Assembly (NCBI GenBank): GCA_004022145.1
Contig: RCNU01000011.1
Origin: Paecilomyces variotii
Lineage: Eukaryota
Strand: one strand, 5' to 3'
Length of the DNA: 64,000 nucleotides
Each line of letters opens with the position of its first letter. Position 1 is the stretch's first letter. The notes under the pieces are model-generated. The model was not told the DNA's origin. It worked only from the letters and a program-made list of their open reading frames with translations, and made no database searches. This document shows positions 1 through 64,000 of this stretch, one piece after another. Position numbers and translations under genes: made by a program.

Positions 1-3000
1 AGAAACGAGGGATCACGTATACAGAAAATTTGCTGGTGATGCTTTGAAGTTCTAGCGCCGTGGCTGAAGAGTCTGGGCTTCTATCGTCCACCGTTCCCCA
101 CGGGACCGTGGAGGCATCTTAGTAGGCCTGGAGAAAGGGCGAGACTCCTTTGGACCCTGCACCATGGTATGCATGGACATTGGACAGTGACCTATCGATA
201 CACAGTAGAGTACTCACGGGGAGCTTGCGGAAAATCTCTATTGCTCATGAATCGAAATATTCCCTCGTGCTCGAGGTCATTTTTTCCGTTTTGAGGCAAA
301 ATCTTCTGGCCGTCAGCTCTGTTGATCATTTGCGTCCCTGCACTCTTGCTTTTTTTTGGAAGGCGAAAGTGTTTCAGCCAGAAGGAATTCCAATAGAAAA
401 TATTTGTCTATCGATGTAGGTAAAAAGTGGCGTGTCAAGAGGTAAATAGGGGTAGATAGGTGTGGCACGGACATCTCTGCAGAGATGCCCACTATCCCAA
501 AAAAGACTGAGAATAGCTATGACTGTGACGATTCTAACATCACCACCATGCGGTGAATCACTGGACGGGCCGGTCCAGCAAACTTTTGATCTAACGATGC
601 CTGGGGCATGCATCTATCCCAGTCGAGTTGTTCGGGGGTAGGGGGTCTGAATCCACGAGACAATTCCATTATTCTTGAAGACTGCTGTTCCTGGGCTTTG
701 ACCGCTAGAATGATCAGGCCAGCTTTTTACTACTCGCACCAACCAACACCAACCAACGTTCAACAACCTAACTATGGTATGTATGAGACAGGCAGAAGGC
801 GTCTGTCGAATGCGTCTATCGGCACCCAACATCTCGGGGATGGCCAGTCTCATGAGATTCGATTCGCAGAGGCAATAACCCCTGCAAATCATCGGTGTCG
901 ATTTCCTTGTGGATGAGAGCAGTGAGAACCAAGATCTTTAGATCCAATATTACCTACTGTACACATGGTGCACCGTGCTTTCCCGGTAACGAAGCATACA
1001 ATACCTGTACGGAAAAGCGATTACGGTACCGGAGGACGGAATCTGATAGGCTTCCGGGGGATCATGATGCATTCATCTGCAGGTCATGTGAACGGTGGAC
1101 CCGCCACCCTGGCCCCAATCCATCCTGGCCCCAAGGAACGGGCAGCAGTAAAGTTATAAAGAGTATGAAGCAATTTGAGAATAATGGAGCACGGTGGAAA
1201 GCATAAATTTTCAATATGGATACGTACAAGAGTCCCTGCAGCAGGCCCTAACGGCAGTTTCATAGGGTAAACGATAGTCGACCGTTCTTTTGCTCCGGAC
1301 GAAGGAGATGACTCTCTTCAGTGGCACGAACCACGTTCGACAAACCGTGAGATTGACGTCGATATAATAGCTAATTAATTGGCCGCTCCGGGCTCTCTCA
1401 GGGCCCAACTTTGGTTCAAACGGGGCCTGTATGCCATTCGGGCCTCGTGATCGCCGCGCCGAGGAGAAGTCAGCAGATCACTGGACATTTTCCGTTGAAA
1501 AAGCCTCTCTCAGGTGACCGACTGGTCTGGCGTGCTCAATTGGTAATCCCCCATGGCAACTTGATAAGTTAGAATTCCTGGATGAATATAGGTGAACTTG
1601 CATCTCCACTCTCCGCTCTCGTCGGGGGCTTTCTTTTTAGGAGGACAGTCGAGCGTCTCAACCTCAACATAATGCTAATGGCGGACAACGTCACGTTTCC
1701 GGGCAATGTGCTGGGCGAGCGGAAAACAGACTCGGATTGGCCAGGTCTCCACTCAGCACATGCCGACCCAGCAGTAGTAGGAGGGCTATAGCACATCCGC
1801 TAAGGGGCGCACTATCTCTGTCCGTTGACTCCGTTTACTTTGCTCTACTTTGCGGTGGAGCGCGCAGAACTGGCGGTTTGTAACGAAGCAATGATCATGA
1901 ACGCTATCAGATCGTGCTGGACGTTAACATTCCTAGTCCGGAGTAGTATGAGAAATCTGCTGGAGACTGGAGTGGCTGCTAGATACTCTAGTTATCATTA
2001 ACTACTCAAGCTCCAAAGCATCATTTGCACGAGATCCCTTGCGGTGATGATACTGGATACTCGAGTCTTTTTATTCTTATATAGTCCTCTCTCTCTCTCT
2101 TTTTTTTCCCTGCTCTTATATTCTCCAATCTTCAAAAGAACGCCCTACTCTATGGCAATGGACGTTCCCAGCACAAGAACTAATTAATCCATAGTTACCC
2201 AGAATGCTCGTCCGTCTATATAAGCACGGACTTAACTTACTTATCTCCCCTGACCCAAAGCGGCATCAGGATAATCTTCAACTCTATCAACTCGAAGTCC
2301 CTTTCCAGTCCCCACCAGCAGTTCTTTCCTGACACCGTCATCGAACCAATAAGCATAAGTTCTCTGTGTTGAGCGGATGCATCACGCGCCCATCACTCCT
2401 CGAAACATATCCACGCAGAGGAGACGGACCAACCTTCATCGTTGTTCTTGCTTCTTTTTCCCTTCACCGTTTCACCCTCTCATAGAGAGCTTTTCCAGCA
2501 GTAACAGATTGAACATGGATCCCTTGAATTTCCCTGTCCACCCAATACAACACAAATGGGATATGATGTCAGTGTGGGGGGAAGGAGAAAATGCCTAACC
2601 TGAATAGACTATTCCTGCCAAAATACCATCCTTTTCTCTAGTTACACCCATATCGCCACCACCACCGCCATATCGTTTACCATACTTGATTCGAGTGAAA
2701 CCCAACTACCTAGGCATATGTCACTCAGAGTATGCTGGCTGGGCATCAAACGATGCAGGGACAATGCATCTAGTCTGAAGGAAAGTAAATTTATCCTTGT
2801 ACATTATCTATTGGAGATGGTTGCCCTACGATACCTTATGGCTATGAGGTAGCATATGTATCGTTGGGCCATCTATCATATGTATGTATGTATGTACCTG
2901 AGAAGCAGGTCAAATACCCAACGAGTGATGACGAAGTATCAAGTAGTTCTTTTCATACAATATTCTGGACCAGGATCATATCATACGGCTAGCTAGCTAG

Positions 3001-4278
3001 CTATTGAATATAATATTTCCCTTTCATTCATGAGCTAGAGTACCCCCCGGCCTCAATTCTGTTTTCGTCGCTTACCATAACTTGCCAAGGAAAGACCTGG
3101 GCAAAAAGAGAAAAAAAAGCCGCCTTGCTACTTATTATGGTATATCCATCATCTATCTACCTTTCTTAGACTAAACTACAAGTAGCAATCTATATATCTC
3201 TTCTTTTGCTAGACATGAGATAATTACAATCATATCAAACCACAATCTCAACCCCTAATTAAGTAGTTAATCCTACCTGCCTACCTAGATTAGTCTGCAT
3301 ATTCATGTGAAGCAGGATATCTAGATGCATGTGCATATTAACCGTCAGTTCACCATTAATCCATATATAGATAGATAGATAGGTCAGTTATATGACGTAT
3401 ACACATCGTAGATGATGCCATTTAATTGAACTGAACCAGGTCCACTTTATCTTAGGTAACTTAGCAGTGGTCAATTCCCCATGCTATTTCATCTATCAAA
3501 AAAAACTATACGCGTATGCATCAGTCTACTGGAAATCCGCCAATATCTTATCTTTCCCCAGCCTTTTGCCCTGACACTCAGTAACCGAGAATAGCTAGAT
3601 TGGAAATCTTAGATCTTGGTTTCTCCCATGCAGGTCCTCTACCTAGCTACCTAGCTGATGGGATGGATGGATCCTAATGCAGGCTAGCTAGGTGTTCTGC
3701 CGGATTTCATGCTGCTAGGCGATTCTAATTTCGACGCTGCCGGAATATGATAAGGGCTGATGTTTACTAGGCAAAAGAACAATTCAGATAAATGTGCTTA
3801 AATCATCTTCGTGGACTCAGTCACTTTTCTCGTACTACGGAGGATTTATTTTACATTGCCCCATCTATGATGCCAATAAACAGCTCGGTGGAATCCCTCC
3901 ATGCATCCCGCCAGGCCAACCCCATCCATCAGACGAGAACAGATAGGAAAACTTGAGGACATGATGACATTCCACGGCCGTCGAGAAAGTAAGGGAATTC
4001 AAAAAATAGGGGGAGGAATTAACAACGCAAAGCACAAACATGTCTATACAAGAGACGGTTCCATGGCGCCAGATGACCGCATGGTGCACCAGCAAACCTC
4101 ATTCAAAGAGACCAGCCGAAGAAGCTGCGTTTCGTGCTTCCAAAGACACATGCAGGAGAGTGAAGAGGTACTAAAACAGAGTGTGAAAGAGTCGTCACAG
4201 GAAAAGTAGAGTGGGCAGAAACATCCCGGTCGCGGGGGATATTCTCTGCTACCGAATCAGGTATCTAGAGGCCATCCT

Positions 4279-5509
4279 CTAGAAGGGCGGCGGGATGGCG
4301 TTCTGAGCCTGAGCCTCCAGCTTATCCTGCTGCTCCATCAACTCCTCTCCAGCAATCTCGAGCGAAACGGCGAGACCGAGCTTAGCTTGTTGCTGCAGGG
4401 GAGAAAGCCAGTTAGTACTGGCTCAACTTATTTGGGATGAAAACGTAGATCTCTGACTCACCTTAACCTGGTCAATCTCTCCAGCAAATGTCAGAGAGAT
4501 GGGCATCGCTATCCGCTTCTCGAGCAGGCAGCTCAGCTTTCCGGTGCTGTCAATCTGGGCACGGAAGGTAGAGGCACGGAAATCGTATTTGGCACCAATG
4601 GTGGCCGTGCCGTCCCGGCGAGGACCACCCATCAGGGCAGCAGCAGCGCTAGGCGCGAACTGCAGGTTCATATCAACACCGGCCTCGACTCTCTCCGACA
4701 GCTTCTTCCAGTAGGACGCGGCAATAACACCCTGGGCCTGCAACTGTGCAGTCGCGATCCAGTCCTGACCCTTGTACTTCGCGCAGTAAGAGAAAGCAGC
4801 CTCTGGACGAGTGTTAAGACCCTGTCTCTGCCACATAGTCTCGAAACCAAGAGCGAGACTGGGGGTAATGGACTGGAGGTAGCTTCCGACGAAAATTCCC
4901 GTAAGGCCACCTTCCAGGATGGACGGGTTGAAGGCCTTGAGAGACGCGGAGAAGTCGGATCCGGTGTAGTCGTGATCGACCTGGAGGAGACCTTGTTGTG
5001 CACCGGCCATGATCTGAGCATTGGTCTTGGTGACCAGGGCGCTGTTCCAGCGGTAGTTTCCTACCGCGGCGAGGGCGCCATCACTTCCAATGTTGCCTTG
5101 CATGAAAACCTTTTGAGACGATCAATTAGCCTCAAAACATGTCCTTTCGACTGTCTCGAACCGACAAGACACCCAAGCTGGAAGTAATACAACTTACCTT
5201 GGGGCTTCCGTACATGGCAGAGAATGCGTACGGGGGCATATTGCCCTGCGATCCCATAGCAAAGGCATGGGATACACGGAACAAAGGCGCCATGCAGAAG
5301 ACCTTGGTCAAATCCGCGCGGAGACCCGTAAATATGTAATTGGACAGCAGAACTTCCTTCTGCACCTCTCTGGCGATGTTATCCACCGTTCCTGGGTTGG
5401 ACAGTCCGAGAGCCGCCCGGCGCTCTGAGAACGCCCTGTATGCATCTTGAATGGTGGCAGCAACCGTATTGTCCGTGAGGAAGGACAATGGCGATGAAGC
5501 GTCCGCCAT
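4279..5509 (-). CDS. TOM40: Mitochondrial outer-membrane import channel Tom40 (3 exons: 5509-5198, 5109-4462, 4392-4279)
   Basis: ORFs 5132-5509 and 4423-5103 give [22 protein letters not shown] and [17 protein letters not shown]. The spliced end is ...IPPPF*. Introns are GT..AG. Confidence 0.95.
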
Positions 5510-6381
5510 GATGTGTGATTAGAGAAGATGTGATGTGTCGGTGGTGAAGGGATTGAGATCCTCGGATCGACGCGAGGACACACGCAGGAACGAGAGATTG
5601 ACCAGATAGCAAGGCCAAAAAGGGAGCAGTGCGACCCTGTCTAGCTGATGGCAACGCCTGGGAAGTATTGGCCGGCCTGCTCTTAGACTGGGGGGGAGGT
5701 CGAAAAGAGCCGTGAAGGATGGGGAAGCTGGAGAGCTGCTGGCAGCAAAAAAGTTCGGTTTTCCGCAGCGACGGTCTTGCCAAGAGCCGACCTGCCTCTT
5801 TGTCGCATCTCGGCCGCTGGACTTGTTCGTCATGGCTTATTCAAGTAACTTAACTTAGTTAAACTCACTAACTGAACTAGTTCAGTTCAGTTATTGTTAT
5901 TGTGCTGCTCTATTACTACCGTTAAGCCGTCTCGGGCCTTTTCGGCCCTATCTAGTTCGTTCATCGGCCACTCTCTTGCTGCTTAATTATCTATCTACCC
6001 CGAAAGCCTAGGCAGGACAATGATTTCATCGAGTACTATTATTTGACCCCAAACTTGCCTTCTCCGCGCTTCCTGACCGTGGTCTTTCTTTGTTTGTGCC
6101 TTTCTTTTTCCTTTTCAGAGGGATCGCCTCTTATTGTCCTAAAGATTCGACTTCCCTGTCGCAGTGTGGTGACGCTATTGAGATAATACCATTATCACCT
6201 ACTTGGCACCTCCACACCGCCCGCCCCTCCGTTGAGGAGGTAATACTTGTGTCCAGTCAACGAGCCTTTGTGTGTTTGAGTGCTGAGTACGGTGCTGAGT
6301 GCTTAGTGCTTAGTGCTTAGTTTTTTCGTCTGTTCTGATCGGATACTTCTGTGACATTGGTTGTCAACCAGCGATTCCACC

Positions 6382-8666
6382 ATGGATACACTCTTGTAAG
6401 CTTCCCTCAACTACCTAACGATCTCAGCGATCTTACTACACTACTTTAACTGCTAGCCGGGCACGTCTTATGTCGCGAGGTCCCAAACTCGTCACTGTGC
6501 CTGGATTCAGGCACGGCTATTTGAAGAATATGGCGTCTAACTAGTTTGATCAGGACGGCAGATGTTGTTGCGAACTCGCCTCGTTTCCGCCGGAAGTCGA
6601 GCACCTACGTGGATGCTATCCACGATCTCCCCGAAAAGGTCGAACTGGCACCGGCCCAATTATACAGTACAGAATCAGGGCGTCTCTTTCATTCTGGCCG
6701 GATTGTGATTATTACTGTCGGGTTACCGGCCAGGGGCAAAACGTTAGTCCAGAGCCCTGCCTGGTTCTAGCAACATGCTGCTGACAATGCCGGTTCTGAT
6801 AGGCACATCTCCGTAGCACTCGCGCGTTATCTCCGATGGTTAGTCCCAGCGCACCCTGCCGTCCTCGATCCATCGCTCATTGCACTTTAGGTTGGGAGTG
6901 AAGACGAGGATCTTCCATCTTGGAGACTACAGACGAGCCACTATCGGTCCTGGACAAGATGTGCCGGATGATTATTTCTTCGTAAACGGTACGTGACAAG
7001 CGATCTGAGCTGATTCGCCGGATGTTGTATATCTAGCTGTTGTTATTGTGCGGACCATGCTGACGAAGAGCTACAGCTTCTGCGTCGTCCGTGCTGCTTA
7101 GACAGAAGATCGTGAAGAAGTGCAGGGAGGATATATATCATTTCCTCAATCACGAAAATGGGCAGATAGCAATATATGATGCTGTAAACCCTATAGCGGC
7201 TGGTCGCCGATCTCTGGCCAAGGAATTTGCCAAACACGACATCGAGGTAATCATCCAATCACCACTACGACTATGTAGACAGTGACCTAACTCACCCTCG
7301 CAGACGCTTTTTATAGAGTCCTGGTGTGATGACGAGCGCATCATTGAGGAAAATGTGCGAAGAGTCAAGATAGGATCACCTGACGTAAGTTTTACCGGAT
7401 TCATGTGTATACATGATCGCTGAGCTTCGAGCAGTATAAAGGGTGGAACTCGGATGACGCTGTCAAACATTATCTATCTCGTATCTCGGCTAGGATCCCC
7501 CAATTTCCAGACGATGGAGGAAAAGGATCTCAATTTCATCAAGGTTAGGAAGTTAGCTTTCTACGCGTTTCTCGGACGGAGTGCTGACTGCGGCCTAGAT
7601 GATAAATGCCGGCCAGAGACTAATCGTCAACAACTGCAGCTTCGGCTATCTCTCTCATCGGATCGTCTTTTACCTGCTTAATCTGCATATAAAATCAAGA
7701 CACACCTATTTTGCCCGCGTATGTGAACCAACAGTTGTCTCATCGAGCGTTTTACTGACCTGCCACAGGCTGGTGTCTCAAAGGAGGCCGATTCATACAA
7801 GGCAGATGCTTCATTGTCAGAGAAGGGGGAAGACTACGCACGAAAGATGACAGAGTGCCTCCTTAAGCACAGAGGGTCAGAAAGACAAGCCATGGAGGAG
7901 CAGGGAGAGGAGAAGGCTCAACTGAAACCTCTCACGGTCTGGACCTCTACGCGCCGTAGAACTGTCGAAACCGCTAAATATCTCCACGAGAAGGGTTACA
8001 AGGTCCGTCAGCGGTCTCAGATGAGCCAACTGAACCCAGGAGTATGCGAGAAAATGTCCGAGAGGAGAATTCGGGAAGAATATCCTGATGAGGTCGCAAA
8101 ACATGAGATGGACCCGTATCACCACCGATACCCCCGTGCTGAGGTAAGGTCTTGGACTTAGGTGAAGGAGTAGTCCGGTACTAACAGTTGTTATAGTCGT
8201 ACCATGACCTTGCCGTCCGTCTGGAGCCAATCATCCTGGAGCTGGAACGCGAGCAGAACGACCTGCTTATAATAGCCCACGAGAGCGTACTGCGAGTTCT
8301 ATATGGATATCTAATGGCATGTAATGCAGCAGATATACCATTTCTGTCGTTCCCTCGAAATGAGATCATTGAGGCAAGTTTAACGTCAACTGTGCCTGTG
8401 TACATGAAAACTGACCCCGTCATTAGATTATCCCAGCCAGTTATCAGAATGAAGCAAGAAGGATACAGATCCCTGATCTTCCCGAAGAGATCATCCCTGC
8501 TTCACCGGAAGACATAAAGATCCCTGTCCCGCCTAGTGGCGTTGCTTCTCCTATGCCTGGAGGGATCGGAAGTCCACAGGATGGGCTATCGTCACCGGCA
8601 AGTGGACTTCGGACCCCTCGGGAGCCCGAAAGGATCTCTCAGCAACAGGTGGAAGACGTTGTATAG
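6382..8666 (+). CDS. 6-phosphofructo-2-kinase/fructose-2,6-bisphosphatase-like protein (YLR345W-type), multi-exon
   Basis: Walker A VGLPARGKT, IAIYDAVN, VWTSTRRRT, HRYPRAESYHDL and IIAHESVLRVLYGYL occur across exons. ATG at 6382 begins MDTLL|TADVV; stop TAG at 8664-8666. Confidence 0.88.
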
Positions 8667-8773
8667 CCATAGCGCCCAATTGGATCAAACGAATTATTCG
8701 GTAGAGCTTTGATATCATAGCATGGCCATCATGTAATGCTCATAATATATAGGAATGCAAAGGGTGACTAGTA

Positions 8774-9241
8774 TCAGCCACCGTGCAAAGTAGACACGAA
8801 CAAGATATTGTCCCCTGGTTGTAACTCATAACTCTCTTCACCTTCCAGTTCCCAGTCGGCATCATTGATAAGGACCAAGATTCCCGGTCGTCTACCCTCC
8901 ATAGTTAGCCTCCCGGCGCGCAGAGGCTGTTTATGCTTCGTACTCACACGTTGTTATCCACGACGAAGAGTTCCTTCCTCTGGTCCTTCATGACATTCTT
9001 GACGAGATATTCGATGAGGTAACTAATCGTCGGCTTTTTACCATCGTCAACTGTGGCAGGTAGCGTGAGACTGTGCTTGCGTTCATTTGCGAAAAGCATC
9101 TCGAGGCCTCCACTGTGCGAAAAGCAGTCAGTCGTTATGCACTCGACTATCAGCAAAGAGGGGTCGGGAGTCAGACGTGAACTCAACAGTGATGGATATG
9201 CTTCCACCCTTAGGGTCCTGAGACCCAGGATCAGCTCCCAT
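8774..9241 (-). CDS. URM1: Ubiquitin-related modifier 1, the sulfur carrier for tRNA wobble-U34 thiolation (3 exons)
   Basis: The spliced product reads ITVEFT|GGLEMLF...[20 protein letters not shown]...FVSTLHGG*, ending in the diagnostic C-terminal GG. Confidence 0.95.
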
Positions 9242-9489
9242 TTCAGGCAAAAGAGTAGACCCAAGTACTCAGATCAAGTCTGGCAGACAAAGAAGCGGCA
9301 TGAGGAACTTCGCAAGACGAAAGACCTGCCACTTTGGTTGGGCGGCTTATCGATAACCTTAAATTTCTAATACCGTCTGAAACGCGAAAAAGACCTCCCC
9401 GCACCCAACTTGCACAGGCGCATTCTGAACGGTAGAGACCGCCTCATAGCTGGGATCGTGCCAGGAGACGGTCCTTGAAATCAGCATTC

Positions 9490-11980
9490 ATGGTGTCGAT
9501 TACGACTGAGTACATCAGCGCTGGTGGGAACAGGCACCCAGCCGCTGCAGACTGGGATTCTCAGTCTGGCGTGCTTGCCTTTGGCGCCGACAATAATATA
9601 GCGCTATGGAATCCTGCTGTATGACTTCCTCCAAAATAAAATATATCTCGAAGAGTTACTGATCATACTGATAAGCAAATAGGATAACACTCGCTGCGGG
9701 ATCTATTCGTTACTCGTCGGGCACACTGACAAAGTCACGGCCGTCCGATTCTACACATGCTCATCGACTGGGAAGAAGCTGATACTTTCAGGTTCGGTTG
9801 ACCGGACAATCCGAATATGGCAAGATGAACCCGCGTATCCATACTTTTCCTGCGTGGGCCATCTGGAAGGGCATGAAGGCTCGATCAATACTATCGCCGT
9901 GGCCGAGGGTTCGAACATTGTCGCATCCGGCGCAGCAGATGGCACAGTCAAGCTCTGGAGGATCGATGAACAGTTAAATGGGACGCTAGTGAATACGATA
10001 TCTCTGAAACCACGGTATTTCTCACTGACATTGGCATTGAGAGTTTTGGAGGCCGATGTGTCTGCGAAACCGATGGTGTTGGCAGTTGCGGGAACGAGGA
10101 ATACGGTACAGATCTACGTTGCGCAGGACACTTCTGGCGAGCCCGACTTCCAGCTCTGCGCTACGCTTAGCGGTCATGAAGCGTGGGTGAGGTCCCTTGC
10201 TTTCCAAAGTGATATACAGAGCAGCTCAGGGGACTTTCTACTGGCGTCTGCAAGCCAGGACAAGTACATTCGTCTCTGGAGGGTACAACGCGGAGAGGTA
10301 GCTCCTGTTGTGCCGAGAGACTCAGATGATCCTATGATTGGTGGTTTTGAACAGACGTTATCAAACAAGGCTCACACATTCGACGCTGTCGGCTCAAAGT
10401 ACTCAATCACATTTGAAGCCCTCCTTTTTGGTCACGAAGATTGGATCTATACAGTCGCATGGAACCCTGACCCCAAGCAAATGCAACTTGTCTCTTCCTC
10501 TGCAGACAACTCGCTCATAATATGGGAACCGGATCCAGTCTCAGGCGTTTGGATTTCGAAGGAGAGAATGGGAGAGATAAGCGTCCAGAAGGGGTCAACA
10601 TCTGCCACGGGAAGCACGGGCGGCTTCTGGATAGGTCTCTGGGCGCCGGGTAGAAAGGAAGTTGTCAGTCTGGGGAGAACAGGTAGTTGGAGGAGGTGGC
10701 AATACCTGAGTGAAGTCGATCACTGGGTGCAGACGCTAGGCATCAGCGGCCATGTACGGTCTGTGAGTGATATCGAGTGGGAACCAAAGGGTGGCTACCT
10801 TCTCTCCACTAGTTCAGACCAAACTACAAGAGTCCATGCAGAATGGAAGAGAGACGGTGCTAAATCATGGCATGAATTCTCAAGAGCCCAGATCCACGGT
10901 TATGACCTCAACTGTATCGATTCTTTGGGTCCTACACGGTTTATCTCCGGAGCCGATGAGAAGCTCCTGCGTGTCTTCAATGAACCAAAGGCAGTTGCTC
11001 AGCTGTTGAATAAGCTCTCTGGCTTTCAGCAGCTGGCTGTGGAGGAGATGCCGGATACTGCAAATATTCCCGTACTAGGCCTCTCGAACAAGGCCGCTGG
11101 AGACGAAGTCCCACTGGGCGAGGACATGAACGGCCTTAGTGATGAACAACCGTCAGCTCTTCCCGTGTCGCTTGATATGGACCATCCACCCTTTGAGGAC
11201 CATCTCGCCCGTTACACACTATGGCCTGAACACGAGAAGTTGTATGGTCATGGCTATGAGATATCGGCTGTGGCAGTAAGCAATGACCGATCTATCATTG
11301 CCACTGCGTGTAAGGCGAGCTCTATTGATCACGCCGTTATCCGTCTATATGACGCAGCCGATTGGCATGAAATCAGACCTCCCCTGACAGCGCACTCTTT
11401 AACCGTCACTAGTCTGAGCTTCTCTTCTGATGACCGTTATCTCTTGAGTGTCGGCCGAGATAGACAATGGGCTGTCTTTGAAAGACACGCAGACGAGCCG
11501 TCCCGTTTTAGCCTATTGAAATCGAACCCGAAGGGTCATAGCCGAATGATCTTGGGAGCAGCATGGGCGCCTTTATCCAACCCGCCTGCCTTTGCAACTG
11601 CCGGAAGAGACAAGACAGTGAAGCTGTGGCAAATGACGGATGGAGAATTCGTTTGCAAGTCGACCATTTCAGTCAAAGATCCCGTCACTGCACTCTCATT
11701 TCTTCCAACACCGCGTGGGAATTCATTCTATCTGGCCGTTGGTGAAGACAGCGGGGCAGTTTCTCTCCATAAGGTTGCTACTGATAGCCTTGAAACAGAC
11801 CAGATCACATCCTTTGACAAGCTCCTTTCGCCTTCTAGGAGTATAACTTATCTGTCATGGCGTCCTAACCCAGACAATATGGTCGATAGTGAGCAGAAGG
11901 AAGGGAGCAAGTATGAACTTGCCGTTGCAAGTGAGGACACGTCTCTGCGCATATATGCTATCTCGGATATTCCTTTCTAG
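9490..11980 (+). CDS. ELP2: Elongator complex subunit Elp2 (WD40 repeats; intron 9619-9682)
   Basis: N-terminus EYISAGGNRHP. Internal motifs FEALLFGHEDWI, WHEFSRAQIHGYDL, SGADEKLLRVF and LWPEHEKLYGHGYEI are characteristic of Elp2. Confidence 0.95.
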
Positions 11981-12143
11981 AGAGTGTCACAAGAAGGGGA
12001 CTCGCAAAAGTTGTTTTGCATTTCACGGTCGTACGGCGTCTTGCTGAGACACCTATATCTATCTATCTTATTACCATTAGTTCTAGTTGAATAGATTATA
12101 TGGGTATTGTTGAATATAGCGTAATTGAACCATGCGATTTAGA

Positions 12144-13067
12144 TCATTTGACTTTCTCATTTCCGTATCCTCCTTTTCCTTCAAGGGACTCGTACGTCTT
12201 CCCTTGTCCCGGTCGCCCGTTTCGCGGCCCTCTGTGCGCCAGGTCCTCTTTGAGCCATTGAAGGACCAATTCTCCGAGTTGGCTATTCTCAGCTGCCTTT
12301 TGCGGAACTTCGACATTGAAACTTTCTATCGGACCCCGTTGCTTCACTTGACCAAGGTGCATGTGGACCAGATGAGTCGGCCACTGCGCCAGGTTATCTA
12401 GAATGTGTGTCGCGTAGACAATAGTGCAAGGTCTCGTCTCTGTCTCGCGCTTCAAGAAAGACAGGAAATTGCTGCGGGATAGCAGATCCAGGTCGACTGT
12501 GATCTCATCGAGGAGAAGAACCTGCCATGGCCGGAGCAAACCCATGGCCAGCTGGACACGCCGCCGCTCACCGTCTGAAACGGCATGCATTCTCCAGGTC
12601 AAGTCAATGTCGAGGATGTCGATCAGCTCATCTCTTCGTTCTGGGTAGGCGTTTCCTCCTACCGACGCGAGGAGCGTCGGGACGTCGATATCAGTTCTCA
12701 CGATGCTGTTAAGAACCCACTCGACTCCCAGATAAGTCACCCCCTCAAGACCATCTTGGAAAGGGTCAACGCCTCCCACAGAGACGGTACCGTGAGGAGC
12801 AAGACGCTTCCCCGCCAGGAGACGAAGAAGCGTCGTCTTTCCAGCTCCGTTTGCTGCCTCAGCATGTCAGCATATTTCTACGGATGCAGGGATTCCGCTG
12901 GGAGGTGGTCAATTAATGTCCATACCGCCAATGAGAAGAGTCCTACTACCGCCTGGAAGATTCAGACTGACGTTTTGAAGGCCCGGAGATCCATCCTGGA
13001 AGTTGTAGGAGAGTCCTTTGACTTCAATGGACGGCGCTTCAGCGTTGTGCTTGTTGGTCTCACCCAT
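12144..13067 (-). CDS. CAF16: Soluble ABC ATPase, CCR4-associated factor 16-like (1 intron ~12925-12854)
   Basis: [14 protein letters not shown] (Walker A), [27 protein letters not shown] and IVYATHILD. No transmembrane domain. Confidence 0.88.
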
Positions 13068-13381
13068 GACGCGATTCTGCTTCTTGGTGATATTTTTCTT
13101 TCGATTATATATAAGCAATGCCCAAGCGCAATATTAGCCTTCAAAGATCTATAGGACCAAACGAGTCACTAGCCCAGCTTAAATTGTTGTCGTATTTATC
13201 ATCGGGACCGCGATAACATCGCTGCCGAGGCCGATGAGGTAATGACGGGAAAGTTACATCTAAAATTGTTCCATTCCCCGCCTACAATAATAATACTCGA
13301 ATATCTTCCATGTCGTATCGCATTAACTTCGACATGCGAGGAAGAGCAAGATGATGACTTGGAGATTGCAGCTCCGTCATT

Positions 13382-14902
13382 ATGCTCAGTCTGCTTCGAC
13401 TTTTACCTGCATCGAGACCGGCTGTCATGGCCCCCCTCATCACCGTCGTCGGTGCCACTGGCACCGGCAAGTCTAAGGCATGTAGCTCGATATTCCTCGT
13501 TCTGGTATTGAGACATTGTTCTAACTGCTGTAGATAGCTTGCTGTAGATCTAGCGACCCGTTTCAACGGTGAAATCATCAATGGCGACGCAATGCAGATG
13601 TATCGTGGTCTGCCGATCATCACGAACCAGATTCCTGTCGAAGAGAGAAACGGCATTCCACACCACCTGATCAGCTGTATAGGGCTGGAGGAGGAACCTT
13701 GGCGGGTTGGCACATTTAGGAAGGAGAGCCTTCGACTTATCAAGGAGATACAGTCGAGAGGCAAGCTTCCCATTCTCGTCGGCGGGACACATTACTACAC
13801 CCAGTCGGTGCTCTTCAATGATGCGCTCGTTGGGAACGGATCAGGCGATGAGGATTTTGTTTCCGAAAAGGAATACACCTCGGCCTCCCAGGCATGGCCG
13901 ATCCTTGATGCTCCTGCGGAGGTAATGCTGGAGAAACTGAGGGAGGTAGATCCCGTCATGGCAGAGCGATGGCATCCGAACGAAACACGCAAAATCCGTC
14001 GGTCACTCGAGATATATTTTCAAACAGGCAAGCCAGCCTCGGAGATTTACGCGGAGCAGAAGCGTCAAAGACAAGCCTCGTTGCTTGCTGGGAATGAAAT
14101 TGCAGGGATTGGTGGGGAAGACAGGCTCGACGCTCAGCTCAGCGCCGCCGGACAGATGCGATACGACACTCTGATATTCTGGGTTCATTCAGATAGGGAG
14201 AAACTGCGGCCTCGACTGGATGCGAGAGTTGATTCGATGATCGAAAACGGGTTGATGTCGGAAGCTCAGACCATGTCCGATTATCTTCAAGAGAAGGCAT
14301 CGCAAGGCATTGCTGTCGACAAAACACGAGGAGTATGGGTCTCAATTGGTTTTAAGGAACTGCAGCCTTACTTCGATGCTCTGCTTGAGGGAACTATGAG
14401 TGAGCAGGAGCTTGATTCCCTCAAAAGAACTTGCATTGATTCTGTCAAATCGAGCACACGCCAGTATGCCGTCTCCCAGATCAAGTGGATCCGAAACAAA
14501 TTATGGAACGCCCTCGCGGAAGCAGGAATGTCACATAGGCTCTATGTACTCGACGCTAGCGACGTGGATAACTGGAGGAAATGCGTCACTGAGCCCTCGG
14601 AAAAAGTCACAATGTCATTCCTTGGTCATGAACGCTGTCCCGATCCCAAGTCGCTCTCAGAATTGGCGAGAGCCACACTGAGCGCGAAAGAGCAAGCATC
14701 AACGCCGGTTGAAGTCACAATGAAATGCATGACGTGCGAGGTGTGCCAGAAGACGATGATAAACGAAGAGCAATGGAATGTACATATCCAGGGACATGCT
14801 CATAGGAGAGCTCTCAAATACGCTGCCAGGAGAGCTCAGAAGGAAGAGTATTTCAAACAGCGAGAATTGATCAAGGAAAATGGAGTCAAGGCAGAAGAGT
14901 AA
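13382..14902 (+). CDS. MOD5: tRNA dimethylallyl(isopentenyl)transferase (i6A37) with C-terminal zinc finger; GC-AG intron 13478-13537; alternative start 13427
   Basis: VVGATGTGKSK|LAVDLA, IINGDAMQMYRGLPIITN, VGGTHYY, IGFKE and TRQYA, plus C-terminal CEVC...H...H. Confidence 0.93.
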
Positions 14903-15530
14903 GGCACTGGATGTTTCCTTCCTCTTTTATCATCCTGCCGCGTGAGACTCTGAAATACACCTCGTGGCCACTATTGATATTGTCTATAGTCTTTTTTGCA
15001 CCATAAAATTCTCAACATTGAAAACTATAATATAATAATAGCAGAGATACTTCTATTTATGTCAAATAGTCACTGCTTGCTCCGATTCAATATTTGACTA
15101 TACTTTCTGTGTCCTCCCTGTGATTAGAACATACGTGATTACTGGATTCTATTATCTAATTGTATCATAGTTGGGGTAATCCGCAATGCTAAGAGATACA
15201 TCGATTCGGAGTTGTCTTGGATGCCGAAGGGCGAACTTTATAATCCAGTACGATCGTCGTCCCGATGGTACTAGCCGAGGGATATCTGGTTGATATTGAA
15301 GACAACTGGCATCCTTGTTTACATGCCTCTTGACAAACAGCAATATGAAGCTGAGCCCTTGCCCTCGTCTTAGAACGATTTGAGTAACTGAAGCTATAAA
15401 TAATTGTCTCCCGGAACATGGTGATGCGAAAATGCGACATTAAAAGATTAGAAAATGATGAAAACCCCATTTCTAGTTTCTGTTATATCCTTTTTTGGGG
15501 TCCACATCGACAACGAGAGACAATATGATG

Positions 15531-17673
15531 CTAAAGTATGTCTCTAAATAAGATATCCTGGAATAGATCCATTGGTGACGGGATCTCGTCACCCTCTAAA
15601 GAAACCATGCATGGACCGGGCTCATTATCGTTCGGAATACAATCATGAGAAGATACCTTAAATGACCCTAGGGGCTGGATACTTGCCCCAAGCACGTCTG
15701 GTGTGTTAGGCTCGCAGCAGCCGTGAATTACAGATGCCCGCTCCATAAGCCGGGAAATAGGCTTCAATATCATGACGCCTTTTTGGAAGTCCTTCTGTGA
15801 CCACCGGCGTATGGCTCTGTCCACTACACTCCATGCTCGATGGGCCTCTGGAGAGCATTGTCGATCACATAGCTCAGCCAGGATGAAGGCCGCAGCATGC
15901 CACTGCATATAGGCCTCGAAGAACCAAGACCATTTCACGGTCCTGTCATCGGTTTCGAGAAGATAAGCCAACTCTACCACTTCAATGGCTGTCTGGAACA
16001 TCTGTTCTCGTACGGAGGAATCGAGAGGGATTTCGTTGGAGATCCATTGGGAAAAATGAGCAACCAACCATGAGCGCGCGAAAACCATCCGGACGACGGT
16101 GTCTGTTACCCACTGAATTGGTACTGATAGTTCGCAGAAGCGGAGATACTTTTCCTGCAAATGGACTTGGATCTTTGCCAATTCGTATATATGCTCCTCT
16201 AATGCTAGCATGACGGGCCCCTTGGCGGATGTGACATGCGGCAGGCGGCAATGGGCGACAGTCATCTCACATCGTAGTAGGCAAAATGTCATCTCCGTAA
16301 ATCCATTGTGCTCCTCTGGCATTTCCATAGTCTCAGGTGATAGATCCGAGTCATTGATATTCAATGGTAACTTGGTATCGTAGCTACCTTCTTTGATCTG
16401 ACTTCCGATGGCATGATACTCAGCCGTCTGCCAATCCAGTAAGTAGATGTGCCACCAGAGTCGCCGACGTATTTCTGTTTCGAAGGGGTTCAACCCAAAA
16501 GCACTCCCGTCACGATGCAACCCGAGCCCCTGAGCCATCCGATATATTGCAGCAGTCATGGTCCATACAAATTCGGCATCTCCTGGTTGGCGAAGACATG
16601 TCAAAAAGAGGACAGATGCCTGTAACAGAGGCAGGTTACGGGATTGAAGAAAGCCAGCCCTCGCCAATGCTTGCTGAGTGGCAAAGCGATAGCGTTGAAG
16701 GGCTGACTGGTGATCTTCGCCCAAGGAACGCTGACGTTCTTCGGGACCCATGCTGGCAACTGAGGCGAAATAGACTGCAAAAATAACCGCTTCAGAAGTC
16801 CTGTCTAGGATGTCAGGCTTAGTGGACGCCTTGCGTATGAGCGTCTCAAGAGTAGGCTTGTGGAAGATCATAATCACCGGCGCCACATTCTGTTGGTAGA
16901 TCTCCCATAGGAGCTGACTTTGTGCTATGCTAGGATGGAAATCGCAAAGAGAGTCTGCGAAGCACGAATAGCCAAAGAGGAAAAAAGTATCATTATGCAT
17001 ATACTCTTTTCCCAAATCACCACATTCATCAGAGTCTTCCGAACGGTTGTTGGGTGATCCAACGAGATCCTGAAGCTCTTTGATCTTTCCACCAAGAAGG
17101 GCAACCGTGTTAGCCACAGAGACTAAAAAAAAATAGACTAAATGTTCCCGTGTATGGTGCAAGTTTATAATCACTCACCTGATCGCCCAGGCTAACTAAT
17201 GCTTCATGGGTGATATACCGACTGAACTTTCTGTCCACAACCAGCCTCCCCTTTTCGTTCTCCGAGGGACCGACCGAGCACCGTCGATAATGTTCCTGGG
17301 GTTGATGCGTCCCAATTGGACGCTCCTTTTTCTTAGGAGACTCTTCTGCAGCGGAAGGACCTATTGCAGAAGCGTCTCTTTGGAGGAGCTGGGTTTGTGC
17401 AACATTTAGCTCCCCCGTAAGCCCTTTGATCTTCTCCTCTAACTTGTCCAAGCGGGCCACAAGCTCGGCCTTCAAGGGTCTTTTCTTTCTCCGAGGCGCA
17501 CGACCTGGGCCGGGGAAGACACAATCCGTTTTGGACTTAACACAATTAGTACATGGCTGGCTTCTGCTACATCGGACCTTCCTCCGGTTGCACATCTGAC
17601 AACTACGCGAGTACATTTGTCCATTGGCACTAGGCCCTGACTGAGGACTCTTTCTGAACTGTATATCGGCCAT
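15531..17673 (-). CDS. Zn(II)2Cys6 transcription factor with fungal-specific TF domain (intron ~17178-17085)
   Basis: CQMCNRRKVRCSRSQPCTNCVKSKTDC zinc cluster, plus a middle-homology region with GLGLHRDG and EIRRRLWW. Confidence 0.92.
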
Positions 17674-18428
17674 TTCTCAAGAGGCCAGCGCGACGAATAT
17701 GCAACTTGGTCAGGAAATCAGGTCAACACCATAGAGGGTCTATTGTTTCGGAGAGGAGATGGGAGGAGTACTGTATGCACAGTCAAAAACATAGATCACA
17801 GAAAAGGAAGTCTAAATACCAGCCAGAAAGGCGAAGAACTATGCCCTTCCACGATAATCATTCTCTCAATAATACGAAAGCTAAGATAAAACTGCTAGGT
17901 GTGTCTATACAAAAGCCTCATACTGTCCGAGATCCCTCGGTGTCAAAATAAAGCCCGAGATAGAGTCTCTTTAGTCATCATCGCGGGGTGGGGCCCGACC
18001 AGTTTCAACTCGTCCTGTTATATCGACCATGTGGGCTTATATACAGCAGTTCATGTGTCACTATGACCGTACCTTACCCATGTATAGTGTGAAGTCCTTC
18101 TCCTGTTAAGGTTTCTTGGAGAATAATCTAACTGGATGGAAGCTGTTCGGGACTCGAATAGAGTCCGAAAGCCCGAGATGATGTAACGAGCAGCAAGTCT
18201 GATCAGCAATCTACCTATACTAACTAGTAAAGATGGAAGTAACTATATGGTTTCTCTTTTTCATATTTCGCAGCTATAAGTCAACATATATACGTACATG
18301 AAAGAAAGTGAACATCCTCAGCTCGCATACCCATACTATACATCTGTGACATCATCTTGTCAAGATCCTTACCAAGAACGCAGATATCCCGAACAGACTA
18401 TCACCAATCTTAAAAAAGATCTTTGACC

Positions 18429-19395
18429 ATGACCGCAGTTCTAATCACAGGCGCAACAGGCAAACAAGGAGGGTCTGTCATTAAGAATCTCGTCGCCCGC
18501 AATGCTCCCTTTGAGATCTTGGCTTTGACGCGAAATTCCGCATCCCCATCGTCTCAGCGACTCGCCAAGCTGTCTTCCAGGATCATATTAATCGAAGGGA
18601 ACTTAGACAATCCCGCGGAGATCTTCCAAAGTGCTCGTCTCTTGACCACATCTCGTATATGGGGAGTTTTCAGCGTCCTGGTTAGTACCGACTGCTTCAT
18701 GCTGATACTGGAGAACCACAGAGTAACCAGATGAACCACAGGTGGCAATTGGCAACACTTCCAACGAAGAACAGCAAGGAAAGGGTCTCATTGACGAGTC
18801 CCTCAGACAAGGTGTCCAGTTCTTCATATATAGCTCTGTCGACCGCGGTGGTGAAGAAGCCTCGTTCAATAATCCGACCAATGTCCCGCACTTTATCCAC
18901 AAGCATAACATCGAGCACCATCTTGTGGATAGGGCCGAGGATAGCAACATGGACTGGACAATTTTACGCCCAACGGCGTTCTTTGACAATTTAGTTCCAG
19001 GATTTTACGGTAAGGCGTTTGCAACCAGCTGGCAGGTCTCTTTGAAGGACAAGCCCCTCCAGCTAGTCGCGACTAGTGATATTGGATATTTTGGCGCAGA
19101 CGCCTTCCTCAAACCGGAAGAATACAAGGGGAAAGGCGTCTCGTTGGCTGGCGATGAATTGACTTATGACGAGATGGCTCATATCTTCCAGGAGAAGACT
19201 GGACAACCTGTGCCCACGACCTTCCGCTTTTTGTGTTCTATTTTCCTGGCTTCGATGAAGGATTTTGGCTATATGTTCAAGTGGTTCCACGATGAAGGCT
19301 ACAAGGCCAACATTCCCAAACTCAGAGAGACATATCCGGAATTGAAAGACTTTGGATCCTGGCTTGAGAAGGAAAGCCAGTTTATGAAGCGCTAG
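18429..19395 (+). CDS. NmrA-like NAD(P)-binding protein (intron 18681-18741)
   Basis: VLITGATGKQGGSV, FIYSSVDRGG, PHFIHKHNIE, WTILRPTAFFDN and LQLVATSDIG. Confidence 0.92.
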
Positions 19396-19870
19396 GAGGG
19401 AACAAGGCGTACGCATTTTGTGTCCGTATCAGTGTTTTATTACTAGGAAGGCTAATGAGCAGCGTATCATTATTAATGGATGAAATATATATTGGATAAA
19501 TACACATAGCTTACAGATTAGTTGATTGCCCTTGATTGTGCCAGGTTGACAGTGAGCAGCAGCTTGCTATATATAACCCGCCGTGCCAGCAATGATCTAG
19601 GAGGGCCCAAAGAGGTCGGGCCACGTCCTCTGGAGAAACATGTCCACGCAAATGTTACCCATGCGTCGGAAACGGCGTATCGTCTTGCGGTAATAGGCTT
19701 CGAGCCCATTCAAGAGAAGATACGCAAGGCGATCTTCCTCAATACGCATGTCGCGTGGCGCATGGCGCTGAACTGTGCCACGTTCTGTCCTGATAGACCT
19801 TAGGACTCCATGGCTAAGGAAAAGAGAGTTATGATGAATGCTGAAGGCGTCATAGACCCGGGGTCAGCAA

Positions 19871-21456
19871 CTAAGAGCCTGGCATCTCCGTACGCCACGC
19901 CATGAAGGCAGGAGAAATGATATCGCCATGCCCGCCTTCTTCAACTTTGAACAGTTCGATAACCGGAGACTTTTCACGCTTTCGAATTCTCCACAGGCCT
20001 TGCCCTTGAACTTTCATCTTAAGCCCTGCAGTAACACATGAGTTTTCGGTTGTTTTCGGTTAATTCGACCTGAAGGTATTGTAGGTGTTACTCACATTCT
20101 AGGAACCCAGCAGTAAAATTGATGCATATGTTTCCATCCCATGTACCTTTCCCAACCCGCTTCACTTTTCCGGGTATCGCGTGAGTCTCGAGCTCTTCCA
20201 AACGCTGCAAAATGCCATCCTGGTTACGGAATCCGACAATAATCTTCGGGACACCGAGCAAGAACGACTGAGCCCAGAATTTGAGCAATTTTCGCTCGTA
20301 CTTGAGCATGTCTCGATCATTTCTTATCTCGGCCGATGTCTTCAATTCCACCCAATTGATCGGATCTTCCTTTCTTTCAGGTTTGCAATCCCACACTGAT
20401 AACAGATTAGTGGCTGCTATATTACCCTTCTTCGAGTTCCGGAGATCACATACCAGCATCGACCTCGCCTCCGATGATCATCTTTGCTTTCCCTATCCCA
20501 GTACGGACAACGGAACAATATTGGGCCTTATTATTCACGATCTGATCGGCGCGGCCTTCGATTTCCTCTCGAGGTGTGGGGTCCCATGGTTTGGAGAGTA
20601 CCGATAAGGTCTCGAATTTGTAGCCTGGAAAGGATTGTTAGTATTCCATTTTGATCTATGCGAAATGAAGCTACACACCCCAGAAAGACATCATGTCTTG
20701 CGACGGCATTCCTGGGGGCATCCTCTGGTTCCGCTGTGCTCGCTTCTGTTCGTTTTTATACGCGTTGTTTTCTTCAATGAAGCTGGATCAATCAGCGAAA
20801 CAAGGTCTTCGATATCTTTGTCGGACTTACGTACATTGTACCCTTCGCGAAGATTAATGTTAGGGCAGAATTCTTGGACCGCTGCTATATGCGATGTCAC
20901 TCACTTGGAAATTCGTCACATTCATTTCGAACCTGGGACATATCAATAATCGGTACCCTTAAATATCGATTGTAAGAGACGCACCCATTCATAATATCGA
21001 AAGGAGCGGTCATGATCTGTCCACCACCATTAGTCTGAGTTGGTGATCCCTTGATGCTGTTGTATTTCCCCTACCTTTGTCATCATGCCTCTCCAGGTTA
21101 TGACATCGGCCTCACATTTCGACCCCGTACTCTTTTCATGCGCCATTATTGTTTCCAAGAGGGCATCCAAGTGTTCGTCTCCAGAGTCGTCTAGCTGCTG
21201 GAACGTATCGAAACCACGACTCAAGTCTGCAGGCAGATCCGGAGGGTAATAATAGCGGAGGGAGGAGTCGTCGAGATGGAAGCGATGCTCATCATCATAG
21301 GAAAAGCAAGCGATCTCCTATCGATACATTAGCATTTCTACGACAGCGAGAGAAGTATGCAAAGAAGAATGAACGGCTTACCCTGGGACGTCTTATGGTC
21401 GCATCGGAGCCCTGGAACCGCTCCAGCGGGAAAATATCAAAAGCCTGAGAGTTCAT
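19871..21456 (-). CDS. RAI1: Rai1/DXO decapping exoribonuclease, multi-exon with an 8-nt microexon
   Basis: EIACFSYD, ADVITWRGMMTK, FQ|GTI|FIEEN, GGEVDA, WVELKTS and KFWAQSFLLGVPKIIVGFR. Confidence 0.9.
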
Positions 21457-21987
21457 ATTTTTTTTAATGAATGGAAACCTCTGCACAGGAAGGAGGAGAT
21501 GAGGAATTGCAAGAGCAAGATCGCATATGTCGAGAATGCGCTTAGATGAGAGTCGCGTCGCAGTTGTCTCCGACTCTTATGTCGGACATGCAAACCGCAA
21601 GCGATTACCCGTAGGAGCAGGATATGATAAATCAACGTTCAATGATCGTTTATGTAGACTGTCGCAGTTCCATGTACAAAAGCAGAATGAGTGATAGGTT
21701 CGCCATGGTAGCTTGATGCCTAGATAAACGGGAGATTGTCATTCTCCGCGGGTTCCATCGATTCCATCGTCCCCACGACTTCAGAGCTCCCGCCAAGTCC
21801 CACCGTGGGCAGCAACTTCCAGCTCCAGCATCGTCTACAACTTCCACTCACTTTTCGCACCTTGACGGACAAGCAAGCGCATCTTTCAAGGTAGAGTACC
21901 CTCCGGAAAGCAACATCTGGAGACGACAAGTGCGTTACAGCCTGCTAATCGTGAAAGCGTGCAGTCGCGGGGCACCGCAACTCAGAC

Positions 21988-23287
21988 ATGACTTCGAAAA
22001 TCGAGAAGACGATTGCGCGACAGCAGGAAAAGTACTATTCCACCGATCTTAGCTGCTTACTTTCGCTGCACAGAGCTGACCTGGGTATTGCTTTCCTCTA
22101 GAATTGCCTCGGGCGCTTACTATGAAGCGCACCAGCAGCTCCGTGTCATCGCCGCACGTTACGTCAAACAATCCAACTACGATGCTGCCGCCGACATTTT
22201 GGCCGGAGGCGCGATAGCCCTGCTCAAAGCTGGTTCCCAGCAGGGTGCTTCCGCCAGTGGTGGTGACCTGGCTATTATGCTGCTCGTGGAAGTTTATAAC
22301 AAGGCGGGTTGGGAGATCGAGGACAACGGTGAGAGTGCGCGCAGGAAAAGTAAGTCCTAATATGGCCCCGACCTTGTCTGTGCCTGAATCATGCTTCGTG
22401 TGGTTCAATAAGGATATTGCAATGCAATACAGCAGCCTTTCTATGGTAGAAATAAGCTTGCTTTCGTTGCTAACAGGAGCTGTTTCAACAGAGCGACTAA
22501 TTGAGATCCTGCGCGAATTCCCGCCGGAGGAACCTACGAGAAAGAGATACATTCAGGAGATGATTAGCTGGAGCAGCAAGTTCGGTCCTATTGAGCGAGG
22601 AGATCCAGAGCTACATCATGCTGCTGGATCGGTTTATGCTGAAGGTAGGGCGAGGTGTCCCCTTCTCCGTCAGATTGCAGGATGGGCCTATCTGACAATT
22701 TAGAAAACGAACCATACGACGCAGAGAAGCATCTGATCCTCGGTACACCAGAGTCGGCGGAAACCCTTGCGAGACTCGAGTATGAGTGGTATACAAATGA
22801 TGACGCGCATACCGCGGCCATCTACGCCTCTCGGGCAGTCTTCCCCTATCTCCTGACCGGAAATATCCGCAGCGCGAACAAGGCCTTTTTGATCTTCACG
22901 TCGCGGCTTTCGTCGTCCAACCCGTCCCTCGGAGCGCAGGCAGTGAGCAGTGCCAGTTCCGACATGAGAGTCTATCCTTCGCTCCCACTCTTAAACTTCA
23001 TCAGCCTCCTTCTCCTTGCCATCCAACGCGGAACCCCGGAACTATTCAGACAGCTCACTACGCATTATGCGTCTCATATCCAAGAGGTGGGCATTTGGGA
23101 TGACTTCTTGGCACAGTTTGGTGAGATGTACTTCGGTATAAGGGTTCCACGGCAAGGCAACCCGCTGCTGGACATGATGGGCAGTATGCTCTTCGGCGGA
23201 CAGGGAGGTGGCAGCTCAAGACCCGGACAAGGAAGAGGATCGTCAAAGAAAGTGGAAGCAGCACCGCCAACAATGGAGCTCGATTGA
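21988..23287 (+). CDS. GET4: Golgi-to-ER traffic protein Get4 (tail-anchored protein targeting)
   Basis: YYEAHQQLRVIAARY, ASGGDLA, GDPELHH, AEKHLILGT, RAVFPYLL and YFGI...NPLLDMMGSMLFG. Confidence 0.9.
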
Positions 23288-23423
23288 TCGTCCGGGAATA
23301 GCGGAATGGGCGAAGACATGCGGAGGAGTAGGTTCGAGATGACTGGCCATTTAGCACAATCATCGGCACAACGCTTCAGGTCATATTGGCGCCAGATCTT
23401 GTCGATAGTAGGGACCGAGATAC

Positions 23424-24256
23424 TTATATTTGTCTCTCATCTTCTGGCTCATACATCCAATTGTCGTCGTCCAGAGCCGCGACCTTGTTCCGGAGACTCT
23501 GATGGATGAGATTGAGAATTTCTGTTCATAATTAGCTGGGCCATTATTGTAGATCGAATGAGAATACAGTAACTCACCGGCAGGTTCACCGCTGATCTGC
23601 CGGCTCCGATTTCGATACATCATTTCGACCAGACTGGCTTCAATCTCTAGCAGGGGGAAATCTTAGTAACTATTCAAGCTCGCGCAGACCATATGCGACA
23701 TACTTTCTTTCTCCCGGCCGCTGATATCCGCATCGCCAACTGAGCTGACGCCAGTGCCACCGGACCCTCCACTAGGTCTCCCTTCTTCCACTCCCTCCAT
23801 TGGGACTTCGTCGCCGTCCTCGCCGGTCATCGTCGGCGAGAGGACGGGTATATCAAGTCTGTAGCCACCGTTCTTGTCCTTGACCACGATGTCTCCATTG
23901 TCCACAGGCCCTGCACCCAAAGAAGACGATCCTGCCAATTCGACCGTCGAAGCTGTTCTTGTCACATGTGGCCTTCCGGTGACCTCGTGCCCTTCTTCTA
24001 TCGGTGGAGCTGACGCCGTAGACGCTGGTCGTCGACTGAGATGATGGTGGAAAAGGTTTCGACGAACAGAGGTCGGGCCCATCTTGGACTTCGCCGAATG
24101 TTGAATCGGAGCTGGAGCGCGCGGCACTACTGCTTCTGGAGGTGGATTGAAAGTAGTATTATGCGCCGCAACCGTCGTCGCCGTCGAGGTGCTGCTCACT
24201 GAATGGGCACGCGCCGTGTGATGATATCGCGAGGTCATCGTCTGCCTCGTGGGCAT
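23424..24256 (-). CDS. Hypothetical protein with a low-complexity N-terminus and a structured-looking C-terminal tail (3 exons)
   Basis: ORF 23663-24310 plus two spliced exons with GT-AG boundaries, giving ...IEASLVEMMYRNR...ILNLIHQSLRNKVAALDDDNWMYEPEDERQI*. The start may be 24256 or 24238. Confidence 0.65.
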
Positions 24257-24983
24257 GAAGTGGGCCGAATGGTTCTCAAAATGGATAGGCGGAAATGGGG
24301 AGGAATGCAATGCAGTAAGGTAAAGAGTGCGAGACTAGAACATAGGTAATGATAAGAATACAGCGCGCAGATCCCGTCCCATCTTGACGGAATGGAAGTG
24401 CTGAGGAGACGGTTGATGTGTTTTCGGGGTCGATGGCCTAGTAAGTACTTAAGTAGTATGTGTTCTTGCAGATGCGGATCGGTGTTAATACTACTAAGTA
24501 GGGCCCGGCCATAGTATTGATCAGAACTGCCCCTCCAAGCTCTAATATGCGGGTAGTTTTTGGATTAATTGGTCTATGAGAATATGGATCAATTTTATAT
24601 ATATTTTAGGTCTCTTTTGAGCCTTGATATCGTAGGTAAAATTGAAATTGTGCCTGGAGCCCCTCTCATGGAGCTTCTTGCGAAAGCCAGACATGGTTAA
24701 TAACGCAAACACAGGATACATTTGGAAGTTTGTAGAGTCAGCTACTATAAATTATTCCTGCCAATACTTGATTCACCCCAATATTGAGCTGGTGCCGGTG
24801 AATTCCTCTCATAAATATTGAGCTACGGAGTGGAAGACGAGCTAGATGTGCACAGACCAACCGGATGAGCTGCGGGGAGCGACGCGTGAAATCCCATTAA
24901 AGATTCACGCGTTTGACCGCGGATGAGCTGCTTGGATGCCAGACCTGAGCTTCGTCGATTGAATTGGAGATATACCAGACACA

Positions 24984-26302
24984 ATGGTACAGGCAGAGTC
25001 TTCCTCCGCTGCTGCAAAGAACGGCTTACGAGCCACCGCTGCAGGGGCTCCTCCAGACTACGAATTGCCCTGGTAAGTGGTGCCTGTCACGTTCTCATAC
25101 TCGATATCGCCAGATGAGATGAGATCTAGCCGGTAGATCAAGAAGCTGACGCAGCGTGGCACCTTCTAGGGTCGAGAAATACAGACCTGTGCTCCTTGAC
25201 GATATCGTTGGAAATACAGAGACGATAGAACGATTGAAGATAATCGCCAAAGATGGGAACATGCCTCATGTCATTATCTCCGGCATGCCTGGTATCGGAA
25301 AGACGACTTCGATATTGTGTCTAGCAAGGCAGTTGTTGGGGGATTCATACAAGGAGGCTGTTTTGGAGCTTAATGCTAGTGATGAAAGAGGTGCGCTGCT
25401 CATTTAGATACTAGTAATGAGCAGATTGTGCTGAGACAAGCGTATAGGTATCGATGTTGTGCGGAACCGGATAAAGGGATTCGCGCAGAAGAAGGTCACA
25501 CTACCGCCTGGCCGACACAAGATTGTGATCCTTGATGAAGCTGATAGGTATGTACTCAGGTATAATGCGCCTTCTATGCTCTGCTGACTTCTCCTAGCAT
25601 GACCCCCGGCGCTCAGCAGGCCCTGCGTCGGACTATGGAAATATACTCCGCAACGACCCGTTTCGCCTTTGCTTGCAACCAGTCGAACAAGATCATCGAG
25701 CCATTGCAGTCGCGATGCGCTATCCTTCGCTACGCTCGTCTGACGGATGCGCAAGTGGTGAAACGACTAATGCAGATCTGCGAAGCTGAGAAGGTGGAAT
25801 ACTCTGAGGATGGAATTGCTGCATTAGTCTTTAGTGCCGAGGGAGATATGCGTCAAGCCATCAACAACCTCCAGAGTACCTGGGCGGGTTTTGGCTTCGT
25901 CAGTGGAGACAATGTTTTCAAAGTCGTGGATAGCCCGCACCCGATCAAGGTTCAGGCCATGATTAAAGCTTGCTGGGAGTGCAAGGTAGACGTCGCTCTG
26001 GAAGCTCTCAACGAGCTATGGTATGTACTATCCATTAAATCACACAGCGCACATACTGATGTTGTATCAGGAACCTTGGCTACTCGTCGCATGATATCAT
26101 AAGCACCATGTTCCGTGTCACGAAGACGATACCGACCCTCTCGGAACACTCAAGGCTGGAGTTTATCAAGGAGATTGGATTCACACATATGCGCATCCTA
26201 GAGGGCGTGCAGACGCTGCTTCAGCTGAGCGGATGCATCGCCAAGCTTTGCAGGATCAACATGAAACCACAGTTATTTGAGCCTAAAAACACGTCAGATT
26301 AG
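24984..26302 (+). CDS. RFC4: Replication factor C small subunit (yeast Rfc4/human RFC2 type)
   Basis: [49 protein letters not shown], the SRC motif and [15 protein letters not shown]. Confidence 0.93.
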
Positions 26303-26831
26303 CCGTATAGGCCCATACGCTGACTTGGCATTATCTATGGAGTTGAGGCGTATTGTTAAGGATGATGTTAGCAGGTCCATTTTCTGCTAAAGGTGAACCA
26401 CAAGGAATGGAATTAGCTATGTGGCTTTGATAGCAGATTCACAACATGATGCTGGAGCATCTAACTTGAGACTATTCAATTAAATACGAAGGGTGCTGTT
26501 TGCATAATTGGCGTTCAGTATGAATTCTTCCTAGGGTAGCATGGACGAAGCCGCCTGCTTTTTCGTAGACTAAACCGTGGGATTGTTCTAGCTTATTAGG
26601 GACAAGGCGTAGGTCCGATTGCGACAAATATGTTGGAGACGGTAATATTATTTATTTGCTGTTTTCGTGTTCAAGGCTTCATCTTCATCATCGACCCCTA
26701 AAGAGTGTTGTTTCTCGCACGTGGGCTACTTACCAGCGTGCCGAACCTCCAACATACGCTCAAAGTAACTTACCTTGGTCTCGACCATGTTGTTGGATTG
26801 GAAAAATATATGAACCCCAGCTGTTCGCAGG

Positions 26832-28483
26832 ATGCTGGGGATTCTACTCCACAAAAGAGGTCGCTTACTTTCTGCGCTTGTTTTCCTTTCAGCGGTGATT
26901 ATCTGGGTCTTTTCGTGGTATTTGAATATCATGGGCGTGGCCCCTTCGGTTGCCATCCGCACGGCATGCGCGACAACCTTAATGACGGCCACAGCCGCCG
27001 TAGCAATTGATACGAATTGGCATCCTCCTAAATCGACAGCTGTTAATAACTTGGATACAGCTCTCAATAGCACAGGTGTTTATGGCTTCATATTCAATTC
27101 ATCCGAGACGCCCGCCAAGCTCTATGGCCGCTATAATTGGTGCAATATGCCCCATGTCAGAAAGGAGGAATATATCCAAGCTCCAAAAGAGTACGAGCTG
27201 GCGTACGTCGAGGTGGTAGGTCTTCGCGTTGATACTCTCTGATAGCCACATACTCATTCGAGATTCAAGATCCATCGTCACCACAAAAGAACTCCATATC
27301 AGTCTAACACGTTCCCGGTGGAATCGTACCCCTGGAGTTGCGACGATGCAAGTCTGTTCTATTACGGGGATCCGAGCCCCGGACATGATGCAGCGTTCAC
27401 TTACTGGAAGATCTACGAGACTTCGTTGAATCCCTTCAGCGTTTCAGGATTCAATGGCACTTGCTCCTTCCCGCAGATCACCAACGGTGGCCTGGCAGAC
27501 TCATGGCAGCATGGTCGAGATCTTTATGAAGTGTATCATGACGTTCTGCACTTTCTTCCATCCCATTTCGACGAGGAAAGTGTCTCGTTCAGAGTAACCA
27601 CAAATCAGATCACAAGCCAGGTCGCGGGTATGGTAACTAGCGCAATGTATGGAGCGGGCAAATCGATTCCTCTTCTCGTCCAGGTTTGTTACCAGTTCTT
27701 TATATATTTTCTGATAGATCTACGATTGCTGACCCTGCTTACCCCAAGAGAGATTCTATCGACTCCCTTGAACCTGCGTATTCCTGTTCCGCTGCAGATA
27801 CTCTGTACTCAGATGCGCAAAACCAGCCCAACTCGACATGGGCTGCGCATCTGAATCGGACCCAGTCGCTTTTCAACACTCTCGATAGTATCTCTGGAGT
27901 TTCACCTACCGCTAGTGACTGGCACGTAAGCTACGATCATTACTTCGACAACCTCTCCGCACGCTTATGTCACAATAAACCTTTACCGTGCAATATCGAC
28001 GACCCTTCCAAATGCGTCACGGAAGCTGAAGCAAACGAAGTATTCCGTCTGGGCGAGTTTGAATACTCGTACCAATACCGTGATTCAGCGACCTCTCTAG
28101 CTGCCAGTACGGCTTCCTTCGGTGTATGGATAGGTGAACTGGCACAGCATTTCCGAGACCGCGTGAGTGGTCAGAATGCTAAAATGAAATATCGCCATAA
28201 TGTCGCGCATGATGGGAGCTTATCCAGATTGCTATCTATCCTACAAGTTGAGACGATGGTTTGGCCAGGTATGGGTGCCGAAGTGGTTTTCGAACTCTAC
28301 AAGAAAGACGTCTCTGAAGGAGAGACTGGGTACTTTGTCAGAGTCCTCTGGGGCGGGCTGGTTCTGCGTAGCTCGAATCCTGACTTGGGAACTTTGGATA
28401 TGATCCCAGTGGAGACTCTTTTGGCTTATTTTGACGCTTTGGTTGGTCCGAAGGCGCAGAAAGTGCCTGGTTTGTGTGAGTAA
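26832..28483 (+). CDS. Secreted or membrane-anchored histidine acid phosphatase/phytase-like protein (2 introns)
   Basis: Hydrophobic N-terminus, YNWCNMPHVR, catalytic variant IHRHHKRTPY and C-terminal HNVAHDGS. The start may be 26832 or 26930. Confidence 0.85.
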
Positions 28484-29170
28484 TGATGATATGAGCACTT
28501 TGCTTGGTTTTCACACTCTGTACTTAGTTAAGGGTTATGATTATCCGACATATATACATTTGCAACATAGCAAAGGATGGAACATGGCCTATTTGTGGTC
28601 GATGTATACTGTGCTTGCTCATTCCATCTCTTCAATCTTACATTACAATCCTATCACTCAACACAGTAGTTACAAATCAAAGCCATTATTAACTAGGTAA
28701 CTACATAACTAACCGCAAACACACTAACTAGTTACAACTCTACACATTATTATTGAAAAAAACAGCCCGATCCAAAAGTGGGGTTTCCAAACATGGCTCA
28801 AGCCTCAAGTCAACACTTTCGTGGTATTTAACACTATGTAACACCACATCCATCCACGCACATCACGGGCCCCGCTTGAGCTAATTACCCTATTTGGTAA
28901 GTCTTATGAAGCTTTCTTCATTATCGTTTCTCCCCCGCTTTTCTCTCGGGGAGAAGGGCGATATCGGATTTCCGAGGAGCGGGGTTTTATGTGACATAAT
29001 GGAAATAAACACTGTTCATCAGGTTGTGGTGCTTGGGCTCTTCTTTACTATGCGGGAATAGATAGATTGCGCTTCAAGATCGTTCAATCAATGATCATGA
29101 ATATGATCCGACAATGTCCCATTCAAGTAATAGGCATACAGAATGTTGATTATCATTAAAGACAGAATGA

Positions 29171-30304
29171 TCATTTCTTGAGAATAGCACCCGGAGCAGC
29201 TGGCATCAAAGCGCCCGCAGGAGGCTTGTTCTTGCTCTTGAAGTCATCACACATCTGCTCCATTGTAACCCATTCGACTCCCTCGTGAGAGTTGATGTAT
29301 TCGATAATTCTGCAGTGGTGGGGGATCATAATTAGTCTCTGACATTACTGGGACAAGACGAAGGAAATGAATGACTAAGTAGGTACATACCTCTCATGCA
29401 TCAGGAGGACATGTGGACGACCAGATACGTCTGGGTGAATGGTCATAGGGAAGATGAACTCGTCGTATTCACGGTAGAAATAGTCGAAGTGGTCCTATTG
29501 CGATTGATGTCCGTTAGTATAACACCGTCATGGTAATTATCAGGTTTAGAAAACAGTAATACTGACCTTCCATATAGCTTCCACATCTCTCGGATTCACC
29601 CAACCATGACTGTTGGCCGAGGCTTTGATGAACATCATCGGAGGCAGGTCGTCAATGTACCAACTTCCTGGAATCTCAACGAGACCAGTCTCCTGCCCTC
29701 TCTCTAGAGGCTTCATCCATTCTTCTGCCGTCTTTTTATAATCGATCTTGGTCCACGTGTCGCCTGTTCGCAGCCAGTACATCTGGCAATCATGATGCGA
29801 CATGGAATGATCGTATTCGATTCCATACGATAAGAGCAGCTCTGTAGCCTCCTTGCTTGTCTCCCACCAAGGAGCTACGCTGCCGCGGGGCGGCTTTCCG
29901 CAAAAGTCCGTGAGCAAGCGGTATGTCTTGTCGAGCACATCACGCTGTTGCTCGAAGGTCATGTCAGAGGGATTCTCATGGCTGTATCCGTGCAGACCGA
30001 TCTCATGGCCTGCATCGCGAACCATGGCACACTCTTCGGGGAATGTCTCGAGGGAGTGGCCTGGGATGAACCATGTGGCCTTGATATTGTACTTTTCAAA
30101 TAGCTTCAGTAGACGCGTCGTTCCGATATGACCGGCCCATAGACCTGTTATTCTTTGTCAGACTGCTCAAGCTGACGGGAGTTCGTGCTAATACGAACCT
30201 CTGCTGATGTCGTTTGTGCTATCCTCTCCACCGTAGGAACCCAACCACCCCGCGACAGCGTCGATGTCGACGCCGTAGCTGACTAGAACCCGCTTCTTGC
30301 CCAT
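29171..30304 (-). CDS. hxnM: Polysaccharide-deacetylase-family (PuuE/PgdA-like) cyclic amide hydrolase, putative HxnM
   Basis: [52 protein letters not shown] and [18 protein letters not shown]. It lies at the edge of an hxnS/T/R/V/N cluster. Confidence 0.8.
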
Positions 30305-31241
30305 GTTTACGTCGGTTATGGTATGGTATCGATTGGATCTGGTTTCAAAAGCCCCCTCAAGACGCTCTCTTTGGAGGATGTCTCCTGAGTATTGTGGAAG
30401 ATGATGATCAAAGACGACGAAAAGACAGTACCACTCTCAAACCAATTCTTACCCCTCTCGAGATAAATATGGGCTATAACTACCGGAGAGTAATCGGACG
30501 GGGTATCCCGCTGTAATTAAGTAACATTAACTATCGTAATAGTCCGATTGGAACCCCGAAAGTACCAAAGCTAGCGCATAGCAATTATGGCCTCTAGCTT
30601 AAGCAATACGATAGAAATGTAGTAATAATAGTGGGCAGATAGAAACCAGTCGGGAGATAGAAATGCCTGCCTATCTGATCACTGCCGAGGCGTTATTGAG
30701 TTTACGATATGCCGCGAGGAGGGGCAGCCGATAAGGGGCGGGGAAGTTCATGAATTTCCCAGCCTTTAGCGCCAAATTATACTCAGCAAGTAGTAATGAA
30801 ACGTTTGTCTCGCCCCTTTTTTATGACACTCTTTATCTTTATGTTAAGTTAATATGTCTTTCGGTCCGTCGTTAGGGCTCGGGGATAGGGTTTAAGGTCT
30901 GCGCGGCGTTGATTGAGGAGTGGGGGTTGGGAAGACGGTAGACACAGACGTTGGTAAACGAAAATGGATAGAGATGATTATGTGGATAGATGATTTGGTC
31001 TCCTTGTGACTAATTGACATGATCAATGGACTGAGTATTCCCAGCGACGATCTGGCGTTGATACGTTGCGCAAATTGGTCCGATTTGTTGTCTGTCAAGC
31101 TCCATTCTTGGGAAAGCTCTCTCTTTAAGAACGCGCAATTTCTGCCAGATGGGATAGTGTCTTTACACTATTGATCGAGCAGAAAAGGGATCTCAACTTT
31201 GGATTATATTATTTGTATTATTCGTGAGTAAACACAACAAG

Positions 31242-32270
31242 ATGTCAAGAGTAAGAACTCTCAACCCTTTGTGATGCAATCTGCCACGGTATGACTGGAG
31301 GAGTCTGACAGTTTGTACGCAGTTCGATCTCAAAGGACGAACGGCCCTGGTCACCGGAGGAGCGCGCGGCTGCGGTCTGTCATTTGCTCAAGGACTAGCA
31401 GAAGGAGGCGCAGACGTAGCGATTTTCGATGTCATCGATCCAGCCCCGGAATTCTACGAGATCGAGAAGAAGTACGGCGTGAAAACGGCCTATTACAAGT
31501 GAGAAACCGCCGGAAACTCCACGAATGAAGTTGTTGGTCTCTAATAATATCCTGCGTCGTGCATCAGAGTCGATGTGAGCTCCAAAGATAGTCTAAAAGA
31601 AGGCTTCGATAAATTCAGCAAAGACTTCAATAACGCTCTCGATATCTGCGTACCCTGTGCTGGAATTAACCGACACATCCCCTTCCTCGAGTTCACCTAT
31701 GAAACTCATGAGGAACTACTTGGCGTTAACGTGAAGGGTGCGTATTTCACAGCTCAGCTGGCAGCGAAGCAGATGATCGCCAATGGCACCAAGCATGGGA
31801 GTATCGTGTTCGTCGCGAGTATCGCTAGCTACATGGCCATCCGCAGCCAGCTGAGTAGTTCATACTGCGCCAGTAAGGGAGCTGTGCGAGCGATGGTTCC
31901 TGCTATTGCTAAAGAGCTTGTTCCTTATGTGAGTCAAAATAAGCACAGCTTCGTTTGGGGATAAGAGTTAATTGTCCCACTAGGGAATCCGGGTGAACTC
32001 CGTATCCCCAGGTTATGTCCGAACAGAGATGACTGCCTCGGTAAGTCCAAGACAACATAATGTGCTGATAGTATTGGAGGGCCTTTCGAACTAACTATGG
32101 GATTTTTGCAGTTCCCACACCTCTTGGAAAGTTGGAAGGACGAGATAATGAACGGCCGTGTGGCAGAACCGGACGATATTCGCGGCGCCTGCATCTTCCT
32201 TGCTAGCGATGCAAGCTCGTACATGACCGGCCAGGATATTCGTGTTGACGGTGGTGTTACTATGTGGTAG
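31242..32270 (+). CDS. hxnW: Short-chain dehydrogenase/reductase (~253 aa, 5 exons), putative HxnW
   Basis: MSR|FDLKGRTALVTGGARGCG, catalytic SSYCASKGA (YxxxK), GIRVNSVSPG and TGQDIRVDGG. The hxnW name rests on cluster context. Confidence 0.7.
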
Positions 32271-32537
32271 ATTCCAGGTTGTTTCTGGTTCCCCCTTTAG
32301 CTGTACATAATGATCTAGGATGTCATGTATTGGAATTATAGATTACCTTTGCAGTAACTCTGGAACGAAGCTCGCTGAGCTTGAATTCTCTAGCAACTAG
32401 CTTGGCCTATTTAACTCTTTTGGTGGATCTAGAAAGGCGTGGGAGAAACCCGACAGGAGGGAGGCCTGCATACAGTATAGGCAGGCTCGGATAGTAACCT
32501 TCTCTAATAGCGATCTACATCTTTGACTTCGTGATAT

Positions 32538-34404
32538 CTAAGACCTCCAAATCTTCTCAATCAGCGTAGCAGCACCCAAGGCCTTCTCTTCCTCCAGCTT
32601 TCTAGCAACAACTTGCACATTCACCGGGTGGCCAGCCATACTATTCACGTCATACAGACCCCAATTCCACGCATCTAATTGATTCCGCGGCTGGTAAGGC
32701 GTCTCCGGCAAGGCATCCTTATCGGGTCGTACTTTGTCGACGGGGAAGGTAACGGCAGAATAATCAAGGACATTCCAGATCTTCGTATATCCCACCCAGC
32801 GACAACCTTTGTGCGGAACGGCTGTGTGAGGCATAGTGGGCGTGAGAAGAACATCGATCGGCTTGCCAGACGGGGAACGAGCGGCATTCCACTTATCCAT
32901 ATACCGCTTCTGGGCTGTCGTTCTCCGTCTGTTCAATTGCCAATATTCATACACAGATATGGCTTTCCCCTTGTTGACCAGCGCCTCGACATGGGGAATG
33001 AAAGGTTCCCCTGCAACGGCAACATCTCGACGGATGTCCTCGCCTCCATCAGCAGTGTAATAGAGATCCATGATCTCTATACACTCCTTATGATCCGCGG
33101 TATCCCAAGCGACTATCTCGTGGCCGTAAGATTCTAACTTTGCGGCTAGTTCCTTAAGAGCTCGTTCAATCGGGGGATGGACTTTCACAGCGCCATCGTC
33201 AATTATCAACCCGATGGTTAGCGGCCTTGACTGAATATCGCGGAATGCTGCATCGTCCCACGGGACTGGGCTGCACCTGGGATCCAAAGTCCAAGGCTTG
33301 CTTTCCGCAACTAGCCGACTTATATAGTAGAGAGAATCCATACACCGTGCCATTGGACCTACGGATGAAGGGACGTGTTCCTGTCCTTCGGTAGAAACAG
33401 GGACACCGTAGTAGGGCATTCTGCTACTCTAATCACGAATGAGAATTTATGACAATATTGTCGAATTGCATCCAAGAATTCACTTACGGTTGGCTTTAAT
33501 GAGTATAAACCCATCATATTTTGTGGAATTCGGACGCTTCCTCCGATGTCTGTTCCAAAGCCCAGAATCGAACCATGAAGCGCCAGGAGCGCACTCTCTC
33601 CACCAGTCGAGCCGCCGGGGGTGAATTCGGGGTTACGAGGATTGACAGTAAGTCCCCAGAGCGGGTTATCTGTCTCACACCACTGCAGCAACGTTTCAGT
33701 TGACAATTGCAAGTTTCAAGAGCGAGAGGCGAATCTTACCATAATACTCTGAGGAAGATTTGTCTTGGCGATAATCACAGCTCCCAGATTCCTCAGTATC
33801 TGCACAAGAACCGCGTCCTCTGCTGCGGGCTTAAAGGAGCGGCCGACATAGCCAATCGTACTATCATATCCTTTCACGTCGAACTGGTCCTTAAGCGTAA
33901 TGGGAACGCCATGAAGAGGCCCCTTGAGCTTCCCTGTCTCCTTGAACTTTGCATCCAGAGCTCGGGCGTCTTTCAATGCATCTTCGAAGAGTACTTCAGT
34001 CAGGGCGTTGGTCTGATAGCTAAGTTCAGTACGGTACGAGTCTGTTGGTTTACATGGTAGCTCACCAGTTGATGCGCAACAGTTGCCCTGAGCACCGAAA
34101 ATGTTAGCTTTATGCTAGACCCCGCACAAGATTCCATTGAAGTATCTGACCTTTTAATATATGCCAGAGTCACATCTTCCGCTGTAAATTCACCTTTCTT
34201 CAATTGCTGATGCAGCTCTGCCACGCTGTCTATATCTGTTATTTGCTGAACAGAAGGATCGGAGTCGATGCGAGAGCGAGCAGCGACATCATCGATGCGG
34301 GGAGGGCGTTTGTCTAGATCATCCACCAGATATGGTTTCAGAGCCTGATCTCTCAGCGATCGCTTCTTCGCGACGATCTCCTGCCACGACTCGGTGCTTC
34401 CCAT
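32538..34404 (-). CDS. hxnN: Amidase-signature family enzyme, putative HxnN
   Basis: GPLHGVPITLKDQF, TPGGSTGGE and GTDIGGSVRIP supply the Lys-cisSer-Ser triad. No signal peptide. Cluster context supports the name. Confidence 0.8.
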
Positions 34405-35056
34405 GTTTTCCTTTGTTGGAGATAGATTTCAAAACAATAATCGGTTATGTCTGCTGCTACCTGCAACCTAGGAAGGAAAACATCAGTTGCTTCTTACGCA
34501 TACGAAGATCATGATTCTATGTACAGTAAGTATATCGGTCGGCTTATCCGCCGCTGTCGCACCAGGCGTCAGATAGTTTATTCCTAGTCTTTATTTTACG
34601 ATATCTCCGTGGCAGATTGACTGACTAGTTCATTCCGTTAAACCATTTTCTATTTGGAGTTTGTAATCGGCGCGGGGTGGAGCCATCACGAACGATAATG
34701 AAGCGGAGGACAAGAGTGGGATGAAATACTGTAAGTACAGCCACCGTCTATCTCCTTCTCTCCACGCCACTCTAAACCCCCATCAACGCAGATCGCCAAC
34801 CACACGTCGGAATTGGAAAGCTGTCTCGACCCGAGCCAAACGCTTGACTCCAGCAGATAATCGTACGTTCTTCGTTCCGACGGCAAATGAATCCAGAAAA
34901 AGTTGGGGATAGTCTAATAGTACATTAAGAACCTCTCTTAGACCTACTTAGCAGTTCACCATAAATACTACCTAGGAGGGGGGCATTATTTATCTCCATA
35001 GACTTCTCAGGAGCATGAAACGGACTTTATCACAGGCTCAGTTAGAAAGGAACAAC

Positions 35057-35450
35057 ATGGCCCCCGGCGCTGACGATGAGGGCTTTATAGCCGTTAATAA
35101 TTCATCCGCAACCGAGCAATCAACCAATGTCACGGTCGTGGGAGCTGGGCCGTCAGGCTTGATGCTAGCGTAGGTGCTATCCTTACTGGTTTTCTGCTGT
35201 TTCTCAAAATAATATGAAGTTTTATGTTGTCTAACTGCCGGATATAGAAATAATCTCGCTCGATATGGAGTCAAGACTACAATTCTGGATGATCGACCTG
35301 ATCGAACATCGACTGGTAAGGCAGATGGCATGCAACCTAAGACCATCGAGACCTTTCGACAGCTGAGAATGGTGGAACCCCTTCTCAAGCAGAGCTGTAA
35401 GGTCTATGATATTTGCTTTTGGGTGAGTTCCTCATAAGGAGATGTGTCCT

Positions 35451-35484
<34 letters not shown>

Positions 35485-37306
35485 AATAAAAAGAACCTGC
35501 TCCTCTTTATAAACGTTACTAACATTACAAAAAGGAAAATACACCAACAACTCCACTGAGGAGGACGGGAAGAAAAATCCACTATCCCGATCACGTCGGG
35601 GCATCAGATCCCTATATCCTCCTAGCTCACCAGGGCATTCTGGAAGATGTACTCATTAAAGACATGGAACAGCGCGGCCTAGAGGTGACAAGAAACAGTC
35701 CCTTTGTCGACTGTTCCAGGGACGCTGAGGGCTCGAAACTGGACATTGTCTATGAAGACCTCAATGACAGAACAAAGAAGATCATCAAGTCAGACTTTCT
35801 TGTAGGCTGCGATGGCGCCAGATCGAAAGTGAGACCAGTCATTCCTGGTGCTAAGCTCGAGGGAGAAATGACCAACGCTTCATGGGGTGTTCTGGACGGT
35901 AAGGCAATGGCAAAGGGATATATCCTAGATTAAAACACTTAAAATACTAACACATCTACAGGTGTCATTGAAACTGATTTCCCGGATCTATGGAGCAAGA
36001 CGGCAGTCCGATCACACGATGGCTTCTCTATCCTCTTTATTCCTCGTGAACGTAACTTGACCCGTCTTTATGTAGAGCTCAGCGCTACGGATGGTGAGCG
36101 AATTGACAAGTCACTTGCAACTCCAGAGTATGTCATGAATAAGGCCAGAGAGATCATGGCCCCATTCAAGATGGAATGGAAGAGTATTGGTATGCTTTCA
36201 AATATCGAAAATTTTCCCACCCACGTTCGCAGCTAACAGTATAAAAACCAGAGTGGTTTGGAAACTATGTCGTCAGCCAGCGTGTTGCGAACCATTTTTC
36301 CGATCCTGAGCTGCAAATGTTCATCGCTGGAGATGTAAGTATATCTACACATTCTGCATGAAGGATTCCTTTTTCGAAACTGACACCACTTACATAGGCT
36401 GGTCACACTCACTCCGCTCTCGCCGCCCAAGGTGCCAACACCAGTATGCACGACAGTTTCAACCTAGCTTGGAAATTGAACCTTGTCATCCGAGACGTAG
36501 CCGAGAGATCTCTACTCACAACATACGAGCACGAGAGACGCAAGATCGCTCAAGACCTCATAAACTTCGACGCAGAGCACGTCAAGGCCTTCGCCGACAG
36601 CGACGAAGCCCTAGCACGCAATTTCGACGAGAACATCCGATTCATCTCCGGCGTAGGCGCTGAATATTCCAACAACGTTCTGAACCTCTTCTCCCCGGGC
36701 CAAACGTTCAATGGATCTCTGAAACCCGGCGCTTTGGTCAGTCCGCCAACGCGAGTGAGTCGATACGTGGACGCGAACCCGGTGGATTTCCAACTGGATA
36801 TTCCCATGTTAGGCCAGTTCCGGATCTACATCTTCGCTCCGGACGTGCATGCCTCAAAGACTTTCATTTCCTCTATCTGCGCATCCCTCTCTTCTCCTAC
36901 CTCCATCCTCTCTCGCGCCAGTGCCCGAGCAGAGAAATCGTATGCTGCCCAACCGCCCATTGCCTCTCCCGAGGACGCATTCGTTGTTCCAGAACGCTAC
37001 ACGGCAGTCTCTAAACTCTTCACATATGCGCTCGTCACGCAGACCCCGAAACAACAAGTCGAGATCGCAGATCTTCCTCCCCTGCTACAGGCTAGCCAGT
37101 GGACATTCTACACTGATGACTTGACATCTCCCAGTTGCACAGAGACATACCTTGGTGCATTGGGCACCGATCAAGTGGCTATTGTGAACGTCCGTCCGGA
37201 CGGATATGTGGGCAGTTTGAATGTCTGGGATAATTCTGTTACAGGAGCAGGCGAAGAGGCGGCTAAGTGGGTGCAGGGTTATTATGAGGGATTCTTGAAG
37301 CGTTGA
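35057..37306 (+). CDS. hxnV: FAD-dependent phenol-2-monooxygenase-like hydroxylase, putative HxnV (multi-exon)
   Basis: [66 protein letters not shown] and C-terminal VRPDGYVG. Confidence 0.82.
35453..35483 (+). repeat. A31 homopolymer inside intron 2 of the hxnV-like gene
   Basis: 31 consecutive A between the donor GTGAGT (35423) and the branch site TACTAAC (~35517). Confidence 0.9.
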
Positions 37307-37667
37307 ATGAACGGTTGTTAGGTATATTATCATCTTTGGAAGCATATGTATTTATTTTTTTGGCTTTTCTTTGAGAGTGAGGTCTGTAGATGCTTCAGTC
37401 AACTTCTTGTCCTGGATATGTGTCTCAGTAACACCTATATATACAGGCACTGGTTGTAAGTGTACAGGAATAATCTCTAAAAGATAGGTCTACGACAATA
37501 GGACTACATTGAAAGAGAAAAATATATTTCGTACTTGTCTTGAATTATCCATATGCCCCGAGAATCTCTTACAGATCTTGTATTAACTAACCACTACATG
37601 GCATATCCAAAATAGATGAAATTCCCTTTGACATCATACCTCCATAGACAAATTCCAAACTCGCCCA

Positions 37668-40600
37668 TCAAGACACAGCAACGAAGAACGGCTTCTCCCC
37701 CTCTTTTGGAACAACATTCGCCATCTTAACCAGATCATCGCCCACAGCCAATCTCAACCTTTCCACCGTAGCGGGCGAATCGAGCATCAAGGGCTCAACG
37801 ACACCATTCTGCTTCCTAGCCTGCACCAACGCATCGCGCAGAGCGAAGAGGACAGTCGAGCCAAGAAAAAGCGGCGGTTCACCAATTCCTTTACTACTCT
37901 GTATAGAACGGAGACTCTGCCAGGAGACGCCTTTTAGAAAACTGACGTTGAACTCTTGCGGGATGTCGCTGAATCCTGGGATCTTGTACGTGCCAGGGCC
38001 GCGGGTCACTAATTGGCCACTGCCGTCGTTGGCCCAGAGGGATTCCTCGATGGTGAATAGGCCCTGGCCTTGGACGAAGGCGCCTTCGACTTGGCCGTAG
38101 TCGATGGCAGGGTTGATGGATCGACCCACGTCCATTTTGATATCTGTGCGAAGGACGGTGTGGTCGCCGGTGAGAAGGTCTAGTTCGACTTCTGTACATG
38201 CGGCTCCCTATTCATATCTCGTAAGTACGTATTCATATGCGGAAAGAAAGATAAGGAAAATAAAGCACTTGAGACTGACCTGCGTGAAATAGTAATACAT
38301 CGGCTTAACTGTTTCGGGATCGAAGTTTCCAAACTGATACCCAATGCGAGGCATGCTCCAGTGGCCGGTAGCTGCCAAATTGACACGATCCCGGTAGGCC
38401 GCGTTGGCTATGGTCTTGAAGTCCGCATCTTGGCCAAACTTCTCCCAATATGGCTTGAGACGCGCATTGAGTTGATCACAAGCGTTCTTGATAGCCATTC
38501 CATTCAGATCACTTCCAGAGGACGCGGCTGTAGGCGAGGCATTGGGGACCTGGTATGTCGAAGTGTCTGCCGTGTAGACGTTTTCAATTGGCACGTTCAG
38601 CTCTTGGGCGGCCACTTGGCACATTTTGGTGTACAATCCCTGACCCATTTCAGTACCACCATGGCTGAGAAGGACAGAGCCATCTGTGTATATCTTCACT
38701 GAAGCAGCACCCTGATTCAGATGAATGGCGGTAGCAAAAGACAAGCCGAATTTTGTGGGTACGAGACAGATACCACGCTTCTTCCACTTGCTCTTCGAGT
38801 TAAACTTTGCTATCTGGGCTTTTCTGTCATCATACGAGGCCTCCTTCCGCAGTTGCTCCAATAGCATGGGTACGTGCCAGTCTTCGTCGATCTTCTGCAA
38901 GAAAGGCGTGCGGTTCCCTTGTTTATACAGGTTCTTCCACCGCAGCTCGTCAATATTCATCTTCAGTCCCTCAGCGACGGCGTGCATGTAGGTCTCAGCA
39001 AAGAACATGGCTTGTGGAGCTCCAAACCCACGGAAGGCAGTATTACTGTGGATGTTGGTCTTGCAGACATATCCACGGATGTGGACGTTCGGAATCTCGT
39101 AGCAATTGTCAAGGTGTGTCATGCATCGATCCATAACAGATGCACTCATGTCCAGGGACCAACCGCCATTGTTATAGCAATGGGCCTGGAGAGCTTTGAG
39201 GGTGCCGTCGTGCATCACGCCCACTTTCCACACGCACTTGAAAGGATGTCTTTGACCGCTCGTCATCATATCCTCGTCACGATTCAGCATTGCTCTCATC
39301 GGTCGACGTTCCTTTACTGCAGCAATAGCAAGAAGTCCCGCAAGTTGAATGCTCCTGGACTCTTTGCCTCCGAAGCCTCCACCCATACGCTTGACCCTAG
39401 CATTGATACGGTTGCTCGGAATCCCAGTGACTCTGCTTATTAACTCTTGTGTTTCCATTCTAACATGTTGTTAGCTTAGTCCATACTGCCGTAATGATGG
39501 CCACTCACGTATGCTGGGTAGAAGACCAGACATCCATGGAGTTATCTTCCGCGTGTGGAATCACCATGGCAGCATTAGTCTCGAGATAGAAGTGCTCCTG
39601 GCCGCCCATTCGAGTGATACCCTCGAAAACGCGATCGCACTCTGAGAATACCTTCTCCATCTGTTCCGGAGGTGCACCTTTGCGCAACTCCTTGCTGTAA
39701 TCATAGAAGCTCTTCGCCTCAATAGCTTCGTCTATTGTCAAAATCGGTTTCAGCTCCTCGTACTCGACCCTGACCGCACGCGCAGCGGCTTGAGCCTGTA
39801 ATGCTGTCTCTGCGTAGACCATGCCAATGGGTTGACCGTGAGAGTACACCTTGTCTTCTGCGAACCAAGGCTCGTCTTTGACAATAGAACCCCATGCATT
39901 CTTTGACAGATCAATACTGTTCTTGTCGATATATCCGAGAGCCAGACCCGGCTTCAGAGCAGGAGTCCAGTCCACTGACTTGATGATAGCATGCGCTTTC
40001 TGGGACAAAACCAACGCACAGTACAACTCGCGGTCGTGATGCGGCATGTCATCCAAGTATTCCGCCTCACCGGTTGTGTGTTTCAAGCCCGAGAGATGGG
40101 GAATCTGCTTTCCTACAACACGCTGCTCGTACGGGTTGGTGTTATCTCTGCTTCCGAATGAGACCTGCCGGTGGATTTCTTCAACTAGCTCAGGGTCAAC
40201 TTCACCCAGTTTCAGTTCTGCAACGACCTCATGCCAGAAACGGAAGAACATAGATAGAGCAAGCGTCCTTCTATAAGTTGCCATGCCGCCTGGGACTCCA
40301 TACGGAAGCTGGAACGAGCTCTTCAAGCTGTCAAGTGCGCCACTCAGAGTCTGTGGACAATACCATTTCTTTCCTTTCAAAAAGGTCGAAGTACTCGTAG
40401 CCATAACGGTCATAGGCGCCATTCCACCGTACGCTAGAGCGACGTCTTCCACAATTCCCCGTTTATCCAGCCTAACGCGGAATCCTGCCGTGACGATGGC
40501 AATGTCATCATCCTTTCTCTTGGCCTGTTTATATGATTTAGTCAACTCTATCTCATCAGGTGGCGGAACTGGTACTCGGATTCGGACTATCACGCTTCCA

Positions 40601-42234
40601 GGAGGAAGAGCTGTCCTGCGGTACCCCAGGAACATAGACGACATAGGTATGGTGGCTTCTCCCTTACTGCTGACTGCAACAACGCTAGCATTCGCCACCA
40701 TGAGAACAGGGTTCATGTCTGAGATAGGCGAAGCGGTCGCTATGTTACCCGCCAGCGAAGCAGCGTTACGTATCTGACGCCCAGCGAAGTATCTCAGTAC
40801 TTTCGCCATAGCGCCAAATACGGACCCTTGTTGTCCAAGCTTGGACGCGAGTCCATAACAAGCAGATTCCACATCACTGAGAGGAGTGTTCCCTCCAATG
40901 ACGAGCTCCTTCATGCTTGAAACATCCTCTGGGACATCCATCCGCTTCAATTCTTCGATATCAGATACGAATACCGAAACAGCATATTTAGCATTCTTGA
41001 AGCGAACTTCAATCTGAGTTTCGCTGGCCCCGCTAATGAGCTTCGCAGATGGATATATAGAGAGTAACTCGACAAGCTGCGCCAGGTTCACCGGTCGTAG
41101 CCAGACTTTAGTCTCATCGCCATAACAGATCGGTCGGTTGATATGTTTCCGTAGACCAGGAGGATAGATGAGTTCTGTAGATGGCACGTACGGTTTGAAA
41201 TCAAATTGTGGAATCGAGCTCTTTCTTGCAGATTCACCGCTATCTGTCGACAAACTCGTAGCGGAGCTCGTCTCATCCGTTGGCGACGACCCAGACGATG
41301 ATCGAGAAGGGCTTGATCCGCAACCCTTGATAGACGGGTTGTCCCGACAGCAACCTCCAGGTCTACCGCAAGAACCATTCGATTTCGACGAACCAGGATA
41401 CGAACCCTCCACATAAGAGCCATCATCCTCCCGAGAACTTGGCGTTAGATCCAACTCTCGCGATCGAGAAACATCATCAGCGAGCTCTCCCCGGAGATCC
41501 TCCGTAATAAAAGTCTTTGCCGCTTGAAGAATTGGTTTATACCCAGTGCAGCGGCACAGATTCCCATCCAAATGTCCCCTCATCTCTATATCGTCTTCGG
41601 AGAGGCTAAATTTCCCTGTCTGCGCGTCATATGCATTTCTGATTATGGCGTATAAGGACATGACAATTCCCGGTGTGCAGAAACCGCATCTGGTACTGTC
41701 AGTGCGCGATCTCTCGATTGAAAACATATTCGATGTTCATACTGGGATCCGTGCAGCTTCCCCAATCGTTCTTGTAGAGGATGTGGATGATCCACATTCC
41801 CCAAACCTTCTACTGTGATAACATGCTTCCCCACAACTGTACCGGGACGTGTCAGTATATATATCTATTCCACGTCTTCGTAGAGGGAAGAACATCGTAC
41901 CTCCGACCAGTGGATACAAGCAAGCATTAATAGCCTGATGCCATATTCTCCCACCACGCATTGAATCGACAACCTGCAGCACGACCGTACAGGCACCACA
42001 TCCTCCTTCACCGCATCCCAGCTTCGTGCCCTTCAGGCCATGCTGTGAACGGATGAAATCAAGCAGCGTCCAATGCGGATTAGGGTTGCGTAACTCGATT
42101 TTGCTGCCATTCAGATAAAACTCGAGCGTAGACGTCGTATATGTCGACGTGACCAGCTTCTGGAGGTTGTCTGTCTCCTCCGCGGAGGGGAGATTGATGG
42201 GCTCAGGCTTCACCAATGGTACTGGGAGCACCAT
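37668..42234 (-). CDS. hxnS: Xanthine-dehydrogenase paralogue nicotinate hydroxylase (purine hydroxylase II): 2Fe-2S, FAD and Moco domains, 5 exons
   Basis: GTKLGCGEGGCGAC, QCGFCTPG, GNLCRCTGY, GGGFGGKES, AFRGFG and SSKGIGEPPL. It has the HxnS-type FATAIH motif instead of the FTAL of canonical XDH, and is divergent from an OYE gene as in A. nidulans. Confidence 0.9.
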
Positions 42235-43000
42235 CCTTCTGGCTTCCTCTTCCCAACCACTCTCACGACGTATAGTATAGGAAGGCGGAGACGTTCTCTT
42301 CCCAGGCTCTCAGCTCGCTGATAACCAAAAGTAACAACAATTTAACCCAAGACAGAGGTATCTCATCCACACAAAACGAAGCAGTTTCCAAGAGAATAGT
42401 AATCTACGACGAAGAAGGTACGAAGCACCAGGAAGCGGGAAACCAGCCCCAATACATTGATTGCGATCTGAACTGGCATTCCCAGCTCGTGTTCTATCTG
42501 CATTTCGAGAGCGTAATCTGACGAACCTATGGAAAGCGTCCGTGTCCAGGATCAAGATAGGTTGTGTGGCTTGAGATTGGCCGTAATCGCGAACAGTGAT
42601 GTATATCAAATGCACCCCGCGTCGGCACGTCCGCTTTCTATTCGTATTAGGGGTTATTGGCGATTGCCACCTCATCTCTGCTTGGATCAGACAGGATTGA
42701 TTAATTGATTGATTGATCCAAAGAGCACAATCGTCTATTATCAGGCAGGGTATCGAGTAGATCAATCAGTCATGCGTCCTTGCCATGCTGTAGTTATTTC
42801 TGTATTGCTTGTCTCGTAGAGTAGTGAATTGGCTGGTGAATCCAACTATGACACCTGTAACGGGGCTCGATAAGCTACTCCCCTGTAGATAGACATAACA
42901 ATGCACGGTTAGAGTCGGTGATTATTTAGAACCCCCGGCCGTACACAGTAGATTAATACTAGAATAATGCATCAAGTTATGATCCAGTCGAGTTCGACTC

Positions 43001-43063
<63 letters not shown>
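43001..43063. repeat. (AAT)21 microsatellite in the hxnS-hxnT divergent intergenic region
   Basis: Perfect AAT run read directly from the sequence. Confidence 0.97.
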
Positions 43064-43066
<3 letters not shown>

Positions 43067-44109
43067 TCACTCAAGTGCGGAGAAAGAGAAAGACGGCCGA
43101 TCCGCCGTGGCGATAAGAAACGGTTTCCGAGTCCCGATCAGGCAGGAGCTGGGCCGTGCGAGGATTGGAAAAAGTGCGTGGCGTTTATACGGAGCTCAAA
43201 GATGGGGGTTTGAACTAGTAGACTAGCGTTAAGTAGAGGTAGAGCCGTAGTGACTACTACAGCCGACAAGCCATGTCGTTTTCAAGGTTACGGATGTTTG
43301 AGTAACTACCTTAGGTAAACTATATTGAGTCAGTATCGATTGCAGTAGCCAGATCTCCGTTTAGATTGTTGTTATGTGCGGAAAACATACACTTATTATT
43401 ATCACTATTATTCTCGAGTCATGACTCATGAAGGTGGCTTTACCACCAGTGTTGTGTTCTACTCAATAGACCATTCATAACAAAAAAACTAGATACAGTT
43501 CTCCATGGAGGGGTAATTCCTCCAAGTTTTCATAGAGCAAGAAAAAAAAAACTTGGATATCCCACCTACGATTGACTGCAAAGGAAAGTGGATGCGGTCC
43601 ATAGTAGCAACGCAACGGTAACTACTTACTTAGTCTGCCCACTCTCGTTGCACGTTTTGTTCTAATGAGGAGGCTATACTGTGGCCACTGTCGGTAACAC
43701 CCCAGGTCGTCGTTTACAGTAGCATTCAGAGTAGTAAATTTGACCAGAGATGGCGAAATCGGGTCTGAGCTTACCCCTTAAGACCTGATCCACCGGAGAT
43801 GGGATCGATCTCACACAAAGGGCTCCTAGTAACTAGGTAGTTAGTTAGAGGATGGGATAGCTCCTTTTATGCTTGATGTCCCGCGTCTCGGTCTCTCTTT
43901 TCTTTCTCTCTTTGTTACTACATTTCTTGCTTGATCTTATAAAGACTGCGACTAAGTTAGTTCATCTATTATCATTCATATCGTTCAACGCCTCGTCTAT
44001 CTATTCTATCACTCTGGCTCCAATCACGAGGAAGAGAAAAGCAACAATAGAAACAACCGGAGAAAGTCACCAGGAGAAGAAGAGGAAAGACAATAACAAC
44101 AGAAAGAAG

Positions 44110-45503
44110 ATGGCGACTTTCACCCCTCTCCAGGAGACTGTTTTGTTTAAACCCCTCCGTCTGGGGTCTCTCAATCTCGAACACCGCGTCGTCCTGGCCC
44201 CGTTGACTCGGATGCGCGGGACGAAGGAGTCCGACGGCGTGTTTGTTCCCAATGACCTCTCGGTGGAATACTACAGCCAGCGTGCTTCCAAGGGTGGTTT
44301 CATGTTGACTGAAGCTACTCCAATTAGCAGATACGTGAGTTTTACATTCCTCCAGCATCCCTCAAGAATTGAGTGAGTGTGGGGAAGTGAAAAAAGATAG
44401 GGAAGCTGATAAAAAGTTTATCTTATCAGTGCGCAGGATATCCCGGCGTCCCTGGCATATTCACCGCTTCTCAGATTGCGGGATGGAAGCGTGTCACCGA
44501 TGCTGTCCATGCTAAGGGGGCTTATATATTTTGTCAGCTCTGGCATGTGGGACGAGCCTCATGCCCATCGTTTCTCGATGGCCGCAAGGCGTTGGCCCCG
44601 ACAGACATTCCCATCACGGGAAAGGCCATGGATGGTACCGAGTATGCGGACAACCCACCCAAGGCTATGACCGTCGAGGAAATCAAGGAGACGGTGGCCG
44701 AATTTGCTGCGGCTGCGAAGAGGGCCATTGAAGCAGGCTTTGATGGTGTCGAGATTCATGGTATGTGTTTATTTATCTATTACTGTTCAGACTGAGAAAG
44801 ACTTATGCTTACACTCTTTATTCCAGGCGCCAACGGTTACCTTTTGGATCAGTTCCTCCATGACAACGTCAACACTCGTACAGACGAGTACGGAGGCAGC
44901 GTTGAGAACCGCTGCCGCTTCCCTCTGGAAGTCATCAAGGCTGTCACGGAGGCAGTGGGTGCACAGCGCACCGGTATCCGACTGTCTCCTTACAACTATT
45001 TCCAGGACACCCGCGACTCCGACCCCAACGGACATTGGATCTACCTGTGTGAACAGATCGCTTCTCTATCAGATGAGAATCGTCTCTGCTACGTACACAT
45101 GGTCGAGCCCCGTTTCGATGAGGTTCTGGATGAAAGTGCCAAGCTCGATGCTCTTTCTGCCTACACTGGAAAAGGCGTCGAGGCAGAGGCTACCGCACCT
45201 AAGAAGATTGTTGGAAACACCCTCGATCACTTCCGCAACGTGTTGAAGAAGACTGACGTCAAGTTTCTGGCCGCCGGTAACTTCAACCGTGATAACGCGG
45301 TGCCCAAACTGGAGAGCGGTGCTGCCGATGCCATCGTATTTGGTCGTTCGTTTATTGCGAACCCAGACCTTCCACGGCGTTTGAAGGAGGGTCTCCCTCT
45401 CAACTCCTATGACAGGTCAACCTTCTATGGTGCTGACCCTCCACAGAAGGGATACACTGACTACACATTCTATGAGGACAAAAAGGTTAACGGGACTGCG
45501 TGA
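44110..45503 (+). CDS. hxnT: Old Yellow Enzyme family FMN oxidoreductase, putative HxnT (2 introns)
   Basis: RVVLAPLTRMR, EYYSQRAS, QLWHVGR, GFDGVEIHG|ANGYLLDQFL, RTDEYGGSVENRCRF and FGRSFIANPDLP. Confidence 0.88.
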
Positions 45504-45760
45504 ATGGATTTGAATTTGTTGCAATTATAGATTTGCGGGATATGATACCATCCTAGAGATAAATAAGGCAAATGTGCCAAAACAGTAGCCTGAAATAAAA
45601 AGAATGGGGGATAATTTTACAGAAAGAAGTGAATAAACGCAAAAAGAGAAATGATAGATATTGCCAGATACCTGAACAATAAGAAAATTCGACAAATATC
45701 ACCATAAATGGCGGATATAGAATCCATAAAGACATATAGGAAGGAGATTTCATAAACTCA

Positions 45761-48755
45761 TTATGCGTATGCAACTCTCCGTGATTCAGACAGATGTAAT
45801 AGTACCTTCATCGCGTCGTGGACCACCGCCCATCGCACCGTCGCAAGCTGTTTCGCCATTATGGCGGTTAGCCCCGTGGTGTCAAAACGGCCTGCCAGGG
45901 CGGACAACTCCTCGAGACTGTTACATGTGGTCATGCCAATCAACATGGCAGCCATCTCATTTTTGGCATCGACGCCATCGGCCGAGGGAAGTCTCCTCTC
46001 GCCAGAAGTGGAGGTAGGGAGATGGAAGGCCCAGCAAGTTAATGTGGCCAAATAAAGACACCAAGAATAATGGAAGACCTCGGTGTCGTCCCAGTCATTC
46101 AGGTTCATGACAGCATCTTGCAAGATATAAGAGGCATGCCTTGCAGCCTTGGAAGCAGACCTTGGGTCCTCGTTTACCCATCGCGTCACAATCCGCTGGG
46201 AGCGCTCGAAGTCAGAAGCAGTGACAATACGGCCTAGAATATGCGGTGCGCCAGCATAGATCTGCAAGTCCAGCACTTCGACATTCAATGTAATGTGCGC
46301 AGCATGATAGAGAACGTGACTGGCAGTTTTGAGGCCTGTAAATTTGCGCAGGTCCGCTCTCTGGTTGAGCTTCATAGTCATACAGTCGGCATCGAAGTCC
46401 GCTTTCCAAAGGTCGTAGGATCGTCCCATACGTGCCTTCCAAGCTCCAGCGAGGTCTGGTGTCCCTGATCGCAATGTTGTTTGATCGCGACGCTTGAGAT
46501 CAGAAGAGACTGACATGAGACCATGGAGTAAGAATATCCTCGCCATGGCATTGAGATGACGAGGACGTGGCATCGCACTGGGAGTGATATATGCCTTCAG
46601 AACAGACAAGAACGGAGGGTGCGTCCCTTCTCTCACAGAGCACTTGAACCACTCTTCCGCCGACGGGGCCTCCCAGGACGCAGTATCGCAAGGCAAAGAT
46701 GAGCGGATTTCGAAAGCAGACATACATAGAGACTGCGAGAAAAGAACCGCATGCTGGGTGTCCCACATGAAGCAGTGCATTGCCAGTCGTTTGCGTTGTT
46801 CCGCATTCATTGCATTCCTCCATGCCGTCTCAATATCCTCCGGCCGTTCAGTGGCCCCAGCTGTTTTGATAATTGGACAGTCGCTTCTCCGGATGAGCTT
46901 GATAAGGACGCAATGGAATAATTGCGCCATATCGCGCTGTTTCTGACCAGCCCTCAATTTTCCGAAGCAATCAATCAGAAGCATAGTCTGCAACAACCAG
47001 AGGTCTGGCTGGGCGGAAAACGCTGCATGAGCAAAAAGGTGGTTTCGAAGAGTATCGTGTATCCGAACTGCCAGCTGATGAGCTTCCCGGCTACTGTAGG
47101 TGGCACCTAGCGAGAGTATAGCGGCCAAGAAGATCCGATCAGCTGTATTGGGATCAAATGTGGCTTGATGTATAAGAGGATATGACGTATTGAAGCGTGT
47201 AAAGAACAAGTCGCAGTACTCTTGCAATGCTGACAATGTAAGAAGGTGCGAGGAGATGTCGATACGTGTGCCTTCAGGCGTTGTCGGATGCGACTGGGAC
47301 ACTATGCTGAGAATTCCCGCCCTCGCATCCTCATTGAGACGAGGAAGACTGTTTCCAATGCCTGTTTGCTCAACTGGTCCCATCCAATCAAGGTTCGAGA
47401 AATCAGGTATCTGTTTGCTCTCGCTCTCTGACACAGGAGCTTCATAAGTTGGCGCTGACCTGGAGGAGTCCGTTTCGACAGGGCCTTCCTGGTCACGAAG
47501 ATCTCCACGGCCATGTTCTAGAGAGCTTTCTTGAAAGGCGGCGGTATTTCTTCCGAAGTTTGGGCTCATGTTTACGTCGAAGAAGGAGTCACCATTTCCC
47601 GGCGATATTGCTGTCTCCAGCAACTGCCCGTCCGCTCGAAGAAACGGCTGAGACCACATGTCAGGGACCGGCTCGGCGAAGTTTGCCATGTCTGTCGTCA
47701 ACGGGATATCAGCATGGCTGAATGCATCGTCAAGCGAGGACACGTCGAACAACCAGTTATAGTTCAGGGTGGCAGCGAAGGGCATGTTGAATGAGGTAGC
47801 TATACCGTTGGTTAGCGAATTTGGAGCACTTGATGATGACTATACCAAAGGAGGAACAGCGGCCCGGAACGCGATATATCACCTACCTGTATCCAGATTG
47901 AAAAAGTCATCGTTGATACTGTCAAGTCCACCAGAGTGGGTTTGCCATGAGCCATCTGCGGCATCGAATTGTCCTGGGAGAGGTTCCACATATGGTTCGT
48001 AAGGGCCACCAGGGACCATCGGAGCCAGGAATGGCTCTGGGCTGTTCATTGTATCGCAGGACCCTGCAAGGTTGCTCTCCATACGGATACTAGAACCGGA
48101 ATCATGAGTCGACCGAGGAGGAGACACTGGAGCTCCAAGTGGAGGCTGGTCATTGTTCTGTTTGTGTTCTCCCCCTCGACTAGATGCGCAGTGTGAACTA
48201 GGCGTAGTCATCGATTCCGCATCCATGCGTCGACTTTCCGAAGTCATGCTGGCTCCGCATGAGCTTTGGGTTGATGATGATGAAGACATATAGTTATCTC
48301 TCGTCTGAGAGGCAGCAGCGGCCGCTGCCGCGGCCGCTTTTGCCTGCTTCTTCGTTGGTCTGGTCACAATCGTCCCATCTGGTGCTCGACGAGTGCGTTT
48401 GCGCGTCTCCAGCACCCCCAATCCTGGACCTCCAGCTTCTTCGTCTCTTTTCGCGTGACGCATCATGTGTCGACCTATCTCCACCGTAAGTGGGAAGTCC
48501 CGCAACGAAGTGCGATTGATTGTACTTGTAGAACCTACCCAGAAGGTCCGGACGGGTGAAATGAACACCACACCGTTCGCACGAATTATCATCCTGCTGA
48601 TGGTTCAGCGCGTGCCTGCGTAGATGCTCGGCTCTCGTGAAGGTCTTTCCACAGCCCGGGAAATCACAGACGTGCGATTTAATGAGCTGCAACTTCGAGG
48701 GAGTGCTCGGAGTCGTCTGCGATCCGGTCCGTTTGACACTAGCAGAGGAGGCCAT
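45761..48755 (-). CDS. hxnR: Transcription factor with two C2H2 zinc fingers and a fungal-specific TF domain, putative HxnR (2 introns)
   Basis: CDFPGCGKTFTRAEHLRRHALNH and CERCGVHFTRPDLL|GRHMMRH, followed by a C-terminal Fungal_trans-like region. Adjacent to hxnT and hxnS. Confidence 0.85.
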
Positions 48756-50148
48756 TATACTTCATGCACATTCAATGTCGACTTATTTGCTTGGTCTCCG
48801 TGAAGTACGTGAGGAATCGAGCAGAGATCTAGATTTCAGAACAAAAAAAAAAAAAAAAGACAAAAGAATCAGCCAGCGCTGATATCGTAGACTAAACTTT
48901 CATCCTTCGTGGTCCAACGCCCCCGCATGGAAAAGGTGCAGGAAGAGGAGGCGTCCAAGCTTGCGGAGAAGGACGAACATGTTTGTAGTCCAGCCGATCC
49001 CAAAGAGTAGTGTTTTCGGCGAGTCACACTTCGGCCGAATGCCGTTGGAAGCAGATTGGCCTCGTGCCGGGTGTTGTTGATAAGGATCGTGGCGTTCTAT
49101 CGTGGAGTGGGCAGTGGGCACTGGGATAGACGTGCGTGTGCGTAAGGACGCCGTGGATGGACAATCTTCTTCGTGTTTATTGCCAATTTGCCACGCTTTC
49201 TCGGGGCGACCATTGCCTATTCCGGGGAAGTTCAGCGAGACACTTAGATAGTAGTAGTTAGTCTAGATATCTAGTAGTCAGTGCTGCGCGATAGCTGGTC
49301 AGTGCCGAAACAGGGCAATGATAAGTAGAGCGCCAATAATGCTCTTATCTGATATTTAACCCGGCCCTGGCAGGTAGAAGCGAGGCTAGACGCGATCAGG
49401 AGAAGATATGAGAAGTATCTAGTGAACCATTAAGTTGATTGTTTGTTATAAATGCGACTGACCAATTCTTCCCCCAGTCATTAATTGAGTTCTCCATCCA
49501 ATTCCATGTGGCTGAATGGGCCCAGGTGGTCAGTCAGCGGAAGAATGCAGTTCCGGTTCTCTGGATAAAGATGTAAAGCTGCGTATCAGATGATGTCCTT
49601 TCGCGTTATACCAGGAGATAAGATGGTGTCTTTACCTGTGAGAGCTAATCTTCCAACCAGCTTTATCAACATTATTTGGGCGTTGTCCGATGATCGGTTA
49701 TTGACGTTCTTGAGTATCTTGAATATAATCCAATAAAATGATACAGCCAAGAGGAGAAGGCACTCATAGGACTTGTGTGCATATAACACCATTTTCCATT
49801 GCTTCTGGATGATATGCTAATGTCTTCACATTCTGTCTCGATCATTTCTGGTAATGAATAAGATATTCCTCGAAGGAAGGCCAGGCGGTGAAGATGATGT
49901 TACTGAAGACTGCCATTCACCACTTGACGACGGGATGTATCGACCACTCTCCAGCCACATTTCTTTGTTTCCTGTTGTCTTCACGAGGGGCTTTCGTTAT
50001 TTGGTTCTGCAAGTGAGAGCTTCTGAGACCTTTAAGTATTCTTCTCCCAGACATCGCCGCGAACCACGACTTTTTCAACCACCTCACATACTGTATCTCG
50101 CGAAAACAGCACAGTTTACACAAACCAGGTGGGATCTCACAGAGCAAC

Positions 50149-51229
50149 ATGTCGAAAGAAAAACCCGATAATGCACAACCCCTGGAGGATGAAACGGAGA
50201 TCGAAAAGCTTGACGCAGAGGGAGACGTGACTTTAGTTGTGGGAGGTAACTCCGTGTCCCCACGTCAGTTCCTTGTATCCTCAAAGGTCCTCTCTCTTGC
50301 TTCTCCTGTGTTTGCAAAATTATTTGGACCACATTTTTTGGAAGGCTCGCAGATGGCAAAACACGGCAGCATCACAATTCACCTTGATGAGGACGATGCT
50401 AAAGGGATGGGGACAATCCTCGGAATCCTTCACTACCAGGAGATCCCAGAGATCGAGAAACTTAGCGCAAAAGAAATAGTTACTGTGGTTATCTGCTGTG
50501 ATAAGTACGATTGTGCCAGAGTCATCCAACTATGGATAGAAAAGTGGTTCCGCAGTCTCGATCAGGGTCTCTCCGCGAAGGAGTATGGCCATGCTCTTCT
50601 TGCGGCGCATCTGTTGCGCGCATCAGACGACTTCTCCCAGATAACGCGGAGGATTCAACTGGAGTTCGGGCTGGGTTCATTCCATGCATGGGATGGCGAG
50701 GAGATTCTGACTTTGTTGCCACGAAGTATTAGACGTAAGATGGACCGACTCTATTTTCCATGCTGATATCTTACGTTTGGCAGGTGATCTGACAAAGGCA
50801 ATTGGAGACTTATTGAATCGTATACATCATGAACTGCAGTCGATGGACTTGGTCCTCAAAGGCACCGCACCCGTCAGGAAGTGCGGGATGATGTGCATGA
50901 CTTGCGGCAAAGAGTCCTTTCTTTCTGACATTTCCAAGTGCTATTACTGCAAGACCCATACAAGCAACCCATGCAAGGAAGATCACCGAGTAGATGTGTA
51001 TTTTTCTATGCTGAGGAAGAAAAATCTCTGGCCTTCTATCACTCCATTCCAAACTTTGTCCGCCAACGCCCTCGCAGTGTCCATTAAGCGGCTGAAGGAT
51101 GACCTAGAACCCTCCTGCGATGAGGCATCCGGATGCGTGGTGACCCCAGAATTGAAAGGACTGGAGGAAAGGATCGATGGAATTATCGGGAATGTTAAGG
51201 GGCTGTCTCTTTATCCTCTGTCAGGGTAA
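50149..51229 (+). CDS. BTB/POZ-domain protein with a C-terminal Cys-rich segment (intron 50735-50783)
   Basis: DAEGDVTLVV, FLVSSKVLSLASPVFAKLF, LDEDD and CDKYDC. The second exon has CxxC pairs. Confidence 0.85.
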
Positions 51230-52458
51230 CCCGGCTCGCTATACCACGTTGAAACTCGCTCATTCGTCATTGATAACGGTATCGACCATGTCCAAGTCGA
51301 TTGCTCCCCTGCGAACACTGATGAGAAACTGTCATTTTCTCAGTGCACCGGAAAAGACTTGGCCATGAAACTCTGACTTCTATCGATCGTCGGATCTGAA
51401 TCCTGGCATGACATTGATCCTGGGTTATCTAACTCAATTTCCACGTGGAAAGTCTATTTCTTCTCGATGAAAACAATGACGTCAAATCCTTCAGTTACAA
51501 CCAAATGGATCATGTTATTAGACTCGTCTAACACTTTGCTCAATATTAATACAAGAAGGATCATGAAACTTCAACCAACCGAATTAGATCCTCCAAATGA
51601 CTAAGTATGCACAGTAGTTACGAACAATATCAGAGAGTAAAATAAGTTCTCTCTCATGTATTCTCTAAATTCCCGCCTCCCTCTACGAAGTAAGGTAGAC
51701 TAATAGCATATCTCAAATACTAAAAACCTCTATATCAGGAAGAACTTTTTTTTCTCTCCCCCAGGTACAATCACTCTATCGACACCCAACTGCTTTACCT
51801 AAGTATGGAAGCGAGCTGCAAAACGCCACTACCTTCCTATAAGTATAAAAGGTTCAGAACAGACAACCCGAATCCACCTATTTCCACAAATATAGAGTCA
51901 GTTAAAGCAGACACGCCGGAAACAGGAAATACTCAGCAATAATGGGCGAAGGCAATTCTCCTAGCAGCAACTACTTAATCAGGATGAAGTAGTTAACTGA
52001 TTAGTTAAATCCAAGGGCATATTTAAAAGTAGTTGATAGATTTTGTACCCTCTGTTTGGTTCTTCAAGTAATCACGACCCTATCCTATTCCCGTATCAAA
52101 TGCTTTTGATTACAAAACTACCATCTTTGCTTCCGTGGTCTTAGATCCTGACATACTCCAGAACTTTGCTCTGAGTACCTGCCCAGTTACTACCTACTAC
52201 CTACTACTTACTACCTGCTATCTAGTCCCTAATATTCAATTACAAAGCCAGGATTCAACACTATAATTTCAAGTAATAATAGGTACTACCTACCTCACGC
52301 ACGAATACCCACTGTACCAGCCAAAACTCGCAACCAAAAACAAAACCAAAAATACGTCATCACAGCCCAACCGCAGAATCCTCCCCACATTCAACTACTA
52401 CTGTAATACATATAGTATGTATGTACCTATATTAATCTATTTAGCCCCAGACAAGCAA

Positions 52459-52486
52459 AAATAAATAAATAAATAAATAAATAAAT
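52459..52486. repeat. (AAAT)7 microsatellite
   Basis: Read directly from an AT-rich intergenic region. Confidence 0.9.
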
Positions 52487-53331
52487 AAAAAGAAAAGAAA
52501 CCCCCTCCCCGAGACGTAAACAAGAACCAGAACGCAATTAATACCTACCTACCTACAATTACATCTATTCAATTTCCATCAATAACGATTCCATATCTTT
52601 CCCTAGTGTGGATCCATTCCCTGCGTAGAACTAAACCACGTTACGTATGTATAAGTCGTCAGTCCCCTCTGGTTTTGTTCACCGTGAGCCGGATCGGGCT
52701 GGGCAGAGCGGGGATGATAAATTTCCAGTTTGGAAATAATCCGTTTCAGCCGTGTTTATGTCCATGGTCGTCTGGAGTATGATGGTATATGGTATGTAAG
52801 GGCTACGGCTTGGTTCTACCATATGTATATGCATATATTATTCCCGATTTATTAGGGGAGTGGGAACTTATAATCTAGAGGAGGGGTAGTGATGTTTGAT
52901 AATAGTGCACTTGGAAAGAAAACGAAGGAGAAGAACTGAGAGAAGAGACCCGCACAGGAGTCTTCTGGGAGGGAGCATTTAATTTTTATACTATATACAG
53001 GATGCAATGGTTCTCGAAAACTCCATAGTCAAAAGTAGAATCATCGTCTCACTCCACCGGATGACCTTTGCCCCAACCGTTCTCATTACCCATACACAGG
53101 GGAGATAGGTAGTAGTGATGGCGACAGGGTGCAGGTCCAGAATAATATACGCCGCTACCCATGCGAAGCTGACAAGCGCGCCAGATCGTCATGCTCATAG
53201 ATGTGTTCGGTTTCAGACAAATAGAGAAACCCATTGTTTCGCCCACGACTCAGATTGAGTAGGGACAGAAAATAAATATAAGAGAGCGGGATTCGTAACA
53301 GTCAAGTTCATCGTTTTCAGCATTCAGGAGA

Positions 53332-54903
53332 TTACGCTTTAGGAGCGTTCTCTCGGGCCTCAAGCTTACTGCTGGCGACGAGAGCAATAAGAGCCGCGCC
53401 AACACCGCTGCCATCCTTAGCGATGCCAATGCGGACCTTCTTCTCGCCCTCGACTCCGATTTCAGGGACCTCTCTGAGGGCTTCCCGAATATAGTCAACG
53501 AAGTGGGGATAGAATTCAACCAGGCTTCCGTCGACACCAATGTCAACCGTCTCGTCCGTCTGAAGTCTTCCACTTGAGATGAGAATGCCTGCAAGCGGGA
53601 CGGCACTCAACCGGGCAGCGCGCTTGCCGATGGCGTGGACCAAGGCCTTAACCGCACGACGGTCCTCGCAGTTTGTGCCCTCGATCTGGAGATCCTTGCT
53701 CATGGCAGCTGCGGTACCCTTGAGGTTCTCCGCCGCATCAGCCTCCACAGTGCTGAGGAAGCTGGTGTCAACACCCCATTGCTTGTACAGCGCGGATTTG
53801 CTAGATACTGTAGTGTGGCCCTCCGGCGAGGTGAGGAAGCGAACGCCAGAGTCCTTGTACAGGTGAAGGAGGGCCCGACGCAGGATCTCGCCCAGGAACA
53901 TACCCGAAACACGCTTCTCGAACATCTGGATGCCAGGGTTAAGACTCTCCGCATCCAGGTCGCGGTCAAACTTCGTGACAGGCAGAACGCTGAGATGGTT
54001 GTCGAAGCTCCCCCATTCGGTGTTGATCACCATTTCTTCCGTGGTAGAATCGTACGTGTCGCCAGTGGCAGCCAGCTTGGTGACCTTCTTCAACTTCTCG
54101 ACGTACGCGCCGTTTGTTCCAGTACCGAAAATGGCACCCAGGAGGGTTCCCGTCTTGCCAGGAGAGGTGTATGAACGGGCCATGAGGGTTCCCACTGTAT
54201 CATTGACGAGCGCAGCAACGTTGACGGGGAGGCCCAGTTCATCAATGGCGTTCTGCAACATCTCACAGACATCCTTGCCCACTGCATCGGGAATGTCGAA
54301 GCCCTTAGTCCAGCGAATGAGGGTGCCCTTGTTGATGCCCACCTGGTTGACGGGGAAGCTAAAGGTGAAGCCCAAGTCGAAGATGTCCTCTTCCCTGAAA
54401 CCCGCCTTCGAGTCCACGTACCGACGTCTGCGCACATGGGCTTCATAGTGCTCGTTGTGGTGTGTCTGGAGGAAATCTTCGATCTGCTTGGCTAGGAAGC
54501 TGAAAAGATCTTTGTAGGTCTTGGCCACCATCAATTCTCGGGGGATAGCCACTTTCGACTGGGTCATCGTAAACGTGGTATCGCCGTGCAAGTCGATCGA
54601 GCAGACTCGGAAGTTGGTTCCTCCCAGATCGACGGCCAGATAGAGTCCCTATTGATGACCACAGTTAGCGCTACGCGCCAGACACTGTCAGACCAAGGAC
54701 GTCTATACCTTTTCCGTGCCATTGGGAACGCCTGTCACATAGGTCGGGATCTGACTGAGCGTGGTGTGTTCCTTGGAGAGGCCTTCCTGCATCTGGTCGA
54801 TATACGCCTTCACCCCGCGCAGGACTTCGCTGGTGGGATACTCGAACTGGCGCGCAATGCGCTCAGCCTCGTCCACGACGGGCGATCCGGTTGAGGAGGA
54901 CAT
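53332..54903 (-). CDS. glkA: Glucokinase (hexokinase family; 1 intron ~54708-54649)
   Basis: QIPTYVT, YLAVDLGGTNFRV, LGFTFSFP, RWTKGFDI, VNDTVGT, IFGTGTNGAY, INTEWGSFDN, FEKRVSGMFLGE and AKDGSGVGAA. Confidence 0.9.
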
Positions 54904-56554
54904 GTTGTGAGGCAGACAGACGGGACGGAAATCAGGATATGTGGCCAGCAGGGAATTTTGGCAGGACGGGGGATGGTAATAAGTATTATTATTATTACCA
55001 GAAGACGAGGGCGACGAGCAGGTGGGGTGACAGGAAGAGCGGGAGAGGGCGATGATATCAGTGGGCGAACCGCCACTACTTTGTTCACCGGACAAGAATG
55101 GCCACCAGCACCGGTGAATTATTGTTATTATTAGCCCAACAAGCAGCGCAACAAGCAGAAATCCCGCTGACGGCTTGCCGGCCATCAACGGCCCCAGTTT
55201 CTGCGTCTGGAGAGCCCCGTATAATAATAATACAGCCCGCAGGCCGGACTCTGGCACGGCATCTCCTGCACTTCCAGATCGCTTCATCGCCCACTGCGTC
55301 TCTTGTTCCTTGGCAGCTGCACCCGTCCTTCGAGCCCTCGATCCAATATCAGGCCATATGGGACCAATCTGCGGATTTGCGGAGATCAGACAAGAACGGG
55401 GCTCTCTCCGGATCAGATGCTCCGGGGATAAGTAATGTCTCACTGCGTGCGTTGCGACCCCAGATAGAAGACAAGAGAGCAATCCAGTCGAGCAATTGAC
55501 GGAGCTAGCACGAGAGAGCCTCGTCCGTAGCGCAATTGATGGGCTGTACTAGAATGTACTGTAAGATCCCAGCACCGTTCAATGCTAGGGATCAAATAAA
55601 AATCCCTCCAAGCCAATGGCAACAAGTCCCTAGATCCAGGTGTAACCCCTGCCGTGGAGACAAGACGCAGCAATTGACCAGCCTCGACACAGCTGGAGAA
55701 AGTAGAGGAGGATGCAAGTCGGAGAAGCGCCCAGATCCAAGGTCGGGGGAAATCTGGAGAAACAAGACGAGGCGGCGGGGGAGTTTCTCTGCTTACTTAG
55801 AAAGGGCGGTCTCTCCACGCTGCCCATCGCTTCAATGTCCGGGCGATACTTAGTTAGCTATCACCAGCCTCGTTCCTCGCGTGCGCCAAGCCACAACGGC
55901 GTCTGTCTCCATAGTCGAGACCAAGACAAGAGATTATTAGGATGTCGCCAGTGCCGTATGGTCAAGTACTGTAGATGGAGCGCCAGTAAGTAGTAGCCGT
56001 CCGTGCCATTGGCCTCCGCTTTGATTTCCCCGTGTCTAGAGTAGAGTAATTACTAGAATCAACTTGAACGAAACACGTTGGAAATCGACGCATAAACAAT
56101 CGCATCTTATCGGTTGCTGTGTACACATGCTGAAGAGTTTCGCCCGACCAATCAATCAATCGGGCAGTAAGCAGACATATACGACCATCTAGGTAGTATC
56201 TGTTGTGTTGTCAAAAAGGTGTAGTGTACCGGCCAATTATATCACAAACTTCGAAATAAAAGGCGAAAGTTCTGAAATAAAAAAGAAGAGAAAAAAGAAA
56301 AAAGAAAACGTCGAATTTAAGCTCATTATACAAGGGGTTGAAGATATAAGAACGTAACAAAATGTGCCGTCTTTAAGAAATCTACAAGCCCATGAAACCG
56401 GAGAACTGGCCATGACGCCGCGCTGTTCGCTGTGAAACCCGTTCTTCCCTTTTCGTCCACGATCGGTGCACAATGCCCGAAAAAAAAATAATCTCATACA
56501 TGATATAATAGCCCATGCGATGGGAACAAGGAGTAGTCTGCAACTTGTCTCCCC

Positions 56555-57944
56555 TCACAGCGGCACCTCGTCCAGCTTCTCATCGCCTTCTGTTCCTTTG
56601 GCTTTCTTTTGATCGCTAGCATCGGGAGTGTCTGCTTTCTCTGCTGGCGCCTCCTTTTCCTCTGTTACTCCATTCTCTGCGTGAGAATCAGGCTCTGCGA
56701 CGTGGGTGCCGTTCTGCTCCTCGCCCTTGGATTGCTCTTTAGGTTCCTCTTTCTCCACCGGAGCCTCGTCTTTTGCCGGAGGAGGCGGCGGTGTTTCGTC
56801 CTGCGATTCTAACTCTTTCGCGTGGCCATTGGTTTCAGCACCGGGGAAGGGAGTCGTAGGGGCTTCGGGGACAGAAGGCTCCGCCGGACGGGACGGTAAA
56901 TTCGTCTGGCTCTCTGTGCGCGTGGATGGGGCCATAGTAGAGACAGTGGATGTTCGCTGGCGTTGCTGCGCTGCCGGTCCATGGCCTATCTGTCTGAGTT
57001 TGGGGTCGGCGTTGAGATAGTAGCCCCGAACGCTGACAATAGTGCCCTCCGCCTCACATGCGTCCACCCATTCTGGACGCACCACGGGGATATTCATCTC
57101 AACTGCCTTCTCCCACAGCGGGCCCCTTCCTTCTGTGCACACGAAGTGCGTCGTGTCGATGCGGACGGTATCAATCAGCTTGCCCCCGATGCGATCAAGA
57201 GCGGCCGCCAGAGCATCTTTTTGCTGTGGGGGCATGATTCCCGGTGTCACTGTAATGCCCGATAGGTCGGTCATCTTGTGTGTGCGGCAGACGAGCTTCT
57301 CAGACTGGAAGGTGCCTGCTGTCGTGCGCAGCACCAGGTGGAATGTGTATTCGGTGTGAATGGCAAGACCGCTGATCTTCGTGCTGAGCATTTCCAGCGG
57401 CCTGGGGATTGATCCAGCCTTGGAGCCATTGCGATACAGCGAGAGAGACTTCAGCGAAGCTGTTGCCAGGTCGATCGGATCCCACTCCAACACCAACGAG
57501 GTCTGTGTCGCATTTCGGAGACGGAGAACAGGAGGGGAGGGGGTGTGAAGGCCGTATGTATTTAGAATGCGTTTCTGCAGGGCCTGGAAGGCGGCTATGT
57601 TGGCTGCTTCGGCAGCATGATTGCGCGACACCGTGATATCGACTATACTGCCCGAGGTGATGTTGCTGGGAAGGAGCACGGAGGGGAATTCAATCTACAA
57701 TAACCTGTGAGCATCCTGTTGTGTTGCGCCATAGAGTACGATAATAAATTCATGCGAGCCAGTCTGAGCGATTGGAGACTGTGTCGCGCTATCGGCAATA
57801 GTAGGACATAGCATGATCCCGAATAGGGAGTGGGATCTGAGCACGAGAGAAACAGGAAAGGGGGAGCCTTACGAGTCGGTTATCCTGCGTCAACAACACA
57901 GCGACGCCGGCGTCGACCTTGCCAACAGTCAAGGAAACAAGCAT
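56555..57944 (-). CDS. CHS5: Exomer subunit Chs5 (FN3 and BRCT domains, acidic tail; 1 intron)
   Basis: MLVSLTVGKVDAGVAVLLTQDNRL|IEFPSVLLP, RNATQTSLVLEWDP, THKMTDLSGITV, DTTHFVCTEG and NIPVVRPEW. Confidence 0.93.
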
Positions 57945-58314
57945 CTTGTCGGAGAAAGCAAAGGAGAGGCCAAGGTCAGTTCATCGAGCGCGCATCCAGA
58001 CGGTGCTCTAGAGATGTAGGAGAGGAGACAAGTGGTGGAGTTGAGTTCCTGGTCGCTGCTGTCGTCGCCGTCGAATCTCGTCCGGCCAGATCGACAGGCC
58101 GCGAAACGCCAAGCAAAAGGCCAGTTCGCGGCAAGTGACACGCGGACAGTAATAATAATATACAATTACTTTCTTACATGTTTATCGTTCGTGTCCTGCT
58201 GCTAATTAATTAATTAATATACAGTGGTTCACGGCATATCGCCATGTCCTGATCTAATTTACATGGTCTCTCTCTCTCTCTCGTTGTCTTCGTTGACATC
58301 GGGAAGACCTACGC

Positions 58315-58824
58315 TTAATGCTGCTTCGCCGATATAGATCCTTCTGCCTGGTGTCTGCCACCCCCATACTTTTTCGGGGGTTTCGAATCGCGCTCCTCGT
58401 TGCACAAGCGCACTATGGTCTCCACAAGATTATTCGACTCCCTCAAGACTTCGGAGAATTTCTCCTTGATCAGTTCTGGACGAACCACGATCTCCACGCT
58501 ACCCTTCAAGTCTGGTTCCAGCTGCGACGAAGACTGCTGGGAGATCCTCCGACCTTCACCGTCGTAGCCTCGATCATGGAGGGCCTTGCGGAATGCATTC
58601 CGAACCCTTCTGGCACACCATGATCGGACGACCCGTTTATGGTCTAGGCCGTTGGTCTGCACTCTCCACCATAGTGTATTGGGGTCCCGGTTGGCATACA
58701 TATGCACGATCTTCGGCCGGATAGGGTGTGACTGGGCCCCGATGTATCGTGCAGCGACTGGAGGAATAAAGGTCTTGGGGCTCCATCGCATGTGGAATTG
58801 TTTCGTAGTCTGAACCAGCTTCAT
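58315..58824 (-). CDS. Small basic hypothetical protein (169 aa), possibly of RnpA-like fold and mitochondrial
   Basis: Intronless ATG-started ORF, divergent from eIF1A. Its first 46 residues contain no acidic amino acids, and it carries the motif KRVVRSWCARRVRNAFR. Confidence 0.7.
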   Translation of the reverse strand: MKLVQTTKQFHMRWSPKTFIPPVAARYIGAQSHPIRPKIVHMYANRDPNTLWWRVQTNGLDHKRVVRSWCARRVRNAFRKALHDRGYDGEGRRISQQSSSQLEPDLKGSVEIVVRPELIKEKFSEVLRESNNLVETIVRLCNEERDSKPPKKYGGGRHQAEGSISAKQH

Positions 58825-59460
58825 GGCTCCTCTCCCACGAGGGTATCGGGAACCTCCCCAGATTGTACGGTCAAGCCTAAAGTCCGTCCCCTTAGATGGT
58901 CCTCCTCAAGACTGCCGATATCCCTCGTAGCATCGTTGAGCGAGGAAAGTGCGAGGTAGAACCGGTAGACGTAGTCGCAAAGGGCTTTGGACCATGAGAC
59001 CAGCAGTCGAAACTTGGTCTCGAGAAGGCCTCCGAACGTTCACGATCCTACGAGAATCGCGGTAAAGAAGGAGGAATCCAAGGACGATGGCAAAAGATAG
59101 ACAGTGACTGAAGCGCTCATTGCAGGAACAGAATGCGAAATGCAAAAAGCTCCGGTAGTTTTCCGGCAGAACTACGGGCGGTGAGATCGCCTGTGGGAAT
59201 CTGGCTTTCCATTGGTGGATTCGCAGGCGGTCGACGCTGTGGCAAGCCTCAGGCAGATTCAGGCCGCCATCCGCCACGCCCGTCGTTCCTCTTTGCTCCC
59301 CACTATATTAAAGCCCTGAAATTCCCCCTCGTCCGTTCACTCCGCCAACCCATCCACCCCACCGGCCATCGATATCCCCTCACCCAACTCTACGGAGTGA
59401 CTAGAATCAGACTCTATCTGCGGACTAAAAGAGGGTTATACGTGAGATAGAACCGCCATC

Positions 59461-60123
59461 ATGCCCAAGAACAAGGGAAAGGTAAGATCTAAGCGCTTTG
59501 CTCCCCACTTTGCAATGACTGCAAACGACGGCCGAGTTGCATCCCATCCTGATGATCTTTTCAATATCCTTCAGCTGAAAGACGTTCTGGATTTTGCTGG
59601 CGACTGAAAAGAGAATCATCCAGATGGGACTCGGGAGGCGCCGTTCCGTCATACGTTGATGCATGTTTGAACAAGACGCTAACGAGTCATACAGGGTGGT
59701 AAGAACAGACGTCGTGGAAAGAACGAAAACGACAACGAGAAGCGTGAACTCACCTTCAAGGAGGAAGGTCAGGAATATGCGCAGGTCGTGAAGATGCTGG
59801 GTAACGGCCGTCTGGAGGCTCTGTGCTTCGATGGCGAGAAGCGACTGGCGCACATTCGAGGCAAGCTGCGAAAGAAGGTCTGGATCAACCAGGGAGACAT
59901 CATCCTGCTCTCTCTACGAGACTACCAGGACGAGAAGGGCGATGTCATCCTCAAGTACAACGCCGATGAGGCCCGAAGCTTGAAGGCCTACGGCGAGCTG
60001 CCAGAATCCGCCAAGATCAACGAGACCGACACCTATGGCCACGAGGGTTTCGAGGACAACGTCGAGTTCGACGAGGACCGCGAGAGCGAGGACGAGAAGG
60101 AGATCGATGTCGACGAGATCTAA
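59461..60123 (+). CDS. TIF11: Translation initiation factor eIF1A (intron 59482-59694)
   Basis: [33 protein letters not shown] and [12 protein letters not shown], with an acidic tail. Confidence 0.97.
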
Positions 60124-60825
60124 ACCACCCTCACTACCCAGACCAGCGGGCCCTGTGGGGGTTCCAATATATGCATGTTCTCCCGGCCCTGCAGGTCTCA
60201 AAGCCTTGGTCGACCTTCTCATCACTATCGCCATGGTTCTTCCCAGAGGTTGCCACGAGAAGCGCGGGCAGTTATTACTTGCGCTTTCTCCCCTTCGCAA
60301 ACGGATGATAAGATACGCATGCTGTATGGTTACCGTCGGACGCCGACAACAACACATGCAGCTCCCATTTCCCAGGGTCAAGGCAAAAGAAACCATCGGA
60401 AGTTATTCATGAGGTATTACGCATATGTGATTGCAGAGGAACTCGGCCGAGCTACGTCTTCACGAATCTTGCCTCGGATGATTTAAGTCTTATGGTCAGT
60501 TTGGAACGTGATCTACAATCCACGACGGTGGTTTGCGGACACTTTGTCTCCTTTACAGTCCTGTTTCTTTATTGCATGGTCATGATAGAGGGGCATAAGC
60601 CGTTGATAGTACCGTTCTAGTGGAGAATTCGATGAAGTTCATCACACAACGATCCTTCTGTGTCTTTGAAGCGTAGTCTTAAGACGTCTCGTAGTAACTA
60701 CACATAACAAATGTCGTAGCTATGCTATGTCCAAATTTTGGCGCAGTACATCCCTTTTTGCTCTGGCATCGGAATCCATAAAACACTCGACCCTTAAGCA
60801 TAATCCAATCCAAACAGACACGCGT

Positions 60826-63800
60826 TCAACCCTCAGCCTCATCCTCAAAAACACTCTTCCTAAAAAACCCAACAATCTTCCTCGCCGATTCCTTCCCAAT
60901 CAACGGATCCAGATCCTCCACATCCATATTCGCAATCTGATGAATACTCTCCGTTTCCAAAATCAAACGCTCGAGCACCTTGGGCGTCACGCCCGGCACG
61001 GCTCGGAGCATATCCTGCGGAAGGGCATTGAAGGTCCTATGCTCAATACCCGACGCGGCCATGACGTCTCCCGGCGTTGAGGAGGCGACGATATCCATAT
61101 CCAGACCGATCTGCACGGCGCGAATGGGGTCTGGTTCAGGGCTATTTTTCTTAAGCTCGGCGAAGATCTCGGCTGTTTGGTATGGGGAAGAGGACCAGAT
61201 TACTTTGAGACGGGGAAATGCGAGGGTGAGGAGGACGAGCATGTGTTGGGCGGATCGGGGGTTGGTTGGGTTGACGAGGGAGCTGCTCACGGAGAGAGAG
61301 GGGGTTCCGGAAGAGGAGAAGACGTAGTCGGAGAAGAAGCTTGTGCCAGGGGTAGATGCGGAGGTGAAGGCGTCGAAGGTGAAGGATTTGTTCTGGTCGA
61401 ATTCGATTAGGAGGATGGGGTTCTTGTAATGTTGGAGCATTGTCTCGGCTTGGTTGTAAAGACGGCCGTTTTTCAAAGAGCTGATTAGATCGCGGACGGA
61501 TTTACGCTCAACGCAGATGTCTGGGGTGAGGATGTAGTCGCCGACTGTTAGCTGGCAGGGTACTACGACCATGCTCCTGCCGTGGAGTAGAGATGGGAGA
61601 GCGCTGCGGAATTCGCGGACATCGACGACCACGGTGGGAGGGGCTGCTGTTGCAGCCAGTCTGCCGCCGCCCGCGATACGGGTGTTGACCGTTCGGAGAA
61701 ATTGTTCCTGAGGATCTTCGAGGCTTTTATCATGTGTGATGGTGACGGCCATGCTCTGTAGGAGTTGTTAGTTCATGATGGGGCACGCAAGAAGACGGGG
61801 CGTTCGTACTCCTTTCTCCTTGATGAGCTTCGTGAAGGCATCCTTCTCCCTTCTGACAGCGCTGAGGTACCGTTGCTCCTCGACGGATCCGCCGTAATAC
61901 ATGAAGTAGACCCTGACATTTCTGTCCGTGTGGGAGCTCCGATATACCTCGACTCTTCTAATGAACGAGGCATCAGGTTCATACATGATAATGTATCGTG
62001 GCCGAGCTTCCTCCAAGATATGCTCATCCATATCGCCATCGTAAGGATGGATCATTATCAAGTCGTCCATATCGTATAACTCATAAAAGTCCTCCGTGTT
62101 CTCCAAATCGTCGACGATGATTTCCTCTTTCACAGTTTCTTCTGATCCCGTGGGCTGTAGCTGCTCCAACAAGCCTGATACTTGGTTAGGTTCTTCGGTA
62201 TCTGCTTGCACAGTGCTGCTTGGAGGCCGTGCAAGGGTACTTGACGCAGTCCCTCCGCCTCGGACACGCCTTCTCTTGTTTGGAGGAGCTCGTGGATTCA
62301 GTGGCGCACCGTTAGCAGATCTCGCAGCTGATGTGTCGTTGGGGTTAGATTTTGGGCCATATAGATTCGCATTGACGCGAGAAAAGTAGCGCTTCCAGTT
62401 CAAATAGTCGCGTAATTTTCTTCGCAGCAACAGCTCCCCAGATGGTCTGGTCTCTTCCGCATCCTCGACAACAGCTTCAGGTTCTGTATCAACTTTGACA
62501 TGCATCGTAGAGAGGTATTCTCGCAGTTGCGAACATGTTCTCTGGTCGCTGCACATTATGAGTACAGTTTGATTAGAGTCATCCCTGATACTTGGATTCA
62601 AATATGCATCCCGCTCAATCTCCTCCAACACATCTGCGAGAACGGACCATTTAGGTTGCTCTTCGAGAACCGGCTGAAGACCAGCAGAAAATGATATAGA
62701 TGAAGAAGCCAGCTCGCCACTACTCAGCTTTCCCGTATATGCTCTTGACTTTGCAGTCTGAAAAAGCACGTGGGCGGCATCGAGGAAGAGCCATGGTGAG
62801 TAGTTATGCTTTGTTGATCCGGGAGGAGGGGAGTGTGCTGCCACGATGGTATCCAGGTACTTCACAAAGGATACGGCGTCATAAGTTAGCAGTGAACTAT
62901 CTGCGAGTTAGCATGTGAAATGTATAGTCAGGGACACGAGTTCGGCATCATACTGTAAGATAGCCCTCAATACGGTCAGGTCACTGGCAATCTGCCTTGT
63001 CCTAAAGCTGACACGGTGCCATATCGGATCAAGTTGCCGTCTGATTGAAATATCAAAGTTCTTGTGTAAAGCACTGTCCAGCGTCCAATCTTCCACATCA
63101 AGACCCGAGTTGGCCTTCTTGAGCTCACTAATACTAATCTCGACGCATTCGAGGATAGCATTTTGGATCTCCCTCATTTTATCGGTCATTGGGACCTCCA
63201 ACTCGATCACTTCAGCCTTCTTACGTCCCTCCAGTGACTCTGCTACCGTGACATGGAATCGGGGCCACAGGGAAGGTTTGCGCAAAAACATGTTACGCAA
63301 CATATTCGACAAAGGCGCGAAGCCTGTGGTGAAAGGCTCCGGAGAGTCCGAAAATGCTTTGAGAAATCCTACTTTGTTGAACTGGCGATAGATCCGAATA
63401 ATGAAAGCTTCCAAGGCTGTTGCTTGAATCCTATAACAACGTTAGAACACTTCTTAAGCAAAGAATAGAAACAGGTATCTTACTTCTCCGCATGAAGCAC
63501 GATCATACCCGTGACCTTTTCAGGATCAAGCAGTTCTGAAATCCTGTAAGCATTTATGTCGCATACACGAATGCTTCCTTTACGTACTGGAGAGCAGGTC
63601 CACAACCAGGATCCTAGAAGTTACACTTAAGATGCCTCCCTCGGAGTACAGCTTCTCCCTTGGTCCAAGTTAGTACTAGGTCAGATAGACGACAGGTATT
63701 ACTCTGATCATATACCTCATTGGGACAGTAGCCCTATCAGTATTAATGACTTTTAACCCCCTAGCGAGGGGTGTCTTGCTGATCGCATAGTGCTCCGCCA

Positions 63801-64000
63801 ACGCTGCGCAATATGTCAGTTTCTCGCAGTGTTACGAAGGGTCTTATATTCGTCTACCTTCGCCAATCCATTCATTCTCTCTATCCTCCGCCCCCACAAC
63901 AAGGACCAAGTTGTTTCCAGCTGCATCATAAGAGTGCAGCAGATTCGTCACAAGCCGCAGCAGCCCAAGGCCGCGGGCCAGGATAACCAGTTCATCCTCC
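60826..64000 (-). CDS. RAD1: XPF/Rad1 (S. pombe Rad16) nucleotide-excision-repair endonuclease; the 5' end lies beyond the window
   Basis: LARGLGLL, TSRILVVDLL, EAFIIRIYR, LWPRFHV, EEQRYLSAVRREKDAF, nuclease VVDVREFRS..GDYIL..VERKS and a C-terminal HhH. Confidence 0.95.

Follow-up and report, generated by a model that had tools for sequence, protein, structure and literature searches.

In Aspergillus nidulans, the hxn regulon for nicotinate utilisation, which serves to degrade nicotinic acid (vitamin B3) as a nitrogen source, is divided among three clusters (1/VI, 2/VI and 3/I; PMC5746545, PMC8478523, PMC9304392). Sections 2.1-2.3 of Bokor 2021 (PMC8478523) report that Cyphellophora europaea and Hymenoscyphus repandus each have all 11 genes in a single cluster and Monascus ruber 10, find the M-W, N-V and S-T couples kept across classes, and regard the splitting in Aspergillus, including A. 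nidulans, as derived. For Byssochlamys spectabilis and Thermoascus aurantiacus, which belong to the same fungal family as Paecilomyces variotii, Amon 2017 (PMC5746545, Table S4) records hxnS and hxnR under code L, on the same contig and strand and about 3 kb apart; for these two species, Tables S1 and S4 and the HxnR list in that supplement cover S and R only.

Here we analysed a 64,000-nucleotide stretch of P. variotii DNA (hereafter the window), which carries between positions 29171 and 48755 seven adjacent genes in the order and orientation M(-)W(+) N(-)V(+) S(-)T(+) R(-) (Table 1). They form the divergent couples hxnM-hxnW, hxnN-hxnV and hxnS-hxnT plus the regulator hxnR, the arrangement of the published hxn clusters, with gaps between successive genes from hxnM to hxnR of 937, 267, 652, 361, 1875 and 257 bp. 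All seven genes are intact, their introns being of the GT-AG type and their exon models free of internal stops, and their Pfam assignments agree with the families given for HxnM, W, N, V, S, T and R in Table 1 of PMC8478523; the same seven families make up the corresponding part of the A. nidulans regulon as the cited papers present it. An earlier note on this DNA had described three divergent pairs plus a regulator with these ends and these gene identities, and the exon models and Pfam families bear it out. Exon coordinates were set by hand and later agreed with spliced contigs: 14 of 24 modelled introns were matched in run X1, a probable RNA run consisting of contigs with no growth conditions given and with its RNA nature only guessed. 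Its joints account for 3/3 introns in hxnM, 4/4 in hxnW, 4/4 in hxnN and, among the joints shown, 3/5 in hxnV. Two further contig sets (X2 and X3) were not counted as expression because they are unspliced and DNA-like. Rfam gave no matches in the window, and an exact-match look-up with the translations of two exons was likewise empty.

Table 1. Genes, boundaries and candidate regulatory features of the hxn block in the window
Feature	Position	Strand	Details
Left boundary: histidine-phosphatase-family gene, non-hxn	26814-28483 (start approximate)	+	Pfam
hxnM, cyclic-imide hydrolase (HpPgdA-like)	29171-30304	-	308 aa, 3 introns; Pfam Polysacc_deac_1
Candidate HxnR site, M/W shared promoter	30916-30927	+	17.9 bits; identical 12-mer in L003
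hxnW, short-chain dehydrogenase	31242-32270	+	253 aa, 4 introns; Pfam adh_short
hxnN, amidase	32538-34404	-	544 aa, 4 introns; Pfam Amidase
Candidate HxnR site, N/V shared promoter	34712-34723	+	14.0 bits; identical 12-mer in L003 and L012
hxnV, phenol-2-monooxygenase-like flavoprotein	35057-37306	+	623 aa, 5 introns; Pfam FAD_binding_3 + Phe_hydrox_dim
hxnS, molybdenum nicotinate hydroxylase (XDH paralogue)	37668-42234	-	1442 aa, 4 introns; complete XDH Pfam set
FATAIH codons, HxnS signature (Ala insertion, His for Phe)	about 38721-38738	-	HxnS residues 1111-1116
S/T shared intergenic region	42235-44109	.	1875 bp; (AAT)n array 43001-43065; top motif score 9.7 bits
hxnT, old yellow enzyme	44110-45503	+	410 aa, three exons; Pfam Oxidored_FMN
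hxnR, C2H2 regulator	45761-48755	-	947 aa, 2 introns; Pfam zf-C2H2 + Fungal_trans
Right boundary: BTB-domain gene, non-hxn	50017-51229 (ends approximate)	+	Pfam

The assignments of hxnM, hxnW, hxnN, hxnV and hxnT draw on domain content, protein length, numbered residues and synteny. Protein lengths are nearly identical in P. variotii and A. nidulans (M 308/307, W 253/254, N 544/543, V 623/620). The hxnW product has TGxxxGxG at residues 14-21 together with S146, Y161 and K165, and in the hxnV product D64, K230, L242, I244 and Y254 correspond to A. nidulans D65, K231, L243, I245 and Y255 (offset -1), with L125 in place of the A. nidulans I126. The hxnT product has the H185/N188 pair, and its gene model has three exons, a structure that the S7 legend of a preprint calls conserved. 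hxnM has one paralogue elsewhere in the genome (45% and 34% over two pieces).

HxnS is defined by an alanine between Phe and Thr (FATAL type) and by His replacing Phe1013 (PMC5746545, section 2.2). The XDH paralogue in the window reads FATAIH, the HxnS-type motif that the earlier note had singled out; Ile for Leu also occurs in metagenome loci, for example L013, L016 and L017. Ten of ten tested published HxnS residues map in this protein at a single offset of +47, and Pro1008, Ser1137-Gly1138, Glu856, Arg934 and Phe968 are all kept there. Of the two XDH genes in the genome, the copy outside the window (contig C2) reads FTALF and is 55% identical. A 64-row tree (FastTree, rooted at the midpoint, with no A. 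nidulans sequence among its rows) separates the window protein from the genome's own HxA: the former falls among the 38 rows with the Ala insertion, the C2 copy among the 26 others (100% SH support). Among 80 related loci, two of them without a readable motif, partner hxn genes lie nearby at 31 of 45 with an Ala-insertion XDH, as against 0 of 33 of HxA type, a co-occurrence that exceeds chance.

The HxnR model is identical to the annotated P. variotii protein P0241 and 86% identical to GAD99297 (P0004), named HxnR in the PMC5746545 supplement. As expected of HxnR, it combines PF04082 with two C2H2 fingers, one scored by Pfam and one completed across intron 1. Its identity is 87% to P. lecythidis, about 76% to the Thermoascus cluster and 71% to Rasamsonia; beyond Thermoascaceae and Rasamsonia, the closest relatives with a species name belong to Onygenales, at 62-63%, on a par with Monascus and above Aspergillus and Penicillium.

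With A. nidulans the locus has in common the HxnS signature, the divergent hxnS-hxnT pair and an hxnR on the hxnS strand. In P. variotii, however, M, N, W and V are joined to S-T-R, hxnW pairs with hxnM rather than hxnX, and hxnN pairs with hxnV. The clusters of C. europaea and M. ruber resemble P. variotii in forming one block, ordered M-W-N-V, with the hxnM-hxnW and hxnN-hxnV couples, and the hxnS-hxnT couple is common to P. variotii and C. europaea. On the other hand, it is hxnS that lies outside in Monascus, and hxnR has the opposite orientation relative to hxnS in C. europaea (Table S4). One metagenome locus (L003/L004, apparently a single sequence recovered from two metagenomes; 82% at HxnS) has the gene order and strands of the window; another pair (L032/L033) carries all seven genes plus an hxnP-like gene in a different order. 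All three A. nidulans loci have members in this one block, as the earlier note had claimed, and its single hxn cluster stands to that extent; the block nevertheless comprises only 7 of the 11 hxn genes, and since hxnX, hxnP, hxnY and hxnZ are absent from it, the regulon is split in P. variotii too, at other points than in A. nidulans. A single block of all 11 is not a requirement of the system as published.

No homologues of hxnX, hxnP or hxnY were found in the window (tblastn, E<=0.01). In genome-wide searches, scored from best candidates only, the hxnX candidate sits alone on contig C12 and is the top genome match for two cluster-anchored HxnX queries. We hold the gene to be whole because tblastn covers residues 1-429 and annotated 429-aa proteins exist. 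In the coded P. variotii protein (P0255) the seven named HxnX residues all match by spacing (Gln59, Val223, His232, Val234, Tyr236, Val247-Leu248-Leu249), and the motif is also readable in the C12 DNA. The protein reads HAVCY where HxnX reads HAVNY, ends in SNM (SNI or SHI in its relatives), which is no canonical PTS1, instead of the peroxisomal SRL, and is about 52% identical to the cluster-anchored HxnX rows. In a FastTree tree of 125 rows (including 7 locus rows; 2 of 120 database rows longer than 560 aa left out), it belongs to the family but is basal, on long branches and outside a group of 116 rows that includes the cluster-anchored HxnX rows; the tree contains no Aspergillaceae rows and does not include the second-best match in the own genome (C4:44282-44953, 44% over one exon). 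HxnX of Aspergillus, Penicillium or Talaromyces was absent among the best 120 of 293 matches. The hxnP-like (MFS) and hxnY candidates are both on contig C1, co-oriented with one other gene between them, and in five species the locus tags of relatives of the C1 dioxygenase differ by 1-2 from that of hxnR. For hxnZ, a search of the MFS family in which 9 of 341 candidates were scored gave no assignment. Two other candidates were set aside: an FAD monooxygenase at C3:42 kb, ~49 kb from hxnM, rejected as hxnX for its identity of about 33% and its grouping with paralogues, and an MFS gene on C67, to which the C1 gene was preferred as hxnP.

Footprinting yielded AAGAGTGGGG, a longer version of the predicted HxnR site GHGGGG; according to PMC8478523, experimental determination of the HxnR binding site is still lacking. 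At a score of at least 12 bits, the extended motif is present in 12 of the 18 hxn intergenic regions that had been held out, versus 0 of 15 hxA upstream regions. Within the block, the M/W and N/V promoters carry candidate sites, and neither S/T nor the hxnR upstream region (best score 6.6 bits) has a strong one; enrichment across the four window promoter regions is not significant (p 0.085-0.21). GHGGGG has 79 matches in the window versus 81 expected, and HGATAR sites, although present in each of the four upstream regions, number 238 in the whole window. The S/T region is long compared with the 413-746 bp of 15 other regions kept, and gave no useful alignment with L003. Three motif sites 3' of hxnM (28774-28986) were considered as a relic promoter of a lost hxnX, an idea that gained no support, with no hxnX remnant found and the sites unconserved in L003.

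We consider it very likely that the hxn nicotinate-utilisation core, enzymes and regulator together, forms one block in P. variotii, with hxnX, hxnP and hxnY unlinked elsewhere. We infer the reaction steps by orthology to A. nidulans, where the chemistry was shown. HxnS would convert nicotinate to 6-hydroxynicotinate, which the unlinked HxnX-family monooxygenase may take to 2,5-dihydroxypyridine, the non-leaky HxnX step (6-NA to 2,5-DP). HxnV would hydroxylate this to 2,3,6-trihydroxypyridine, HxnT would reduce the ring, and HxnW would oxidise the HxnT product to 3-hydroxypiperidine-2,6-dione, leaving ring opening to HxnM and ammonium release to HxnN. HxnR and AreA are predicted to turn on the three divergent pairs via their shared promoters, probably through RRRAGTGGGG sites.

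Each of the seven protein families is large in fungal genomes, and on that ground the block could be put down to chance, as oxidoreductases and hydrolases of generic kinds that happen to be neighbours, its XDH being an ordinary xanthine dehydrogenase. The HxnS signature and tree, the separate HxA and the distribution of partner genes make such a coincidence practically negligible, and for hxnS and hxnR it is already refuted. The block might also have been re-assembled or horizontally acquired, as reported for Aspergillus section Flavi, given that whole-cluster transfers are published for the hxn system and that Onygenales come ahead of Aspergillus and Penicillium among the HxnR relatives. We regard this as quite improbable: HxnR identity declines in kinship order through P. 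lecythidis, Thermoascus and Rasamsonia, the M-W-N-V order is that of C. europaea, and the GC content of the block (42-52%) resembles its flanks. A retained ancestral core minus lost satellites is most likely. This reading leans on the published comparison, since the survey's account of cluster organisation treats the A. nidulans split as derived; of the two architectures offered in the earlier note, ancestral or re-assembled, 'retained' therefore fits better, and the joining of members of the three loci was already the published situation outside Aspergillus.

It is rather unlikely that Thermoascaceae lost the true hxnX and that the gene on C12 is an old paralogue acting on a different substrate. 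The route from nicotinate would in that case be weak or broken, the main role of the block would be to detoxify or use compounds of the 2,5-dihydroxypyridine type, and HxnS would act on other N-heterocycles. Consistent with this are the deep, long branch of the C12 clade, the C-termini SNM, SNI and SHI, none of them a canonical PTS1, the weak motif site upstream of the C12 gene (9.6 bits) and, judged by locus tag or accession, the lack of linkage between C12-type genes and hxnR in P. lecythidis, P. variotii No. 5, T. thermophilus and T. crustaceus. A second 6-NA-converting activity, unable to support growth, is also described (PMC9304392).

As for the preferred reading of a retained core, the gene block itself is a further instance of the known hxn system, for which the single-block inference is already published. 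Since a single block is the usual layout outside Aspergillus, P. variotii is an ordinary new example, one genome more for a published survey, and little is changed by it. A more far-reaching proposal, tentative and taken as a whole doubtful, is that Thermoascaceae rewired the peroxisomal step: the clustered, SRL-tagged hxnX would be gone, its reaction left to an unlinked, early-branching HxnX-family enzyme lacking a canonical PTS1 and unpaired from hxnW, and the footprinted RRRAGTGGGG would be the true HxnR site. The longer candidate site is ready for binding and reporter assays. A fungal family with hxnX apart from hxnW and without the usual peroxisomal tag bears on the location of the pathway and on the piggyback idea; if the step has indeed been rewired, all of the pathway may be cytosolic, or its entry point may lie below 6-hydroxynicotinate, and the family would put the proposed HxnX-HxnW piggyback import to a natural test.

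The proposal in the earlier note that seven adjacent genes form a hxnM-W-N-V-S-T-R block was borne out, with its ends as predicted. All seven models, in a window that corresponds to G000:C3:62001-126000 of a 30.1 Mb assembly in 86 contigs, have GT-AG introns and zero internal stops. The hxnR model (947 aa) is the annotated P. variotii protein P0241, with the regulator 100% identical over the searched exon, and Table 1 of PMC8478523 lists, for the corresponding Hxn proteins, the Pfam families seen in the seven products. Further support for transcription of these genes as such, rather than for its conditions or levels, comes from sequence run X1, whose contigs are spliced but whose RNA origin is a guess. 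Of the 15 joints listed (13 more exist), 14 coincide with modelled introns, covering at least 14 of the 24 (M 3/3, W 4/4, N 4/4, V at least 3/5), and the listed pieces also agree with hxnS intron 3 and with the position at which hxnR exon 3 starts. An additional intron before hxnV suggests a long spliced 5' UTR whose start coincides with the candidate HxnR site at 34712 or lies upstream of it.

Coordinates of the block and associated features (bare numbers are window positions)
Feature	Position	Strand	Remark
hxn block	29171-48755	M(-) W(+) N(-) V(+) S(-) T(+) R(-)	gene order
Histidine-phosphatase gene	block edge		Pfam
BTB-domain gene	other block edge		Pfam
HxnS residues matched	E856, R934, F968, P1008, F1064, A1065, T1066, H1069, S1137, G1138		published HxnS numbering; matched in window XDH at one offset
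Strong motif sites	28774-28986		hxnM tail; convergent gap, no gene start close by
Short interspersed repeat	32350-32495		about 110-140 bp, between hxnW and hxnN
Intron, 61 nt, GT-AG	34731-34791	+	inside hxnN/hxnV intergenic region; in X1 and X6 run contigs
Poly-A run	35453-35492		within hxnV intron 2
(AAT)21 array	43001-43065		enlarged hxnS/hxnT intergenic region
Strong motif site	45600-45611		hxnT/hxnR tail; convergent gap, no gene start close by
hxnX candidate	C12:1445755-1447452		best genome match
hxnY	C1:1828557-1829698		best genome match
hxnP-like MFS, small gene, hxnY	L096 1300-6750 (G000:C1:1824300-1829750)	all on one strand	flanked by two fungal transcription-factor-like genes; small gene HAD-like by eye; 16.8-bit motif site directly after MFS stop
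Histidine-phosphatase-like gene	L012 16369-20811		metagenome locus; between hxnR and hxnY-like gene
Reverse-transcriptase-like fragment (by eye)	L042 2410-3615		metagenome locus; between hxnN-like gene and hxnV

The flanks (1-28000 and 50000-64000) carry ordinary genes, among which Pfam identified a hexokinase, an NmrA-like gene and a Zn2Cys6 factor; from their translations, others are presumably Tom40, Elp2, tRNA isopentenyltransferase, GET4, RFC2, eIF1A, Chs5 and Rad1/XPF. The repeat between hxnW and hxnN has at least 39 other genomic copies at 78-91% identity among the best 40 of 80 candidates scored; it has no match in Rfam and is possibly a MITE or solo element.

The identification of the XDH paralogue as HxnS also held. 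HxnS is defined by an Ala insertion and further residues (PMC5746545, section 2.2), and the ten published residues tested, a set that leaves Ile478 outside, all map at one offset in the window protein. The genome's second XDH, on contig C2, is 55% identical to it and reads FTALF; no third XDH was found in the genome. In a FastTree phylogeny of 64 distinct MoCo-domain segments, the window protein falls among 38 Ala-insertion rows, split at 100% from 26 others including the C2 copy, rather than with canonical HxA as a misidentification would predict. The other enzymes (M, W, N, V and T) are assigned as probable orthologues from their domains and lengths, from numbered residues and from synteny.

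The same association recurs in metagenomes. Among 80 loci (45 with the Ala insertion, 33 without, 2 unreadable), another of the seven genes lies nearby in 31/45 insertion loci vs 0/33 without, counts limited to the available locus DNA, with many contigs short and several loci near-copies. Loci L003 and L004 repeat the window's gene order and strands and look like a single sequence found twice, while L032 and L033 hold all seven genes as R-T-S-V-N-M-W with a hxnP-like gene adjoining R. The presence of a histidine-phosphatase-type gene at both L012 and the window cluster is probably coincidence. L042 has no hxnT or hxnR match within 21 kb.

No homologue of hxnX, hxnP or hxnY lies within the 64-kb window. 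A cluster-linked HxnY query matches the C1 gene at 59-69% identity (next locus about 30%), and relatives of this gene sit one or two locus tags from hxnR in P. chermesinum, A. nanangensis, P. hispanicum, P. angulare and P. digitatum. About 2.4 kb upstream, co-oriented and with one small gene between, an MFS gene is sister (100%, 12-row tree) to an HxnP group, for which the references came from four gene models with hxnP and hxnR fused, the MFS part of each being used; it may be an HxnP orthologue or a close paralogue. Public models holding hxnP and hxnR in one protein (P0039, P0046, P0057 and P0096, from Penicillium, Talaromyces and Aspergillus) are probably annotation artefacts of adjacent genes. 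With hxnX, hxnP and hxnY outside the block, the regulon therefore occupies at least three places in P. variotii too: members of all three A. nidulans loci do stand together, as the earlier note held, but the regulon is still split.

All chemistry and regulation here is inferred from A. nidulans, the route being that of PMC9304392. By orthology, S would hydroxylate nicotinate, V, T, W, M and N would take 2,5-dihydroxypyridine to ammonium, and R would regulate; the conversion of 6-hydroxynicotinate to 2,5-dihydroxypyridine would come from outside, most likely from the C12 enzyme. We regard this division of labour as very probable. It is unlikely, in comparison, that the true hxnX was lost and the pathway's entry point altered. 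The P. variotii protein of the C12 gene has, by spacing, 7/7 of the HxnX residues named in PMC9304392. In a FastTree phylogeny (125 rows, none from Aspergillaceae) its clade falls inside the HxnX family and outside the group with three cluster-anchored HxnX rows, amid long branches. The protein ends in SNM and its Thermoascus and P. lecythidis relatives in SNI or SHI, endings that depart from the PTS1 consensus; the published HxnX ends in SRL (PMC9304392). In four further Thermoascaceae annotations, too, locus tags or accessions put the C12-type gene a long way from hxnR. As for an ancestral or re-assembled architecture, single clusters with hxnM and hxnN are already published: PMC8478523 describes 11-gene clusters in C. 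europaea and H. repandus and a 10-gene cluster in Monascus, and outside Aspergillus it finds hxnM and hxnN within the main cluster; in its account the couples M-W, N-V and S-T are conserved, and inversions split the A. nidulans cluster. Re-assembly or transfer of the block is considered highly improbable. In B. spectabilis, PVAR5_8010 (hxnS) and PVAR5_8008 (hxnR; GAD99297, P0004, 86% identical to window HxnR) share one contig, with code L in the PMC5746545 supplement, taken to mean linked. No paper naming P. variotii together with hxnS in its main text was found in a search that did not cover most subscription journals and figures, and Fig. S5 of PMC8478523, on cluster layouts, may already draw the Thermoascaceae arrangement.

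An extended motif emerges as a candidate HxnR site. AAGAGTGG occurs in 11/16 de-duplicated hxnS/hxnT intergenic regions (0.4 expected by Markov resampling) and in 1/15 hxA upstream controls; a matrix from 15 regions without the window finds sites in 14, and the predicted GHGGGG lies within its consensus, AAGAGTGGGGGA. Other hxn intergenic regions score at least 12 bits in 12/18 cases vs 0/15 controls (Fisher p 5e-5), the 18 being hand-picked, mostly from training loci and not phylogenetically independent. Several observations count against the motif: low scores in the window's S/T region (9.7 bits) and upstream of hxnR (6.6 bits), 9.6, 9.7 and 11.5 bits upstream of the unlinked X, P and Y, and convergent gaps as the setting of two of the window's three strongest sites (28774 and 45600). 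Inside the window, the motif is not significantly enriched in promoters, and the hxnM-tail sites show no conservation in L003.

The block is a further example of the already known hxn system, and the fresh leads are only two: in Thermoascaceae, an hxnX that lies apart from the block and has an atypical tag, and, for HxnR, the extended candidate site.
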